From: an uncultured bacterium
Lineage (GTDB): Bacteria > Krumholzibacteriota > Krumholzibacteriia > LZORAL124-64-63
Length of the DNA stretch: 64,000 bases
NCBI GenBank assembly: GCA_963732385.1
Contig: CAVSZB010000007.1
Coordinates: 1,120,001-1,184,000 of the forward strand
Direction: 5' to 3'
Under the pieces are notes generated by a model that was not told the DNA's origin, searched no databases, and saw only the letters and a list, made by a program, of their open reading frames with translations. Shown here in pieces: positions 1-64,000 of the stretch. The position numbers and the translations under genes are program-made. Position 1 is the stretch's first letter. The number at the start of each line of letters is the position of its first letter.

Positions 1-455
1 GTGAAGACCCCCTTGGCGCGCCCCTCGTTCACCAGCGCCACAATCGTGGCCGGCGCCGTGGCGATCGAGATCGACGCCAGAAGCAACGCCAGAGGCAACG
101 GCACGCCCGGCACCAGCAGCAGGGCGCCCAGGACCAGCGCCGGGATCACGGTCGCTTCCAGCAGTACGAGCAGAAGGAGCCGCTTCCCGGCGTTGCGCAA
201 CCGGCGGACGTTCAGGTGATTGCCAACGGTCACGGCGATCAGGCCGAGCGCGAAATGGGTCACCGGCCGGAGCGCTTCGACACTGCCCACGTCCAGCAGA
301 TGGAGCACGGAGGGCCCGAGCAGGACTCCGATCAGGATCTGGCCCGTGATCCCCGGCAGTCGCGCCCGCCGGGCCAGCGCGCCGCCGACCAGACCCGCGA
401 TCAAAACCAGCGCGAGCGTCAGCAGGGGGGTTGCGTTCTCTGGCCGCAGCGTCAT
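1..455 (-). CDS. Cation:proton antiporter (CPA2/Kef-type membrane domain), partial; runs off the window edge
   Basis: Hand translation from ATG 455 (RBS GGAGAGGA): MTLRPENATPLLTLALVLIAGLVGGALARRARLPGITGQILIGVLLGPSVL...ALGLIAVTVG...ISIATAPATIVALVNEGRAKGVF, a typical Na+/H+ exchanger TM pattern; absent from the ORF track. Confidence 0.8.
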   Translation of the reverse strand, partial: MTLRPENATPLLTLALVLIAGLVGGALARRARLPGITGQILIGVLLGPSVLHLLDVGSVEALRPVTHFALGLIAVTVGNHLNVRRLRNAGKRLLLLVLLEATVIPALVLGALLLVPGVPLPLALLLASISIATAPATIVALVNEGRAKGVF

Positions 456-699
456 CAGCGATTCCTCTCCCTGCTCCGCGGGCTCGCCGCCCCGCCTCCG
501 GGCGATTCAGCGGATTATCGTTTGTATCCAAACTGATTCGGATTGAGCCCGGTGCCGGCAGCGCTTACCATTGTCCTGCGCTGAGCAGACAACTACGATG
601 AAAAGGCGCGCGGCGTCCAGAGCCTTTCGGCTCCGCGACTGCCTGCCCCGCGGACCGCCGACAGTCGACGGCCCAACCCCGGCACAGGAGGATCAGGCG

Positions 700-1743
700 A
701 TGGCGACCTTGATCGAGCACCACTGGATCCCGGCGCTCGCGGTGATTCTCGCCTCGGCCGGCCTGGGCTTCCTGACGCGGGCGGTCGTCGTGCGGCGGCT
801 CGAAGCGCTGTTCGCCCGGACGGCGACCGACCTGGACGACCTGCTCCTCGCCGCGACACGGCGACATCTCCCTTTCTGGATCATCCTGGTCGGGATCTCC
901 ATCGCGACCCGCCTCGCTCCGTTGTCCGACAAGTGGACCCGGCTGCTCGACCGGTTCTGCATGGTGGGCCTCGTCACCTCCCTCTCCTTCGCCGCGGCGA
1001 AATTCCTGGTCGCGATCGTCGAGCGACAGACGAAGCAGGCGGGAGCGACCGTCGCCACCACGACTCTGGTGCAGAACGTGCTTCGCGTTTCCATCTTCGC
1101 CCTGGCGGGGCTGCTTGTCCTCACGAACCTGGGGGTTTCCATAACCCCCCTGCTCACCGCCCTGGGGGTCGGCTCCCTGGCGGTGGCGCTCGCGCTCCAG
1201 CCGACCCTCTCGAACCTGTTCGCCGGGCTCCATATCGCTCTGTCCCGCCCGATCCGGCTCGGCGATTTCGTCGGGCTCGAGTCGGGAGCCCAGGGCTTCG
1301 TGATGGACATCGGCTGGCGCGCCACGCGCATCCGGGAGCTGCCGAACAACATCATCGTGGTGCCCAACTCGCGCGTGGCGGAGATGATCATCACGAACTA
1401 CGCCATGCCCGAGACGAACCAGTCGGCCCTCGTCCAGGTCGGGGTGTCCTACGGGTCGGATCTGGCCAAGGTGGAGCGGGTCACCTGCGAAGTGGCGCAA
1501 GAAACGCTGCGCAGCGTGAAGGGGGGGGATCCCACGTTCGATCCCTTCATCCGCTTCCACACCTTCTCCGACTCGTCGATCAACTTCAGCGTGATCCTCC
1601 GGGTGCAGGAGTACCCCGATCGCTATCTGGTGATCCACGAGTTCATCAAGAACCTGAAGGCGCGGTTCGACCGGGAGGGCATCGTGATCCCCTTCCCGCA
1701 GCGCGTGCTCCACGGCAACCCGTCGGGGGAGCGGCCGGACTGA
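700..1743 (+). CDS. mscS: Small-conductance mechanosensitive channel (MscS family)
   Basis: RBS AGGAGG before ATG 700; LGVGSLAVALALQPTLSNLFAG, PIRLGDFV, IGWRATRIR, VVPNS and IPFPQR motifs. Confidence 0.9.
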   Translation: MATLIEHHWIPALAVILASAGLGFLTRAVVVRRLEALFARTATDLDDLLLAATRRHLPFWIILVGISIATRLAPLSDKWTRLLDRFCMVGLVTSLSFAAAKFLVAIVERQTKQAGATVATTTLVQNVLRVSIFALAGLLVLTNLGVSITPLLTALGVGSLAVALALQPTLSNLFAGLHIALSRPIRLGDFVGLESGAQGFVMDIGWRATRIRELPNNIIVVPNSRVAEMIITNYAMPETNQSALVQVGVSYGSDLAKVERVTCEVAQETLRSVKGGDPTFDPFIRFHTFSDSSINFSVILRVQEYPDRYLVIHEFIKNLKARFDREGIVIPFPQRVLHGNPSGERPD

Positions 1744-1768
1744 GCCGCGGACGCGGCGTTGCCGCGCC

Positions 1769-3523
<1,755 letters not shown>

Positions 3524-3717
3524 GAACGACCTCCGCATGTTTGCGTGCTGCGTACGAGCGCCCCGCCGGGCGCCGGCGGGGCAGTCTAGTTCTTCTGCGA
3601 GCGGGCGTCCAGCGCCTGGCCCCGGGCACAGCGTAACGCGCGCGCATCCTGTCCAGGTGCATGACGGCGTCGAATGTGGGTCTTGCCGATTGCGCGCAAC
3701 TTTTCGCTTGCCCAAAC

Positions 3718-3733
3718 GTAAAGCTTGCTTTAC
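3718..3733. promoter_or_regulatory. Palindromic operator GTAAAG-N4-CTTTAC, probably bound by the adjacent XRE regulator
   Basis: Perfect 6-bp inverted repeat in an AT-rich patch 13 nt before the XRE ATG. Confidence 0.6.
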
Positions 3734-3746
3734 TTTCACTCCCGCC

Positions 3747-3959
3747 ATGAAGATCACGATCGTCAACCGGGTCCGGGAGCGACGACTGGCGCGCGGGCTG
3801 ACCCAGGAGGATCTGGGAGCGCTGGCCGGCGTCTCGCGGCAGAGCATCATCGCCATCGAGCGGGGGCGCTACGTGCCGAGTCTCCCGCTGGCGCTGCACC
3901 TGGCGGCGATCTTCGGCTGCGCGACCGACGACCTGTTCCGGCGCGAGGAGGCGACCTGA
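3747..3959 (+). CDS. XRE/Cro-C1 family HTH transcriptional regulator (70 aa)
   Basis: NRVRERR..GLTQEDLGALAGVSRQSIIAIERGRYVPSLPLALHLAAIF..DDLF. Confidence 0.9.
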   Translation: MKITIVNRVRERRLARGLTQEDLGALAGVSRQSIIAIERGRYVPSLPLALHLAAIFGCATDDLFRREEAT

Positions 3960-4031
3960 CCATGGACGTCAGAAGCTAGCCACAACACTGGCGCAACCTC
4001 GCGACTCGCAACCTGCAAGAGGAGAACCGTC

Positions 4032-4892
4032 ATGAGAATCCTGCCGCGCCTGCTGCTTCCTGCGCTTCTTTTGGCTCTGTTCGTCTGCGCAACCGCGGTC
4101 TTCGCCGCGGTGAGCGAAGGGACCGTTCCGTCCGCGGACGGCGTGCCGATCCACTACACCGTCAGCGGCGAGGGGCCGGTGGCGCTCGTGTTCATCCACG
4201 GCTGGTCGTGCGACGGCACCTACTGGGATGGCCAGGTGGCGGCGTTCGCGCCGAAGTTCCGCGTCGTGACCATCGACCTGGCCGGGCACGGCAGGTCGGG
4301 TCACGAGCGACAGGACTGGTCGATGCCGGCCTTCGGCCAGGACGTGCGGGCGGTGGTCGAGCAGCTCGCTCTTGCGCGGGTGGTGCTGATCGGGCACTCG
4401 ATGGGGGGCTATGTCGCGGTGGCGGCCGCCACCGCCATGCCGGATCGCGTCGTCGCGGTGATCGGCGTCGACACCATGCAGGATGTCGAACGCGTGATCA
4501 CCCCGGAGATGCTGGCGCCGCTGATCGCCGGGATGAAGGCGGACTTCGTCAGCGTGACCAAGCAGTTCGTCGCCCAGATGTTCCCGGCCGGCGCCGACAG
4601 CGTGCTGGCGGCCCGCACCGCCGCGCGCATGGCGGCCGCGCCGCCCGAAATCGCGATCCCGGTCTTCCAGGCGATCTTCGCCTACGACGTCAAGGCCGGT
4701 TTCGCCGGGTTCAAGGGACCGATCCGCGAGATCAACGCGGACCGCAACCCGACCAACCTCGCCGGCAACCGCAAGTACGCGCCCGATTTCGACGCCGTCA
4801 TCCTGACCGGTGTCGGCCACTTCCCGCAGCTCGAGCGGCCGGCCGAGTTCGACGCCGCCCTGGCGAAGGTCATCGCGGAGGTCGCGAAGTGA
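4032..4892 (+). CDS. Secreted alpha/beta hydrolase
   Basis: Signal peptide; VFIHGW, DLAGHGRS, GHSMGG nucleophile elbow, GHFP. Confidence 0.9.
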   Translation: MRILPRLLLPALLLALFVCATAVFAAVSEGTVPSADGVPIHYTVSGEGPVALVFIHGWSCDGTYWDGQVAAFAPKFRVVTIDLAGHGRSGHERQDWSMPAFGQDVRAVVEQLALARVVLIGHSMGGYVAVAAATAMPDRVVAVIGVDTMQDVERVITPEMLAPLIAGMKADFVSVTKQFVAQMFPAGADSVLAARTAARMAAAPPEIAIPVFQAIFAYDVKAGFAGFKGPIREINADRNPTNLAGNRKYAPDFDAVILTGVGHFPQLERPAEFDAALAKVIAEVAK

Positions 4893-5752
4893 AGATCGCC
4901 GTCATCGGCGCCGGTCTGATGGGCCGCCCCATGGTCGTCCGCCTGCTCGACGCCGGCCACGACGTCACCGCCTGGACCCGGACCGCCGCGCGCCTCGAAC
5001 CGCTCCGGGCGCGCGGCGCGCGGATCGCGTCGTCCGGGCCGGCCGCGCTGGCCGCCGCCGACTGCGCCCTCCTGATGCTGCGCGACGGCCCCGCCACCTT
5101 GCGCACGCTGTTCGATAGCGCCGCCAGGCCCGATTTCGCCGGCCGCACGGTTATCCAGATGGGCACGATCGCCCCCGGCGAAAGCCTCGACCTGCATCGC
5201 CGCGTCACCGTGGCCGGCGGCGATTACCTCGAGGCGCCGGTCCTGGGCAGCATCCCGCAGGTGGAGGCGGGTCAGCTGGCCGTGCTCGTCGGCGGCAGCG
5301 AGGAGCAGTTCGCCCGCTGGGAGCCGCTGCTGAAGGTTTTCAGTCCGCAGCCCCGTCTTGTCGGCCCCGTCGGCCAGGCCGCCCTCGCCAAACTGGCCTT
5401 CAACCAGCTGATGGCCTCGCACGTGGCCGCCTTCTCGCTCACCCTCGGCCTCATCCGCCGCAGCGGCCTCGACATCGACCAGTTCATGGAGATCCTGCGC
5501 GGCACCGTCCTCTACGCCCCCGTCGTCGATCGCAAACTCCCCCAGCTCCGCGCCCGCACCTTCACCGATCCCCACTTCACCACCAGCACTTTGCTCAAGG
5601 ACGTCAACCTGATGCTCGATGCCGCGCGCGCCGCCGGCCTCGACCCCCTCGCGCTCGAAGGCGTCCGCGCCGCCCTCGCCCGCGCCACGGAAACCGGCCA
5701 CGCCCAGGAGGACTATTCATCGGTATACGAGGTGATCGATCCGCGGACGTAG
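4889..5752 (+). CDS. NAD(P)-dependent beta-hydroxyacid dehydrogenase (3-hydroxyisobutyrate dehydrogenase family)
   Basis: GTGA overlap with the upstream stop; KIAVIGAGLMG, EAPVLGS, catalytic K in ALAKLAFNQ, LLKD. Confidence 0.88.
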   Translation: MKIAVIGAGLMGRPMVVRLLDAGHDVTAWTRTAARLEPLRARGARIASSGPAALAAADCALLMLRDGPATLRTLFDSAARPDFAGRTVIQMGTIAPGESLDLHRRVTVAGGDYLEAPVLGSIPQVEAGQLAVLVGGSEEQFARWEPLLKVFSPQPRLVGPVGQAALAKLAFNQLMASHVAAFSLTLGLIRRSGLDIDQFMEILRGTVLYAPVVDRKLPQLRARTFTDPHFTTSTLLKDVNLMLDAARAAGLDPLALEGVRAALARATETGHAQEDYSSVYEVIDPRT

Positions 5753-5790
5753 CAAGACGCCCGTTCCTGGTTTGCGGCCGCGCGCGGACA

Positions 5791-6882
5791 TCAGCGGGCG
5801 TCGCGCTCAAAGCGCTCGACCTGACCCTTGAGGTAAGGGTTCTGCGGGTCCAGCGCGAGGGCCCGCTTCTCGACATCGACAGCGCGGGCCACCTCGCCCT
5901 TGCGGAAAAGGATCTCGGCGAGCGTATCGAGGATGTCCGCGTTCTTCGGCTCGAGCGAGGTGGCGCGCTCGGCGGCCCGCATCGCGTCGTCGAGGTGCAC
6001 GCCGTGCTCGGCGCACGACCACGCCAGCCCGTTAAGCAGGCCGGCATCACCGTCGCCGCGGCGCAGAACATCCACGAGCGTCTCGTGCACACGCTCGCGT
6101 TCGAGATTCGCGACGTCGGAACGCCCGGCCGCCTCGTACTCATCCGCCATTTCCATGTGCGCGCCGGCGCCGTGGAACCCCTGGTGGATCCGCCACAGCC
6201 GTCTCAGTTCCGCGATCGGCGTGGCATGGTCTTCGACGTGGAGATTCACGAAGCGGTAACGGAACTCCGGGTGGCGGGCACTTGGCCGGACCACGATCAG
6301 CGTCGCCGACTGCTGCCCGCGCTTGTCGCCGCCCGCCGCCTGCGCGGCTTCAAGCCCGGCGATCAAGCGGCCGGCCAGCTCCTCCTTCGAGTCGCGGAAG
6401 GCCTGCGCCATGTTCGCCACCACCTCGGGGCCGGCGAGGATGTTTCCCTGGCACGCGAAACTGGTTCCCACTTCGTCCCCCGCCCAGGTATTGCACCTGG
6501 GCCCGGTCCACGAAACCGCCCGGCCCTGCGAGTCAACCAGCCCGAGCTGGCGCGAGTCCCACGACGAGTCTGCGGCGGCGAACGCGAGAAGGATCCCGGA
6601 CGGGGTCATTCCGCTGCGGAGCATGGCCAGCGCCTGGGGCCCATAGCTCGCGTTCACGTTCGCCTGGGTCGCTATCGCGCCGACGCCGGCTTCAGCCCAC
6701 GGCACCGTACTGCCGACGCTGAAGTACTTGGACTGGACCGCCACACCCAGCTCCTGCGTGACGCTGTCGAAGGCCACGATCGAGAACGTGGAAGGCTGCT
6801 CGATTGCGGCTGCCGGCCGGGCGAGCGCGACAGCAATCATAATAGCGCCTACCCACGCGCATCCGTTGCGAAGAGACCTCAT
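5791..6882 (-). CDS. Secreted DUF1028 (Ntn-hydrolase-like) protein with a C-terminal TPR
   Basis: ATG 6882 with AAGGAG; signal peptide; TFSIVA..GVAVQS..VGSTVPW..GAIATQA, QGNIL, GGDKRGQQSA; TPR LNGLAW...ILDTLAEIL. Confidence 0.85.
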   Translation of the reverse strand: MRSLRNGCAWVGAIMIAVALARPAAAIEQPSTFSIVAFDSVTQELGVAVQSKYFSVGSTVPWAEAGVGAIATQANVNASYGPQALAMLRSGMTPSGILLAFAAADSSWDSRQLGLVDSQGRAVSWTGPRCNTWAGDEVGTSFACQGNILAGPEVVANMAQAFRDSKEELAGRLIAGLEAAQAAGGDKRGQQSATLIVVRPSARHPEFRYRFVNLHVEDHATPIAELRRLWRIHQGFHGAGAHMEMADEYEAAGRSDVANLERERVHETLVDVLRRGDGDAGLLNGLAWSCAEHGVHLDDAMRAAERATSLEPKNADILDTLAEILFRKGEVARAVDVEKRALALDPQNPYLKGQVERFERDAR

Positions 6883-7394
6883 CGCCGCTCCTTGATGCCG
6901 GGGGCTCCGGCCAGGTAAGTGTGGACCTGATTGTGACATGTGGCCCCCAATGCAGTCAATCCGCCCCTGGAATCCCACCCCCGAACGCGCCGCTTCCAGA
7001 CGACTCAACTCAGTTGGCGGGCTTCGCAAACACCGATTAATCATTGACAGCCACGGACAAGTTTCATACCCACGGAATAGTTGTGGATCCTCGCTGATTT
7101 CTGCGGGCAAAGTCCGATGTGGCGATTCTGCAATACCATCCTCGCCGATTTTCTGCCGAGCCTTTCGCCACTGCTGCGCTGCGGTCTTTGCCATGAAGGT
7201 CGCGGCCTGACATTGAGGCAGGAAGGACCTGGAGATGGATGCGCTCCCGACCAGGCGGTTCGGCGTGGCGTTGGGCCTGGGTAAGCCGTGGTCGAGGACT
7301 CAGGTCGATTTGCCCCCCCCCAAGCCCCTTCCGCCGCTGCCCTTTCGAATTGCGTCGTCCCACACCAAAGAACCCCAAATAATTGGAGTGAATC

Positions 7395-8678
7395 ATGAGC
7401 AGAAGCATTTTCGGCCTCATCTCACTATTAATGATGGCCGCACTGATGATGTGTGGAGGCTGTTCCCAGGATTCTTCAACCGGGCCGGGTGTCGATTCAT
7501 CCGTCTCGAAGACGCTTTCGGAGCCGGGACCAAGAAATGTCTTTATCGCTTACTACGGCGACCGTCCCGATGACCTTCTGGCTACAGCCGGCGTAATGGT
7601 CAAACGTCAGTACAAGTATATTCCGGCGGTCTACGCGACCGTGTCGGATGAAGGTATGGCCAGGCTGAACGGAGATCCCAGGGTCCGTTTCGTGGAGGAA
7701 GAGGGCTACAAATATCCGGCCGAGGATCCGCTCGACTGGGATATCGCCGGCACCAGCACCTATACTTCCAGGAATCACGAGGGCAATAGATTCCCAGATG
7801 AGCAGGTGCTCGACTGGGGAGTGGATCGAATCGACGCCGAGTATGTTCATGCTGTTTCCGGTAATCGCGGCGCCGGCGTAAACGTGGCGGTGCTCGATTC
7901 CGGCGGCGACATCGATCATGAGGATCTTAATTGGGCCGGAGGCATCCGGGTCGAAGAAGGAGCGGATCCTCTCGATTGGAACGACAAGAACGGCCATGGC
8001 ACGCACTGTTCGGGTATCATAAGCGCCAACGATAACGAGATCGGTGTCGTGGGCGTGGCGCCCGATTGCAACCTGTACATGGTTGCCATATTCTCGGCCA
8101 ACTGGATCAACACCGCCAGTATGGTCGCGGGGCTGGAATGGTGCCTGGGCACGCACTATGACGATGATCCCTATAATGACATCCAGATCATGTCGATGAG
8201 CGTCTGCGGTCCGGAGTCGTGGGTCGAGGACATGTATTATCAGGCCTGTTACGATGACGGCATATTGTTGATCGCCGCCGCCGGAAACGACGATGGCGCC
8301 GTGAGCTGGCCTGCAGCTTATCCGTGCGTGATGGCTATTTCCGGCACGACGGCATGGGACGGCAGGTATTATGTATCGAATTTCGGACCCGAAATCGAAC
8401 TGGCCGCTCCCGGTCATCGGATCTATTCGACGTATCCGAAAGACATGTACAAAACCATGAGCGGCACGTCGATGGCCTGCCCGATGGTGGCCGGTACGGC
8501 GGCCTGTATCTGGTCCGACAACCCGACCTGGACCCACGAACAGGTCCGTGAGCATATGAAAAGCACGGCGGAATGGATGCCGAACCTGCTGCCGGAGGAA
8601 CAGGGTTCGGGTCTGGTGGATGTTGAGAACGCCGTGTTGGGCACGACCAACGGCAACAATTATGTAGCGCCCGAGTAA
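7395..8678 (+). CDS. Subtilisin-like S8 serine protease, probable lipoprotein with an I9-type prodomain
   Basis: Triad motifs VLDSG, HGTH, GTSMA; AAAGN oxyanion motif; hydrophobic N-terminus ending GGC. Confidence 0.92.
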   Translation: MSRSIFGLISLLMMAALMMCGGCSQDSSTGPGVDSSVSKTLSEPGPRNVFIAYYGDRPDDLLATAGVMVKRQYKYIPAVYATVSDEGMARLNGDPRVRFVEEEGYKYPAEDPLDWDIAGTSTYTSRNHEGNRFPDEQVLDWGVDRIDAEYVHAVSGNRGAGVNVAVLDSGGDIDHEDLNWAGGIRVEEGADPLDWNDKNGHGTHCSGIISANDNEIGVVGVAPDCNLYMVAIFSANWINTASMVAGLEWCLGTHYDDDPYNDIQIMSMSVCGPESWVEDMYYQACYDDGILLIAAAGNDDGAVSWPAAYPCVMAISGTTAWDGRYYVSNFGPEIELAAPGHRIYSTYPKDMYKTMSGTSMACPMVAGTAACIWSDNPTWTHEQVREHMKSTAEWMPNLLPEEQGSGLVDVENAVLGTTNGNNYVAPE

Positions 8679-8798
8679 GAGAGCCTTGATAACTCGATGC
8701 GTTCTTGGCGGTTCGGTGTTCCGAGGCGCCGAGCCCGAAAAGACAGGGGACCGGTTGCCCGGTCCCCGTCACTTGGAGATACAGGCCACAAGTCAGGC

Positions 8799-11564
8799 TT
8801 ACCTGACCAGAATCATTTTGTTCGTGGTGTGGACGGCTCCGGCTTCCAGGCTGTACAGGTAAGTTCCCGAGGGAACCTGGTGGCCGCTGCCGTCGGTCCC
8901 GTCCCAGACCACCGCGTACTGGCCGGCGGGTTCCGTCAGGCCGTCGCAAAGAACCTTGACCAACTTCCCGGCGACATCGAACACCCGCAGAGAGACCCGC
9001 TCGCTCCTGGGCAGGGTATACGAGATCGTGGTCATGGGATTGAAGGGGTTGGGCGCGTTGCGCAGAACGACCTGGTCGGTTTGGATCTGCTCTTTGAGCG
9101 CCTCAGGACTCGCGGAGCCCGCCAGGTTCACGCTGTAGATGCCCAGGCCGTGGGTGGCGGCCACGACCAGGCCGTCTGACGAACGGCAGGCCAAATCATT
9201 GACGATGGCGTTACCGATCAAATCGGCGGCCTCGAGTTCCCAGACCACCGGTTCGCCTGGGCTGTAGACGGTGGAGAACACGCCGATGCTGGTGCCGATG
9301 AACCAGTAGTCCGTTCCCTCAAAGGGCATGATCTTGACGCTACGGACTGACGGTCCGTCGTCCCCGGCGAGGTTGCCTTCTACCTCGACCCAGCTTTGGC
9401 CGCCGTCCTGGGAGTACCAGAGGCTGGAGACCATGTAGTTGGAGAAACAGAGCAGCACCTTCTGGCAGTCCTCGGGGTGAATCGAGATGCTGTTGACAAA
9501 GGCTCTCTCGGGGAACGGGGCATTATTGTGCAGCTCCTCGGGAATCGTCCCCTCAGGCGCTTCGAAAGCGTTCGGTACGCGATAGATCTTACCCATTGAC
9601 GTGCCGTAGAACAGAGTTCTGCTTCCGGTGAGAGGCGCCGCCAGGGCGGAGATACTCTCATTGACAGGGATATCGGTGAGTTGGACCCAGTTGATGCGGC
9701 TCGGATTGTTTGTGCCCAAGGGGATCTCGTACCAGTTGTCGTTGCGCCAGACCCCATTGCGCGTGGCCACGTATATGATCTGTTCGGCCACGGGGTCGAT
9801 GATATAGGGGTTGATGAACGAAAAATCCGAATAACTGGCGCCATGGGGCGAGATCATGGTTCGGGAGACTTTCCTTCCATCGGAATCTACCTGGCAGCGG
9901 TAGATGGCGTTTGCGATGTAGGCCATGAAGTACTCCCCGGGCGAAGCTGCGGCATCGACCACGGCGCAAAACCCTCCATCTCCGTCCAGGGGCCGGGTCC
10001 AGCTGTATTTGGCCTCCTCGTTGTTGGTCCAGAGGGTGCCATTGTCCTGAGTGCCGCCGATGACGATGGGGTTCCCGGGCAGGTTCTGATCCACCGCGAC
10101 GGAATAGAACTGGGTGGTATAGAACCCGTTGTTCAACGATTTCCAGGTGACGTTTGGGACAGTGATGTCCAACGTTTTGTGGATACCTCCGTCGCTGGCG
10201 GAGTAGACCACCTTGTTGGATCCGGGCTGGAAAATGATCCTGTGCACATCCGCATGGTGCGTGGGCTCCACCCAGCCGCCGACCACGGATACTTGATGAG
10301 CGGTGGCGAAGCCATCGGTGCTGCGCCAGACATCCACTCCGCCCAGGATCACGAAATTCGGATCGTCGGGTCCGATTGTGGTGCATTGATTGTAGCCAAA
10401 CTGCGTGTTGTAGATGTCAGAACCGTAGGTGCCATCGATGTCCAGATTGTCCGAACGGTCTTCCCAGACACCGCCCTCACCGGAGCCGTCTCCCGAGAGG
10501 TAGGTGTACTTCCGGAAGCCGGTCTCAAAAAAGTTGTAAATGGAATTACCGCAATTGCTAAGGTATAGCACGTTCTCGTTCGAGGGGGCGAGGACCGGAA
10601 CCAACCTGCCGAAGTCCACCAGATCCGCTGGAGTGATATCTGTCCAATCCACGCCGTTGGGCGAGCGGAAGATGCCAGACACTCCGCCCTTGTAGCTCAA
10701 GCAGGCGTAGACGATGCCGGTGGGGCTGACGATGACGTCAGTCATATCGGCTCTTACGACAGGATCCCCCAGTACAGCCTCCCAGGTAAGGCCCCCGTCG
10801 AGGGAACGGTAGATGAAGCCGTAGGTGGCGGCATAGACCTCGTCGTAAGTGGTCTCGGAAGTATCGATGGCGAGGTTATGGACGTAATCGAAGGGATTGT
10901 CGGCCTCTTGGGGGATGTTGGTGCTCGTGGCGGGCAAGAGCTGCCAAGTGAGGCCGCCGTCAACGGATTTGTAGACGCCGTCACCTCGCAAGATGGCTCC
11001 ACGAACATTGGTTGAGGTTTGGAATTCCCCGGTTCCGTAGTAGAAGACGTTCTCGTGCCCGGGACGCGTGTCCTGGACCACGCAGGTGATGGATTGCAAC
11101 TGACTGGGATCGGTGGTTCTGGTCCAGGTGTCCCCGTCGTCGGTGGTGCGCCACATCCCGCCGGAGACGCCACCGGCCAGCAGGGTCTGATAGGTCGGAT
11201 CGGTTATGTCGAAGGTCAGAGCCCGAACGCGGCCGCCGATGTTGTGGGGGCCGCGGATCTTCCAGCCGGTGAAGGCTTTATCGGCAGCACCCAGACCTCG
11301 CTGGCTCTTGGGTAGTTTCTTGGCGAAATCCAGTTCGCGGTGGCGCATCCCGGCGGGAATCGTGCCGGTGGTCGGGTCCCGCAAGCGTTGTTCTTCATAG
11401 GCCAGCAAGTCCGCCCTTTCTCCCTCCTTGGCCAGCAGGGCCGCCTCGGTGGTCATCGGGAGAGAGGGCTGTTCCTGGCGGGGAGTGGTCAGAAAATGGT
11501 GGGCGGTCAGAACCGCGCCCACGAGCAGGCAGGCGGCTACCACAAGCAACATTTTCTTTAACAT
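8799..11564 (-). CDS. Secreted BNR/Asp-box beta-propeller protein (VPS10/GH74-like) with a C-terminal FlgD-Ig-like domain
   Basis: GPHNIGGRVRAL, repeated S/TxDGGxTW boxes, HADVH, GGTQDNGT, GDGG, ATHGLGI; C-terminal NAPNPFNPMTTISY...WDG...SGTYLY. Confidence 0.85.
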   Translation of the reverse strand: MLKKMLLVVAACLLVGAVLTAHHFLTTPRQEQPSLPMTTEAALLAKEGERADLLAYEEQRLRDPTTGTIPAGMRHRELDFAKKLPKSQRGLGAADKAFTGWKIRGPHNIGGRVRALTFDITDPTYQTLLAGGVSGGMWRTTDDGDTWTRTTDPSQLQSITCVVQDTRPGHENVFYYGTGEFQTSTNVRGAILRGDGVYKSVDGGLTWQLLPATSTNIPQEADNPFDYVHNLAIDTSETTYDEVYAATYGFIYRSLDGGLTWEAVLGDPVVRADMTDVIVSPTGIVYACLSYKGGVSGIFRSPNGVDWTDITPADLVDFGRLVPVLAPSNENVLYLSNCGNSIYNFFETGFRKYTYLSGDGSGEGGVWEDRSDNLDIDGTYGSDIYNTQFGYNQCTTIGPDDPNFVILGGVDVWRSTDGFATAHQVSVVGGWVEPTHHADVHRIIFQPGSNKVVYSASDGGIHKTLDITVPNVTWKSLNNGFYTTQFYSVAVDQNLPGNPIVIGGTQDNGTLWTNNEEAKYSWTRPLDGDGGFCAVVDAAASPGEYFMAYIANAIYRCQVDSDGRKVSRTMISPHGASYSDFSFINPYIIDPVAEQIIYVATRNGVWRNDNWYEIPLGTNNPSRINWVQLTDIPVNESISALAAPLTGSRTLFYGTSMGKIYRVPNAFEAPEGTIPEELHNNAPFPERAFVNSISIHPEDCQKVLLCFSNYMVSSLWYSQDGGQSWVEVEGNLAGDDGPSVRSVKIMPFEGTDYWFIGTSIGVFSTVYSPGEPVVWELEAADLIGNAIVNDLACRSSDGLVVAATHGLGIYSVNLAGSASPEALKEQIQTDQVVLRNAPNPFNPMTTISYTLPRSERVSLRVFDVAGKLVKVLCDGLTEPAGQYAVVWDGTDGSGHQVPSGTYLYSLEAGAVHTTNKMILVR

Positions 11565-11654
11565 GAGGGGTCCTCCTTATGGGAGGTGCAGCGGATTCAG
11601 ACCAACCGGAACGCGGGCGAACAGCCGGCGGGATGATATGTGAGAACGAAACTG

Positions 11655-11684
11655 AGAATACATAATCTGCTACCCGCGTGTCAA
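11655..11684 (-). promoter_or_regulatory. Putative sigma70 promoter TTGACA-N18-TATTCT for the 8799-11564 gene
   Basis: Read directly on the minus strand about 90 nt upstream of the ATG. Confidence 0.45.
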
Positions 11685-11805
11685 GTAATGGCCAAGAATA
11701 TTGGCGAGGAGCGCGGCATCCCGCAGTCTTACACAGATGTCAGCAGGCAGAGTCCCGTGCAGCTGTTCGAGAAGTCGAGCACGATAAGGCCCGCGTCGCG
11801 AAGGA

Positions 11806-11895
11806 CGGCATGAGCTCCGGACGCTGTTTGACCAATGCGCCCAGCGTGCTCTTGGAATCGCCCGAGATGTCCCTTGCGACACATTCAAGTACCGC
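11806..11895 (-). pseudogene. Possible 30-codon remnant of an AbiJ-like/HEPN gene
   Basis: AVLECVARDISGDSKSTLGALVKQRPELMP resembles the recalled segment AALECVARDVTGDPKATLG of AbiJ-type proteins; no credible full-length ORF. Confidence 0.35.
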
Positions 11896-11914
11896 CGTAT
11901 CCAGTTCGCCGGCC

Positions 11915-13123
11915 CTAACGGCAGTCATTCAGGAGGTGCTGGCGCACGCCGGCCCTCTCCAGCACTCCGAGGGCCTCCCTGTACCGCATCGCCCAGGTGT
12001 TGCCCGCTGCAAAGCGCAGCATTTCGGGGCGCAGCTCGTTCCTGCGGCCGAGCGCCTCCCGGACGTGGCGCCACACTTCACCCGGTGTGTGCCCGACGAG
12101 CACCCTGGCGTCGAGGTCCCGGTAGACCGGCACGGGCGTGCTGGCAACGGGCAGCCCGGAGGCGGCATATTCGTAGAGCTTCATCGGGTTGACGTGCTCC
12201 ACCACCCTGTCGAGGCTGCGGCTGAACAGGACCAGCCCCACATCCCCATGAGCCAGGTAGGCCGGCACCCGCTCGGGCCTGACCGGTCCCTCCAGCCTCA
12301 GGTTGCCATGCTTCGTGGCCAGTCTTTCGAGGGCCTCGTTGACCGGGCCAAGGGCCAGCACGCAGCCTTCCCGCAAATTCAGGCACAAATGGGCAAGAAT
12401 GTTGAAGTCGATCTTGCCGAGATTCCCGAGCATCACCAGGCGTGGATGGGGGGCATCCGGGAGAGGATCTTCCGAACTCCTGGCTTCGAGGAACGGCTCG
12501 AGATTCGCGCCATGCGAAATGACATTGATCTTGTCGGCCGGCGTGTCGAATTCGTCGACGAGCGCCTGCTTCAGGCTCGGGGCCGTAACGACCACCTGAT
12601 CGGCCCGGAGATAGTTGTTCCTCTCCAGGGCGCCACAATTCGCGGGAGAGGTCGGGTAGCCCTGATAGTAGTCGGTCACGTGCTGCACCGACGGAATTCC
12701 GGGAAAGAATTTCGCGATGCCCTGGGAGAGGAAGCCCGACAGCCACAACACATCGGGAGACGGCATCCCCGAGCGTTTCATGATCTCCGGTATCGACGGC
12801 CCGCACAGGTCCCACACGTGATGGGCCAGCGCCGCCCGATCGAGAGGAGCATGCCTGCTGAATGGCAACCATGTTCGGGGGGTGTACGCGAAGACCCTGC
12901 CGTTCTCGTAGAAGATCCCGCCTTCGCGATTCTGCCTGAGGAGCTGGGCACGATAGGCGACGCCTCCCGGCCGCCAATGCCAGGGCATGAGCGGCAGGGT
13001 CATCCATATGACATGCCAGTCATGGCGCAGAAACTGTTCCGCGATCATTCTGGTGCTGATGGGATACACCGATTCCCACGGCACCTCCCTGACGAATAGC
13101 ATGCAGCGTCTGTGCGGGCTCAT
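11915..13123 (-). CDS. GT-B glycosyltransferase (GT4/TuaH-like)
   Basis: ADQVVVTAPSL, ISHGAN, DVGLVLF, NPMKLYEYAASGLPVAST. Confidence 0.85.
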   Translation of the reverse strand: MSPHRRCMLFVREVPWESVYPISTRMIAEQFLRHDWHVIWMTLPLMPWHWRPGGVAYRAQLLRQNREGGIFYENGRVFAYTPRTWLPFSRHAPLDRAALAHHVWDLCGPSIPEIMKRSGMPSPDVLWLSGFLSQGIAKFFPGIPSVQHVTDYYQGYPTSPANCGALERNNYLRADQVVVTAPSLKQALVDEFDTPADKINVISHGANLEPFLEARSSEDPLPDAPHPRLVMLGNLGKIDFNILAHLCLNLREGCVLALGPVNEALERLATKHGNLRLEGPVRPERVPAYLAHGDVGLVLFSRSLDRVVEHVNPMKLYEYAASGLPVASTPVPVYRDLDARVLVGHTPGEVWRHVREALGRRNELRPEMLRFAAGNTWAMRYREALGVLERAGVRQHLLNDCR

Positions 13124-13548
13124 GTCCGATCGCCATCCCTTCTCCGGCGAGGAAGGATAGGGGCTTCGTGCTGGTCGGTACAAGCGGATGAATGATGGTT
13201 CGTCGTCAGCCACCCGTGGCGTGTACCGCTGCAATAGTCGTCCGTGTCGATTTTTTCGATTTATGCCGGCGGCGCGATCGTGACCTGGATCGACTTCCGG
13301 GACAGCGCCATCAACAGCAGGAAAGACGCAGGCGACATGTCTCGAACCAGGGAAATCCTTGTCGCGATGGGGGTCGCGCTTTTGCTGTCAGCGGACGCGG
13401 CCGTGGCGTGAGGAGGGCTCCGACTGGCACGGGCTCGTCGCTGCCATCCATCTCGAGAGCCTCGGCAATTGAGAGCCGCCGCGCGCGACAGGACCGCCCG
13501 TGATCGGGTGCGCGCCAGACCGGCCTGGCGTGCTAAGCTGTGCCGGTC

Positions 13549-14520
13549 ATGATCGTCCTGACCGACTGTCCGCAGCGCCTGGCGGGAATCGTCCCGAGCG
13601 GCTGGGTGTCGCGCGCGGTGGCCGAGTTGCCGGCCGTCGATCGCGACCTCTGGCGCGCGCTCGGCGCGGGTTCCGGCCTGATTGGCGACGTCTGGACCGC
13701 GCGCGTGGGGCCGGCGGCAGGCGCGTCCGGCTTCTGGTCCCGCCTGCTCGTCGTCGCGGAGGCGCCCGTTTCCCAGTTCGATCTCCTGCGCGAACGGCTC
13801 GGCGACGGCCTGGCGCTGCCGGGGCCGGTCGCCACCCTGGCGCTGACCGGGCGCGGCTGTCACGGCCACCGCGGCCGGCCGTGGGTCGCGACAGACGGCA
13901 ACCTGCACCTGTGCGTGGCGTGGCGGCCGGCGGCGTTGCTGGCGCGCGACGCGCTCGCCCTGACCGCCCTGCCCGCCGTGGCGGTCGTGGATGCGCTGCG
14001 CGATCCCGCGCTCGGGCGCCTGCCGGCCGGGATCAAATGGGTGAACGACATCCTGGTCGGCGACCGCAAGCTGGCGGGGGTGCTGACGGCCTCGCAGGCG
14101 CTCGAGGAGTCGATCACGCTCGCCGTGCTCGGCATCGGCCTGAACGTCGCCGTGACGCCGGAGGTCCCCCCCACCATGTTCGTGCCGAAGGTCACCTCGC
14201 TGGCCGAACAGGGGATCGCCTGCGACCTCTCCGTCGCCTGCCTGGCGCTCCTGGACGCCTTGGCGCGGCGCTGGCAGGGACTGCTGGCGCGCGGGACGGC
14301 GGAGCTGTTCGCCGCCTACCGCGACGCCTCGGTCGTCCTGGGGCGCTCGGTCACGGTCTGGGACGAGGGGCTCGACGAGAGCGTCCCGCCGGCCGCCTGG
14401 CCACCGCCGCTGGCGCGCGGAGTCGTTACGGGCATAGGCGACGATTTGACTCTGCGAATCGCCGGCCTCGCCGAACCGGTCGGCCGGGGCCGCCTGGCGC
14501 TCGGCGCGCAGCCGTTCTGA
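13549..14520 (+). CDS. birA: Biotin-protein ligase (BirA catalytic domain, no HTH seen)
   Basis: GRGCHGHRGRPW, IKWVNDI, RKLAGVL, GIGLNV, VTSL; adjacent to a biotinylated decarboxylase. Confidence 0.8.
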   Translation: MIVLTDCPQRLAGIVPSGWVSRAVAELPAVDRDLWRALGAGSGLIGDVWTARVGPAAGASGFWSRLLVVAEAPVSQFDLLRERLGDGLALPGPVATLALTGRGCHGHRGRPWVATDGNLHLCVAWRPAALLARDALALTALPAVAVVDALRDPALGRLPAGIKWVNDILVGDRKLAGVLTASQALEESITLAVLGIGLNVAVTPEVPPTMFVPKVTSLAEQGIACDLSVACLALLDALARRWQGLLARGTAELFAAYRDASVVLGRSVTVWDEGLDESVPPAAWPPPLARGVVTGIGDDLTLRIAGLAEPVGRGRLALGAQPF

Positions 14521-14629
14521 TCGAGCCCACGTTCGATCGAGATTGTCGCCTTGACGCCGCTCTTTCAGGCTGGCATTCTGCCGTCTCTTAATTCTTCCCT
14601 GCGACGACCCCCGTCACCTGGAGGCCGCC

Positions 14630-14842
14630 GTGAACGATCTGGCCCTGCTGCACATCTGCACGACCGCGTTCCTCGTCGTCTTCGCCGTTCTCGCGGGCCT
14701 TGCACTCATCATCCACGCCATCACGCTCCTGTTTCCGGAGCGGCGAGGGGGGACCGATCCCGCCCTGATCGCCGCGATCTCCGGCGCCGTCAGCTCGCTC
14801 TATCCCCAGTCTCGCGTGACGCGCATCGAGGAGGAGAGATGA
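14630..14842 (+). CDS. oadG: Na+-translocating decarboxylase small (gamma/delta-like) subunit
   Basis: GGAGG RBS; one TM helix (FLVVFAVLAGLALII) followed by LIAAISGAV; ATGA overlap with the next gene. Confidence 0.75.
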   Translation: MNDLALLHICTTAFLVVFAVLAGLALIIHAITLLFPERRGGTDPALIAAISGAVSSLYPQSRVTRIEEER

Positions 14843-16716
14843 TCATCGCCGGCACCCCCAAGACGATCCGGGTCATGTTCACCCCCTTCCGCGACGGGCT
14901 GCAGAGCTCGTTCGGCGGCAAGGTGCGCCTGCGGGACATCCTGCCGGCGATGGAGTACGCCGCCCAGAAGGTCGGCATCCGGCACTTCGAGTTCGGCGGC
15001 GGGGCCCGTTTCCAGGCGCCGTACTTCTACGTCGATGAGAACCCGTTCTGGTGCCAGGAACAGATGCGCCGGGCGGTCGGACCGGACGTCATCCTGCAGA
15101 TCCTCACCCGCTCGGTCTCGGGCGTCACGCTCACGACGCAGAAGCTCAAGGCGCTGGAGGCCCAGGCCCGGCTGATGCGCAAGCACGGCACGACGTGGGA
15201 CCGCAACTTCGACTACATGAACGACGTCGACAACCTGGTCCGCACCGGCCAGCCGATCGTCGACGCCGGCATGCACCACCAGGTCTGCGTCGCCATGATG
15301 GGGATGCCGTTCGCCGACGACACCGTCCACACGGCCGCCTTCTACGTGGACGTCGTCAAGAAGCTGCTCAAGCGCGACATCCACTTCGACTCGGTCTGCA
15401 TGAAGGACGCCTCCGGCACGACCGATCCGCGCACCTGCTACGAGACGGCCAAGGAGCTGCGGCGGATCCTGCCGCCGGAGGTGCTGCTCTGGCAGCACAC
15501 GCACGACACCGCCTCGATCGCGGTCTCCTGCTACCTGGCCGGCATCGAGGGGGGCGTCGACGGCATCGACCTGTCGGTGCGGCCGATGGCCTCGGGCACG
15601 GTGCAGCCCGACATGCGCTCCGTCGCGCACGCGCTCAAGGGGACCGGCTACTCGCTCGACATCGACGCCACGCGCATGGACGAGATCGAGAGCCTGCTCA
15701 ACGAGGGGCTGGCCGATTACGACTTCGACCCGGTGACCACGGCCGCCGACGCGCGGGTGGTCGGCTTCCCGATGCCGGGCGGCGCCATCGGGCCCAACGT
15801 GCACATGATGAAGGAGGCGGGCATCCTCGGCAAGTATTCGGAGGTGCTCGCGGAGTTCCCGGTCGTGGTGCGGGCCGGCGGCGCGTGGACGAGCGTCACC
15901 CCGGGCAGCCAGCAGTACTGGCTGCAGGCGTTCAACAACGTCCTGCACGGACGGTGGCAGAAGATCGATGCCGGCTTCGGCAAGGCGGTGCTCGGCTACT
16001 TCGGCCGCACGCCGCTGCCCCCCGATCCCGAGGTGGTAAGGATCGCCAGCGAGCAGCTCGGCAAGCCGCCGTTCACGGGCGATCCGCTCGAGGCGGCACC
16101 GGACAGCCTGGCCGAGGCCGAGACCGCGCTGCGCGAGCGCAACATCCCGGTGACCGACGAGAACATCTTCCTGGTCGCGGCCGCGATCGTCCCGGGCAAA
16201 AACCTCGATCTGAACGAGGGGATCCGGCTGCTGACCGGCAAGGCGAAGATCGTGCTGGCGCTGCGCAAGAAGCCCGAAGCGGCCGCGCCGGCCCCCGCTC
16301 CGGCCGCCGCCGCCGTGGCCGGCCCGCCGCTGCTGAGCGCGCCGATCACGACGACCTGCACCGTGGTCGAGGGGCAGACGACCCGCAAGTTCCGCATCAC
16401 GCTCGAGCCGGCGCACGGTCAGGCGGCCGCCCAGGTGGCGGGGCCGATCGTGAGCGCGGCCGCGGCGCCCGCTCCGGGCGGCGCGGTGGTGGGCGGCACG
16501 ATGGTCTACTCCCCTTTCGAAGGGAAGGTCCAGCTGGTGGAGATCCGCGTCCGCGTCGGCGACGCGGTGGCCAAGGGACAGGTGGTGGCCGCCGTGGAGG
16601 CGATGAAGGCGAAGCACGACGTGAAGGCCCCCTGCGCGGGCAGGGTGCTGAGCATCGATGCCGAGTTGGGCGCGGACATTGTCGCCGGCAGGGCCATTCT
16701 GACGGTCGGGGAGTAG
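14839..16716 (+). CDS. oadA: Carboxyltransferase plus biotin-carrier subunit (OadA/PycB-like)
   Basis: RDGLQS, EFGGGARFQ, KDASG, HTHDT, MPGG, SVTP; Ala/Pro linker; biotinyl motif EAMKA. Confidence 0.88.
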   Translation: MIIAGTPKTIRVMFTPFRDGLQSSFGGKVRLRDILPAMEYAAQKVGIRHFEFGGGARFQAPYFYVDENPFWCQEQMRRAVGPDVILQILTRSVSGVTLTTQKLKALEAQARLMRKHGTTWDRNFDYMNDVDNLVRTGQPIVDAGMHHQVCVAMMGMPFADDTVHTAAFYVDVVKKLLKRDIHFDSVCMKDASGTTDPRTCYETAKELRRILPPEVLLWQHTHDTASIAVSCYLAGIEGGVDGIDLSVRPMASGTVQPDMRSVAHALKGTGYSLDIDATRMDEIESLLNEGLADYDFDPVTTAADARVVGFPMPGGAIGPNVHMMKEAGILGKYSEVLAEFPVVVRAGGAWTSVTPGSQQYWLQAFNNVLHGRWQKIDAGFGKAVLGYFGRTPLPPDPEVVRIASEQLGKPPFTGDPLEAAPDSLAEAETALRERNIPVTDENIFLVAAAIVPGKNLDLNEGIRLLTGKAKIVLALRKKPEAAAPAPAPAAAAVAGPPLLSAPITTTCTVVEGQTTRKFRITLEPAHGQAAAQVAGPIVSAAAAPAPGGAVVGGTMVYSPFEGKVQLVEIRVRVGDAVAKGQVVAAVEAMKAKHDVKAPCAGRVLSIDAELGADIVAGRAILTVGE

Positions 16717-16719
16717 GCG

Positions 16720-17874
16720 ATGGACATCGTTGCGACGCTGGTGCGGGAATCGGGATTCGCTTCCCTGGGCTGGCAGAATCTGGTCATGTTCGGCATCGGC
16801 GGCCTGCTCGTCTTCCTGGCGATCCGCAAGGGATTCGAGCCGCTGCTGCTGATCCCGATCGGCTTCGGCGCGATCCTGGCGAACCTGCCGGGGGCGCTGC
16901 TGAGCGTCTCGGTCCTGCGCGCGCCGGGCGGCGCCGAGGTGTCTCCCCTGCTCCAGCTCGTTTACGACAGCGGCATCCGGACGGAGTTCCTGCCGCCGGT
17001 GATCTTCCTGGGGGTCGGCGCGCTGACCGACTTCCGCCCGCTGCTGGCGCGGCCGATCACCTTGCTGCTCGGCGCCGCGGCGCAACTGGGGGTGGTCGTG
17101 GCCGCCATGGGCGCCCATTTCCTGTTCCGTTTCAGCAACGGCGAGGCGGCCTCGATCGGCATCATCGGCGGCGCCGACGGTCCGACCTCGATCTACCTGA
17201 CCGCCAAGCTGGCCCCCCACCTGCTCGGCGCGGTGGCGGTGTCGGCCTACAGCTACATGGCGCTGGTGCCGGTGATCCAGCCGCCGATCATGCGCCTGCT
17301 GACGACGAAAGCCGAGCGCGGCATCGACATGCCACAGGCCAAGCCGGTCTCGCAGACGGCCGTGGTGCTGTTCCCCGTGCTCACGGCCGTGGTGGCATCG
17401 CTGGCGGTGCCGTCGTGCGCGCCGCTGATCGGCATGCTGATGTTCGGCAACCTGCTGCGCGAATCGGGCGTGACGGAGCGGCTGTACAAGACGGCCGGCA
17501 CGCACCTGATCAACACGGTGACCATCTTCCTGGGCATCACCGTCGGCGCCACGATGGAAGGGATCGCCTTCCTCCAGGCCCGCACCATCTTCATCCTGCT
17601 GCTGGGCGCCGTCGCCTTCGCCTTCAGCACGGCGGGCGGCGTCCTGTTCGCCAAGCTGCTCAACCTGATCCTCCCCCAGAGCCAGCGCCTCAACCCGTGC
17701 ATCGGCGCCGCCGGCGTCTCGGCCGTGCCGATGGCCGCCCGCGTGGTCCAGAACTTCGTCTCTTGCGAAACCGACGGCCGGGTCAACCCGCTCATGCCGG
17801 CGATGGGCCCCAACGTCGCGGGCGTGATCGGCACGGCGGTGGCGGCGGGGGTGTTCCTGGCGTTGGTGAGATAG
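16720..17874 (+). CDS. oadB: Na+-translocating decarboxylase beta subunit
   Basis: EPLLLIPIGFG, GVGALTDF, AASIGIIGGADGPTSI, AYSYMALVPVIQPP, GVSAVPMAARV, AMGPNVAGVIG. Confidence 0.95.
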   Translation: MDIVATLVRESGFASLGWQNLVMFGIGGLLVFLAIRKGFEPLLLIPIGFGAILANLPGALLSVSVLRAPGGAEVSPLLQLVYDSGIRTEFLPPVIFLGVGALTDFRPLLARPITLLLGAAAQLGVVVAAMGAHFLFRFSNGEAASIGIIGGADGPTSIYLTAKLAPHLLGAVAVSAYSYMALVPVIQPPIMRLLTTKAERGIDMPQAKPVSQTAVVLFPVLTAVVASLAVPSCAPLIGMLMFGNLLRESGVTERLYKTAGTHLINTVTIFLGITVGATMEGIAFLQARTIFILLLGAVAFAFSTAGGVLFAKLLNLILPQSQRLNPCIGAAGVSAVPMAARVVQNFVSCETDGRVNPLMPAMGPNVAGVIGTAVAAGVFLALVR

Positions 17875-17967
17875 GCGGGCGCTCGCCGATTCGACAGCCA
17901 ATGGCCCTGATAAAATGATGTGCGACCAGACCGGGGGCGGTTGGGGAATCCAGTTCGGAGCCCGGGC

Positions 17968-19161
17968 CTAGTCGAGCGGGATCGTCAGGTTGAGCGCCTG
18001 CCCCTGGCGATACACCCGCACCGGAACCCGCTTGCCCGCCGGCGTGTCCAGCAGCATGCGCTGCAGGTCCCCCGACTCCAGCAGCTTCTGGTGATCGAAC
18101 TGGAGCAGGATGTCGCCGGGCCGCAGCCCGCCCCGATCGGCCGCCGAGCCCTCCTGCACCGTCTCGAGGAACAGGACGTAGGGCCCGGCCTTCTCCACCA
18201 GCATCAGCTGCGCCAGCTGCTCGGCCGGCAGGTCTCCCGGCGCCAGCTCGCGGGGCAGGATGCCGAGCGAAGGTCTGGACACCGGAACGCCCGGGTCGGT
18301 CACCTTCTTTCCCACGACCGTCTGCCGCTGGAAGGCCAGGGCGAGCTTGTCCACCCGGCCCTGGGCATCGCGTGTGAACGTCGCCATCCAGGGATGCTGC
18401 CGGCTGTAGAAACGGTCCCAGGCGATGGGATAGAGCTCGTCATGGGCGAAGTCCTCCAGCATCAGCCGACCCTCCTCCTGCCACACCTTGATGACGAAGC
18501 CGCCCCCGAGGACATAGTCGCCGACGTAGTCGCCGTACGCCGCAAGAGGCATCTCGACGGCCGCAGGTTTGGTGAACGCGTAGTCGGCAGGCCGGCGGCC
18601 GGACTGGTCCACCGCCTCTGGCGAGGCGCCCGCCGCCAGCAGCATCTGCCGCACTTCCTCGTGGCCGCATTTGGTGGCGTAGTGCAACGGCGTCCAGCCC
18701 TCGTCCGAAGCGGTCTGCAGGTCGGCGCCGTGTTTGAGGAAGGCCTCCACGTTCCCCAGGGTCCCGCGCTGGACCGCCATCTGGAGCGGCGTGTTGCCCC
18801 AGGCGTTGCGGGCCTCCAGAGTGGCCCCCTGCGCCAGCAGCAGGGAGATGATCTCGGGGTTGTCCTCGTTGGCAGCGCAGTGGAGGGAGGCGCATCCGTC
18901 CCTGCCCATCGCGTTCACGTCGGCGCCACGGGCCACCAGATCGCGGACGACCGCCCACTTGCCGCGCATCGCCGCCCAGTTCAAGGCCGTGTAGCCGACC
19001 CCGTCCCGGGCTTCGAGCAGGCCGGGGTCGTCCGCCAGGAGAGTCTGGACCGCTCCCAGGTCGCCGATCTTGGCGGCTTCGTGGATCTCGGCGGCCTGCA
19101 GATCGGAAGACGGGCTCAAAAATAGAACGGAAAGAAATAGCCAAAGGACGGGGCGGTTCAT
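17968..19161 (-). CDS. Secreted ankyrin-repeat protein with DUF3471-like and C-terminal PDZ domains
   Basis: Signal peptide; about 5 ankyrin repeats (GYTALNWAA, GNTPLQMA, GWTPLHYA); YVGDY segment; PDZ GSAADRGGLRPGDIL. Confidence 0.85.
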   Translation of the reverse strand: MNRPVLWLFLSVLFLSPSSDLQAAEIHEAAKIGDLGAVQTLLADDPGLLEARDGVGYTALNWAAMRGKWAVVRDLVARGADVNAMGRDGCASLHCAANEDNPEIISLLLAQGATLEARNAWGNTPLQMAVQRGTLGNVEAFLKHGADLQTASDEGWTPLHYATKCGHEEVRQMLLAAGASPEAVDQSGRRPADYAFTKPAAVEMPLAAYGDYVGDYVLGGGFVIKVWQEEGRLMLEDFAHDELYPIAWDRFYSRQHPWMATFTRDAQGRVDKLALAFQRQTVVGKKVTDPGVPVSRPSLGILPRELAPGDLPAEQLAQLMLVEKAGPYVLFLETVQEGSAADRGGLRPGDILLQFDHQKLLESGDLQRMLLDTPAGKRVPVRVYRQGQALNLTIPLD

Positions 19162-19267
19162 AGGTCATCCCTCCGGAGGATGGGATTCACGAGGGACCCT
19201 CTACGGGATCGGTCGGACCGGAGATTTTCCCGGCCCGACCAATTTCCCCAGGAAACTCAGCCGTCTC

Positions 19268-20518
19268 TCAGTACAGGTCGCCGAAGAGCGTGAAGGCCCA
19301 CAGGTCCTGCCAGCCGCCCCAGTCGTCGCCCAGCAGCTCGCCCCAGTCCTCGCGGGCATAATCGAGGCGGGCGCCGGGACCGCCCGTCGCTACGGTCGAT
19401 CGCTCGCAGAAGTAGACCGCCCCGGCACCCGCACCGTCGAACTCGGTCCCGACGACCACGTCCTGGTCGTCGTCCGCGTCGAGCCGGCCGACCGCGAAGC
19501 AGAAGGCCCAGCGGGAGCCCAGGATCCGGTCCGTGGACGCGTACCGCCCCGAACCGTCGTTGAGCCACAGCCGGTTGCCCTCGCCAACGTTCGCGGTGAT
19601 CAGGTCCAGGTCGCCGTCGCGGTCCGCGTCGAACAGGACGACCCGGATAGCGCCGGGGCAGAAATAGGGGCCCGCCTCGGCGAAGGATCCCGCGCCGTCC
19701 CGGTTGAGCCAGACCCGCACCCCGTTCTCGATGTTCGCCACGACGAGATCGACGTCGCCGTCGCCGTCGACGTCCCCGCAGCCCACGCCGTCGCAGCCGT
19801 ACGCGTCGCCCACGGCCTGCCGCGCGTCGCGGAAGCCGCCCGCGCCGTCGTTGATCCGGATCTCGCCCGGCTGCTGGAGATAGCCGAGGAAGTAGTCGGA
19901 GACCGCGTCACCGTCGAAATCGGCCGCGGCCATCACCGGGCTCGTGACGCCGCCGTAGCCGACGTCGGTGCGGACGAAGCGCCCGCCGCCGTCGTTGACC
20001 CACAGCCGGTTCGGCCGGCGCGCGTAGACCAGGCAGGCGTCGACGTCGCCGTCGGCGTCGAAGTCGGCGAGCACGACCGACTGCGGCGCGTCGTTCGCCG
20101 ACCCGATGTCCTGCCCGCTGTCGATCAGCCTTCCCGCGCCGTCGTTGAGGAAGACCCGGCTCGGCGCGTCGTGGCAGACCAGGAAGACATCGGGACGGGA
20201 GTCCCCGTTCAGGTCGCCGAACTCGACATCGTGGGCCCGCTGCGCGTCGGAGGCCTCGAAGCGCTGGCGGCTGTCGGTGAACACACCATTGCCGTCGTTG
20301 AGCCAGAGCCGGCTCGGCCCGGTGTAGTTCCCGATGAAAAGGTCATTGTCGCCGTCCGCGTCCACATCAACAATCGCCACGCCGAAGACCCTGGCCACGC
20401 CGAAGCTCTGGGAGCCCTGCCTGAACGATACCGGGGCAGCGGCCGCGGCGCAGCCGGCGAGCAGGCAGCACAAGGCTACAGCCCGGGCTGCCGCTTGCTT
20501 CCAGCGAAATGTCGTCAT
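19268..20518 (-). CDS. Secreted FG-GAP/VCBS repeat beta-propeller protein
   Basis: Seven DxDxDGDxD-type repeats, most followed by a LWLNDG-type motif; signal peptide from ATG 20518. Confidence 0.85.
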   Translation of the reverse strand: MTTFRWKQAAARAVALCCLLAGCAAAAAPVSFRQGSQSFGVARVFGVAIVDVDADGDNDLFIGNYTGPSRLWLNDGNGVFTDSRQRFEASDAQRAHDVEFGDLNGDSRPDVFLVCHDAPSRVFLNDGAGRLIDSGQDIGSANDAPQSVVLADFDADGDVDACLVYARRPNRLWVNDGGGRFVRTDVGYGGVTSPVMAAADFDGDAVSDYFLGYLQQPGEIRINDGAGGFRDARQAVGDAYGCDGVGCGDVDGDGDVDLVVANIENGVRVWLNRDGAGSFAEAGPYFCPGAIRVVLFDADRDGDLDLITANVGEGNRLWLNDGSGRYASTDRILGSRWAFCFAVGRLDADDDQDVVVGTEFDGAGAGAVYFCERSTVATGGPGARLDYAREDWGELLGDDWGGWQDLWAFTLFGDLY

Positions 20519-20654
20519 GGGGTATTGTCTCCGGATCGTCGTTGGGGTTGCGACAGGACAGCGGGGCGGAGTCATTACGTCCCGGCACGCGCATTGTTCT
20601 GGGCGACGGCCCGCCTCCCCCGGCGGGCCGTCGCTTCGCGGCTTCCCCTGTCGC

Positions 20655-22445
20655 TCAGCTCTCCGGATCGTTCACGGCGATCTTGTCGACCCCGGCCTCC
20701 TTGATCCGCAGCATGGCGTTGGTGAAATCCGCGTACCTGGCATTGGCGGCCATCCGGACCGACACCACCAGGTGCGGCGCCTCTTCGACGCGCGCGGCCA
20801 GGATCTGGCCCAGCTTCTCGCCCTTCACCTTCTTGCCATCGATGGTCAAGGTGCCATCGTCCGCCAGGAACACCTCGGCCACCGAGCCCTCAGGCAGCGC
20901 CGCCAGCTTCGCCTGCAGATCCTTGCCCGGCAGGACCAGGGGCAGGCCTTTGCCCTTCTCGTCGGCGTAATAGACCTTGGCGATGCCCGCCTCGCGCATG
21001 CCCGACTGCACCTGGTGCACCAGGCTCATCGGCGCGGCGGGAACGCACTCCATCTTCACCACGGCCGCCTCGGAGTTGCCGCCCGCGGCCCGCTTGAGGG
21101 CGCCGGCCATGTTGCCGGGGGCCGTCTCGACGCCATCGATCAGGGTCCGCCGCTCCTCGATGCGGATCTGGATCTTCGCTGGCGGCGACGGGACCTGCCC
21201 CTCGCCCTTGAGCTGCCGTTCCTTGAATTCCTGCTTCTTGAATTCCTGCTCCTTCACTTTGAGTTCCTTCATCTCCTTTTCCTTGACCTGTTGCTCCTTC
21301 ATCTTCTGTTCCTTCACCTGCTGTTCCTTCATCTCCTTTTCCTTGACCTGTTGCTCCTTCATCTGCTGTTCATTCAGCTGCTGTTCCTTCATTTGCTTTT
21401 CCTGCATCTGCTTTTCCTTGGCCTGCTTCTCCGGCGGCGGTGGCGGGGTCTGGGCCCCCACCTGGGCCAGCGACAAGGGCAGGATCAGGGCCACCAGCGC
21501 GACAAGCACCAGACCGGTCTTCCACTTGGACGTCTTCATCGTCTCAGCCTCCTTCACCTGGTAGGAAACGCGTTTGAGCAGTTCGTGCCGTCGCCGCAGC
21601 AGGGCCGAGGCCGTGTGACAGACCACCGGCGTGCCGATGGCGCTCTCGGCCAGATCCACGAGCAGCCGGGAATAGGCCAGCCGGGCGTGGTGGTCGCCCG
21701 CTGTCGAGGCGTCGTCGCAGGCCATTTCGCGGTACTCGCCCAGGCGCCGGTTCAGCAGGCCGACCAGCGGATGGAAAAAGTACAGCGCCCCGACCACGAT
21801 CTGCAGCGCCTGGACCAGCCCGTCGCGGCGGTCCAGGTGGGCGGTCTCGTGGCGCAGGACGGCCTGCTTGCAGGCGGGATCCCAGGCGCGCCAGGCCTCG
21901 GGCACGAATATCCGTCGGGGGAAGAGTCCCAGCGTCAGAGGCATGCCCGTGCGCGGGGAGCAGTAGACGCCGATGCCCCGGCGCCGGGCCTCGGCCAGAT
22001 CCGGATCGCCCTGCACCGCAACGGCGCCGCGCAGGGCGCCCGCCAGCCGCAGCGTGGCCGTCGCCGAGCGCAGCAGGTAGATCAGCGCCGTGGCGCCCCA
22101 GAGCACCAGGGCGATGCCGAAGGCGTCCAGGTCGGCCAGGGAACGGGTCGCCGGCGCCATCGGGACTTCGCCCAGCTGGGCGAAGCTGAACAGCAGCCCC
22201 GCCGGCTGGGTGGGCGCCAGGCGGCCCAGCAGGGGCGACAGCAGGTCCACCGGCAGAAACGGCGGGATGAGCAGCTTGACCAACCCCACTGTCGCCACGG
22301 CGTAGCGCACCGCGGCCCGCGTCCGGCGCAGGGCGTGCAGGGCCCAGAACACCAGAGCCAGAAAGACCGTGTTCTGGATCACCCCGGGGATGAACCAGGC
22401 CGCCCACTGGCGGCCGCTCTCGTTCAGCAGATCAATCATCGCCAT
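20655..22445 (-). CDS. BlaR1/MecR1-type M56 metallopeptidase with a pentapeptide-repeat stalk and two ExbD/TolR-like periplasmic domains
   Basis: LRHETAH, YFFHPLV, REMACD; TM helix then K-E-x-x-hydrophobic repeats; MSLVHQVQSGMREAGIAKV and ARYADFTNAMLRIKEAGVDKIAV. Confidence 0.85.
   Translation of the reverse strand: MAMIDLLNESGRQWAAWFIPGVIQNTVFLALVFWALHALRRTRAAVRYAVATVGLVKLLIPPFLPVDLLSPLLGRLAPTQPAGLLFSFAQLGEVPMAPATRSLADLDAFGIALVLWGATALIYLLRSATATLRLAGALRGAVAVQGDPDLAEARRRGIGVYCSPRTGMPLTLGLFPRRIFVPEAWRAWDPACKQAVLRHETAHLDRRDGLVQALQIVVGALYFFHPLVGLLNRRLGEYREMACDDASTAGDHHARLAYSRLLVDLAESAIGTPVVCHTASALLRRRHELLKRVSYQVKEAETMKTSKWKTGLVLVALVALILPLSLAQVGAQTPPPPPEKQAKEKQMQEKQMKEQQLNEQQMKEQQVKEKEMKEQQVKEQKMKEQQVKEKEMKELKVKEQEFKKQEFKERQLKGEGQVPSPPAKIQIRIEERRTLIDGVETAPGNMAGALKRAAGGNSEAAVVKMECVPAAPMSLVHQVQSGMREAGIAKVYYADEKGKGLPLVLPGKDLQAKLAALPEGSVAEVFLADDGTLTIDGKKVKGEKLGQILAARVEEAPHLVVSVRMAANARYADFTNAMLRIKEAGVDKIAVNDPES
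21210..21432 (-). repeat. In-frame 15-bp tandem repeat (about 14 pentads) including an exact 42-bp direct repeat
   Basis: KEKQM QEKQM KEQQL NEQQM KEQQV KEKEM KEQQV...; 21263-21304 is identical to 21323-21364. Confidence 0.9.
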
Positions 22446-22833
22446 CCCCCTTCAACTGGCGTTCCTTGACCCGGAGCAGGGCTCTGATCTGGGCGATCTC
22501 GTCCAGGCTCAGGTCCTCCAGGGACATCAGGGACGAGGCGAGGGCCGGAATCGAACCGCCGAAGACCCGGCCCAGCAACGAATCCATCTCCGCCCGCGTC
22601 ACTTCGGCACGGCTGCGCGTGGGCGCATAGAAATTGATCGCCCCGCGCTTGCGACGCTGCAGCAGCCCCTTTTTCAGAAGAGTGTTCATCACCGTCTGGA
22701 CCGTGGTGTAGGCCTTCTCCCCAGCGGGAAAGGCCCGGTCCAGGACCTCGCGGACAGTAGTGGAACCCTCCAGGCCCCAAACGGCCTGCATGATCTCCCA
22801 TTCGGCCGGCGTCAGCTTGGGTTTGCGGTTCAT
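22432..22833 (-). CDS. BlaI/MecI/CopY family repressor
   Basis: LTPAEWEIMQAVW, AYTTVQTVMNTLLKKG, FGGS. Confidence 0.92.
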   Translation of the reverse strand: MNRKPKLTPAEWEIMQAVWGLEGSTTVREVLDRAFPAGEKAYTTVQTVMNTLLKKGLLQRRKRGAINFYAPTRSRAEVTRAEMDSLLGRVFGGSIPALASSLMSLEDLSLDEIAQIRALLRVKERQLKGDGDD

Positions 22834-22856
22834 GGCATTCCTCCGTGTCTCGTCTC

Positions 22857-22872
22857 TACTATGATTATAGTA
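22857..22872. promoter_or_regulatory. BlaI-type operator palindrome TACTAT-N4-ATAGTA
   Basis: Inverted repeat 24 nt upstream of the blaI-like ATG; contains TATAAT on the minus strand. Confidence 0.7.
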
Positions 22873-23181
22873 ATGCTACTAAACAATCCGGAGGGAAGCA
22901 AGCCCCGCCACTGATTTTTTTGGGGCCCGAAGCGGCGGGTCAGTGCGTATGAAAGCGTCGCCCGCAGGATAAGCTGGGGGCAAAACGATGAAGGGCGCGG
23001 TGTCGTCGGAAGCTCGGGGTCCAGCAGGGGATAGTCATTTCAACCGCACATTCACCCCATCGCGGCCTCTTCCGACCACCTTGCATTGTGACTCGCAGCC
23101 CGCGCTGCCAGCGAACACACCGATCCATCCGTCGCTCTGCAACCGGGCGGCCGTCATCTCAGGTGTGGTCTGCTCGCGGGT

Positions 23182-24495
23182 TCACCACCGCCAGAGGATC
23201 CGCGCGCTCGCGAAGGCGACCGCGGCGTCGTCGGCCGGCTCGGTGTGCTGCTCCGGCTGCCAGTTCGCGGACAGGTCGAGCGCCAGGCGTCCGGTCACCG
23301 ACCAGGAGGCGGAGAGCCAGACTGCCCAGTAGGTGAAGTCGCTGTAGAGATCGAGGGTGTCGAGGCCGGGCAACTCAGCGGACGACAGCGGCTCGGGCGG
23401 GGGCGTGAAGGTGTAGTCGCGCCTTCCCAGTTCGACGGTGCAGGTGCCGACGAGGGTCAGGAGATTCGCCTCCGCCCCGACGCGCAGGCCGGCCTGATTG
23501 TAGGTCTCTGGCGAGTCGGTCCCGGCCGCGAACCGCTCGACGGCCGGACCCGCCAGCCACCCCCACGCCGCCTCGCCGCCGCCATGGTAGAGGAGGGTAC
23601 CGGCGAGGCGCCAGGAATCGAACCAGGCGGAAGTTTCGGTGTCGTAGCGCCAGACCTCCCCCTGCAGGTCGGTCTCGATCCGACCGGACCCGACGGGCGC
23701 CAGCCAGGCGGCCGTGCCCCAGTGCGACCAGGCCGAAGGACGCGCCGTCTCGTCGTGGATGGACCGCCGCTCGCTGCGCCAGAACAGCCGCACGCCGGTG
23801 CCGGTGAGCACCGCCGTATCCAGTTCGCCGGTGAGCCCGGCCACCGTGCGGTCGATCGCGGCGGAATCGGGATAGGCGCGCCGGGCCAGCCGGGCGCCCA
23901 GCGTGAAATAGCGCTCGGCGTCGTGTCCCGATTTCCAGTACACGCCGCCGCCCGCCTCGTCATGATCCAGCTCCAGCGTCGACGGCGTGGCGTAGCGCAG
24001 ACGACAGCCGCTCAGGCGCGCCTCGAACGCCCCTCCGCCGCGCGGCGAAAGGGTCGCGCGTGTTTCGGCGCGCGCCTCCCGCAGGTCGCTGCTGAGGCTG
24101 TAGCCGGTGCCGTGACGGTACTGGCGTCCGTGCCACGAGAAATCGCAGCGCAGGACCGTGGCCACCGAGTCGGGGCGGTACTGCCAGCCCGCCTCGAACC
24201 CCTCGCGCCTCAGCTCCGTGCCCAACGACAGCTCCGGGCGCAGCCGCCAGCGGTGGCGCGCCCTGCCGCTGGTGCGCGCCTCGGCCGCCGCCACGAGGTC
24301 GAACTCGGAAATCGTCTCGGTGGTGTCGACCCCGGCCAGGGGAAAGCGCTGAATGTAGGTGTCGTAGCCGGCGCTGGTGGTGAAGGTCCAGTCCAGGCGC
24401 GACGCGGTGCCAAGAGACGCGGAAGCGGCGCCGGCGGCAGAAGCGCGGCCGGCGCCGAGCAGGCAGATCAGCGTGCAGATCAACGACGGCTTCAA
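23182..24495 (-). CDS. Hypothetical outer-membrane beta-barrel protein
   Basis: Signal peptide, amphipathic aromatic-rich strands, C-terminal ARILWRW; TTG start overlaps the upstream stop. Confidence 0.6.
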   Translation of the reverse strand: MKPSLICTLICLLGAGRASAAGAASASLGTASRLDWTFTTSAGYDTYIQRFPLAGVDTTETISEFDLVAAAEARTSGRARHRWRLRPELSLGTELRREGFEAGWQYRPDSVATVLRCDFSWHGRQYRHGTGYSLSSDLREARAETRATLSPRGGGAFEARLSGCRLRYATPSTLELDHDEAGGGVYWKSGHDAERYFTLGARLARRAYPDSAAIDRTVAGLTGELDTAVLTGTGVRLFWRSERRSIHDETARPSAWSHWGTAAWLAPVGSGRIETDLQGEVWRYDTETSAWFDSWRLAGTLLYHGGGEAAWGWLAGPAVERFAAGTDSPETYNQAGLRVGAEANLLTLVGTCTVELGRRDYTFTPPPEPLSSAELPGLDTLDLYSDFTYWAVWLSASWSVTGRLALDLSANWQPEQHTEPADDAAVAFASARILWRW

Positions 24496-25562
24496 CGCGT
24501 CCGCTCCGCCGCCTTGCTGAGCAGATCGTGGGCGAGCGTGATCTGACGCAGCGCCAGTTCCACCCTGCCGCCGTCGAGCAACTCGCCCGCCCGGCGACGA
24601 TGTCCGGTCGCCTCATCGACGATCGCCATCGCGCGCCGATCGCCCGCGCGCCGGGCCGTGTCATCGACCAGCGTCCGACGTTCGTCCCAGCGGACGATCA
24701 GCTCCAGCACCGCCGCGGAAGAGACGCCCCCTTCGCGCCGCTCCGCCGCCTGCGCGGCGAGCCGGCGGGCCTGGCCGGCGAAGCGCAGCGCCCGCCACGG
24801 TTCGCCGGCGCGGGCGGCGTCACGCGCGCGGTCCAGTTCGGCCTGTGCCCGCTCCACGCCGTCGAGCGCCGCCCGGTCGTTCGCGTCGCGCGCCTGCTCG
24901 CGAGCCCGGTCGATCAGACCGGCCGTCTGCTCCAGCTCACTCTCCAGCCGGGCCGCCCCCCCCTGCTCGAACAGCAGGCGGGCCGCGCGATTGAAGAGCG
25001 CCTCGGCGGAACCGAGCAGGTTGAAGGCGATTTCGAAGTTCTTCTGCGCGTACTGTTCGCGGGCGCGCTCGAGCTGCCGCTCCGCCTCCCGGAGGAAACG
25101 GCCGATCTCCGCCTGCTGCCCCTCGCCCGCACGCTCGCGCAGGGTCTCCCGCAGCTCCTGAAGGCGCTCCATCCGCATCCGGGCGCGTTCCTCGAACGTC
25201 TGCGCCGTGCGCGCCAGCCGACCGGCGCTCAGGGCCGTATCGCGCGCCTGCCGCGCGACGCGCATCGCCAGCAGCGGCCGCCCGTCGTCGAGCAGACGTT
25301 GCGACTGTTCGTGCAGCGCGCGCGCCTCGAGCAGGACACGGCGCGCGCGGTCGCTCTCGGACTCGCGCACCGCCTCGCCGACCTGGTCGAGGATGTCGGC
25401 CGTGCGCTCGATGAAGACCCGCACGCTTTCGAGCGACTCCTGCGCCGCCGCCGGCCGCACCCCGCCGGCCGTGATCGCGAGCCAGAGTCCGGCGCAAAGC
25501 AGAACGCCGATGCCGGCGCCCCGCTCCCGGTGACCTTTTCCGCCTCGCCTGATCGCTGCCAT
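24492..25562 (-). CDS. Hypothetical exported alpha-helical protein with four repeats of about 75 aa
   Basis: ATG 25562 with GAGAGG RBS; signal peptide ending PAAA-Q; A/R/E/L-rich helical repeats. Confidence 0.7.
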   Translation of the reverse strand: MAAIRRGGKGHRERGAGIGVLLCAGLWLAITAGGVRPAAAQESLESVRVFIERTADILDQVGEAVRESESDRARRVLLEARALHEQSQRLLDDGRPLLAMRVARQARDTALSAGRLARTAQTFEERARMRMERLQELRETLRERAGEGQQAEIGRFLREAERQLERAREQYAQKNFEIAFNLLGSAEALFNRAARLLFEQGGAARLESELEQTAGLIDRAREQARDANDRAALDGVERAQAELDRARDAARAGEPWRALRFAGQARRLAAQAAERREGGVSSAAVLELIVRWDERRTLVDDTARRAGDRRAMAIVDEATGHRRRAGELLDGGRVELALRQITLAHDLLSKAAERTR

Positions 25563-25607
25563 GATCGACCTCTCTCGCTGGCGACTCCCCCGGATCGGGC
25601 GGCGCGC

Positions 25608-25623
25608 TGCAATTGGGGTGCCA
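25608..25623 (-). promoter_or_regulatory. Sigma54 (-24/-12) promoter
   Basis: Minus strand TGGCAC-CCCAA-TTGCA is an exact match to TGGCAC-N5-TTGCW; directly downstream of a bEBP gene. Confidence 0.88.
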
Positions 25624-25796
25624 GCCGCAGCGCGCGGCAGGGGCAGTAGATTCCACTCGAGCAAATCAATACAAACCATTGCATTCACGCACATTACCAG
25701 ACAGAAAACGTCATTTCTGCGAACCGGCTGACCCTGACCCGTCGCGTCCGGTGCGAGCGGTGACGTACCCCCAGGGGCAGAACGGTCGGGCCGGTG

Positions 25797-27176
25797 CTAA
25801 ACGGGCGACTCCGGTTCTTCGCCACCGTGTCCCGGTTCCTCCTCCATCCCGAGCAGCTTCAGCCGGGAATAGAGAGTGCGCCGGGTGATCCCGAGCAGGC
25901 GCGCGGCGAGGGTCTTGTTGCCGCCGGCGCGCGCGAGGGCGGCGCGGATCAACCGCCGCTCGTTCTGCTCGAGGTTCAACTCCACCGGGACGCTGTCGGC
26001 CGCCGCGCCGGGCGGCGGCGCGCCCCGCACGTCGATGACCACATGCTCGTCGCGCAGCGATCCGGTCCCGGCGAGGATGTGCGCCCGCTCGATCACGTTG
26101 CGCAGTTCGCGCACGTTGCCGGGCCAGGCGTGCGCGCGCAGCCGCGCCACGGTGCCGGCGGCCAACGCCTGGCCACGCCGCCCCAGCGCGTCGAGAAAAC
26201 GCTCGGCCAGCGCCGCGATGTCGTCGCACCGGTCGCGCAGCGGCGGCACGTCGAGCGGAAAGACCAGCAGGCGATAGTAGAGATCCTCCCGGAAGCGCCC
26301 CGCGGTGATGGCCTGTTCGAGCGGCCGGTTGGTGGCGGCGACGATGCGCACGTCCACGTCGCGCTCGCGCGGATCGCCGACCCGGTTGATCTTCCGCTCT
26401 TCGAGCACCCGCAGCAGCTTCGCCTGCACCGGCAACCCGGCCTCGCCGATTTCATCCAGGAACAGCGTGCCGCCGCGCGCCGCCTCGAACAGCCCCTCCC
26501 GGTCGCGGTCGGCGCCGGTGAAAGCGCCCTTGCGATAGCCGAACAGTTCGCTCTCGAGCAGGGTCTCGGCGATCGCCGCGCAGTTGACGGCGATGAACGG
26601 GCCGCCGTCGCGCGCACTGCCATCGTGCAGCGCCCGCGCCACCAGCTCCTTGCCGACGCCGCTCTCGCCGCGGATCAGCACCGTGGCCTCGGTCGTGGCC
26701 ACCTTGCCGATCAACTCCCGCAGCCCCCGCATGGCCGCCGAATCCCCGACCAGCTGCGCGCCGCCCCCCTGCGAGGCCACCGCGCGCCGCAGGGCGCGGT
26801 TCTCGCGCACGACGTCAGCCTCGTCGAGCGCCTTGACAACCAACGCGGCCAGCGCCTCGAAGTCGCACGGCTTCTGCAGGAATCCGTACGCGCCGCCCCG
26901 CAGGGCGCGCACCGCGTCGGGCACGTCGCCATGCCCGGTGAGCACGAGGACCGGCGTGCCGGGACTGTCGGCCTTCACCCCTTCGAGTACGGCGAAACCG
27001 TCGAGCGGCTCCATGCGCAGGTCGGTGATGACCAGCTCGAACGGCTCGCGCCGGAACGTGGCCAGCGCCTCGCCGCCGCCGTGGGCGCCGGTCACCACGT
27101 GCCCGTGCCGCCCCAGGTTTGCCTTGAGCACGGCGACCATGCCCTGCTCGTCGTCCACCACCAGGATCTTCGCCAC
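25797..27176 (-). CDS. Sigma54-dependent response regulator (REC-AAA+-Fis HTH, NtrC family)
   Basis: GTG start; [60 protein letters not shown]. Confidence 0.95.
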
Positions 27177-27198
27177 AGGTGTCCTTTCGCCGGTTCCG

Positions 27199-28542
27199 TC
27201 AGTCCCCGGCTCCGCGCAGCGCCGGCAGCCTGAGCTCGGCGGCGGCTCCGCGGCGATCGCCCCGGTCGCGCAGGGTGATCGTGCCGCCGTGGGCCTCGGC
27301 CACCTGGCGCGTGATCGCCAGGCCAAGGCCGCTGCCCTTCTCCTTCGTGGTGTGGAACGGTTCGAAAAGCGCCGCCGCCGCGACCCCGTCCAGCCCGTGC
27401 CCCTCGTCCAGGATCGTGAGCGACAGCGCCTCGCCGTCACTGGCCAGGCGCAGGGTTGCCAGTCCGCCCGCCGGCATGGCGTCACGCGCGTTGAGCAGCA
27501 GATTCAGCAGCGCCTGCTGGAGCCTGTGCTGGTCGCCCCACGCCGGAGGCAGGTCGGGCGCCAATTCGAAAGCCAGGCTCACCCCGGTCCGCGCCAGTTC
27601 CGTCTCCACCAGACGCGCCGTGCGACGCGCCAGCTGTGCCAGATCGACCGCCTCGGGCGCGACCTCGGACCCTTTGCCGAACGTCAGGTAGCCGGACAGG
27701 ATGCGGTCGAGCCGGTCCACCTCGCCCGGGATCAGCGCGGCCAGTTCGTCGACGATCCCGGCCTCCCGCAGGCGCGCCTCGAGGTGTTGCGCCGCGCCGC
27801 CGATGATGCCGAGCGGATTGCGGATCTCGTGCGCGATCGCCGCCGTCATGCGACCCATGGCGGCGAGTTCCTCGGCGCGCCACGCCGCGGCGCGCGCGCG
27901 GGCCATCCCGGCCTGCAGGCGCCACAACTGCACCCCCATCGCGGCCAGGAAGAGCATCACCATGGCCTCGGTGACCAGCGCGCCGCGGCGCAGCGCCGCC
28001 AGCGCGCCGAAGAAGTCGGCGTCCCCTTCCACGGTGAGGATGCCGGCGATCCCGCCCATCGCGTCGCGCACCGGCGCGTGCGCGCTCTTCTGGTAGACGC
28101 CCGCCGTGCGGTACAGGCGCGACGCCGCCGGGAAACCCTCCCGGGCCACCCGCACCGCCGCGCGGTCGAGATCCCAGAACACGTTGGCTTCACCCCTGGC
28201 GAGCCGCTCCGCCGCGGAGATCAGCACCGTGCCGTCGGGCGAGCAGAGCGCGATTTCGGCCAGATCGTTGTCGCGGCGCAGCTGCGCCAGACGCGAACGC
28301 AGCCAGATCTCCTCGAGCGACTCCTCGGGACCGGACGCCCAGATGCGCAGCGAATCACCATCGACGAGGAACGCCGCGGTGGCGGCGACGGCGGTGAGAC
28401 GATCGCCGAGGGCGTCGTCGAGCCGCGCCCGCGCGGCGCGGTGCAACCAGGCGAGCCCGGCGGCCACGGCGACGAGAATCGCCAGATACGCGGCCAGACC
28501 GCCCAGCAGCCAGCGGGCGCGTCCGGGCGCGGCGCGAATCAC
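27199..28542 (-). CDS. Membrane sensor histidine kinase
   Basis: Two TM helices; AHEIRNPL, LLNLLLNARDA, DEGHG, FEPFHTTKEKGSGLGL; GTG overlaps the lipA stop. Confidence 0.92.
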   Translation of the reverse strand: MIRAAPGRARWLLGGLAAYLAILVAVAAGLAWLHRAARARLDDALGDRLTAVAATAAFLVDGDSLRIWASGPEESLEEIWLRSRLAQLRRDNDLAEIALCSPDGTVLISAAERLARGEANVFWDLDRAAVRVAREGFPAASRLYRTAGVYQKSAHAPVRDAMGGIAGILTVEGDADFFGALAALRRGALVTEAMVMLFLAAMGVQLWRLQAGMARARAAAWRAEELAAMGRMTAAIAHEIRNPLGIIGGAAQHLEARLREAGIVDELAALIPGEVDRLDRILSGYLTFGKGSEVAPEAVDLAQLARRTARLVETELARTGVSLAFELAPDLPPAWGDQHRLQQALLNLLLNARDAMPAGGLATLRLASDGEALSLTILDEGHGLDGVAAAALFEPFHTTKEKGSGLGLAITRQVAEAHGGTITLRDRGDRRGAAAELRLPALRGAGD

Positions 28543-29513
28543 GCGCGACCCGCCGCGTCGAGACCGTCCGCCTGCTCCCGCGCGTGGTAGCTCGAACGCA
28601 CGAGCGGCCCCGCCTCGACCCACGGCAACCCGAGCGCGCGCCCGGCGCGGGCGAGCTCGTGGAATTCGTCCGGCTCCCAGTAGCGCACGACCGGGTGGTG
28701 CGCCGGGGTCGGCTGGAGGTACTGGCCGATCGTGAGGATGTCGACCCCCTGGTCGACGCAGTCGGCCATCAGCGACTCGACCTCCGCGCGGGTCTCGCCG
28801 AGCCCGAGCATGATGCCGGTCTTCACGCGCGGCGGCGCGAGCGCGCCGGGCCACTGCCGCGCGCGGCGCAGCACCAGCAGCGAGCGGCGGTAGTCGGCCT
28901 GCGGCCGCACGGCGGCATAGAGGCGCGGCACCGTCTCGAGATTGTGGCCCAGGATATCGGGAGCGGCGGCGAGCACCGTCTCGAGCGCGGGCGGATCCCC
29001 CAGGAAATCGGGAATCAGCACCTCCACGCCGCAGCCCGGCACCAGCCGGCGAATCTCCCGGATGACCGCCGCGAACTGCGCGGCGCCGCCGTCGGGCAGA
29101 TCATCGCGAGTGACGGAGGTCACCACGACGAAACGGAGTTTCAGTTCGGCCACCGCTGCGGCCAGACGGCGCGGTTCGTCGGGATCGACCGGCTGCGAAC
29201 GCCCGCCCTCCACGTTGCAGAAGACGCAACTGCGCGTGCAGACGCGGCCGAGGATCATGAAAGTGACCGTGCGGTTATTGAAGCACTCGCCCCGGTTGGG
29301 GCAGGCGCCGCTTTCGCAGATCGTGTGCAGACGCGACCGCCGCAGCAGCCGCTTCACGTCGTGGTAGTCTTCGCCGCCGGCGCGCCGCACCCTGAGCCAG
29401 TCCGGCTTGTGCCCCGGCGGCTGCGGACGTCGATTTGGCGGCGCCAGGCACGCCTCGTCCGTTGCCGACCGGTCCGGCGCCATCCCTCCGGCCGCCTGGC
29501 ATTCATCCGTCAT
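28539..29513 (-). CDS. lipA: Lipoyl synthase
   Basis: KPDWL, CESGACPNRGEC, CTRSCVFC, HNLETV, GQYLQP, RSSYHA. Confidence 0.96.
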   Translation of the reverse strand: MTDECQAAGGMAPDRSATDEACLAPPNRRPQPPGHKPDWLRVRRAGGEDYHDVKRLLRRSRLHTICESGACPNRGECFNNRTVTFMILGRVCTRSCVFCNVEGGRSQPVDPDEPRRLAAAVAELKLRFVVVTSVTRDDLPDGGAAQFAAVIREIRRLVPGCGVEVLIPDFLGDPPALETVLAAAPDILGHNLETVPRLYAAVRPQADYRRSLLVLRRARQWPGALAPPRVKTGIMLGLGETRAEVESLMADCVDQGVDILTIGQYLQPTPAHHPVVRYWEPDEFHELARAGRALGLPWVEAGPLVRSSYHAREQADGLDAAGRA

Positions 29514-29543
29514 GGGTGACTCCACAGGGGGCCCGGCGCGCGC

Positions 29544-30395
29544 TCACCGTTCCGCGAGCGTGAACGGCCCGACCGCCTCGAAACGGCCGTCCTTGAACCT
29601 CACTCCGCACGCCTCCACGACCGGATCGTGCTCGAAGACGAGAGTGTACCCATCTTCGGCGGCGCGGCTGAGGAATTCTTTCTTCTCGTTGAGCGTCAGC
29701 AGAGGGTTGAGATCGTAGCCCATGATCCACGGCACCTGCAGGTGACTGGCGAACGGCAGCAGATCGCCGCAGAAGACGACCGCCCCCTCCTCCGTGTGGA
29801 ACTCCACCAGCTGCTGCCACGGCGTGTGACCGCTCACCGGCATGACGCGCACGCCCGGAATGATCTCGCCCGGACCCTCGACGAACTGCAGCAGCCCCAG
29901 CTCCTGCAGGGGGCGGAAATCGTCGGGACGGAAGCTGGCGCGGTCGCGCTCGCTCGGACGGTGGGCCCACTCCCAGTGCCGCTTCTGCACCCAGTGGCGC
30001 GCCTTCGGGAACGTCGGCAGCGGACCGTCGGGCAGGTGGCGCACCGCGCCGCCGCAGTGGTCGAAGTGGAGATGCGTGAGCACGACATCGGTGACCGACT
30101 CCGGAGCCACGCCCGCCTCGGCCAGCTCGGCCAGCAGTTGAGCCGGCCGGCGTTCGAAGAGGAAGATGCCGCGCTGCTTCTCCTCCCAGTGGTCGCCCGC
30201 GCCGGTATCGACCAGGATCCGCCGCTCGCCGTTCTCGGCGAGCAGGCAGCGCAGGCTCAGCACGATGCGGTTGAGCGCGTCCGGCGGATGGTGCTTCTCC
30301 CACATGACGCGCGGCACGACGCCGAACATCGCGCCACCGTCGAGTCTGAAGGTGCCGTCGGTGAAAGCCCGGAACGTCCAATCGCCCCGCTTCAT
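29544..30395 (-). CDS. MBL-fold metallo-hydrolase (YtnP-like)
   Basis: LDGGAMFGVVP, THLHFDHCGG, GHT, GDL, FEHD. Confidence 0.9.
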   Translation of the reverse strand: MKRGDWTFRAFTDGTFRLDGGAMFGVVPRVMWEKHHPPDALNRIVLSLRCLLAENGERRILVDTGAGDHWEEKQRGIFLFERRPAQLLAELAEAGVAPESVTDVVLTHLHFDHCGGAVRHLPDGPLPTFPKARHWVQKRHWEWAHRPSERDRASFRPDDFRPLQELGLLQFVEGPGEIIPGVRVMPVSGHTPWQQLVEFHTEEGAVVFCGDLLPFASHLQVPWIMGYDLNPLLTLNEKKEFLSRAAEDGYTLVFEHDPVVEACGVRFKDGRFEAVGPFTLAER

Positions 30396-30408
30396 GGCGC
30401 CTCCCGCT

Positions 30409-32082
30409 TCAGGGCGTAACCGGCGCGTCCGGCAGCGGCTTCACCAGGAGCCGCCCGTCGTCGCCCGCCACGATCCGGCGATACCACTCGTCCGGATAGC
30501 GCGGATGCTGCGCCACGCCAAATTCGTCTTTCACGTTCCCGTCCATGTACTTCCAGAGCAGCGACTCGCCGAGCCGACGCCAGCGCGTCGTGACCAGATC
30601 GCCCTGCTCCACGCAGTAGCGCGTCAGGAAGTCGCGCGCCTCCTGCGGCGAGCGCTGGTGCAGCTCGAGCGCCTGCTGCTCGATTTCGGGCTGCCGGGCG
30701 AGGAACTGCCCCTCGAGTTCGCGCTGGACGAGCTGCACGTCCTTGATCATGTCGCTCCAGCGCGTGTAGGTCCAATTGGAGACAAAATTGAAGACGTAGA
30801 ATGCCGAGTCCCAGGTGAAGTGCTGCCAGTCGCCAGTACCAACCGCGAAGCTGTTCGGCACGGCGCGGATGCCGCAGTACATCGGCGTGTAGACGGTGCA
30901 GTAGGTATCGTCGAGGCCGAACCAGAGCACGCCGCCGATCGGATCGGGCAGCGCCCGCCGCATCTGCGCCACGAAGGAGAAGCCGGTCTGCTGCGTGGAG
31001 ACGGCACGCTCGTGCAGGTACTCCTGGTCATCGATCTTCCAGCTCATCGGCCGCCAGCGGTACGGCAGGGCGAACGGGCCCGCCCCCACGCCGCCGCTCA
31101 TCTCCATCGGCGTGCCCTCGAAATGGTCGCGCATCATCTGCATGACGTCGCGCACGCCGAGTTTGCGGTCGGGCCGGATCCACAGCGGCAGTTGCGGCGC
31201 GGTGACATCGCCCATCACGTAGTCGGACGGCAGGTTCAGCGACGGCGCGATCCGTGTGAAGCCGCACCAGACCCGCGCCTCGCACGCGCGCAGCGCCCCG
31301 AAATCGAGCGGCGCGTAACTGTCGGCGAAGCTGAATTCCTCGTCCCTGCCCGCGAACCACCCCTGCTCGCGGGCGAACGCGATGACATCGGGAGAGTAGA
31401 GACAGTTCTCCGGATCCTTGAGCGGGAAACGCCGGATGCGCGCCTGGTTGGCGTGACCCGACACATAGCCGTCGGGCACCCGCACGGCGACCCATACCGC
31501 CCCCTTGCTGCCGGGACCCCGCCCGACCATCTCCAGGATCCACGCTTCGTCGGGGTCGGCCACGGAGAACGATTCGCCGCTGCTGTGGTAGCCGTAGCGC
31601 GCCGTGAGCCCGGTCATCACGCCGATCGCCTCGCGCGCCGTGCGCGCGCGCTGCAGGGCGAGATACATGAGGCTGCCGTAGTCCACGACGCCGGTCGAAT
31701 CGCGCAGCCCCTCGCGCCCCCCGAAGGTGGTCTCGCCGATGGCGACCTGGTGCTCGTTGAGGTTGCCCACGACCGTGAACGTCTCGGCCACCTGCGCGAT
31801 CTCGCCCAGGTACCTGCCGGTGTCCCACTCGTGCACCGGCAGGGGCGCCCCTGCCTGGTGTCGACCGGCGGTCCAATGGTAGAGTTCGCCGTAGAGACTG
31901 TGCGAGTCCGCGCTGTAGGTGATGAAGGTAGAGCCGTCGGCAGAGGCACCTCTGGTCACCAGGAAGTTGGTGCAGGCGGCGGCGGGAACGGCGACCGCGA
32001 CGGTGACGACGCAGGCCAGCAGGGCGCGGCCGACCGGCGGTGCAGACCGCCCCTTCGACCTGAAGAAGGCGATTCGTGTCAT
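30409..32082 (-). CDS. Secreted C69 family dipeptidase
   Basis: Signal peptide then N-terminal nucleophile CTNFLVT; GETTFGG, ALQRARTAREAI, HANQARI, ERAVSTQQT. Confidence 0.9.
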   Translation of the reverse strand: MTRIAFFRSKGRSAPPVGRALLACVVTVAVAVPAAACTNFLVTRGASADGSTFITYSADSHSLYGELYHWTAGRHQAGAPLPVHEWDTGRYLGEIAQVAETFTVVGNLNEHQVAIGETTFGGREGLRDSTGVVDYGSLMYLALQRARTAREAIGVMTGLTARYGYHSSGESFSVADPDEAWILEMVGRGPGSKGAVWVAVRVPDGYVSGHANQARIRRFPLKDPENCLYSPDVIAFAREQGWFAGRDEEFSFADSYAPLDFGALRACEARVWCGFTRIAPSLNLPSDYVMGDVTAPQLPLWIRPDRKLGVRDVMQMMRDHFEGTPMEMSGGVGAGPFALPYRWRPMSWKIDDQEYLHERAVSTQQTGFSFVAQMRRALPDPIGGVLWFGLDDTYCTVYTPMYCGIRAVPNSFAVGTGDWQHFTWDSAFYVFNFVSNWTYTRWSDMIKDVQLVQRELEGQFLARQPEIEQQALELHQRSPQEARDFLTRYCVEQGDLVTTRWRRLGESLLWKYMDGNVKDEFGVAQHPRYPDEWYRRIVAGDDGRLLVKPLPDAPVTP

Positions 32083-32190
32083 AGGGTTGCGTTCGCTCCT
32101 GACGGGGTGGACGGACCGGGATACCGTCGCGCCACGATAGCAGATGGAGGGACGTTGTGCCAGCGGAAGGGGCGACGCGGGCCGGTGCCC

Positions 32191-33360
32191 CTATCCCGCC
32201 CGCAACGCCTCGCTCACCGTCCGCCGCGCCGCCGCGCGTGCGGGGAGGTACCCCCCGAGCAGTCCGAGCACGACCGAAGCCAGCAGTCCGGTCGCGAGGA
32301 TGCCGGGCGAGATCCGGAATTCGAAGGCCACCTCGCTGAACGACGACCAGTTCGTCGTACCGGTGGAGATCCCATGGATCGGCAGGGCGAGCAGACAGCC
32401 GAAAATGCCGCCGATCAGGCAGAGCAGCACTGACTCCATCAGGAAGCTGGCCAGGACGGCGCGCGGCGTGAATCCGAGGGCAAGCAGGGTGGCGATCTCG
32501 CGGGTGCGCGAGCCGACGGCGGCATACATGGTGTTCAAGGCGCCGAAGATGGCGCCGGCGGCCATGATCACGACCAGGAAGAGGCCGAGCGCGCGGATCA
32601 CGTCGGCCAGCCGGGCGCTCTGGGCGCGGTAGTAGTCGCGCTCGCGCTGCACCTCGACCTGGAGGCGCGGATCGGCTTCGAGCCGCGCCTCGAGCTCCGC
32701 GAAACGGGCCGGGTCAGCGAGGCGCAGCGTCACCGAGGAGAAACCGCGGCGGTCGAACACCGGCAGGAACGCTTCGCGGTCGCCCCAGATCTCGGAGTCG
32801 AAGCCGCTGCCGCCAGCGTCGAAACGGCCCACGACGCGCCAGTCACGCCCGCCCAGGCGCAGCATCTCGCCGACGCCACAGCCGGCGAAACGGGCGCCAA
32901 GCTTGCCGCCGACCAGCACCTCGTCGAGGCCGGGGCGGAACATCCGCCCCTCGGCCAGCCGAATTTCGGAGCGCAGGACAAGCACGCGCGGATCCACCCC
33001 GCGCACGGTGACGTTGGAGGATGCGGCCGGGTCGCCGCGGCGAGCCAGGTTGGCGAGCACCACCAGTTCGGCCAGCGCCAGCGGCTCGCCGTCGGGACCG
33101 CGCGCAACGCCGGGGTCGGCTTCGATCACCCGCGCGGCGCCGCGCGGGATCCCCGACATCATCTCGCTCGTGGCGCCACCCCGCAGGACGATCGCGTGCT
33201 CGGCGCGTCCGGTCGCCACGAGGGTGGCGCGGAAGCCGTGCGCCAGCGCCAGGGTGAGCACGAGCACCGCCACCACGAGGGCGATGCCGCCCGCCGTCAT
33301 CAGGGTCATGGCGCGGCGCACGACCAGATTGCGCAGGTTGTAGCGGATCGGCAGGCCCAT
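32191..33360 (-). CDS. MacB/FtsX-like ABC transporter permease
   Basis: RYNLRNL, NTMYAAVGSRTREIATLLALGF, PARAAAR. Confidence 0.9.
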   Translation of the reverse strand: MGLPIRYNLRNLVVRRAMTLMTAGGIALVVAVLVLTLALAHGFRATLVATGRAEHAIVLRGGATSEMMSGIPRGAARVIEADPGVARGPDGEPLALAELVVLANLARRGDPAASSNVTVRGVDPRVLVLRSEIRLAEGRMFRPGLDEVLVGGKLGARFAGCGVGEMLRLGGRDWRVVGRFDAGGSGFDSEIWGDREAFLPVFDRRGFSSVTLRLADPARFAELEARLEADPRLQVEVQRERDYYRAQSARLADVIRALGLFLVVIMAAGAIFGALNTMYAAVGSRTREIATLLALGFTPRAVLASFLMESVLLCLIGGIFGCLLALPIHGISTGTTNWSSFSEVAFEFRISPGILATGLLASVVLGLLGGYLPARAAARRTVSEALRAG

Positions 33361-33364
33361 GCGA

Positions 33365-34510
33365 TCACCCCGTATGGCGCAGCGCATCGACGATGCGCAG
33401 GCGCGAGGCGTTCCAGGCGGGCGCGGCGCCGCTGACCACGCCCAAAAAAAGCGCGATCCCGAGCGCCTGCAGCACCGTGCCGTCGGTCACGACGAAATTC
33501 GGAAAGAACCCGCCCGCCGTGAAGTCGGTCAGCGAGAACACCAGGCGGGCCAGGCCGGCGCCCAGCAGCCCGCCCACGAGCGTGATGAACAACGCCTCCG
33601 TCAGCACCAGCGCCACGACCGCGCGATCGGTGAAGCCGAGCGCCTTGAGGACGGCGATCTCGCGGGTGCGCTCGCGCGCGGCCATCATCATCGTGTTCAT
33701 CGAGACCAGGACGATGGCGATCACGATCGCCGTGCCGAGCGCATAGATCACCGCCTGGATGTTGCCGAGCATCGAGATGAAACCGAGCTGGAAGGCCTTC
33801 TCGGTCTCGGTCTTCGTCTCGGCCGCGCTGTTGGCGAAGGTGGCGTCGACAATCCGGGCCACCTCGCCGACACGGTCCGGATCGGCGAGCTTCAGCACGT
33901 AGGTGCCGACCTGCCCGAAGTCCCCCATCCGCTCGTTCAGGTACTCGCCGTTGAAGAGCAGCCAGGTCGTGTCGAGATCGGGCGTGGCCGGCCGCGCGAT
34001 GCCGCAGACCGTGAAGTCCCAGATCCCCGGGAAGATCGTGCCGCGCAGGGTGATCTGGTCGCCCTTCCGGAACCCGTATTTGCGCGCCAGCTTCTCCCCC
34101 ACGATGCAGGCGGTCCGTTCGCGCCGGAAGGTGTCCTTCTCCTCCGGGGCCAGGCGGTACTCCGGGTAGATGTCAAAGTAACGCCGGGGGTCGATCGCGA
34201 ACTGCGCGAAGAAGTTGCGCTGGTCGATATAGATCCCGCCGAACCAGGTGGCCCAGCTCACATCCTCCACGCCCGGAATCTGCGTGAGCCGGTCGCGGTA
34301 CGAGAGCGGCAGGAAGAACGTGAGCGAGGTGGAGCGGCGCGTGATCAGCCGCGCCGCCGAGGCCGACTCGAGCGAGGCGGCGAGCGAGGTCAGCACGGTG
34401 CGCAGCGTACAGAAGAGAAACAGCGAGACGACGATCGACAGGACCGTCAGCGTCGTGCGGCGCCGGTTGCGCAGCGTGTTGCGCAGCACCAGCGGCAGGA
34501 AGCGGGTCAC
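33365..34510 (-). CDS. MacB/FtsX-like ABC transporter permease
   Basis: LRNTLRNRRRT, NTMMMAARERTREIAVLKALGF. Confidence 0.9.
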   Translation of the reverse strand: MTRFLPLVLRNTLRNRRRTTLTVLSIVVSLFLFCTLRTVLTSLAASLESASAARLITRRSTSLTFFLPLSYRDRLTQIPGVEDVSWATWFGGIYIDQRNFFAQFAIDPRRYFDIYPEYRLAPEEKDTFRRERTACIVGEKLARKYGFRKGDQITLRGTIFPGIWDFTVCGIARPATPDLDTTWLLFNGEYLNERMGDFGQVGTYVLKLADPDRVGEVARIVDATFANSAAETKTETEKAFQLGFISMLGNIQAVIYALGTAIVIAIVLVSMNTMMMAARERTREIAVLKALGFTDRAVVALVLTEALFITLVGGLLGAGLARLVFSLTDFTAGGFFPNFVVTDGTVLQALGIALFLGVVSGAAPAWNASRLRIVDALRHTG

Positions 34511-35220
34511 GACCGCTCCTGGCGGCTCGCCTCCACCAGGACCCCCTTGTCCAGGTGCAGGATACGGTCGGCGCGCGCGGCGGCGCGCGGATCGTGCGTC
34601 ACCATGACGACCGTCTTGCCGAACTCGCGGTTGAGGCGCTGCAGCAGGTCGAGCACCTCGGCGGCGCTGACGGCGTCGAGGTCTCCGGTCGGCTCGTCCG
34701 CCACGAGCAGCGACGGGTCGCTGACGATCGCCCTGGCGATGGCCACCCGCTGTTCCTGGCCGCCGGAGAGCTGCCGCGGATAGTGGTCGTCGCGCTCGCG
34801 CAGACCGACCACCGCCAGCGCCGCCAGCACGTGCTCGCGCCGCGCGCGTCGCCCCAGTTCGGTCAGCAGCAGCGGCAGCTCCACGTTCTGGTACGCCGTC
34901 AGGACCGGGATCAGGTTGTACGATTGGAAGATGAAGCCGATGTGACGCGCCCGGAAGCGGGCCAGCGCCCCGGCGTCGAGGGCGCCCAGATCGTGGCCCG
35001 CCACGCTCACGCGACCGGCCGTGGGCGCGTCGATGCCGCTGACCAGGTTGAGGATGGTCGACTTGCCCGAGCCGGACGGTCCCATCAGGGCGAGGTACTC
35101 CCCCGCGGCGACGTCGAGGTCGAGCGCCTCGAGCACCGGCACGACTATCTTGTCCCGATGGTACGTCTTGGTCACGCCGCGCAGGGTGATGAGGGGCCCG
35201 ACGGCGGCGACGGCAGTCAT
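34507..35220 (-). CDS. ABC transporter ATP-binding protein (LolD/MacB-like)
   Basis: GPSGSGKS, LSGGQEQRV, ADEPTGDLD, VTHD. Confidence 0.95.
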   Translation of the reverse strand: MTAVAAVGPLITLRGVTKTYHRDKIVVPVLEALDLDVAAGEYLALMGPSGSGKSTILNLVSGIDAPTAGRVSVAGHDLGALDAGALARFRARHIGFIFQSYNLIPVLTAYQNVELPLLLTELGRRARREHVLAALAVVGLRERDDHYPRQLSGGQEQRVAIARAIVSDPSLLVADEPTGDLDAVSAAEVLDLLQRLNREFGKTVVMVTHDPRAAARADRILHLDKGVLVEASRQERS

Positions 35221-35233
35221 GCGCGGCCTCCCC

Positions 35234-36466
35234 TTAGAGCGCCACGCGCACGCGCTGCCCGGCGCGCGGGCGCGGCGCGCCGCTCGTCACCACCTGATCC
35301 CCCTCGACGAGGCCGGTCAGGATCTCCACCTCGTCCCCTGTCCGCGCGCCGAGCGTCAGGACGGCCGGCGCCAGCCTGCCGTCGCGCACGACCCAGGCGC
35401 GCGCCTGCCCGTCCGTCGTCCGCACCGCCGCGGCCGGAACCCGCAGCACCTTCGGCACGGTGACGATCCGCGCCGTCGGTCGCGACTTCAGGAAGGTCAC
35501 CTTCGCGCCGAGGTCGGGCCGGATGCGCGGGTCGGCGAGCAGGAAACGGACCCGCACCGGGATCGTGGCCTTGTCGCGATCGGCCGAGGGGAAGATGGCG
35601 CGCACTTCCGCGGGGAAGTGCACTTCGGGGTGCGCGTCGAGCACGACGTCGCACGGCATGCCGGGCGACAGGCGGGCGATGTAGCTCTCGTTCACATCCA
35701 CGCCGACTTCGAGGGTCCGCAGGTCGGCGATGGTGACGACCGCGCCGGCGCGGGCCGTGTTGCTGGTCATGATCGGCCCGACGATCTCGCCGACCTCGGC
35801 ATCCTTGCGCAGGACAGCGCCGGCGAACGGGGCGGTCACGCGGGTCTTCTCCAGTTCGAGCCGCGCAGTCTCGAGCGCGGCGCGCGACACGGCCACCTGG
35901 GCCCGCGCCGCGCTGACCCCGGCCGCCGCGCTGACGGCGGCGGTGCCGGCCGCCTCGTCCTCCTCCCGGCCGATGGCGCCGGCAGCGCGCAGCTCGGCGC
36001 GCCGCGCAGCCCGTCGCTGCGCTTCGGCCCCGGCCGCCTCGGCCTGCGCCTGGCGCGCGCGCGACAGCGCCAGATCGGCCTCGGCGCGCGCCACGGCGGC
36101 GCGCTGATCCTCGTCGAGCAGCCGCGCCACGACCTGACCCGCAGCGACTGTGTCCCCCTCCTCGACGAAAACCTCGGCCAGCCGGCCGGTGGTCCGCGCC
36201 GCCACCGACGCCTGGTGCCGCGCCTCGACGTAGCCGTTGGCGGTCAGCACCGAGCCACCCTGCTCCACCGGCCCGCCCCCCCCGGCGTGCGCAGTCGCCA
36301 CGCGCACGGTGACCGGACGGTTCAGGAAGCCGGCCAGCAGACCGGCAAAGACCAGTCCGGCCAGCACCCACGGCCAGCGCGGCCGGCGACGCGGCGGACG
36401 GCGTTCCTCGTCGCTGATGCGCAGGCGGCCCAGGTCGGCCGGGGGCCCGCTGCCGCCATCGCTCAC
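35234..36466 (-). CDS. Efflux periplasmic adaptor (MacA/HlyD family)
   Basis: N-terminal TM, lipoyl-like halves (VEEGDTV, APFAG) flanking a coiled hairpin, GLVEGDQVV. Confidence 0.9.
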   Translation of the reverse strand: MSDGGSGPPADLGRLRISDEERRPPRRRPRWPWVLAGLVFAGLLAGFLNRPVTVRVATAHAGGGGPVEQGGSVLTANGYVEARHQASVAARTTGRLAEVFVEEGDTVAAGQVVARLLDEDQRAAVARAEADLALSRARQAQAEAAGAEAQRRAARRAELRAAGAIGREEDEAAGTAAVSAAAGVSAARAQVAVSRAALETARLELEKTRVTAPFAGAVLRKDAEVGEIVGPIMTSNTARAGAVVTIADLRTLEVGVDVNESYIARLSPGMPCDVVLDAHPEVHFPAEVRAIFPSADRDKATIPVRVRFLLADPRIRPDLGAKVTFLKSRPTARIVTVPKVLRVPAAAVRTTDGQARAWVVRDGRLAPAVLTLGARTGDEVEILTGLVEGDQVVTSGAPRPRAGQRVRVAL

Positions 36467-38160
36467 GGGCGCTCACCGCCCCCGGGCGCCCGATTGCGGC
36501 GCCACGCCTCGCGGATCAGGAACAGGGTCAGCGCGATCAGTCCGAGCATCATCACGCGGGCGCCCCACAGGTACGGCATCTGGTTCCGTTCGACGCCGCG
36601 CATCAGCAGGTTGGGCACCGCGTCCTGGATGGTCCAGACCACGAGGATGCCGAGCATGTAGAGCGGCGTGACGTACTTGATCACGAAGCGGAACAGGCGC
36701 GGCACCCGCAGGTCGGCCCCCTTGTGCATCTCCTCCCAGCCGCGGTCCACCCCGAAGATCCAGGAGAAGACCGTGATCTCGATCACCGCGAACAGCACCA
36801 GGCCGAGCGTGCCGGCCCAGAAGTCCATCTCGTCGAGGAACCCGTGCCGGAAGAACGCGACCACGAACACGGCGCAGCAGACGAGCAAGCCGAACACCGC
36901 GTTGACCGCCTTGCGGCGCGACCAGTGGAACTCGTCCTCCACGAAGGCCACCGCGGGCGACACCAGCGCCACCGACGAGGTGATGCCGGCGATGAACAGC
37001 AGCAGGAACCACATCGCGCCCAGGATCTGCCCGAGCGGCAGCTGCTGGAAGATGACCGGCAGCGCCTGGAAACCGAGGTTGAACGCCCCCTCCCGCGCGA
37101 TGAGCTGCGTCTCGGCCAGGCCGAAGAACGCCACCGCCGCGGGGATGGCGATCGTCCCGCCGAGGATCACCTCGGAGAACTCGTTCGTGAGCGAGGTGGA
37201 GAGGCCGTTGAGCGTGACGTCGTCCTTCTCGCGCACGTAGGAGGCGTAGGTGTTGATCATCCCCTGCCCGAGACTGAGGGTGAAGAAGATCTGCCCCGCC
37301 GCCACGAGCCAGACCGACGCCCGGCCGAGCTGGCTGAAGTCGGGATTCCAGATGAAGGCGAGTCCGTTGGCCACGTTCCAGTCGGGATGCGCCGGGTCGG
37401 GGGCGCCGAGCGTCATGACCCGCACCGCGAGCAGGATGCCGAAGACCAACAGCACCGGCATGCCGACCTTCGCCAGGAGTTCGACCCCCTTCGCGATGCC
37501 GCGCACCAGGAAGAGGTAGTTGAGACTGACCGTGATCACCAGGAAGATGCAGGCCGGCACGATCGAGTTGAAGAACTGGTTGACCTCGATCCCCTGGTAG
37601 CCGTGCAGGAAATGTCCCATCGCCTCGCGCGAGGCGAGGCCGAAGTAGGAGCCGGTGCCGGAGAAGAAGGCGAAGCCGAGCGTCCACGATTCGATGAAGC
37701 AGTAGTAGATGGCGATCGTGAACGGCAGGAAGATGCCGAAGGCGCCCAGGTATTTCGCCACCGGGTGCTTCCACATGAGATGGAACTGGCCCGGCGTGGA
37801 GCCGTGGCCGCGCGCGCCGCCGTAGCGACCGATCGTCCACTCGACCCACATCAGCGGCACGCCCAGCAGCAGCAGGGCGATGAAATAGGGGATCATGAAG
37901 GCGCCGCCGCCGTTGGCGGCCGCCTTCGCCGGGAAGCGCAGGAAGTTGCCCAGACCGATCGCGTTGCCGGCCATCGCCAGGATCAGGCCGATGCGCGACG
38001 CCCACTCCGCGCGACCGGCCCCCGGCACCACCGGCCCGGACCGCGCCCGCGCCCGCTGCAGTCGCAGCACGCGCGCGAAACAGAACACGGTCAGGCCGAT
38101 GATCCCGCCCCAGGCCACCGCGATCGCCAGGCCACCCCAGACGGTCATCCCCGGATTCAT
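36463..38160 (-). CDS. NSS family Na+-dependent amino-acid transporter (LeuT-like) with an extra N-terminal TM segment
   Basis: WASRIGLILAMAGNAIGLGNFLRFP, GGGAFMIPY, GQIFFTLSLG, AGITSS, DEMDFWAGT closely follow recalled LeuT motifs. Confidence 0.93.
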   Translation of the reverse strand: MNPGMTVWGGLAIAVAWGGIIGLTVFCFARVLRLQRARARSGPVVPGAGRAEWASRIGLILAMAGNAIGLGNFLRFPAKAAANGGGAFMIPYFIALLLLGVPLMWVEWTIGRYGGARGHGSTPGQFHLMWKHPVAKYLGAFGIFLPFTIAIYYCFIESWTLGFAFFSGTGSYFGLASREAMGHFLHGYQGIEVNQFFNSIVPACIFLVITVSLNYLFLVRGIAKGVELLAKVGMPVLLVFGILLAVRVMTLGAPDPAHPDWNVANGLAFIWNPDFSQLGRASVWLVAAGQIFFTLSLGQGMINTYASYVREKDDVTLNGLSTSLTNEFSEVILGGTIAIPAAVAFFGLAETQLIAREGAFNLGFQALPVIFQQLPLGQILGAMWFLLLFIAGITSSVALVSPAVAFVEDEFHWSRRKAVNAVFGLLVCCAVFVVAFFRHGFLDEMDFWAGTLGLVLFAVIEITVFSWIFGVDRGWEEMHKGADLRVPRLFRFVIKYVTPLYMLGILVVWTIQDAVPNLLMRGVERNQMPYLWGARVMMLGLIALTLFLIREAWRRNRAPGGGERP

Positions 38161-38609
38161 CCGCGCCTCCTCGGCCAGAGCGTCCGCGGGCGGGCCGATC
38201 GGTCCGCCCGTGCCGCGCGCATTTTAAGGAGGAGGCAAACGCAAGTCAATCGGGGGGTTGACGTTTCACGCCGCAGAGGAGGCGACGGAAACGCGAGACC
38301 CCGCGCCATTCCTTTGATTTTTCGTATGCAACCGGGGGCACGCTATTCATCTGAATCGCGGCCCGGGCTCCGCTGCGGGTTGCCGTTCGGGTCCGGGTTC
38401 AAGCCACGGCAGGAAGGTGATTGTCAGTATCCCGTCGTTCGTGAACGAGGCGCCAATTCCCCGCCGTGGGGGGGAATTCCGGCTTGCCTTGCCTGCGCGT
38501 GCGGGCTAGGTTTGCAGTGGCGCCGCGCTTGATGGGGAACCTGTGGCGCCGCAAGCGCTTGCCGCCGCTCGCAGTCGGTCGCGAGGCCCCAGCGGGAGGG
38601 ACGAAGCCG

Positions 38610-39146
38610 ATGGCAGAGTCAACCACGCCGAGCCGTTACCGGATGGTGAACGTCACGCCGGGCCATGTCGTCCTCGAGCACGACCTGATGAGCCGGGACG
38701 TGCGCTCCTACTTTTCCGCGGAGCAGGTCGCGCCCATCGAGGAGTACCGCGAGGGGGAGCACATCTGGCACTTCGCCGGCACGGCGCAGTCTTTCCAGTT
38801 CGACCTGCTCGACCACGAGACCGGCCAGGTGATCCCGTGCCGCGAGCTGCTCGGGCTGATGTACTACGGCTGCGCGAAACCGGACAGTCCACTGCGGCGG
38901 ATCGGCGAGGTGGCGCACGACAACGGCGTGTCGGTCTACGTGGCGATCGCCTACGAGAATCCTGACGGCAGCGTCCGTGCGCTCGAACCCGCGAAGGTGC
39001 GCGCGCTGAATATCCACTTCAACGAGCGGCTGCGCACGCCGGGCAAGAAGATCCTGATCCTTCCCGATGTCTTCGACCTCTACAAAACGATGTCCTATGG
39101 CGAAATCATGATCGACTTCGGACTGACGTCGCTCGAGTCCGAGTGA
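38610..39146 (+). CDS. Hypothetical cytoplasmic protein; first gene of the redox/sensory operon
   Basis: GGGAGGG RBS, genome-typical codon usage, 178 aa; no motif recognised. Confidence 0.75.
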   Translation: MAESTTPSRYRMVNVTPGHVVLEHDLMSRDVRSYFSAEQVAPIEEYREGEHIWHFAGTAQSFQFDLLDHETGQVIPCRELLGLMYYGCAKPDSPLRRIGEVAHDNGVSVYVAIAYENPDGSVRALEPAKVRALNIHFNERLRTPGKKILILPDVFDLYKTMSYGEIMIDFGLTSLESE

Positions 39147-39178
39147 CGCCGACGGGCCACGGCCAAGGAGACCGGAGC

Positions 39179-39508
39179 ATGAAGCTGAGCGAGCTCGCGG
39201 GCAAACTGGATCTGAAAGGCGTCACGGAGATCTTCGACAAGGAGATCACCGGCGTCTACATGTCGGACATGGTGAGCGACGTGATCGCCAACGCCCAGGC
39301 CGGCAACCTGCTCGTCACCCTGCAGGTGCACAGCAACGTCATCGCCGCCGCGAACCTCGTGGATCTCGCCGGCATCGTCGTCACGCAGGGCAAACGCCCC
39401 CCCGAAGACGTCGTCAAGATGGCGGAGAAGGCGAAGATCAGCCTCTTCACGACCGATCTGAACCGCTGGCAGGTCGCCACCAAGCTCTACGAGGCCGGCG
39501 TCCGCTGA
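39179..39508 (+). CDS. DRTGG-domain protein
   Basis: YMSDMVSDVI, LLVT, AAANLVDLAGIVV; typical of hydrogenase-associated clusters. Confidence 0.85.
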   Translation: MKLSELAGKLDLKGVTEIFDKEITGVYMSDMVSDVIANAQAGNLLVTLQVHSNVIAAANLVDLAGIVVTQGKRPPEDVVKMAEKAKISLFTTDLNRWQVATKLYEAGVR

Positions 39509-39547
39509 CCCGGCTGTCCGCGCCCCCGGCGGGCGCAAAGAGGACTC

Positions 39548-39901
39548 ATGCACCTGCGGGACGTGATGGACCTGCTGGGCGGCGAGGCGGCCTGGGGCCT
39601 CGAGCTCCTGGACAGCGTGCCGGTGGTCGCCTGCTTCGCGGCCGATCTGATGAGCGATGTCCTCGCCTTCGCCGCCCCCGGCGCGCTGCTGCTGACCGGG
39701 CTGGTCAGCATCCAGGCCGCGCACGCAGCCGACATGGCCGACCTGGCCGGCATCGTCTTCGTGGCCGGCAAGCGCCCCGCCCCCCCCGTCCTGGCGCTGG
39801 CGCGCGAGAACGGCACGCCGCTGCTGGTCACCCCGCTCTCCCTCTACGAGGCGAGCGGCCGCCTGCTCGCGGCCGGGCTGCCGGCGGGGGTGCGGTCATG
39901 A
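39548..39901 (+). CDS. DRTGG-domain protein
   Basis: AADLMSDVLA, LLLTGL, IVFVAGKRP, LYEASGRL. Confidence 0.85.
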   Translation: MHLRDVMDLLGGEAAWGLELLDSVPVVACFAADLMSDVLAFAAPGALLLTGLVSIQAAHAADMADLAGIVFVAGKRPAPPVLALARENGTPLLVTPLSLYEASGRLLAAGLPAGVRS

Positions 39902-40341
39902 CCGAGGAGACTCCCGAAATCCTCTACAGCGAGCGCTGGACCATCCGCGGCGACGATTTCGACCACGGCGGCGAGGTGGCGGCGGCGGTGAAGGCGATCC
40001 TGCGGCAGTTCGGGCTGCCCAACGACGCGATCCGGCGCCTTTCGATCGCCAATTTCGAGGCGGAGATGAACGTCATCATGTACGCGGACGAGGCCGAACT
40101 CCTGCTCGAGGTGCTGCCCGACCTCGCCCGGATCACCCTGGCGGACCGCGGCCGCGGCATTCCCGACCTGGAGCTGGCCATGCAGGAGGGGTGGTCCACG
40201 GCGACCCCCGCGATGCGCCAGCGCGGCTTCGGCGCCGGCCTCGGACTGCCCAACATCCGGAAGAACAGCGACGAGTTCGCGATCGAATCGACCGTCGGCG
40301 CGGGGACGACCCTGCGCTACGCGGTGCGCTTCGCGAGCTGA
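39898..40341 (+). CDS. RsbT/RsbW-like Ser/Thr kinase (HATPase_c)
   Basis: FEAEMNVIMYA, DRGRGIPD, AMQEGWSTA, GFGAGLGLPN, GTT. Confidence 0.88.
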   Translation: MTEETPEILYSERWTIRGDDFDHGGEVAAAVKAILRQFGLPNDAIRRLSIANFEAEMNVIMYADEAELLLEVLPDLARITLADRGRGIPDLELAMQEGWSTATPAMRQRGFGAGLGLPNIRKNSDEFAIESTVGAGTTLRYAVRFAS

Positions 40342-40359
40342 GACCGGGCGGGAGCGGCA

Positions 40360-41646
40360 ATGAAGCCGGACGGCCACAGCATCAGGTTCGACCCGGCGCG
40401 CTGCATCGGCTGCGTGGCCTGCACGCAGGCCTGCCCGACGCGCGCCATCCGCGTGCGCGACGGCCTCGCCGCGCTGCGTCCCGAGTTATGCATCGACTGC
40501 GGCGCCTGCGTGGAGTCGTGCCGATACGACGCGGTGCTCGCCCGCACCTCCGGCGCCGCCGACCTGCAGCGCTTCCGGCACACGGTGGCCATCCCCTCGA
40601 TGACGTTCTACGGGCAGTTCGGCCGGGACGCGCATCCGGCGCAGGTGCTGCACGCGCTCACGCACGCCGGCTTCGACAGCGCCCTGGACATGTCGTGGAT
40701 GTGCGAGATGCTCGCCCAGGCCCGCGATGCCCGTCTGACCGAGGATCGCGGCCCGTGGCCGAAGATCTCGGTCACCTGCCCCGCGATCGTGCGGCTGGTG
40801 CAGATCCGCTACCCCGAACTGCTGCCGAACCTGTTGCCGCTGGAGTCGCCGCGCGAACTGACCGCCAAGCTGGTGCGCCGCCGGATCGCCGCCGAACAGG
40901 GCCTCGATCCCGCGGAGATCGGCATCTTCTTCATCACGCCGTGCGCGGCGATCATGAACTCGATCCTGCACCCGGTCGGCCTCGACGAATCGCACATCGA
41001 CGGCGCCTTCGGCATCAACGAATTGTACGGTCCGGTCCTCAAGGCGCTCAAGCAGGACGGCGGCATGGACCCCGATGCGCGTTTCAGTCCGACCGGCCTG
41101 CTGTGGGCCATGGCGGGCGGCGAGATCGCCGCCATGCGCAACACCAACACGATGTCGGTGCACGGGATCCGCGACGTGCAGTTCGTGTTCGACCGCATCG
41201 AGGCCGGCAAGTTCCAGAGCGTGGACTTCATCGAGGCGTACATCTGCCCGGACGGCTGCGTCAGCGGCGGCCTCACCATCGAGGGGCGCTACGCCGCCGG
41301 CCGCGCCATCCAGAAGCTGGCGAAGCGGGTCGGCGAGCAGCCGCCCACCATGAAGATGGAGCAGGTGCGCACGCTGCTGCGCGAGCATTTCTTCGACCTC
41401 GAAGAGGCGATCGCCGCGCGGCCGGCCCCGACGGCCACGCACGACCTGCGGCAGGCCATAGTCTGGAAGCGGGATCACGCCGCCCTGCTGGCGAAACTGC
41501 CGCGCCGCGATTGCGCGGCGTGCGGGGCGCCCGACTGCGCCACGCTCGCCGAGGACATCCTGCGCGGCGAGGCCACACTCGACGACTGTGTTTTTCTCAG
41601 GATCGACCGGTTGGAGGGGCGCGCTGCGCCCGAGGGAGGAGACTGA
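40360..41646 (+). CDS. [FeFe]-hydrogenase-like Fe-S protein (sensory group C/D-type) with a degenerate H-cluster pocket
   Basis: N-terminal 2x[4Fe-4S]; SVTCPAIV, ITPCAAIM, EAYICPDGCVSG; C-terminal CAACGAPDC...C FeS domain. Confidence 0.85.
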   Translation: MKPDGHSIRFDPARCIGCVACTQACPTRAIRVRDGLAALRPELCIDCGACVESCRYDAVLARTSGAADLQRFRHTVAIPSMTFYGQFGRDAHPAQVLHALTHAGFDSALDMSWMCEMLAQARDARLTEDRGPWPKISVTCPAIVRLVQIRYPELLPNLLPLESPRELTAKLVRRRIAAEQGLDPAEIGIFFITPCAAIMNSILHPVGLDESHIDGAFGINELYGPVLKALKQDGGMDPDARFSPTGLLWAMAGGEIAAMRNTNTMSVHGIRDVQFVFDRIEAGKFQSVDFIEAYICPDGCVSGGLTIEGRYAAGRAIQKLAKRVGEQPPTMKMEQVRTLLREHFFDLEEAIAARPAPTATHDLRQAIVWKRDHAALLAKLPRRDCAACGAPDCATLAEDILRGEATLDDCVFLRIDRLEGRAAPEGGD

Positions 41647-42048
41647 TGAGCAAGCACATGCTGGTCCTGGACCTCGTCTGCCCCCAGTGCGCGAGCCACC
41701 TGACCGAGGGCACACGGGTCACGCTCAACGCATTCGTGAAGGACAGCCACCGCGAGGGCGAGATGCACCTGAGCGCCATCTTCGGCGACTACTCGCTCGA
41801 GTCCGACCTAGAGCTCACCGAGGGCGATGTCGTCGAGTTCCGCTGCCCGCAAGTGCGATGCGAGCATCATGCTGCCGCTGGCCTGCAAGCTGTGCGGCGC
41901 GCAGATGGCCTCGCTCAACCTCAGCGTGGGCGGCTACGTGGAGTTCTGCTCCCGGCGCGGCTGCAAGGGACACGCGCTGGGCGGCGTCGGCGACATCGAC
42001 CAGATGATGACCATGATGAACAAGATGTTCGACACGCCCTACGACTAG
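41646..42048 (+). CDS. Cys-rich putative metal-binding protein (133 aa after removing one inserted base at about 41850)
   Basis: CPQC...LSAIFGDY...FRCPKC...CKLCGA...CSRRGCKGH, joined across a +1 frameshift. Confidence 0.7.
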
Positions 42049-42121
42049 ACGTCGCCGGCGGATCGACATTGTCCGGCGGGAACAATCCCGTTCCACGTAA
42101 GACCGCAACCAGGAGCCCGCG

Positions 42122-42604
42122 ATGACCGATCACCGCAAACTCGATCTCCGCACCCTGCACTTCGCCGGGCAGGAGGGGAAGTTGATCCCCGCCCTGCAGA
42201 AAACGCAGGAGCGGGAGGGCTATATCTCGCCGGCGGGCCTGCGCGCCATCAGCGAGGAGCACGGCGTGCCTCTCTCGCAGATCTACGGCGTGGCCACGTT
42301 CTACTCGCAGTTCCGCCTGCATCCGGTCGGGAAGCACATCGTGCGCGTCTGCCACGGCACGGCCTGCCACGTGCAGGGCGCGAAGGGCATCACCGAGGCA
42401 GTGGAGAGCACTCTCGGCGTCCAGACCGGCGAGACCACGGCGGACCGGCAGTTCACGCTGGAGATGGTGTCCTGCCTCGGCTGCTGCAGCCTGGCGCCGG
42501 TCATCATGATCGACAACGACACCTACGGAAACCTGAAGCCGGCGGACGTCAAGAAGGTCGTCAAGCCGTACCGGGACGCGAGCGCGGAGGCCGTGAAGAA
42601 ATGA
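42122..42604 (+). CDS. NuoE/HydC/BfuC-like [2Fe-2S] subunit
   Basis: [24 protein letters not shown]. Confidence 0.92.
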
Positions 42605-44372
42605 AGATCGTGGTCGGACTCGGCACCTGTGGCATCGCGGCCGGCGCGGAGCACACCTATTCCGCGCTGGCGGCGGCGACCGGCAACGGCGGGCCTCGTT
42701 TCGAACTGGAGAAGACCGGCTGTCTCGGCATGTGCTACCAGGAACCGCTGGTGGAGGTGCGCGACGACGCGGGCCACACCTGGCACTACGGCGGCATGAC
42801 GAAGGACCGGGTGGCGCGGCTGCTCGAGGAGCACGTGGCCGGCGGCGCGCCGGTGGCGGAATGGCTGGTCCGCACCGACGACGGGCGGCGGCTCCGAAAC
42901 GGCGTTCCTCGCCAAGCAGAACCGCATCGTGCTGCGCAACTGCGGCGTCATCAACCCGGAGTCGATCGACGACTACCTGGCGGTCGGAGGGGTACCAGGC
43001 GCTCGCGAAGGTGCTCGCCGAGCAGGACCCCGACGCGCTGATCAACTCCATCATCGAGTCGGGCCTGCGCGGCCGCGGCGGCGCCGGCTTCCTCACCGGC
43101 ATGAAGTGGCGCTTCACGCGCCTCGCCCCCGGCGACCACAAGTACGTGATCTGCAACGCCGACGAGGGCGATCCGGGGGCCTTCATGGACCGCTCGGTGC
43201 TCGAGAGCGACCCCCACTCCGTGCTCGAGGGGATGACCATCGCCGGCTTCGCCATCGGCGCCGACCGACGGCTACATCTACGTCCGCGCCGAGTACCCCA
43301 AGGCGATCGAGCGGCTGAACATCGCCATCGCCCAGGCCGAGGAGCGCGGCTGCCTCGGCGACAACATCCTCGGCTCCGGCTTCTCGCTTCCACGTCCGGC
43401 TCAAGGAGGGCGCCGGCGCCTTCGTCTGCGGCGAGGAGACCGCGCTCATCGGCTCGATCGAGGGCAAGCGCGGCATGCCGCGGGTGCGCCCGCCGTTCCC
43501 CGCGGTGAAGGGGCTGTGGGGCTGCCCCACGAACATCAACAACGTCGAGACCTTCGCGAACGTCCCCTGGATCGTCGCTGCAGCGGGCCGCAGGCGTTCA
43601 ACAGCCTCGGCACCGCCAACAGCAAGGGCACGAAGGTGTTCGCGCTGGCCGGCAAGGTGAAGCGCGGCGGTCTGGTCGAGGTGCCGATGGGCATCACGAT
43701 CCGCGAGATCGTGTTCGAGATCTGCGGCGGCATCAAGGAGGACCGGAAGTTCAAGGCCGTGCAGATGGGCGGCCCCTCCGGCGGCTGCATCCCGGCCGAA
43801 CTGGCCGACACGATCATCGACTACGAGTCGATCAACAAGACCGGCGCCATCATGGGCTCGGGCGGCCTCGTCGTCATGGACGAGACGACCTGCATGGTCG
43901 ACGTGGCGCGCTTCTTCCTCGACTTCACGCAGCGCGAGTCGTGCGGCAAGTGCACCTTCTGCCGGGTCGGCACGAAGCGGATGCTCGAGGTCCTCACCCG
44001 CATCACCGAGGGCGACGGGCGCGACGGCGACATCGAGCTGCTCGAGCAGCTCGCCGTCCTGGTCAAGAACAACTCGCTGTGCGGACTCGGTCAGACCGCG
44101 CCCAATCCGGTGCTGACCACGCTCAAGTACTTCCGCTCGGAGTACGAGGCGCACATCACGAACAGGAAGTGCCCGGCGCACAACTGCCGGAAGCTGCTGA
44201 CCTACAAGATCACCGACGCGTGCAACGGCTGCACCGCCTGCGGCCGGGTCTGTCCCACAGAAGGCGATCACCGGCGAGCAAGAAGGAGCTGCACGTCATC
44301 GAACAGTCGCAGTGCATCCAGTGCGACGAGTGCTACAAGACCTGCAAATTCCACGCGATCACGCGCAACTGA
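42601..44372 (+). CDS. NuoF/HydB/BfuB-like FMN/NADH subunit, bifurcating type; 587 aa after removing 8 inserted bases
   Basis: Thioredoxin-like N-terminus (GTCG, GCLGMC), [44 protein letters not shown]...CPAHNC and C-terminal 2x[4Fe-4S], spread over three frames. Confidence 0.85.
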
Positions 44373-44398
44373 CGACGGCCGAGCCCGAGAGGTAGGAC

Positions 44399-47300
44399 AT
44401 GGACCTGGTCAAGCTCGAGATAGACGGCAAGCGGATCATCGCCGACAACCGGCAGACCATTCTCGAGGTGGCCCGCGCCAACGGGATCACCAACATCCCC
44501 ACGCTGTGCCACGACGGACAGCTCGAACCGTTCGCCTCGTGCTTCCTGTGCGTGGTGAAGGTGAAGGGGGCGCGCACCCTGCTGCCCGCCTGCTCCACCA
44601 AGGTGGCGGGCGGCATGGTGGTCGAGACCGACAACGCAGAGGTGCGCCGCTCGCGCAAGGCGGCCCTCGAGCTGATGCTGTCGAACCACTACGCCGACTG
44701 CATCGGGCCGTGCCAGCTCGCCTGCCCGGCGGGGATCGACATCCAGGGCTACATCGCCCTGGCGGCGCTCGGCCAGTACGCCGACGCGATCCAGCTCATC
44801 AAGGAAAACAACCCGCTGCCCGCGGTGTGCGGCCGCGTCTGCACCCGCCCCTGCGAGGTGACGGGGTGCCGCCGCAACCTGATGGACGAGGCGGTCGGCA
44901 TCGACTACATCAAGCGCTACATCGCCGACCTCGACCTCGGGTCGGCGGCGCCGTGGCGTCCGCAGGTGGCGCCGGCGAACGGGCGCCGGGTGGCGGTCGT
45001 GGGCGGCGGCCCGGCCGGCCTCTCCTGCGCCTACTACCTGGCCGTGCGCGGCTACGGCGTGGAGATCTTCGAGAGCCAGCCCGAGGCGGGCGGCATGCTG
45101 CGCTACGGCATTCCCGAGTACCGCCTGCCCAAGGAGACGCTCGACCTCGAGATCAACCAGATCCTCGAACTCGGCGTGAGCTCTGCGCACCAACATCTCC
45201 CTCGGCCGCGATTTCACGCTGGCCTCGCTCCGGAGCGGACGGCTACGACGCCGTCTTCCTGGGCATCGGCGCCTGGGACACCTCGAAGATGCGCGTCCAG
45301 GACGAGGATGCGCCGGGCGTCCTGCCCGGCATCGAGTTCCTGCGCGAGTACGGCCTGCAACCGCGCCCAGCCGCTGCCGGGCCGGGTGCTGGTCGTCGGC
45401 GGCGGCAACACCGCCATCGACTGCGCGCGCACCTCGCTGCGCCTGGGCGCCGGCGAGGTCCGTCTGCTCTACCGTCGCACCCGCGCGGAGATGCCGGCCA
45501 ACGAGGTCGAGATCGAGGAGGCCGAGCACGAGGGGGTCCACATGGACTTCCTGGTCGCGCCGACCCGCGTCGTCCTCAAGGACGGGCGCGCCTGCGGCCT
45601 CGAGTGCCTGCGCATGGAGCTGGGCGAGCCCGACGCCTCCGGCCGCCGCAGCCCCAAGCCGGTCAAAGGCTCCGAATTCGTTATCGACGGCGACTGGATC
45701 ATCTCGGCCATCGGCCAGAGCACGCACGTGGCCGGCCTGGTCGGCGGCAAAATCCCCGAACTTCCTGCCCTTCGGCGAGAGCCTCGAACCTGACGCGCTG
45801 GCAGACCATCCAGGTCAACGAGAAGACGTTCGAAACGAGCGTCGACGGCGTCTTCTCCGGCGGCGACGTCGTCACCGGCGCCGCCACGGCGATCGAGGCG
45901 ATCGCGGCCGGCCGCAAGGCGGCCTACGCCATCGACCAGTACGTCCGCACCGGCAAGGCGCGCCCCGAGCCGATGCAGTTCAACAGCCGCAAGGACGCCT
46001 TCCGCAAGGTCACCGTGGAGGATCTGCGCGACGGCGCCCGCTACGCGCGCCGGCCGATGCCGGCCCTGGCCATCGACGAGCGCCTCAAGAGTTTCGCCGA
46101 GGTCGAGACCGGCTATACCGCCGGCGACATGCGGCAGGAGAGCCACCGCTGCCTCGAGTGCGGCTGCGTGGCGCTGTTCGACTGCGACCTGCGCCGCTAC
46201 GCCACCGAGTACGAAGTCGAAATCGACCACTTCCTCGGCGAGGCGAAGCAGTACCGCGTCGACCGGAGCCACCCGCTGATCGAACTCGACCCGAACAAGT
46301 GCATCCTGTGCGGACGCTGCGTGCGGATGTGCGGCGAGGTCGTCGGCGTGGCCGCCTACGGCTTCATCAACCGCGGGTTCAAGACGGTGGTCAAGCCGGC
46401 CCTCGGCGGCGCCCTGCTCGACACCGACTGCGTCTCGTGCGGCCTCTGCATCGGCACCTGCCCCACCGGCGCCATCGCCGAGATCCTCCCTCTGGCCAAG
46501 CCGGGGCCGTGGCTCACCGTGAAGACCCCCACGGTCTGCACGCTACTGCGGCGTCGGCTGCCGCTTCAACTTCGACAGCTACGGCGACTCGCTCGTCAAG
46601 GTGACCCGCTTCGACGACGACGCGGGCGCCACTTCGGGCAACCACTGCCGCAAGGGGCGCTTCGGCTACGGCTACGCGCAGTCGCCCGATCGTCTGCGCA
46701 CGGCTTTCATTCGCGCCGGACGCGAGCTGCAGGAGGCGAAGATCGAAGAAGCCGTCTCCTACGCCGCCATGCGCCTGAAGGAGTTGCGCCGCAGGCATCC
46801 GGGCGACGCGGTAGCGCCGTCTTCGTCTCCCCGCGCCTGACCAACGAGGAGATCTACCTGGCGCAGAAGTTCGCCCGCATCGCGCTCGGCACGCACCAGG
46901 TCACGACCTTCGCCCATCTGGTCAACCGCGACCTCAACTGCCCCGACGTGCATTCCAACGGCTCCTACCACGACCTCGAGGACGCCCAGGCGATCCTCGT
47001 GGTCGGCTCCGAACTGGCCGACGAGCACTTCGTGGCGGACCTGGCCGTGAAGAAGGCGCTCCGCAAGGGCGGGAAGCTGATCACCATCGGCCCGCGGGCG
47101 GACCAGACCTCGCGTTTCGCGGACATCTTCCTGCAGTGCGGCGCAGGCCAGGAGGCCGAGACGCTGCTGGGCATCCTCGCCGCCTGCGCCGAAGACACGC
47201 CCGATGTCCTGGCCGACGACGCCGTGCTGGCCGGGCTCGTGAAGAAGGCCGGCGTCGATGCGCGCGCGAAGGCAGCCGGCGTGGCCCCGGCCGACCTGCG

Positions 47301-48201
47301 CGCCGCGGCGGGGCTGCTCTGCGGCAGCATCCTGAAAGTTCTCGTGTTCAACCGGGACCGGCGCGCGCCCCGCGTCCCCGGCGACGCCCGCCTCTACGCG
47401 CAGGTTGCTTCGGCGCTCGGTTGCGGGCTGCTGGGCCTGCACGAAAAGGCCAACATGCAGGGCTTGTGCGATCTCGGCGCCAGCCCCCACTGGCTGCCCG
47501 GCTACGCCTCCACCGGCGATGCCAAGGCGATCGCCAACCTCGAGAAGGAGTGGTGCGTGGCGCTGCGCGTCACCGCCGGCGCCGGCGCCGACGTGGCCGA
47601 GGCGCTGCGGCTGAAGAAGATCAAGGTGGCCGTCGTGATCGGCGAGGACCCCCTGGGCGCCGCGTCGCTGCCGCCCGACCTGGCCGCCGGCCTGGCGGCC
47701 GCTGAGTTCCTGGTCGTGGCCGATCTCTTCCCCACCGCCACCACGCGGACCGCCGCCGTGGTGCTGCCGCTCTCGAGCGCGGCCGAAACGAGCGGCACCA
47801 TGACCAACTCGGAGCGCCGCGTGCAGTCGCTGCGCCGCGCCATGCCGCCGCTGGCCGGCGTCGAGACCTGGGACCTCATCTGCCGCCTCGCCGCCCAGAT
47901 GGGCTTCCGCTTCAAGATGAAGTACGACGGCCCCGCCGACGTCGCCGCCGAAATCGCCCGCCTCTTCCCTGCCTGGGGCACCGTGACCATCGACAGCGCC
48001 GACGCCGACGGTACCTGGAGCGCCGCCGGCGCCGGCCTGCCGCCGGTCCCGTTCGACCCCGCCCGCCTGACCGAACGCGTGCGCCCTGTGGTCACGAGCG
48101 ATCTCGACCACGTCGAAGGCCGTTTCGCCGTCTGGTTCGACACGACGATCGGCGAGGCCCGCAGGAAGCTGGCCGAGGCGGCGGCTGCCGCCGTTACCTA
48201 G
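44399..48201 (+). CDS. Fe-S/GltD-like FAD-NAD(P) oxidoreductase fused to a NuoG-like degenerate molybdopterin domain (NfnA/NsoC/SfrAB-like); 1264 aa after removing 8 inserted bases
   Basis: [2Fe-2S] (TLC..SCFLC..PAC), PCQLACP, CGRVCTRPCE, GGGPAG, GGGNTAIDCA, YRRT, GGDVVTG, 2x[4Fe-4S], CxYCGVGC..CRKGRFG, ETSGTMTNSERRVQ. Confidence 0.82.
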
Positions 48202-48234
48202 CGGCGCGCGGAAGTCATCATCAGTCGATGCGAA

Positions 48235-48261
48235 CCGGCCCGGGCGTCCTGCCCGGGCCGG
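48235..48261 (+). terminator. GC-rich hairpin after the operon (weak U-tract)
   Basis: CCGGCCCGGGC-GTCCT-GCCCGGGCCGG. Confidence 0.45.
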
Positions 48262-48385
48262 CCGCTTCAGGGGACACCGCCGCCGCCCCGGTTGCCTTTC
48301 GCCGTCGCGCGTCCCGCCCCCGTTGACATCTCCCCCCGGAACAGGCAATCTCCCCCCTCCCCACCCCCGCCAAGGAGGGAGCGTC

Positions 48386-49573
48386 ATGCCAGATATCTCC
48401 CGCATCCAGGAGCAGATCCGCGCCGAAGGCGTGGACGGCTGGCTGCTGTGCGATTTCCACAACCGCGACGCCATCGCCTACAAGGTCCTCGGCCTGGACC
48501 CGGCGAAGTTCACCAGCCGCCGCTGGTTCTACTGGATTCCGGCGACCGGCGAGCCGGTGCGCCTCTGCTCCAAGGTCGAGCCTCACCGGCTGGACGACCT
48601 GCCCGGTCCGCAGCGCTGGTACCTGTCGTGGCGCGAGCTGCACGACGGCCTGAAATCACTGCTCGGCAACGCGAAGACGGTGGCCATGCAGTGGTCGCCC
48701 GACTGCAACATCCCCTACGTCTCGATCACCGACGGCGGCACCGTCGACCTGGTCCGTCGGCTCGGCTACGAGGTGGTCTCCTCGGCCGGTCTGGTGCAGA
48801 CGTTCCAGGCCGTGCTCGACGACGCCGCGTACCGGTCGCACCTCGAGGCGTGCACGCGGGTGCAGAAGATCAAGGACGAGGCGTTCGCCCTGATCGGCAG
48901 CGAACTGCGCGCCGGCCGCACGATCACGCAGTACGACGGGCAGCAGTTCATCCTGCGCCGCTTCGCCGAGGAGGGACTCACCTGCATGGGCGAGAACCCG
49001 ATGGTCGGCACCAACGAGCACCCCGCCGACCCGCACTTCGAGCCGTCGCCGGAGAACGCCCGCCCGATCCGCAAGGGCGACACCGTGCTGATCGACCTGT
49101 GGGCGAAGCTGGACCAGCCCGGCGCCATCTTCTACGACATCACCTGGTGCGGCTTCGTCGGGAAGAACCCGCCGGCGAAGTACGTCGAGCTGTTCAACAC
49201 CGTGCGCGACGCCCGCGACGCGGCCGTGACCTTCATCCGCGCCCGCTACGCCGCCAAGCAGCCGGTGTACGGCTGGGAGGTGGACGATGCCTGCCGCAAC
49301 GTGGTGAAGAAGGCCGGCTACGGCGACTTCTTCATCCACCGCACCGGGCACTCCATCGGCGAACAGGTGCACGGCAACGGCGTCAACATCGACAATCTCG
49401 AAACGCGCGACGAGCGCGAGATCGTGCCCGGCATCTGCTTCTCGATCGAGCCGGGGATCTACCTCAAGGGCGAGATGGCGGCGCGCTCGGAGATCAACGT
49501 CTTCGTCACGCCCGCCGGCAAGGTGGATGTCGCGGGCGACCAGCAGCGCGACCTGGTCCTGATCGACGCCTGA
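48386..49573 (+). CDS. M24 family Xaa-Pro aminopeptidase
   Basis: AAGGAGG RBS; ADPHF, LIDLW, YDITW, HRTGHSIG, SIEPGIY, RSE. Confidence 0.9.
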   Translation: MPDISRIQEQIRAEGVDGWLLCDFHNRDAIAYKVLGLDPAKFTSRRWFYWIPATGEPVRLCSKVEPHRLDDLPGPQRWYLSWRELHDGLKSLLGNAKTVAMQWSPDCNIPYVSITDGGTVDLVRRLGYEVVSSAGLVQTFQAVLDDAAYRSHLEACTRVQKIKDEAFALIGSELRAGRTITQYDGQQFILRRFAEEGLTCMGENPMVGTNEHPADPHFEPSPENARPIRKGDTVLIDLWAKLDQPGAIFYDITWCGFVGKNPPAKYVELFNTVRDARDAAVTFIRARYAAKQPVYGWEVDDACRNVVKKAGYGDFFIHRTGHSIGEQVHGNGVNIDNLETRDEREIVPGICFSIEPGIYLKGEMAARSEINVFVTPAGKVDVAGDQQRDLVLIDA

Positions 49574-49590
49574 GCGGAAGGAGGCCCGTC

Positions 49591-51306
49591 GTGGGCTGGT
49601 ACCTCTGGGTGATCCTGGTTTACCTGCTCGTCCTGACCGGTTTCAACTTTCTGCGCGCGCGGAAAGTGCAGTCGCAGGACGACTTCATGGTGGCGGGGCG
49701 CAAGCTCTCCGTCACGACCATGGTCTTCACGCTGGTCTGCACCTGGATCGGCTCCGGCACGTTCATCGCCGGGGCGGAATACGCGGTGCGGGCCGGCTGG
49801 TCGTCGCTCTGGCTGCCGGCCGGGGCGTGGGTCGGCATCGCGGTGATCTACTTCCTCGCCGCGAAGATCCGCGGCTTCGGCCAGTACACCGTGGGCGACA
49901 TCCTCGAGGTGCGCTACGGCAAGTTCGCGCGGCTGTTCGGCGCGATCGCGCTCGTGATCGCCTTCACGACGATCGTCTCCTACCAGTTCCGCGCCGGCGG
50001 CTACATCCTGAACGTCGCCACCGACGGCGCGATCTCGGTCGAGATGGGCCAGGTCATCGCCGCCGCCTTCGTCATCCTGTTCACGTCGATGGGCGGCATG
50101 GTCGCCGTGGCCCACACCGACCTGCCCAACGGCATCATCATCGTGCTCGCCTGCTGCGCTGCGCTGCCGTTCGTGGTGCTGTTCGCCGGCGGCTGGAGCG
50201 GCGCCGCGGCCGCGCTGCCGCCACAGCATTTCGCCGTCTTCGCCTCCGACTTCGGCCGCTACCCCGCGCTCAAGGCGGGCGGCTACTTCCTGGCCACGCT
50301 GCTGCTGCTGATGGGCATCCAGTCGATGTACCAGAAGTTCTACTCGGCCAAGACCCCGGCCGAGGCTAAGAAGGCGGTCGGCCTCTGGATCTTCGGCACG
50401 ATCCTGGTCGAGACGGTGGTCGTGGTGATCGCGATCTACGCCGCCTCCGCGCATTGGGCCGACCTGCGCGCCTTCGACATCGCCGGCACGGTGAAGGAGC
50501 AGGTCGCCACCGGCCAGCTGCAGCCGGCCGAGGCCGGTACCCGCGCCCTCTCGCTCGCCACGCAGGCGGTGGCGGAGGGCACGGTCAAGCCGGAGCAGGC
50601 GGCCCGCCTGCAGGTGACCCTGCAGAGCGCCTTCGCCGGCCGCAACGACGCGGCCGCGGTGGCCGACGCCCACGCCGGCATCGACCCTGCGTCCATCGTA
50701 TTGCAGGCCGCCCGCGACATGGCCGGCCGCGGCGGCATCGCCATGCTGGTGGGCCTGTTGCTGCTGGGGGCCGCCTGCGCGGTCGTCATCTCGACCGGCA
50801 TGAACTACCTGCTCTCCCCCACGACGAACATCATGCGCGACATCTACCAGCGCTTCATCAACCCGCGGGCCGACCCGACGAAGATGGTGGCGCTGCAGAA
50901 GGTGTTCGTGGTGATCCTCGGCCTGTGCGCCTTCCTGATGATCTTCATCCCGACCGTCCTGCACTCCCGCATCTCGGTGCTGCGCTACTCGTACTTCGCC
51001 TACACGATGTACGGCGTGGCGATCACCCCGGCGCTGCTGGCCGCGCTCGCCTGGAAGCGCGCCACCCGCCAGGGCGGCCTCGCCTCGATCGTCTCGGGCG
51101 CCTTCATGGCCCTGCTGCTCGAACTGGTGGTCCCCAATGCCTTCCCGTCGGTGATGAACGGCGGCGACCCGTGGGGCATCCCGAGCATCTACCCGGCCGC
51201 GCTGGTCTCGATCGGCGCGCTGATCATCGTGAGCCTGCTGACCCCGCCGCCGACGGCGGCGGAGCTGGCGCCGCTGTTCGGCGGAGAGAAGGCCCAGGGG
51301 GCCTGA
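49591..51306 (+). CDS. Sodium:solute symporter (SSS) with a large loop insertion
   Basis: GTG start with AAGGAGG; DFMVAGRKL, TWIGSG, YTVGDILEVRYG, GGMVAVAHTD, YQKFYSAK, WKRAT. Confidence 0.9.
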   Translation: MGWYLWVILVYLLVLTGFNFLRARKVQSQDDFMVAGRKLSVTTMVFTLVCTWIGSGTFIAGAEYAVRAGWSSLWLPAGAWVGIAVIYFLAAKIRGFGQYTVGDILEVRYGKFARLFGAIALVIAFTTIVSYQFRAGGYILNVATDGAISVEMGQVIAAAFVILFTSMGGMVAVAHTDLPNGIIIVLACCAALPFVVLFAGGWSGAAAALPPQHFAVFASDFGRYPALKAGGYFLATLLLLMGIQSMYQKFYSAKTPAEAKKAVGLWIFGTILVETVVVVIAIYAASAHWADLRAFDIAGTVKEQVATGQLQPAEAGTRALSLATQAVAEGTVKPEQAARLQVTLQSAFAGRNDAAAVADAHAGIDPASIVLQAARDMAGRGGIAMLVGLLLLGAACAVVISTGMNYLLSPTTNIMRDIYQRFINPRADPTKMVALQKVFVVILGLCAFLMIFIPTVLHSRISVLRYSYFAYTMYGVAITPALLAALAWKRATRQGGLASIVSGAFMALLLELVVPNAFPSVMNGGDPWGIPSIYPAALVSIGALIIVSLLTPPPTAAELAPLFGGEKAQGA

Positions 51307-51327
51307 GCGGAGGGAAATCGTTGGCAA

Positions 51328-51363
51328 CGCGCGGGGGGACCGGAACGCCGTTCCCCCCGTGCG
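51328..51363. terminator. Hairpin between convergent genes
   Basis: CGCGCGGGGGGA-C-CGG-AACG-CCG-T-TCCCCCCGTGCG. Confidence 0.5.
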
Positions 51364-51386
51364 GTCAGTGACCCGGGCGAGTTGGC

Positions 51387-51650
51387 TCACTGCCCGTGAT
51401 CGAACACCATCTTCTGCACCTCGACCCCCTTGACGGCATTCAGCTTCGCCGCCAGTTCGTCGGCCACCCCCTCCTCGCCGCGCAGCTCCAGCAGCACCAG
51501 GCCGTTGGGGCCGCAGCCCTCGGGGCCGGCTTCGTGCAGGCCGAGACGGGTCTTGATGTGGCAGCCGTACTCGGTGAACAGTTGCTGCACGCGCGGGGCG
51601 TTCTCGAGGCGGTCGGTCACGTGGATGCCGAGGATCAGGTGCTTGTCCAT
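51387..51650 (-). CDS. Small ACT-like protein related to the TM1266 iron-only hydrogenase system regulator
   Basis: ILGIHVTDR..VQQLFTEYGCHIKTRLGLHE..LNAVKGVEV; hydrogenase context. Confidence 0.75.
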   Translation of the reverse strand: MDKHLILGIHVTDRLENAPRVQQLFTEYGCHIKTRLGLHEAGPEGCGPNGLVLLELRGEEGVADELAAKLNAVKGVEVQKMVFDHGQ

Positions 51651-51674
51651 GGGTCTCCTCCGGAGGGGCTGAGG

Positions 51675-53018
51675 TCAGACCGGCGGGGCGGGCGCCCCCG
51701 ACTCGCGGACCTCCCGCGCCGGCAGCGGCTGCGGGAGCGTGAAGGTGAACTCGGCCCACGCGCCGGGCGCGGAGTCGGCGCGCAGGCGGCCGCCGTGCAG
51801 TTGCACGATGCGCCAGCAGGTGTAGAGACCGACGCCGGATCCCTTCTCCTTCAGCAGCTCGGGGGTCTGCAGGCGGGAGAAGCGACGGAACAGCCGGCCG
51901 CGCTCGCTCGCGGGGAAACCGGGACCGTCGTTGCGGACCGCCACGACCAGGGAGCCGTTCTCGCGCGCCGCGGTCACGCGGATCGCGCCGTCGGGGAAGC
52001 CGTACTTGGCGGCGTTGCCGATCAGGTTGGTCATCACGACGCGCGCCAACTCGACATCGCACTCCACCGGTTCCACGGCGGCGGCGGGGGTGAGCTCCAG
52101 CCGCATGCGCCGCGCGTCGATCTGGGGGCGTACCAGGTCGGCGGCCGGTTCGACCACCTCGTGCGTCCAGTCGACGTCGGCGCGGGGGCGCAGCGCCAGG
52201 CCGCCGTCCTCGATGCGCGCCAGGTCGAGGTAGTCGCGCACGAGGCCGAGCAGGTGCTCCCCCTTGCCGATCATGCGCAGCAGCTTGTCGCGCTGCGCGG
52301 GGTCCACTTCGCCCAGGTAGCCGTCGGCCAGCGCGCGGGCGTCCATCACCAGCGAGGCGACCGGGCTCTTCAGCTCGTGAGCCACGAAGCCGAGCATCTC
52401 GGTGTAGGCGTGGTTGGCGCGCTCGAGCTGCTCGATCCGCCACGCCTTCTCCACGGCCTGCGCGAAACGCTCCGCCATCGCCAGGTGCAGGCGCACCTCG
52501 TGCTCGGCGTAGGTGTCGGGCCGGCGGGAGCTGCGGAAGAAGAGCCCGACCGTGCGCCCCTCCACCCGCAGCGGCGCGGTCAGGCTGGCGCGAACCCCTT
52601 CCTTCAGCAAAAGCGGCGTGGAGCGGCTGGCGGGCCGCTCCCGCAGGTAGGCGGCCAGGTCGTTGATCACCCGGACGCGGCTCCCCTCGAGCAGCGCGGC
52701 CAGCGAGCTGCCGGCCATGTCCTCGGCATAGCCCTCCCCGAGCAATAGCGGCGAGTAGGCGGCCCGGACCCAGCGCGACACGACCCGCCGCCCCTCCTCC
52801 TCGACGAAGGCGAGGCCGAGCCGGTCGCACGGGGTGATCTCGAGGGAGGCGTCGAAGACGAAATCCATCACGCCGGCGAGGGTCTCCGCCGCGGCGACCC
52901 GGCGGTTGATCGTCTCGAGCACCTCGCGCTCGCGACCGGAGAACTCCGCCGGAAGGACCGGCGCGCCGGCATCGACGTACTCGAGGACGCCGTAGTGCTG
53001 CGCGAACTCGCCGGTCAC
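51675..53018 (-). CDS. Cytoplasmic GAF-domain histidine kinase
   Basis: GTG overlaps the rex stop; GAF (ASLTAPLRVEGRTVG), AHELKSP, NLIGNAAKYG, NDGPG, GSGVGL; no TM helix. Confidence 0.9.
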   Translation of the reverse strand: MTGEFAQHYGVLEYVDAGAPVLPAEFSGREREVLETINRRVAAAETLAGVMDFVFDASLEITPCDRLGLAFVEEEGRRVVSRWVRAAYSPLLLGEGYAEDMAGSSLAALLEGSRVRVINDLAAYLRERPASRSTPLLLKEGVRASLTAPLRVEGRTVGLFFRSSRRPDTYAEHEVRLHLAMAERFAQAVEKAWRIEQLERANHAYTEMLGFVAHELKSPVASLVMDARALADGYLGEVDPAQRDKLLRMIGKGEHLLGLVRDYLDLARIEDGGLALRPRADVDWTHEVVEPAADLVRPQIDARRMRLELTPAAAVEPVECDVELARVVMTNLIGNAAKYGFPDGAIRVTAARENGSLVVAVRNDGPGFPASERGRLFRRFSRLQTPELLKEKGSGVGLYTCWRIVQLHGGRLRADSAPGAWAEFTFTLPQPLPAREVRESGAPAPPV

Positions 53019-53644
53019 AGCGGTTTCGTTTCCCCATCGCGCCGCGCGAAGTAGCCGGCCTTTTCGACGGTGGTGGTGATGTCCATCTCCTGCACGTGCA
53101 CGCCCGGCGGCAGCCTCAGCGCCACCGGCGCGAAGTTGACGAAGCTGGAGACGCCGGCCTCGCGCATCGTATCGACCGCCGCCTGCGCCGCGGCCGCCGG
53201 CACCGTGATGATGCCGACCTGCACGCCCAGCTCGCGGCAGATCCGCGCGAGATCGGACGCGGCGTGGCAGCGACAGCCGTGGATGACGCGTCCCGCCACC
53301 GCGGGGTCGCTGTCGAACGCCGCCACGATCGTCAGGTTGGGTTTGCGTCCCAGGAAGTAGGCCAGAACGGCGCGCCCGAGGTTGCCCACGCCGACCAGCG
53401 CCACGCGAAGCCCCTCCGGGTGGTCGAGCACCTTGCCGACCGCGTCGATGAGCGCGGTCACCTCGTACCCGCGCGCGGGGCTGCCGGTGAATCCGATGCG
53501 CATCAGGTCGCGCCGCACGAGCGCGGCCGTGCCGCCGGCAAGCGCGGCGAGCTGGTGGCTGTACAGGTAGGCCAGCCCCTGCGCCTGCAGATCGAGCAGG
53601 ATACGACGGTAGATACTGAGCCGATGGATCACCTTGGGCGTCAT
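53015..53644 (-). CDS. rex: Redox-sensing transcriptional repressor Rex
   Basis: RLSIYRRIL, VRRDL, GYEV, GVGNLGRA, AAFD, IITVP, NFAP. Confidence 0.93.
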   Translation of the reverse strand: MTPKVIHRLSIYRRILLDLQAQGLAYLYSHQLAALAGGTAALVRRDLMRIGFTGSPARGYEVTALIDAVGKVLDHPEGLRVALVGVGNLGRAVLAYFLGRKPNLTIVAAFDSDPAVAGRVIHGCRCHAASDLARICRELGVQVGIITVPAAAAQAAVDTMREAGVSSFVNFAPVALRLPPGVHVQEMDITTTVEKAGYFARRDGETKPL

Positions 53645-53672
53645 GATATTCCCGTTCTGTGACGTTCAAATG

Positions 53673-53690
53673 CTGTGACAGCCCTCACAG
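53673..53690. promoter_or_regulatory. Rex-type operator CTGTGA-N6-TCACAG
   Basis: Perfect palindrome 29 nt upstream of the rex ATG; matches the TGTGA-N6-TCACA core of Rex (and Crp) boxes. Confidence 0.75.
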
Positions 53691-53890
53691 CGCCCCGAAA
53701 ACTGCCGGATACCCCGTCCAAAGTCAATAATTTGCCTCTCCGCCGGCATTCCGGCCCCCAGGCGCCCGATTAATGGGCATTTATGGCGCAAAATCGGTTC
53801 CACGAACGCTCGAATGCGGACGATGCGACAGCCCCTTCGCGTCCCGCAGCCTACACCTTTCTGAATACGGTTTCAATACCCAGAATATAT

Positions 53891-53917
53891 ATTAAAGGCC
53901 TGAATTCAGCCTTTAAT
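53891..53917. promoter_or_regulatory. AT-rich nested inverted repeat in the rex/hyd divergent region
   Basis: ATTAAAGG-C-CTGAATTCAG-CCTTTAAT. Confidence 0.45.
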
Positions 53918-54081
53918 TGCCAATTTCACCGCGATTTGTATTTGCTTGCTTTTTTTCAACAGCTTAACACCTTAGCTCGGGGTCCGGCTTTATCAGGACT
54001 GACGCCCGTGATCCCCGCCCCCGCCCGCCCAATCCCGAGCGCGGCCCGCGGGTGCGCCGCGAGCTGCGAAAGGAGTGCGCC

Positions 54082-54462
54082 ATGGCCAAGATCCTGATCG
54101 TCGATGATGATCCCGATGTTGTCGACGCCTGCCGTCTCTTCCTCGAAAAGAAGGGGTTCAACGTCTCGGCCGCCTACAACCGGGCCGAGGGGATGAGCGC
54201 GATCCAGTCGTTCAAGCCCGACCTGGTCATCCTCGACGTGATGATGGACCAGCCCGACGACGGCATCGCGATGGCGCAGGACTTGCGTCGCCAGGGCTTC
54301 AAGGCCCCCATCCTCATGTTGACGAGCATCAGCAAGGTGACCGGCATGACCTACGGCCGGGACAACGATCTCGTGCCGGTGGACGAGTTCCAGGAGAAGC
54401 CGGTCGACCCGGCCACCCTGGTGGCGAAGGTCGAGCGGCTGCTCGGCAAGAAGGAGGGCTAG
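54082..54462 (+). CDS. Single-domain response regulator receiver
   Basis: AAAGGAG RBS; LIVDDD, ILDVMM, MLTS, EKP. Confidence 0.92.
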   Translation: MAKILIVDDDPDVVDACRLFLEKKGFNVSAAYNRAEGMSAIQSFKPDLVILDVMMDQPDDGIAMAQDLRRQGFKAPILMLTSISKVTGMTYGRDNDLVPVDEFQEKPVDPATLVAKVERLLGKKEG

Positions 54463-54466
54463 GCCC

Positions 54467-54988
54467 ATGCTGGTGACGGAACGTGAGCGGCTGCGCGACG
54501 AGATCACGGCCCTGGCCGACCGCCTCGGCCGCGAGCGCAGTTCCCTGATTCCCCTCCTGCAGGAAGTGCAGTCGCGCTACCTGCAGATCTCAGAATACGC
54601 GATGCAGGTCGTGGCCGACCTGCTCGACATCCACCCGGTGGAAGTCTACAGCGTGGCGTCGTTCTACAGCTTCCTCGACCACGCGCCCAAGGGCCGGTTC
54701 GTCATCCGGCTCTGCCGCACCATCTCCTGCGACATGGCGGGCAAGGACGCGGTGGCGCGCCAGCTCCGCAACGATCTCGGCGTCGACTTCGGCGAAACCA
54801 CGACCGACGCCAAGTTCTCGCTCGAGTGGGCCAACTGCATCGGCATGTGCGACCAGGGCCCGGCGCTGCTGGTGAACGACCAGGTCTTCGCCAGGGTCAC
54901 GCCGGAGAAGGTGCACGACATCCTCGAGGCGTGCCGCCGCACCTTCGGCGTGTACGCGCAGGAGAGGAAGGAGGGGCACCCGGTATGA
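54467..54988 (+). CDS. hydC: HydC/NuoE-like [2Fe-2S] subunit
   Basis: SVASFYSF, CRTISC, CIGMCDQGP. Confidence 0.9.
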   Translation: MLVTERERLRDEITALADRLGRERSSLIPLLQEVQSRYLQISEYAMQVVADLLDIHPVEVYSVASFYSFLDHAPKGRFVIRLCRTISCDMAGKDAVARQLRNDLGVDFGETTTDAKFSLEWANCIGMCDQGPALLVNDQVFARVTPEKVHDILEACRRTFGVYAQERKEGHPV

Positions 54989-56178
54989 GCAAGCAGCAGC
55001 AACCCGGTCTGCCGACCTTCGCCGCCATGACGCCCGGCGCCGGGCTGAAGGCCGCGATCGGCAAGGGCCGCGCCGACATCATCGGCGAAATCAGCGCCTC
55101 GGGCATCAAGGGGCGCGGCGGCGCCGGCTTCCCGGTCGGCGTGAAGTGGAACCTCTGCGGCGCCGCCCGCGGCGATCACAAGTACGTCGTCTGCAACGCG
55201 GACGAGGGCGAGCCCGGCACCTTCAAGGACCGCCTCATCCTGATGGAGCACCCCGACCTGGTGTTCGAGGGGATGACGATCGGCGGCCTGACCGTCGGCG
55301 CGAAGGAGGGCATCCTCTACCTGCGCGGGGAGTACACCTACCTGCGCCAGCCGCTCGAAGCCGTGCTGGCGAGACGACGCGAAGCGAAGCTGCTCGGAAA
55401 GGACATCCTGGGCAAGGCCGGCTTCGAGTTCGACATCCGCATCCAGATGGGCGCCGGCGCCTACGTCTGCGGCGAGGAGACCGCCCTGATCGAATCGCTC
55501 GAGGGGCACCGCGGCGAGCCGCGCAACCGGCCGCCGTTCCCGGTCGACACCGGCTACCTCGACCGCCCGACCGTCGTGAACAACGTGGAAACCCTGGCCT
55601 GGGTCGCCTGCATCCTCCAGAAGGGGGCGCCCTGGTTCAAGAGCGTCGGCACCGAGAAGTCCACGGGGCTGAAGATCTTCAGCGTGTCGGGCGACTGCGA
55701 ACGTCCCGGCGTCTACGAATTCCCGCTGGGCATCACCGTGGCGAAGCTGCTCGAGGCGGTCGGCGGCCAGGACGCCAAGGCGGTCCAGGTCGGCGGGGCC
55801 TCCGGTCATTGCGTGCCGCGGTCGGAGTTCAATCGCGCCATCGCGTACGAGGACGTGTCCACCGGCGGCGCCATCATCGTGTTCGGTTGTGACCGCGACA
55901 TGCTCGACATCGCCGCGAATTTCCTCGACTTCTTCAGTGAGGAATCGTGTGGCCAGTGCACGCCCTGCCGCGACGGAAATCCCCGCCTGCTCGAGGGCGT
56001 GGAGCTGCTGCGGGAGGGCCGCTGCTCGATGAGCTACCTCAACGAACTGTGCGGCCTGGGCGAGACGATGCAGCTGGCGTCGAAGTGCGGGCTGGGCCAG
56101 TCCAGCCCCAACGCCTTCCTGTCGATCGTGAAGCACTTCAAGGACGAGATCATGGGCCGCGTGCCCGCGGGCCGCTAG
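54985..56178 (+). CDS. hydB: Short HydB/NuoF diaphorase subunit (non-bifurcating type)
   Basis: GRGGAGFP, ADEGEPGTFKD, GAYVCGEET, GGASG, ESCGQCTPC..KCGLG; no N-terminal Trx-like or C-terminal ferredoxin domain. Confidence 0.9.
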   Translation: MSKQQQPGLPTFAAMTPGAGLKAAIGKGRADIIGEISASGIKGRGGAGFPVGVKWNLCGAARGDHKYVVCNADEGEPGTFKDRLILMEHPDLVFEGMTIGGLTVGAKEGILYLRGEYTYLRQPLEAVLARRREAKLLGKDILGKAGFEFDIRIQMGAGAYVCGEETALIESLEGHRGEPRNRPPFPVDTGYLDRPTVVNNVETLAWVACILQKGAPWFKSVGTEKSTGLKIFSVSGDCERPGVYEFPLGITVAKLLEAVGGQDAKAVQVGGASGHCVPRSEFNRAIAYEDVSTGGAIIVFGCDRDMLDIAANFLDFFSEESCGQCTPCRDGNPRLLEGVELLREGRCSMSYLNELCGLGETMQLASKCGLGQSSPNAFLSIVKHFKDEIMGRVPAGR

Positions 56179-56212
56179 GCGCGCCGCCGCGCGCGAGCCA
56201 AGGAGCCGGAAT

Positions 56213-58141
56213 ATGGCCGAGAGCAAGAAGAACGACGATACGTCACGCGCCCCCGTCAGCCAGCGCGGTCACGCGGTCCCTGTCGCGACCGACATGGCCG
56301 CCATCGGGGCGATGGTGGCGGTCAACATCGACGGCCAGGATGTGAAGGTGCCGCTGGGCACGACAATCCTGAATGCCGCCGCGACCCTGGGGATCCGCAT
56401 CCCGACCCTCTGCAACCACCCCGACCTGCACATCGCCGGCGTCTGCCGGGTCTGCGTGGTCGAGGTGGAGAACCAGCGCACCCTGCAGGCCGCCTGCGCC
56501 TACCCGATCACGGCGCCGCTGAAGGTGAAAACCCACACCCGCAAGGTGCGCCAGGCCCGGCGCCATGTCGTCGACCTGATGCTCGCCAACCACTACGGCG
56601 AGTGCTACGCCTGCGCGCGCAACCACAACTGCGAGCTGCAGACGCTCGCGCATGAGTACGGCGTGGACTTCTTCCGCTTCGGGCACCCCGAAGAGCCGTT
56701 CACCGAGATGGACCACTCCAGCCACTCGGTGCTGCGCGACATGAACAAGTGCGTGCTGTGCCGCCGCTGCGTCCGCACCTGCATCGACCTGCAGGAGGTC
56801 GGCGTGCTGGAGGCCGTCGGCCGCGGCGACCAGACGCACATCGCCACGTTCATGGACAAGCCGCTGGCCGACGTGGTCTGCATCAACTGCGGTCAGTGCA
56901 TCAACCGCTGCCCCACCGGCGCCCTGCGCGCCAACGACCCCACCGACGAGGTCTGGGCAGCCATCGACGACCCGAAGAAGCATGTCGTCATCCAGACGGC
57001 GCCGGCGCCCCGCGCGGCGATCGGCGAGTGCTTCGACCTCGAGCCGGGGCAGCCGCTCACCTTCGAGATGAATTCCGCGCTGCGCATGTGCGGCTTCAAC
57101 AAGGTGTTCGACACCAACTTCACCGCCGACCTGACGATCATCGAGGAGGGCACGGAGCTGATCCTGCGCCTCTACAAGGCGCTGGTGCAGAAGGACGCCT
57201 CGGTGGCCCTGCCGCAGTTCACGAGCTGCTCGCCCGGCTGGGTGAAGTATCTCGAGCACTTCTACCCCGAGTACATCCCGAACGTCTCGACGGCGAAGAG
57301 CCCGCAGCAGATGTTCGGCGCCGTCATCAAGACGTACTACGCGAAGCTGAACAACATCGACCCGGCCGACATCGTCACGGTGGCCCTCATGCCGTGCTCG
57401 GCGAAGAAATTCGAGTGCAACCGCCCCGAGATGGCCGACAGCGGCTTCAAGGACGTCGACTACGGCCTGACCACCCGCGAGCTGGCCAAGATGATCAAGG
57501 AGGCCGGCATCGACCTGCCGAACATGCCGAAGTCCGACTTCGACGACCCGTTCGGCACCGCCACCGGCTCGGGCGTCATCTTCGGCGCCACCGGCGGCGT
57601 GATGGAGGCGGCGCTGCGCACGGTGATCGAACTGGTGACCGGTCTCAAGGTCGAGAGCCTGTTCGAGCACGCCGACATCATCCCGGTGCGCGGCTTCGAG
57701 GGGGCCCGCATCATCGAGCTGAAGATCCCCGCGGTCGGCCCGGTGCCGCCGATGTTCAAGCACCTGCTGAAGGACTGGAAGTGGCTCGAGGGGGCGACGC
57801 TGAAGGTCGCCGTGGCCCACGGCACGGCCAACGCCAAGAAGGTGATGGAGGACATCAAGGCGGGCGGCCCGTTCGCGTCCTGCCACTTCATCGAGTTCAT
57901 GGGCTGCCCCGGCGGCTGCATCGGCGGCGGCGGCCAGCCGATCCCGACCAGCCTCGAGATCCGGACGGCCCGCGCCAAGGCGATCTACGCGGAGGACAGC
58001 GCCTACGCCGTCCGCAAGTCGCACGAGAACGAGGCGGTGCTGAAGCTCTACAAGGAGTTCCTCACCGACGGCCCGTGCGGCCACCTCAGCCACAAGCTGC
58101 TGCACACCCACTATACCCCGCGCGGCAAGTACATCGAATGA
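56213..58141 (+). CDS. hydA: Group A [FeFe]-hydrogenase catalytic subunit
   Basis: [2Fe-2S], His-ligated cluster (HYGECYAC..C), 2x[4Fe-4S]; H-cluster motifs TSCSPGW, MPCSAKKFE, EFMGCPGGCIGGGGQP; RKSHEN..LLHTHY. Confidence 0.96.
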   Translation: MAESKKNDDTSRAPVSQRGHAVPVATDMAAIGAMVAVNIDGQDVKVPLGTTILNAAATLGIRIPTLCNHPDLHIAGVCRVCVVEVENQRTLQAACAYPITAPLKVKTHTRKVRQARRHVVDLMLANHYGECYACARNHNCELQTLAHEYGVDFFRFGHPEEPFTEMDHSSHSVLRDMNKCVLCRRCVRTCIDLQEVGVLEAVGRGDQTHIATFMDKPLADVVCINCGQCINRCPTGALRANDPTDEVWAAIDDPKKHVVIQTAPAPRAAIGECFDLEPGQPLTFEMNSALRMCGFNKVFDTNFTADLTIIEEGTELILRLYKALVQKDASVALPQFTSCSPGWVKYLEHFYPEYIPNVSTAKSPQQMFGAVIKTYYAKLNNIDPADIVTVALMPCSAKKFECNRPEMADSGFKDVDYGLTTRELAKMIKEAGIDLPNMPKSDFDDPFGTATGSGVIFGATGGVMEAALRTVIELVTGLKVESLFEHADIIPVRGFEGARIIELKIPAVGPVPPMFKHLLKDWKWLEGATLKVAVAHGTANAKKVMEDIKAGGPFASCHFIEFMGCPGGCIGGGGQPIPTSLEIRTARAKAIYAEDSAYAVRKSHENEAVLKLYKEFLTDGPCGHLSHKLLHTHYTPRGKYIE

Positions 58142-58168
58142 TAGCGCCGGCTTGACGCGCGAGGAAGG

Positions 58169-58201
58169 GAGGCCCGGCCGCACGGCCGGGCCTCTTGTTT
58201 T
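58169..58201 (+). terminator. Rho-independent terminator
   Basis: GAGGCCCGGCC-GCAC-GGCCGGGCCTC followed by TTGTTTT. Confidence 0.85.
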
Positions 58202-58232
58202 CAGGCCCGCCGCAACAGCGCCGCGTCCGCGG

Positions 58233-60803
58233 TTACCGCGCCAGCGTGACCTTCGTCATGGCGAGCCGCCCGGCGCTCGTGAGCCGCGCGAAGTAGACCC
58301 CCGACGCCAGCGCCCGCCCCGCCGCGTCGCAGCCATCCCACTCGACGTCGCGCCCTCCCGCCGGCAGGTCCGCGTCGATCAGCCGCGCCACCTCTCGCCC
58401 CCTCGCGTCATGGATCGTCAGCCGCGCCCGCCCCGGCTGCGGCAGCGCCAACGTGAACACCGTGCGCGGGTTGAACGGGTTGGGCCGGTTCTGCGCCAGC
58501 CGCAGCGCCACCGGCAAAGGCGCGGCGGCCAGGTGCGCGGGGCCATGCCACGCGGACGCGCCGCCGCCGGCGGACAACTCCTCGAGCCAGTAGTCGGCCT
58601 CGCCAGCGGGCGGCAGAGGGTCGGTAAAGGCGAAGGACGTCACGCCGGCGAGCGGCTCCGCGGTCAGACGGACCCGGTCGCGCGCGGATTCCTCCCGCCA
58701 CACGTGGAAATGCGCGGTCGTGGCCCCATCCAGGGTCCAACTCAACAGCACTCCGTCCACCACCCGCGCGCACGAAAGACCCGCGAGGTAGACCGGCACG
58801 AGCCCGCCCTGCCAACAGGCGAAGTTGGAGGCAGGCATGTCGCCGACTTTCGAAAAGCTGCCACCGACGTAGAGTCTGTCGCCGAGGGAGGCGAGCGCGT
58901 ACACGAAGCTCTCCGGGATGCCGTCGCCGACCTCGTGCCAGCCGGTGCCGTCCCAACGCGCGAGATTCGCGGCCGGCACGCCGTCGATGGCCGAGAACAT
59001 GCCGCCCACGACCAGGTCCCCATCAAAGACGGCGAGCGCCCTGACGCCATACTCAATGTACGCGGGCTCCAGGAAACCGAGCGTATTCCAGGCCTGCCCG
59101 TCCCAGACCTTCAGCCCCGCCCTCCCGCCATCCGTCACCCCGAATGACCCACCGGCGACCAGCAGGCCATTCCAGGAAGCGAGAGCTCTGACCATCGAGC
59201 CCGGACCGGCCCCCACGGGCCCCCACGCCCCATCCTCCCATACCGCGAGCGAAGCGACAGACTCGCCATCGACCGCGGAGAAGGTGCCGCCCGCGTAGAG
59301 CCGTCCCTGGTGGACGACGAACGCGTTCACGCTGCCGAGGCCCCAGTCACCCATGCCGGTGAAGCTGTCCCGCACGACCAGCGGTACCGAGGTGCAGCTG
59401 CTCAGTCCGAACAGCAGCGACCCGTCGTATGCGAACATGGCGTTGATGCTGCGCACCGCCGGCCAGGGCGGGCAGTCACTGCACCAGGAGGTGGTATAAC
59501 AGGGGAAGGGATATAAGGCGGCGGTCGCATCGCCGCCAATCACGGCAGGGCCCGCCGGGCGGACCCCGACGGCGTACGTGTACAAGTAGGACGGAAGTAC
59601 TCCGGTGACCAGGGCCGACCAGTCCTGCCCGGTCCATCGCGCACCCCCTGCGCAGGTCACGGCGCCGGCCGAGGAGAATATGCCGGCGGCCAGGATGTCC
59701 AGCTGGTCGACGGCCAGCGCGAAGACGTTCCGCCCCACGCCCTGACCCGCGGGTCCAAGGCGCTCCCACTCACCGTCGCGCCAGACCGCGAGCCCGTGAG
59801 CCACCTCCCCGACGGTCGTGAGGCCGCCCCCGACGGCCAGCGCGCCATCCCAGGCACAGATGTCGGCAATGAGGTCATAATCACCAGACTGGGTGTAGAA
59901 CCTGGTCCAGCTGGAGCCATCCCAGAATTGGACGCTCTGACTCCTGCCGCGGCCAGCTTGCTCCATATAGTCACCGCACAGCAGATAGAGCCGACCGGTA
60001 TCGACCGCCAGCTTCAACCCCCACGGGCAGTTACCGGGAGCTCCCAGCGACCGCCACGCCTCGCCGTCCCAGGCCTTGACCGTCGTCGTCGAGACATCCT
60101 CTTCGAAAGCCACGAACAGACCCGCTGCGATCAACTCGTCGCCGCAGATCTCCAGATCGTACACCGCACCGCCCGGCCCGCCGGCCAGCGCCGACCACGC
60201 TGTGCCGTCCCAGCGGGCGACGTATCGGGCCTCGACGCCGGCCTGCGTGAAGGAACCCCCGGCCACGAGGACACCGTCGAAAACGATCAGAGCATTCACT
60301 GCGTAGTTGAAACCCGCGCCAAGCGGCGCCCAGGAAACGCCGTTCCAGCGCGCGATGCAGTTGGCAACCACGCCTCCGATCTGCGAGAATCCGCCGGCGG
60401 CGAAGAGGGCTCCGTCCCACGACGCGAGCGCCGTCACCGGTCCGTTTGCCGCGCCGATCTGGACCCACTCCACGCCGTTCCACCGCATCACGGCGGATCT
60501 GTAGGCGGCGATCAGGTCGCCCTCGTGCGTGGCGAGGGCGCCGGCCCCACCAGGCAGGCCCTCGCCGAGCGAATGCCAGGCCACGCCGTCCCAGCGCGCG
60601 ATGTTCGTGGCCGGAACGTTCGCGGCCGCGCTGAATGCGCCCGCGGCGATGAGGTCGCCCTGGAAGTCGAGCATGCAGGTGATCCTACCGGTCACCCCCG
60701 GAGCCTCGAAGCCGGGCAACCAGGCGCCACCTGTGGCGAGAACGAGCGTGGGAAGCGTGAGAACCACCAGCAGCACGACCGGACCGGCACGGGAGATTCG
60801 CAT
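58233..60803 (-). CDS. Secreted WDG-repeat beta-propeller protein (Rax2-like) with a C-terminal FlgD-Ig-like domain
   Basis: Signal peptide from ATG 60803; many GGxF...ARWDGxxWxxLG repeats; QNRPNPFNPRT...WDG...SGVYFARL. Confidence 0.85.
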   Translation of the reverse strand: MRISRAGPVVLLVVLTLPTLVLATGGAWLPGFEAPGVTGRITCMLDFQGDLIAAGAFSAAANVPATNIARWDGVAWHSLGEGLPGGAGALATHEGDLIAAYRSAVMRWNGVEWVQIGAANGPVTALASWDGALFAAGGFSQIGGVVANCIARWNGVSWAPLGAGFNYAVNALIVFDGVLVAGGSFTQAGVEARYVARWDGTAWSALAGGPGGAVYDLEICGDELIAAGLFVAFEEDVSTTTVKAWDGEAWRSLGAPGNCPWGLKLAVDTGRLYLLCGDYMEQAGRGRSQSVQFWDGSSWTRFYTQSGDYDLIADICAWDGALAVGGGLTTVGEVAHGLAVWRDGEWERLGPAGQGVGRNVFALAVDQLDILAAGIFSSAGAVTCAGGARWTGQDWSALVTGVLPSYLYTYAVGVRPAGPAVIGGDATAALYPFPCYTTSWCSDCPPWPAVRSINAMFAYDGSLLFGLSSCTSVPLVVRDSFTGMGDWGLGSVNAFVVHQGRLYAGGTFSAVDGESVASLAVWEDGAWGPVGAGPGSMVRALASWNGLLVAGGSFGVTDGGRAGLKVWDGQAWNTLGFLEPAYIEYGVRALAVFDGDLVVGGMFSAIDGVPAANLARWDGTGWHEVGDGIPESFVYALASLGDRLYVGGSFSKVGDMPASNFACWQGGLVPVYLAGLSCARVVDGVLLSWTLDGATTAHFHVWREESARDRVRLTAEPLAGVTSFAFTDPLPPAGEADYWLEELSAGGGASAWHGPAHLAAAPLPVALRLAQNRPNPFNPRTVFTLALPQPGRARLTIHDARGREVARLIDADLPAGGRDVEWDGCDAAGRALASGVYFARLTSAGRLAMTKVTLAR

Positions 60804-61118
60804 CGCTACCCTCCCCGGAAAAGCACTCGGAGGCCGCGGGCGAGGCTGGCGAGACTGTAATGTTACGACAGGTTCGGAGTGTCGCGCCAGAGGAGGGACG
60901 GCAGGGCGGGCTTTGCCGCGCCGGAATCGCCCCCGCAACCGACGAGGAGGAGTGCGAGGGCGATCGGGGGGAGTCCGGCGATTCGCACGATCGACATGGC
61001 GTCCGCTTCCCGTTGAGGCCTGGTGGCGGATCGCGGTCTGGAATACGGCAAACACCGAGCCACGAGTCGTTTAGGCCGGAACGAAGACCTCCTTCGTCCA
61101 GCGGAATCGGCGTGGAAT

Positions 61119-61184
61119 TTGATTGACATTCGGATCCATTAATATAGTTTCGATCTTTATAGACTGTGAACATTGGCACAGTCT
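61119..61184 (+). promoter_or_regulatory. Sigma70-like promoter followed by the palindromic box AGACTGTG-N8-CACAGTCT
   Basis: TTGACA at 61123 (or TTGATT at 61119) with TATAGT/TAGTTT at 61143-61150; 8-bp perfect inverted repeat at 61161-61184 with core TGTGA-N6-GCACA. Confidence 0.7.
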
Positions 61185-61226
61185 GTCCGCCAGGACGCCA
61201 GGCGTCCGCCCCTAAGGAGGTTCCCG

Positions 61227-61592
61227 ATGCGCAGGCTGACCCTGAGCCTCGCTGCCCTGCTGCTCTGCTTCGCCGTGGCGATCGCCGCGGCCGAGGACAA
61301 GAAGCCGGAGCCGGCGAAGAAGCTCGACGGCAAGGAGCTGTTCAAGACCAACTGCAAAAGCTGCCACGACGCCAAGTCGCCGCACGGCGAGTACACCCCG
61401 ATGACCTACATCGGCGAGCAGTGGGAGCGCTTCTTCGACGAGAAGCTGGCCGAGACGCACCAGGCGGTCGTCGATACGACCCGCAGCGCCGAGCCGCTCC
61501 TGAAACTGATCACCCCGGAAGAGCTGAAGGAAATGCGCAAATTCTGCGTCGACCACGCAGCCGACTCCGAGCATCCCATGACCTGCGGCTGA
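61227..61592 (+). CDS. Periplasmic monoheme cytochrome c
   Basis: TAAGGAGG RBS, signal peptide, CKSCH, C-terminal HAADSEHPMTCG. Confidence 0.9.
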   Translation: MRRLTLSLAALLLCFAVAIAAAEDKKPEPAKKLDGKELFKTNCKSCHDAKSPHGEYTPMTYIGEQWERFFDEKLAETHQAVVDTTRSAEPLLKLITPEELKEMRKFCVDHAADSEHPMTCG

Positions 61593-61620
61593 ACACCGCA
61601 AGTCCCAGAAGGAGAAACCG

Positions 61621-63339
61621 ATGAAAAGGATTCTGACCGGCGCCCTCTGCCTGCTGCTTGCGAGCGCCGTGGTCGCCCGCGCAGCTGAGCCGAAGCTGGA
61701 GGACCGGGTGAAGGAGCTCGAGGCGAAGGCGGCGAAGGTCAAGGCGCTCGAGGCCGAGGTGGCCAAGGTCAAGACGCTCGAGGCCGAGATCGCCAAGCTG
61801 AAGGCCCTGGAGCCGCGGCTCATGAAGGTCGAGAAGCACGACGCCACCGACCGGCTCCACTTCACCGGCGACTTCCGCTTCGAGGCGCACAACATCCAGG
61901 CCGAGATGCCGGACTTCTATGACGGCATGGTCGTGCAGAACGGCCTCGTCAACACGCTGTTCTACTCGATGCAGAACGACGGCGACTTCCCCACCACGCT
62001 GCAGCAGGTCAACAACTGGATCGCCAACAACTACGGCGACTACCTCTACTTCACGCAGAACCTGACCTTCGGCGACCTGCAGGCCGCCATGGGCATGTTC
62101 ACGCCGCAGCAGCAGGCGGGCCTGATGCAGATGCTGCTGCCGGCCGCGTACACGCAGGGCTACGACGTCAACAATGACATCCTCTACACGTCGCGCCTGC
62201 GGCTGCAGATGGACTCCGAGGTCGCGGAGAACCTCACCTTCGCCGGCCGCCTCGGCATGTACAAGCCGTGGGGCGACAGCTCCGGCGTGCAGGTGCTCAA
62301 CGGGCAGTCCAACTCGCTGAACATCGACGGCACCACCGTCGGCGTGCCCAACAGCGACATTTTGCGGGTCGAGCGGGCCTACTTCGACTGGAAGAACATC
62401 GGCGGCGTGCCGGTCTACCTGTCGATCGGCCGGCGACCCTCCACGGGCGGCGCCCCACTGCACCTGCGCCAGGACGAGCCGCGCGGCGGCACTCCGATGG
62501 GCTCGCTCATCAACTTCCAGTTCGACGGCATCACCGCGGGCTGGCACGTCAACGACAAGTCCACCGTGCGGATCTGCTACGGACTCGGCTACGAGTCGGG
62601 CTTCGGCAACGGCGAGCAGCTCATGTCGCCGGCCGACCGCCTCAAGGACGCCCACTTCCTCGGCCTCAACTGGGACATCTGGAGCACCGACCAGATGTTC
62701 GTGCAGGCGACCGTGGCCCGCGCCTTCGACGTGACCGACGGCTTCAACGGCCTGGTGGTCCTGCCCAACAACCCGCTCACCGGCGCGCCGGTGGGGGCGC
62801 CGGTCGTGATGCGCTTCACGCCGTCGGCCAATCTCGGCGACATCGACCTCGGCAGCCTGGTCGTCATGCGACGCGACGGCCCGCTCGACTGGTTCGCCAG
62901 CATCAACTTCAATCGCTCCGACCCCAACGGCGTGACCACGCCGTTCGGCGGCCTGTTCAGCGACCCGTTCCAGACGCCCGAGCAGCAGGACGGCAACATG
63001 TGGTACGCCGGCCTGCGCTACAGCCTGCCGAACGAGCAGACGAAGGTCGGCTTCGAGTACAATCACGGCTCGAAGTACTGGTTCAACTTCGCGGTGGCCG
63101 AAGACGACATCGTCGCCCCCAAGACCAGCGCCCGCGGCAACGTCTGGGAGCTGTACGCCACGCACCGCATCAACAAGAAGTTCATCGCGAAGCTCGACTA
63201 CATGCGCTACGACTACGAATACTCCGGCTCCGGCTGGCAGCTGGGCGACCCCAAGCAGCTCGACTCCACGCCGGTGCTCGGCTTCCCGACCTACGACACG
63301 GTCGACAAGGTGGCCCTGTCGGTCACGACCCGCTTCTAG
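61621..63339 (+). CDS. DUF3373-like outer-membrane porin with an N-terminal coiled coil
   Basis: Signal peptide, FTGDFRF, SRLRL, LRVERAYFDW, SIGRRPST, GFEYNHGSKYW, C-terminal Phe. Confidence 0.75.
   Translation: MKRILTGALCLLLASAVVARAAEPKLEDRVKELEAKAAKVKALEAEVAKVKTLEAEIAKLKALEPRLMKVEKHDATDRLHFTGDFRFEAHNIQAEMPDFYDGMVVQNGLVNTLFYSMQNDGDFPTTLQQVNNWIANNYGDYLYFTQNLTFGDLQAAMGMFTPQQQAGLMQMLLPAAYTQGYDVNNDILYTSRLRLQMDSEVAENLTFAGRLGMYKPWGDSSGVQVLNGQSNSLNIDGTTVGVPNSDILRVERAYFDWKNIGGVPVYLSIGRRPSTGGAPLHLRQDEPRGGTPMGSLINFQFDGITAGWHVNDKSTVRICYGLGYESGFGNGEQLMSPADRLKDAHFLGLNWDIWSTDQMFVQATVARAFDVTDGFNGLVVLPNNPLTGAPVGAPVVMRFTPSANLGDIDLGSLVVMRRDGPLDWFASINFNRSDPNGVTTPFGGLFSDPFQTPEQQDGNMWYAGLRYSLPNEQTKVGFEYNHGSKYWFNFAVAEDDIVAPKTSARGNVWELYATHRINKKFIAKLDYMRYDYEYSGSGWQLGDPKQLDSTPVLGFPTYDTVDKVALSVTTRF
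61711..61812 (+). repeat. In-frame 30-bp tandem repeat (3.4 copies)
   Basis: KELEAKAAKV KALEAEVAKV KTLEAEIAKL KALE. Confidence 0.85.
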
Positions 63340-63360
63340 GGGTTCGGCAAGGGAGACGCC

Positions 63361-64000
63361 ATGAAGTTCAGATCCGCGCTCTTCCTGCCGGCCATCCTGG
63401 TCTGCGCCGCCGCCTCCGCGGCGGCGCCGGCCGGTGAGCCGGCGTTTTCGCACAAGGAGGCCTTCGAGCACTACGAAGGCACAAAGACCTGCCTGCAGTG
63501 CCATCAGGACGCCGCCGAGGCGTTCTTCCATTCGCAGCACTACCAGTGGCGCGGCGAAACGCCGGCGCTGGTCAACGCGCCCGGCCAGAAGCTCGGCAAG
63601 CTGAACACGATCAACGATTTCTGCACCAACCCGCAGATGAGCTGGATCGGCGTCGTGAAGAACTCCCGCGGCGACGTCATCTCCGAGGGCTGCGCCAAGT
63701 GCCACGCCGGCCTCGGCCGGCTGCCGACCGAGGAGATGAGCCAGGAGCAGCTCGAGAACATCGACTGCCTGATCTGCCACGCCTCGGGCTACCGGCGCGG
63801 TCTCTACTCGTCGGCCACCGGCGGCTGGGAGTGGAAGCCGATCCTCTGGCAGAACCAGGAGGGGCTCGACTCGGTGAGCAAACGCATCGGCCAGCCGACG
63901 CGCCTCACCTGCCTGCGCTGCCACGCCGGCGCCGGCGGCGGCCCCAACTTCAAGCGCGGCGACATCGAGTACGCGCTGGCCGATTGCGACTCGAACTTCG
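63361..64000 (+). CDS. Multiheme cytochrome c, octaheme tetrathionate reductase (OTR) family, partial
   Basis: Hand translation: signal peptide; CLQCH, CAKCH, CLICH, CLRCH; GKLNTINDFC and GGGPNFKRGD parallel the recalled OTR segments GKKNSINNFC and GGGDAVKHGD; absent from the ORF track. Confidence 0.8.
   Translation, partial: MKFRSALFLPAILVCAAASAAAPAGEPAFSHKEAFEHYEGTKTCLQCHQDAAEAFFHSQHYQWRGETPALVNAPGQKLGKLNTINDFCTNPQMSWIGVVKNSRGDVISEGCAKCHAGLGRLPTEEMSQEQLENIDCLICHASGYRRGLYSSATGGWEWKPILWQNQEGLDSVSKRIGQPTRLTCLRCHAGAGGGPNFKRGDIEYALADCDSNF

What the first reader, a model, noticed from the sequence alone, without database searches (positions are those of the whole stretch)
42122..58141. Two contrasting NuoEF modules: a bifurcating Bfu complex without hydrogenase beside a non-bifurcating [FeFe]-hydrogenase
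Seen: the NuoF at 42601 has [23 protein letters not shown], the H-x5-C-x4-C site and C-terminal 2x[4Fe-4S]. The NuoF at 54985 has ADEGEPGTFK, GAYVCGEE and GGASG and lacks the extra domains. Known: these signatures separate electron-bifurcating HydB/BfuB from NADH-only HydB. Inference: bifurcation here is assigned to an NADP(H)-type GltD subunit (an NfnABC-like transhydrogenase), while H2 turnover is simply NADH-linked. That split would suit low-H2, syntrophy-like peptide fermentation, consistent with the peptidase and symporter between the two operons. Subunit swapping between the two complexes is also possible.
Basis: partly seen in the sequence, partly recalled or inferred. Interest (0 to 1): 0.75.

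Follow-up and report, generated by a model that had tools for sequence, protein, structure and literature searches.

The report
Transhydrogenase operon beside NADH-only hydrogenase
This stretch of a Krumholzibacteria-type genome holds the genes of two known kinds of enzyme, a likely electron-bifurcating NADH/NADPH/ferredoxin transhydrogenase and a likely NADH-only hydrogenase, which are neighbours in only some relatives, while the less ordinary part is a conserved six-gene cassette, probably regulatory, in front of the transhydrogenase.

Summary
Observation confirmed. Module 1 (42122-48201) is an Nfn-Bfu/Stn transhydrogenase; best structures are StnABC and NfnABC. Its frameshifts are all inserted bases and likely assembly errors. 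Module 2 (54467-58141) meets every published sequence criterion of non-bifurcating HydABC. Both types are known.

Bifurcation sits in BfuBC, not GltD. The genome also encodes a BfuB-GltD [FeFe]-hydrogenase, Hdr-Mvh, NfnSL and Rnf, so H2 turnover is not only NADH-linked. The two modules occur without each other in relatives, and the peptidase does not follow the operon elsewhere. Nothing supports subunit swapping.

The conserved unit is a nine-gene operon starting at 38610: unknown gene, two DRTGG proteins, RsbW-like kinase, H-cluster-deficient HydA-like protein, 133-aa Cys-rich protein, bfuCBA. This scan found that cassette before on other DNA (e1-4495053, e1-2210051). Added here: the 133-aa domain is fused to BfuC in other complexes, and a Rex-type box precedes all three hydrogenase operons but not the transhydrogenase.

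The parts
38610..39146 (+). 178-aa conserved protein of unknown function, first gene of the nine-gene operon
   Evidence: No Pfam or NCBIfam hit; Atlas best score 0.76, no lead; upstream of the 133-aa gene in 34 of 36 loci with 3 kb or more upstream
39179..39508 (+). DRTGG-domain protein 1
   Evidence: PF07085 E 5.7e-8; DRTGG upstream in 34 of 36 loci
39548..39901 (+). DRTGG-domain protein 2
   Evidence: PF07085 E 2.6e-5, just under cut-off
39898..40341 (+). RsbW-like HATPase_c protein, putative Ser/Thr kinase
   Evidence: PF13581 E 3.2e-8; 34 of 36 loci; kinase label inferred from family knowledge
40360..41646 (+). HydA-like Fe-S protein with 2x[4Fe-4S], four H-domain Cys and a C-terminal FeS domain, lacking the [2Fe]-subsite residues
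   Evidence: PF02906, PF04060; C140, C195, C296, C300 in 52 of 52 aligned homologues; P2 Lys replaced (I 43, M 8, L 1) and P1 proton-transfer Cys replaced (T 50 of 52)
41646..42048 (+). 133-aa Cys-rich (likely Zn-ribbon) protein, one inserted base near 41849; domain also found fused to BfuC
   Evidence: Intact in G001 and G008; 309 homologues; NuoE is the next gene in 64 of 64 loci with 400 bp or more downstream; NuoE fusions in 9 genome loci and 14 of 36 long hits scanned
42122..42604 (+). BfuC (NfnC/StnA), [2Fe-2S] thioredoxin-like, intact
   Evidence: PF01257 E 8e-51
42601..44372 (+). BfuB (NfnB/StnB), bifurcating-type, broken by 8 single-base insertions in this assembly
   Evidence: intact G008 orthologue hits 8oh5_B 830 bits, 9bov_B 830, 9n5u_B 817, versus 711 or less for hydrogenase HydB chains
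44399..48201 (+). BfuA (NfnA/StnC): Fer2, GltD (NADP(H)/FAD), Fe-S chain, inactive FdhF-like domain; 7 insertion sites in this assembly
   Evidence: Intact 1264-aa G001 orthologue hits 9bov_A 859 bits, 8oh5_C 760, 9n5u_A 653; Lys ligand IDYIKRY 44900, RLPK 45116, YRRTR 45470
48386..49573 (+). M24 Xaa-Pro aminopeptidase, not part of the conserved operon
   Evidence: PF00557; not found after bfuA in 18 of 18 metagenome loci with 1 kb or more of flank
49591..51306 (+). SSF sodium:solute symporter, substrate unknown
   Evidence: PF00474
51387..51650 (-). TM1266-like / CPF_0552 family small protein
   Evidence: PF21699 weak; NF052672 above cut-off
51675..53018 (-). GAF-domain histidine kinase
   Evidence: PF13185, PF00512, PF02518
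53015..53644 (-). Rex NADH/NAD+-sensing repressor
   Evidence: PF06971, PF02629; cluster members named Rex
53674..53689 (.). Perfect TGTGA-N6-TCACA palindrome, likely Rex operator, in the rex / hyd divergent region
   Evidence: 1 of 4 perfect sites in the genome, 3 of them ahead of hydrogenase operons; same place in G001 and G002
54082..54462 (+). Single-domain response regulator leading the hydCBA operon
   Evidence: PF00072; precedes hydC in most orthologous loci
54467..54988 (+). HydC
   Evidence: PF01257 E 1.5e-45
54985..56178 (+). Short HydB, 397 aa, non-bifurcating type (T/K/Y/GGASG)
   Evidence: criteria of PMC7311640
56213..58141 (+). HydA with complete H-cluster motifs
   Evidence: NF040763 above cut-off; 7q4v_A 586 bits; maturases hydE, hydG, hydF on contig C8

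Best explanation
The region holds two separate operons: a nine-gene operon that likely encodes an electron-bifurcating Nfn-Bfu (Stn-type) transhydrogenase with six probably regulatory accessory proteins, and a hydCBA operon that likely encodes a ferredoxin-independent NADH-linked [FeFe]-hydrogenase, predicted to be under Rex control. Transhydrogenase (inferred from the solved homologues): NADP(H) binds at the FAD of the GltD domain in BfuA, which does not bifurcate; electrons pass along the BfuA clusters to the B1-FMN-C1 site of BfuBC and are split between NAD+ and ferredoxin via B3/B4; the reaction is reversible. Hydrogenase (inferred): NADH + H+ to NAD+ + H2, which evolves H2 only at low H2 pressure or else takes H2 up; Rex would switch it on, together with the other two hydrogenases, when NADH is high. 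The two enzymes would be linked only through the shared NAD(H) pool, beside Rnf, NfnSL and complex I, and not by exchange of subunits. Their adjacency is lineage-specific clustering of redox genes. The frameshifts are likely assembly errors. Shown: gene content, motifs, synteny, distribution. Inferred: all activities, direction, regulation.
For: BfuB and BfuA orthologues score highest against StnBC and NfnAB structures. Lys cluster ligand, Arg239 equivalent and YRR motif present. Short HydB has T/K/Y and no GGPSG, the same row as GGASG proteins in Losey Table S1, and lacks B2-B5 sites. Trees separate both HydB and HydA by type. Breaks are insertions only, with no in-frame stop and pN/pS 0.13-0.20 against the nearest intact orthologue, like intact neighbours at 0.14-0.29; intact in G001 and G008; contigs of related organisms lack the extra bases at the 6 places listed in this operon. 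Of 10 genomes with this operon clade, 4 have the short HydB and 6 do not (G001). Of 18 genomes with the short HydB, 7 show no near-full-length Nfn-BfuA. Three of 4 perfect palindromes precede the three hydrogenase operons; G008 has neither rex nor a site.
Against: No activity was measured. No characterised enzyme was in my trees. All 4 genomes with both this operon clade and the short HydB have them adjacent, and G125 and G126 have a different Nfn-Bfu clade 11-18 kb from the hydrogenase, so some selection for proximity is possible. The palindrome count in the window alone is not above chance (2 found, mean 0.76, 18 of 100 shuffles reach 2); it also fits CRP-type proteins (recalled), and G009, G010, G013 and G015 have rex beside a hydrogenase without a perfect site there. 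GGPSG alone is not diagnostic: 9 short T/K/Y NuoF proteins carry it. A S. wolfei-like hydrogenase was predicted NADP-linked in Sporomusa sphaeroides (PMC12456013 passages). No reads of this exact strain were found (best share 0.19).
Confidence: 0.75

Rival explanations
1. One reading: the two operons are a selected unit for low-H2, syntrophy-like peptide fermentation, in which the transhydrogenase and Rnf move ferredoxin and NADPH electrons to NADH and the NADH-only hydrogenase is the main H2 outlet.
For: Adjacent in G000, G001, G002, G008; a second Nfn-Bfu clade lies 11-18 kb away in G125 and G126; 11 of 18 short-HydB genomes also have an Nfn-BfuA-type gene; G008 has only this catalytic [FeFe] enzyme, plus Rnf and NfnSL; non-bifurcating enzymes work at 2-40 Pa H2 (PMC7311640 abstract).
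Against: G000 has two more hydrogenases; about 68 of 208 genomes have an Nfn-BfuA-type gene but only 18 the short HydB; in G013, G015, G016, G118, G127 and G129 the short-HydB operon sits beside a bifurcating-type hydrogenase or BfuB-GltD module instead; peptidase not conserved after bfuA; only the hydrogenase side has the palindrome.
Confidence: 0.15
2. The Bfu operon of this genome is a recent pseudogene, made redundant by NfnSL.
For: 16 indel sites in three genes between 41849 and 46815, none in hydCBA; canonical NfnSL is on contig C4.
Against: All are insertions, no nonsense codon, pN/pS as in intact neighbours; G002 has many other insertions at different places over the same region; G008 keeps both NfnSL and an intact operon.
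Confidence: 0.05
3. Subunits are exchanged, giving a bifurcating hydrogenase (HydA + BfuBC) or a non-bifurcating NADH:NADP+ oxidoreductase (BfuA + short HydBC).
For: The N-terminal Fe-S domains of BfuA and HydA are homologous, about 37-40% identical.
Against: HydA groups by its own HydB type, 20 against 6 sequences; each module is found without the other; BfuA + short HydB would uncouple the NADPH and NADH pools (inference).
Confidence: 0.05

Closest known systems
StnABC of Sporomusa ovata (PDB 8OH5; PMC7483475, PMC10482914) and NfnABC of Caldicellulosiruptor saccharolyticus (9BOV; PMC11829005) and Thermococcus sibiricus (9N5U): Type 1 Nfn-Bfu (PMC9304861)
   Same: Gene order C-B-A; BfuB of about 585 aa with all cluster sites; BfuA with GltD insert, Lys-ligated cluster, inactive FdhF-like domain
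   Different: Preceded by a conserved six-gene cassette that I did not see in the passages read of these papers; BfuA about 90 aa longer; Ile in place of StnC Cys114 (a variant the Stn paper notes); host also has NfnSL, whereas Stn and Nfn were called almost mutually exclusive in acetogens
Non-bifurcating NADH-dependent Hyd1ABC of Syntrophomonas wolfei and HydAB of Syntrophus aciditrophicus (PMC7311640); sub-type II BfuABC of Hydrogenedentota (PMC11406978)
   Same: T/K/Y residues, no GGPSG, about 400 aa, no B2-B5 sites; orthologues 72-76% identical in loci titled Hydrogenedentota and Holophagaceae, the groups named for sub-type II
   Different: GGASG where Syntrophomonadaceae have GGTSG; led by a response regulator; direct comparison with the two characterised enzymes was not possible
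Bifurcating HydABC (Thermotoga maritima, Acetobacterium woodii, Thermoanaerobacter kivui)
   Same: HydA and HydC architecture of module 2; BfuBC core of module 1
   Different: Module 2 lacks B2-B5 and the A/M/F/GGPSG residues; module 1 has no H-domain
Kinase/DRTGG/Fe-S accessory genes of tetrameric hydrogenase operons in Bacillota and Thermotogota, and group C sensory hydrogenases (recalled from Calusinska 2010 and Poudel 2016, not read; sensory group from PMC8924675 passages)
   Same: DRTGG proteins, an RsbW-like kinase and a HydA-like Fe-S protein upstream of a NuoE gene
   Different: Here they precede a transhydrogenase (26 of 26 long loci; 0 with an H-domain downstream); the HydA-like protein lacks the P2 Lys in 52 of 52; no PHP phosphatase gene between the six; an added 133-aa Cys-rich gene

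Membership tests
Bfu family (PMC9304861) | BfuB with FMN, SLBB and B1-B5 sites plus BfuC with C1 | tested here: met
   Motifs in the window; intact G008 orthologue aligned to 8oh5_B and 9bov_B end to end
Bfu family (PMC9304861) | Coupled NAD+/ferredoxin reduction | not testable with these tools
   Needs enzyme assay
Nfn-Bfu / Stn (Type 1) | BfuA with GltD domain inserted after the N-terminal [2Fe-2S] domain, then NuoG/FdhF-like part | tested here: met
   Only three PDB chains pass E 1e-100, all NfnA/StnC
Nfn-Bfu / Stn (Type 1) | Lys ligand of the FAD-proximal cluster (StnC K170) and Arg239 equivalent | tested here: met
   IDYIKRY 44900 and EYRLPK 45116
Nfn-Bfu / Stn (Type 1) | NADP(H) specificity | tested here: inconclusive
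   YRRTR aligns with YRRT of StnC and NfnA; homology only
Canonical NfnSL (FAD bifurcation in NfnL), for module 1 | Glu cluster ligand and an NfnS partner | tested here: not met
   Lys in the window; NfnS matches lie elsewhere, and the true NfnSL (GRLERF) is at C4:134480-136806
Formate dehydrogenase alpha, for BfuA | Full FdhF profile with catalytic Cys/Sec | tested here: not met
   TIGR01591 270 bits against cut-off 666; VTTFAHLVN has no Cys at the expected place (motif recalled)
Non-bifurcating NADH-dependent HydABC (PMC7311640) | T/S at 232, K/S/A at 234, Y at 367, no GGPSG | tested here: met
   PGTFK, GAYVCG, GGASG
Non-bifurcating NADH-dependent HydABC (PMC7311640) | Missing B2-B5 sites | tested here: met
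   397 aa; Pfam finds only Complex1_51K, SLBB, NADH_4Fe-4S
Non-bifurcating NADH-dependent HydABC (PMC7311640) | Catalytic H-cluster and maturases | tested here: met
   P1-P3 intact; hydE, hydG, hydF on C8
Non-bifurcating NADH-dependent HydABC (PMC7311640) | Groups with the characterised non-bifurcating enzymes in a tree | tested here: inconclusive
   Falls outside the A/M/F clade, but no characterised sequence was in the tree
Non-bifurcating NADH-dependent HydABC (PMC7311640) | Ferredoxin-independent H2:NAD+ activity | not testable with these tools
   Needs assay
Bifurcating HydABC, for module 2 | A/E-M-F-GGPSG and B3/B4 domain | tested here: not met
Group C sensory [FeFe]-hydrogenase, for 40360-41646 | H-cluster pocket with the P2 Lys | tested here: not met
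   0 of 52 homologues have Lys there; the four Cys are in 52 of 52; role of the Lys recalled
Rex regulon | Operator TTGTGAA-W4-TTCACAA upstream of targets | tested here: inconclusive
   Core TGTGA-N6-TCACA matches ahead of three hydrogenase operons; consensus from the listed abstract of PMC2883068; binding untested

The most novel reading that the evidence does not exclude
This Nfn-Bfu clade carries its own signalling system and an extra subunit. The H-cluster-less HydA-like protein reads the ferredoxin redox state, the DRTGG proteins read adenine nucleotides, the kinase switches the transhydrogenase by phosphorylation, and the 133-aa Cys-rich protein is a detachable form of a domain that other Bfu complexes carry fused to BfuC. 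This would be post-translational control of an electron-bifurcating enzyme, set apart from the Rex-controlled hydrogenases, and would explain why the cell keeps both Nfn-Bfu and NfnSL.
Probability: 0.25. Interest if true: 0.65.

Novelty: new variant of a known kind. Interest (0 to 1): 0.32.

Why it matters
The pairing itself teaches little: both enzymes are characterised types, and co-occurrence of bifurcating and non-bifurcating Bfu-type enzymes is published. The value lies in three things. The nine-gene operon offers named candidates for how a Bfu enzyme is regulated or assembled. The 133-aa domain has no clear solved fold match and recurs as a BfuC fusion. G008 gives a compact intact test case with Nfn-Bfu, NfnSL, Rnf and only a non-bifurcating [FeFe]-hydrogenase. 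The data also caution that GGPSG alone should not be used to call bifurcation.

Tried and rejected
Complex prediction of BfuC with the 133-aa protein gave no answer (score 0.00 twice, controls not folded); it is not used as evidence either way. Cross-pairing models were not run, since homologous interfaces would be uninformative. Fold searches of the 133-aa model (pLDDT 83) found nothing clear: no Foldseek match at E 0.001, best Z 3.5; this does not show a new fold. The Atlas gave no lead for the 178-aa protein; the 133-aa protein has no Atlas result. Promoter/terminator scan was at chance level. No sequencing run holds this strain (shares 0.19 or less); RNA-run contigs of relatives cover parts of both operons but do not show transcription, and habitat is not inferred from them. 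The first tree run timed out and was redone with FastTree. The metagenome loci (8 kb flanks) cannot test adjacency of hydCBA, which lies 12 kb downstream of the query gene. Literature searches for the cassette: DRTGG+hydrogenase+kinase+operon 1 paper, DRTGG+hydrogenase 2 papers, both listings only and off-topic by title; two further searches gave 0. A search for Stn with non-bifurcating hydrogenase listed 12 of 17 papers; the two checked do not describe the pairing. Most subscription journals are not in the library. Rejected: formate dehydrogenase, canonical NfnL and H2-sensing hydrogenase readings (see membership tests).


Full report
Setting. The window is G000:C7:1120001-1184000 in a 3.82 Mb, 9-contig, 95.8% complete genome. 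Proteins in the same 90% clusters are named Candidatus Krumholzibacteriia.

Observation. The long NuoF (42601-44372) has [29 protein letters not shown]-x5-C-x4-C, two C-terminal CxxCxxCxxxC and an N-terminal three-Cys domain. The short NuoF (54985-56178) is one 397-aa frame with ADEGEPGTFK, GAYVCGEE and GGASG and none of the extra domains.

Frameshifts. Against the nearest intact orthologues, bfuB has 8 single-base insertions, bfuA 7 insertion sites (plus one compensating pair at its end) and the 133-aa gene 1; bfuC and the flanking genes have none. There is no in-frame stop, and pN/pS is 0.13-0.20 for the broken genes against 0.14-0.29 for intact neighbours (bfuA against the more distant G008 gives 0.26). 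G001 and G008 have intact frames. Contigs of related organisms lack the extra base at the six places that the tool listed in this operon; 39 further rows were not shown. G002 carries many different insertions over the same region. I read this as assembly error. Reads of the exact strain were not found, so it is not proven.

Module 1. The intact G008 BfuB scores 830, 830 and 817 bits against StnB, Csac NfnB and Tsib NfnB, and 711 or less against hydrogenase HydB chains. The intact G001 BfuA (1264 aa) has only three PDB matches at E 1e-100: NfnA, StnC, NfnA. It keeps the Lys ligand and the Arg that PMC10482914 (passages and section 9) describes for StnC, where the FAD is shown not to bifurcate. 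PMC11829005 (passages) places bifurcation at B1-FMN-C1. PMC9304861 (abstract, part 1 of sections 4 and 5) defines this as Type 1 Nfn-Bfu. So the enzyme is a known type, and GltD supplies the third substrate, not the bifurcation site.

Module 2. PMC7311640 (passages, section 17, two supplement searches) gives T/S-232, K/S/A-234, Y-367 and absence of GGPSG as non-bifurcating criteria; all are met, and its Table S1 lists six proteins of 409-434 aa with T/K/Y/GGASG. HydA has intact P1-P3 and passes NF040763; hydE, hydG and hydF are on C8. PMC11406978 (passages and section 9) describes the matching sub-type II and states that nearly all its carriers also have a putative bifurcating hydrogenase. One caution: 9 of the 70 NuoF sequences listed combine T/K/Y with GGPSG; most are NuoE-fused, HoxF-like proteins (label inferred).

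Trees. FastTree on 59 NuoF cores (5 duplicates or near-duplicates and 12 HoxF-like rows dropped; no characterised enzyme included) puts the window BfuB with G008 and G009 (1.0) among GltD-BfuA-linked proteins (0.97) inside the A/M/F clade (0.99). The short HydB lies in a T/K/Y clade with HoxF-like proteins (1.0); the HydA-linked subgroup itself has weak support (0.52). The 26 paired HydA sequences split 20 against 6 by HydB type.

Rest of the genome. C3:222489-228 kb encodes HydC, a BfuB with [23 protein letters not shown] and a GltD tail in place of B3/B4, a catalytic HydA and a hydrogenase-kinase fusion; this matches sub-type I of PMC11406978. C7:1.43 Mb has HdrA-MvhDGA, C5 a split AOR-Bfu, C3 Rnf, C7 complex I, C4 canonical NfnSL with the Glu ligand, three 2-oxoacid:ferredoxin oxidoreductases, and C8 a 757-aa COX1-family protein that I read as qNOR. 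So neither bifurcation nor H2 turnover is confined to this window.

Distribution. In 208 genomes of the phylum, 17 have the short HydB at E 1e-150, 18 with G001 where the contig cuts it. About 68 have a near-full-length Nfn-BfuA-type match (my count). Eleven of the 18 have both: four adjacent with this operon clade (G000, G001, G002, G008), two with another clade 11-18 kb away (G125, G126), one about 65 kb away (G070), four on other contigs. Seven have none. Six genomes (G009, G170-G174) have this operon clade without the short HydB. In G013, G015, G016, G118, G127 and G129 the short-HydB operon lies beside a bifurcating-type hydrogenase or BfuB-GltD module. The short-HydB operon thus tends to sit near some Bfu module, but not a fixed one.

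The conserved unit. Six genes upstream of bfuC travel with it. In 80 metagenome loci picked by the 133-aa gene (best 80 of 150), NuoE is next in 64 of 64 loci with enough flank, a GltD-type BfuA follows in 26 of 26, an H-domain in 0 of 26, the HydA-like gene precedes in 59 of 62, and the kinase, DRTGG and unknown genes in 34 of 36. These loci are related (59-98% identity), so the counts are not independent. The peptidase and symporter were found in none, including 18 loci with 1.3-2.2 kb beyond bfuA; an inserted gene, as in G001, could hide them. The HydA-like protein keeps its four Cys in 52 of 52 homologues but has lost the P2 Lys and the P1 proton-transfer Cys in all, so it likely binds Fe-S only. 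The 133-aa protein has ten invariant Cys/His ligands. Its distant homologues are C-terminal fusions to NuoE in 9 of the 10 distant loci fetched and in 14 of 36 long hits scanned; 5 of the 36 carry CBS domains and 1 is joined to the HydA-like protein. I found no description of this cassette with a transhydrogenase; similar genes near tetrameric hydrogenases are recalled, not read. This scan reported the cassette before in two other genomes; my counts were made before I saw those notes.

Regulation. A perfect TGTGA-N6-TCACA lies 30 bp before rex. Of 4 perfect sites in the genome, 3 lie ahead of the three hydrogenase operons and the fourth inside an AT-rich coding stretch. None lies before the nine-gene operon at up to one mismatch. 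The site recurs in G001, G002 and 3 of 7 more distant hydCBA loci checked (L026, L039, L043). G008 has no rex match and no site. Against: the count in the window is not above chance, and four genomes with rex beside a hydrogenase lack a perfect site there.

Mechanism and verdict. Most likely the window holds two independently regulated enzymes linked through the NAD(H) pool: a reversible Nfn-Bfu transhydrogenase with its own accessory cassette, and a Rex-controlled NADH-linked hydrogenase useful at low H2. Peptide fermentation is plausible for the phylum (bioRxiv 2020.09.22.307553 passages), but syntrophy is not shown. The finding as stated is two new members of known kinds; the nine-gene operon makes it a variant of a known kind. 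Other papers seen as passages only: PMC7483475, PMC8924675, PMC13556243, PMC12456013, PMC13082233; PMC2883068 as a search listing. Supplements of the Stn, NfnABC and Bfu papers were not read and may show gene neighbourhoods that bear on the novelty of the cassette.

Noticed in passing
G000:C3:222489-231600 (L001:8490-17594): Second [FeFe]-hydrogenase whose BfuB has a GltD tail (Lys ligand, YRR) instead of B3/B4, one frameshift, followed by a hydrogenase-kinase fusion; [10 protein letters not shown] variant
   Followed up: partly
G000:C5 (L002:7420-12579): Aldehyde oxidoreductase split and fused to BfuC and BfuA around a bifurcating-type BfuB; already noted by the scan (e1-9807073)
   Followed up: partly
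G000:C4:134480-136806: Canonical NfnSL in the same genome as Nfn-Bfu; also in G008. The two were described as almost mutually exclusive in acetogens (PMC7483475)
   Followed up: partly
L082, L102-L108, L110, L111, L192-L196: Bfu-like complexes with the Cys-rich domain fused to BfuC, often BfuB-GltD and a short BfuA, with no H-domain seen nearby; third substrate unknown
   Followed up: partly
L027, L028, L030-L036: Short T/K/Y NuoF proteins with GGPSG, against its use as a stand-alone bifurcation marker
   Followed up: partly
G000:C2 about 164000-171000: AT-rich stretch unlike the 69% GC genome; foreign insert or binning contamination
   Followed up: no
window 61165-61180: One-mismatch TGTGA-N6-TCACA site ahead of a cytochrome c / DUF3373 / multiheme cytochrome operon; perfect at the same place in G002
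   Followed up: partly
G000:C8 (L006:8723-13807): hydE, hydG, aspartase-like lyase, hydF, next to a suf-like cluster
   Followed up: no
G000:C7:1097424-1097645: Weak second homologue of the 133-aa domain (E 2e-6), also in G001 and G002
   Followed up: no
window 36463-38160 (-) and 58233-61055 (-): SNF-family sodium symporter divergent from the operon; beta-propeller protein with FlgD-Ig tail convergent with hydA
   Followed up: no
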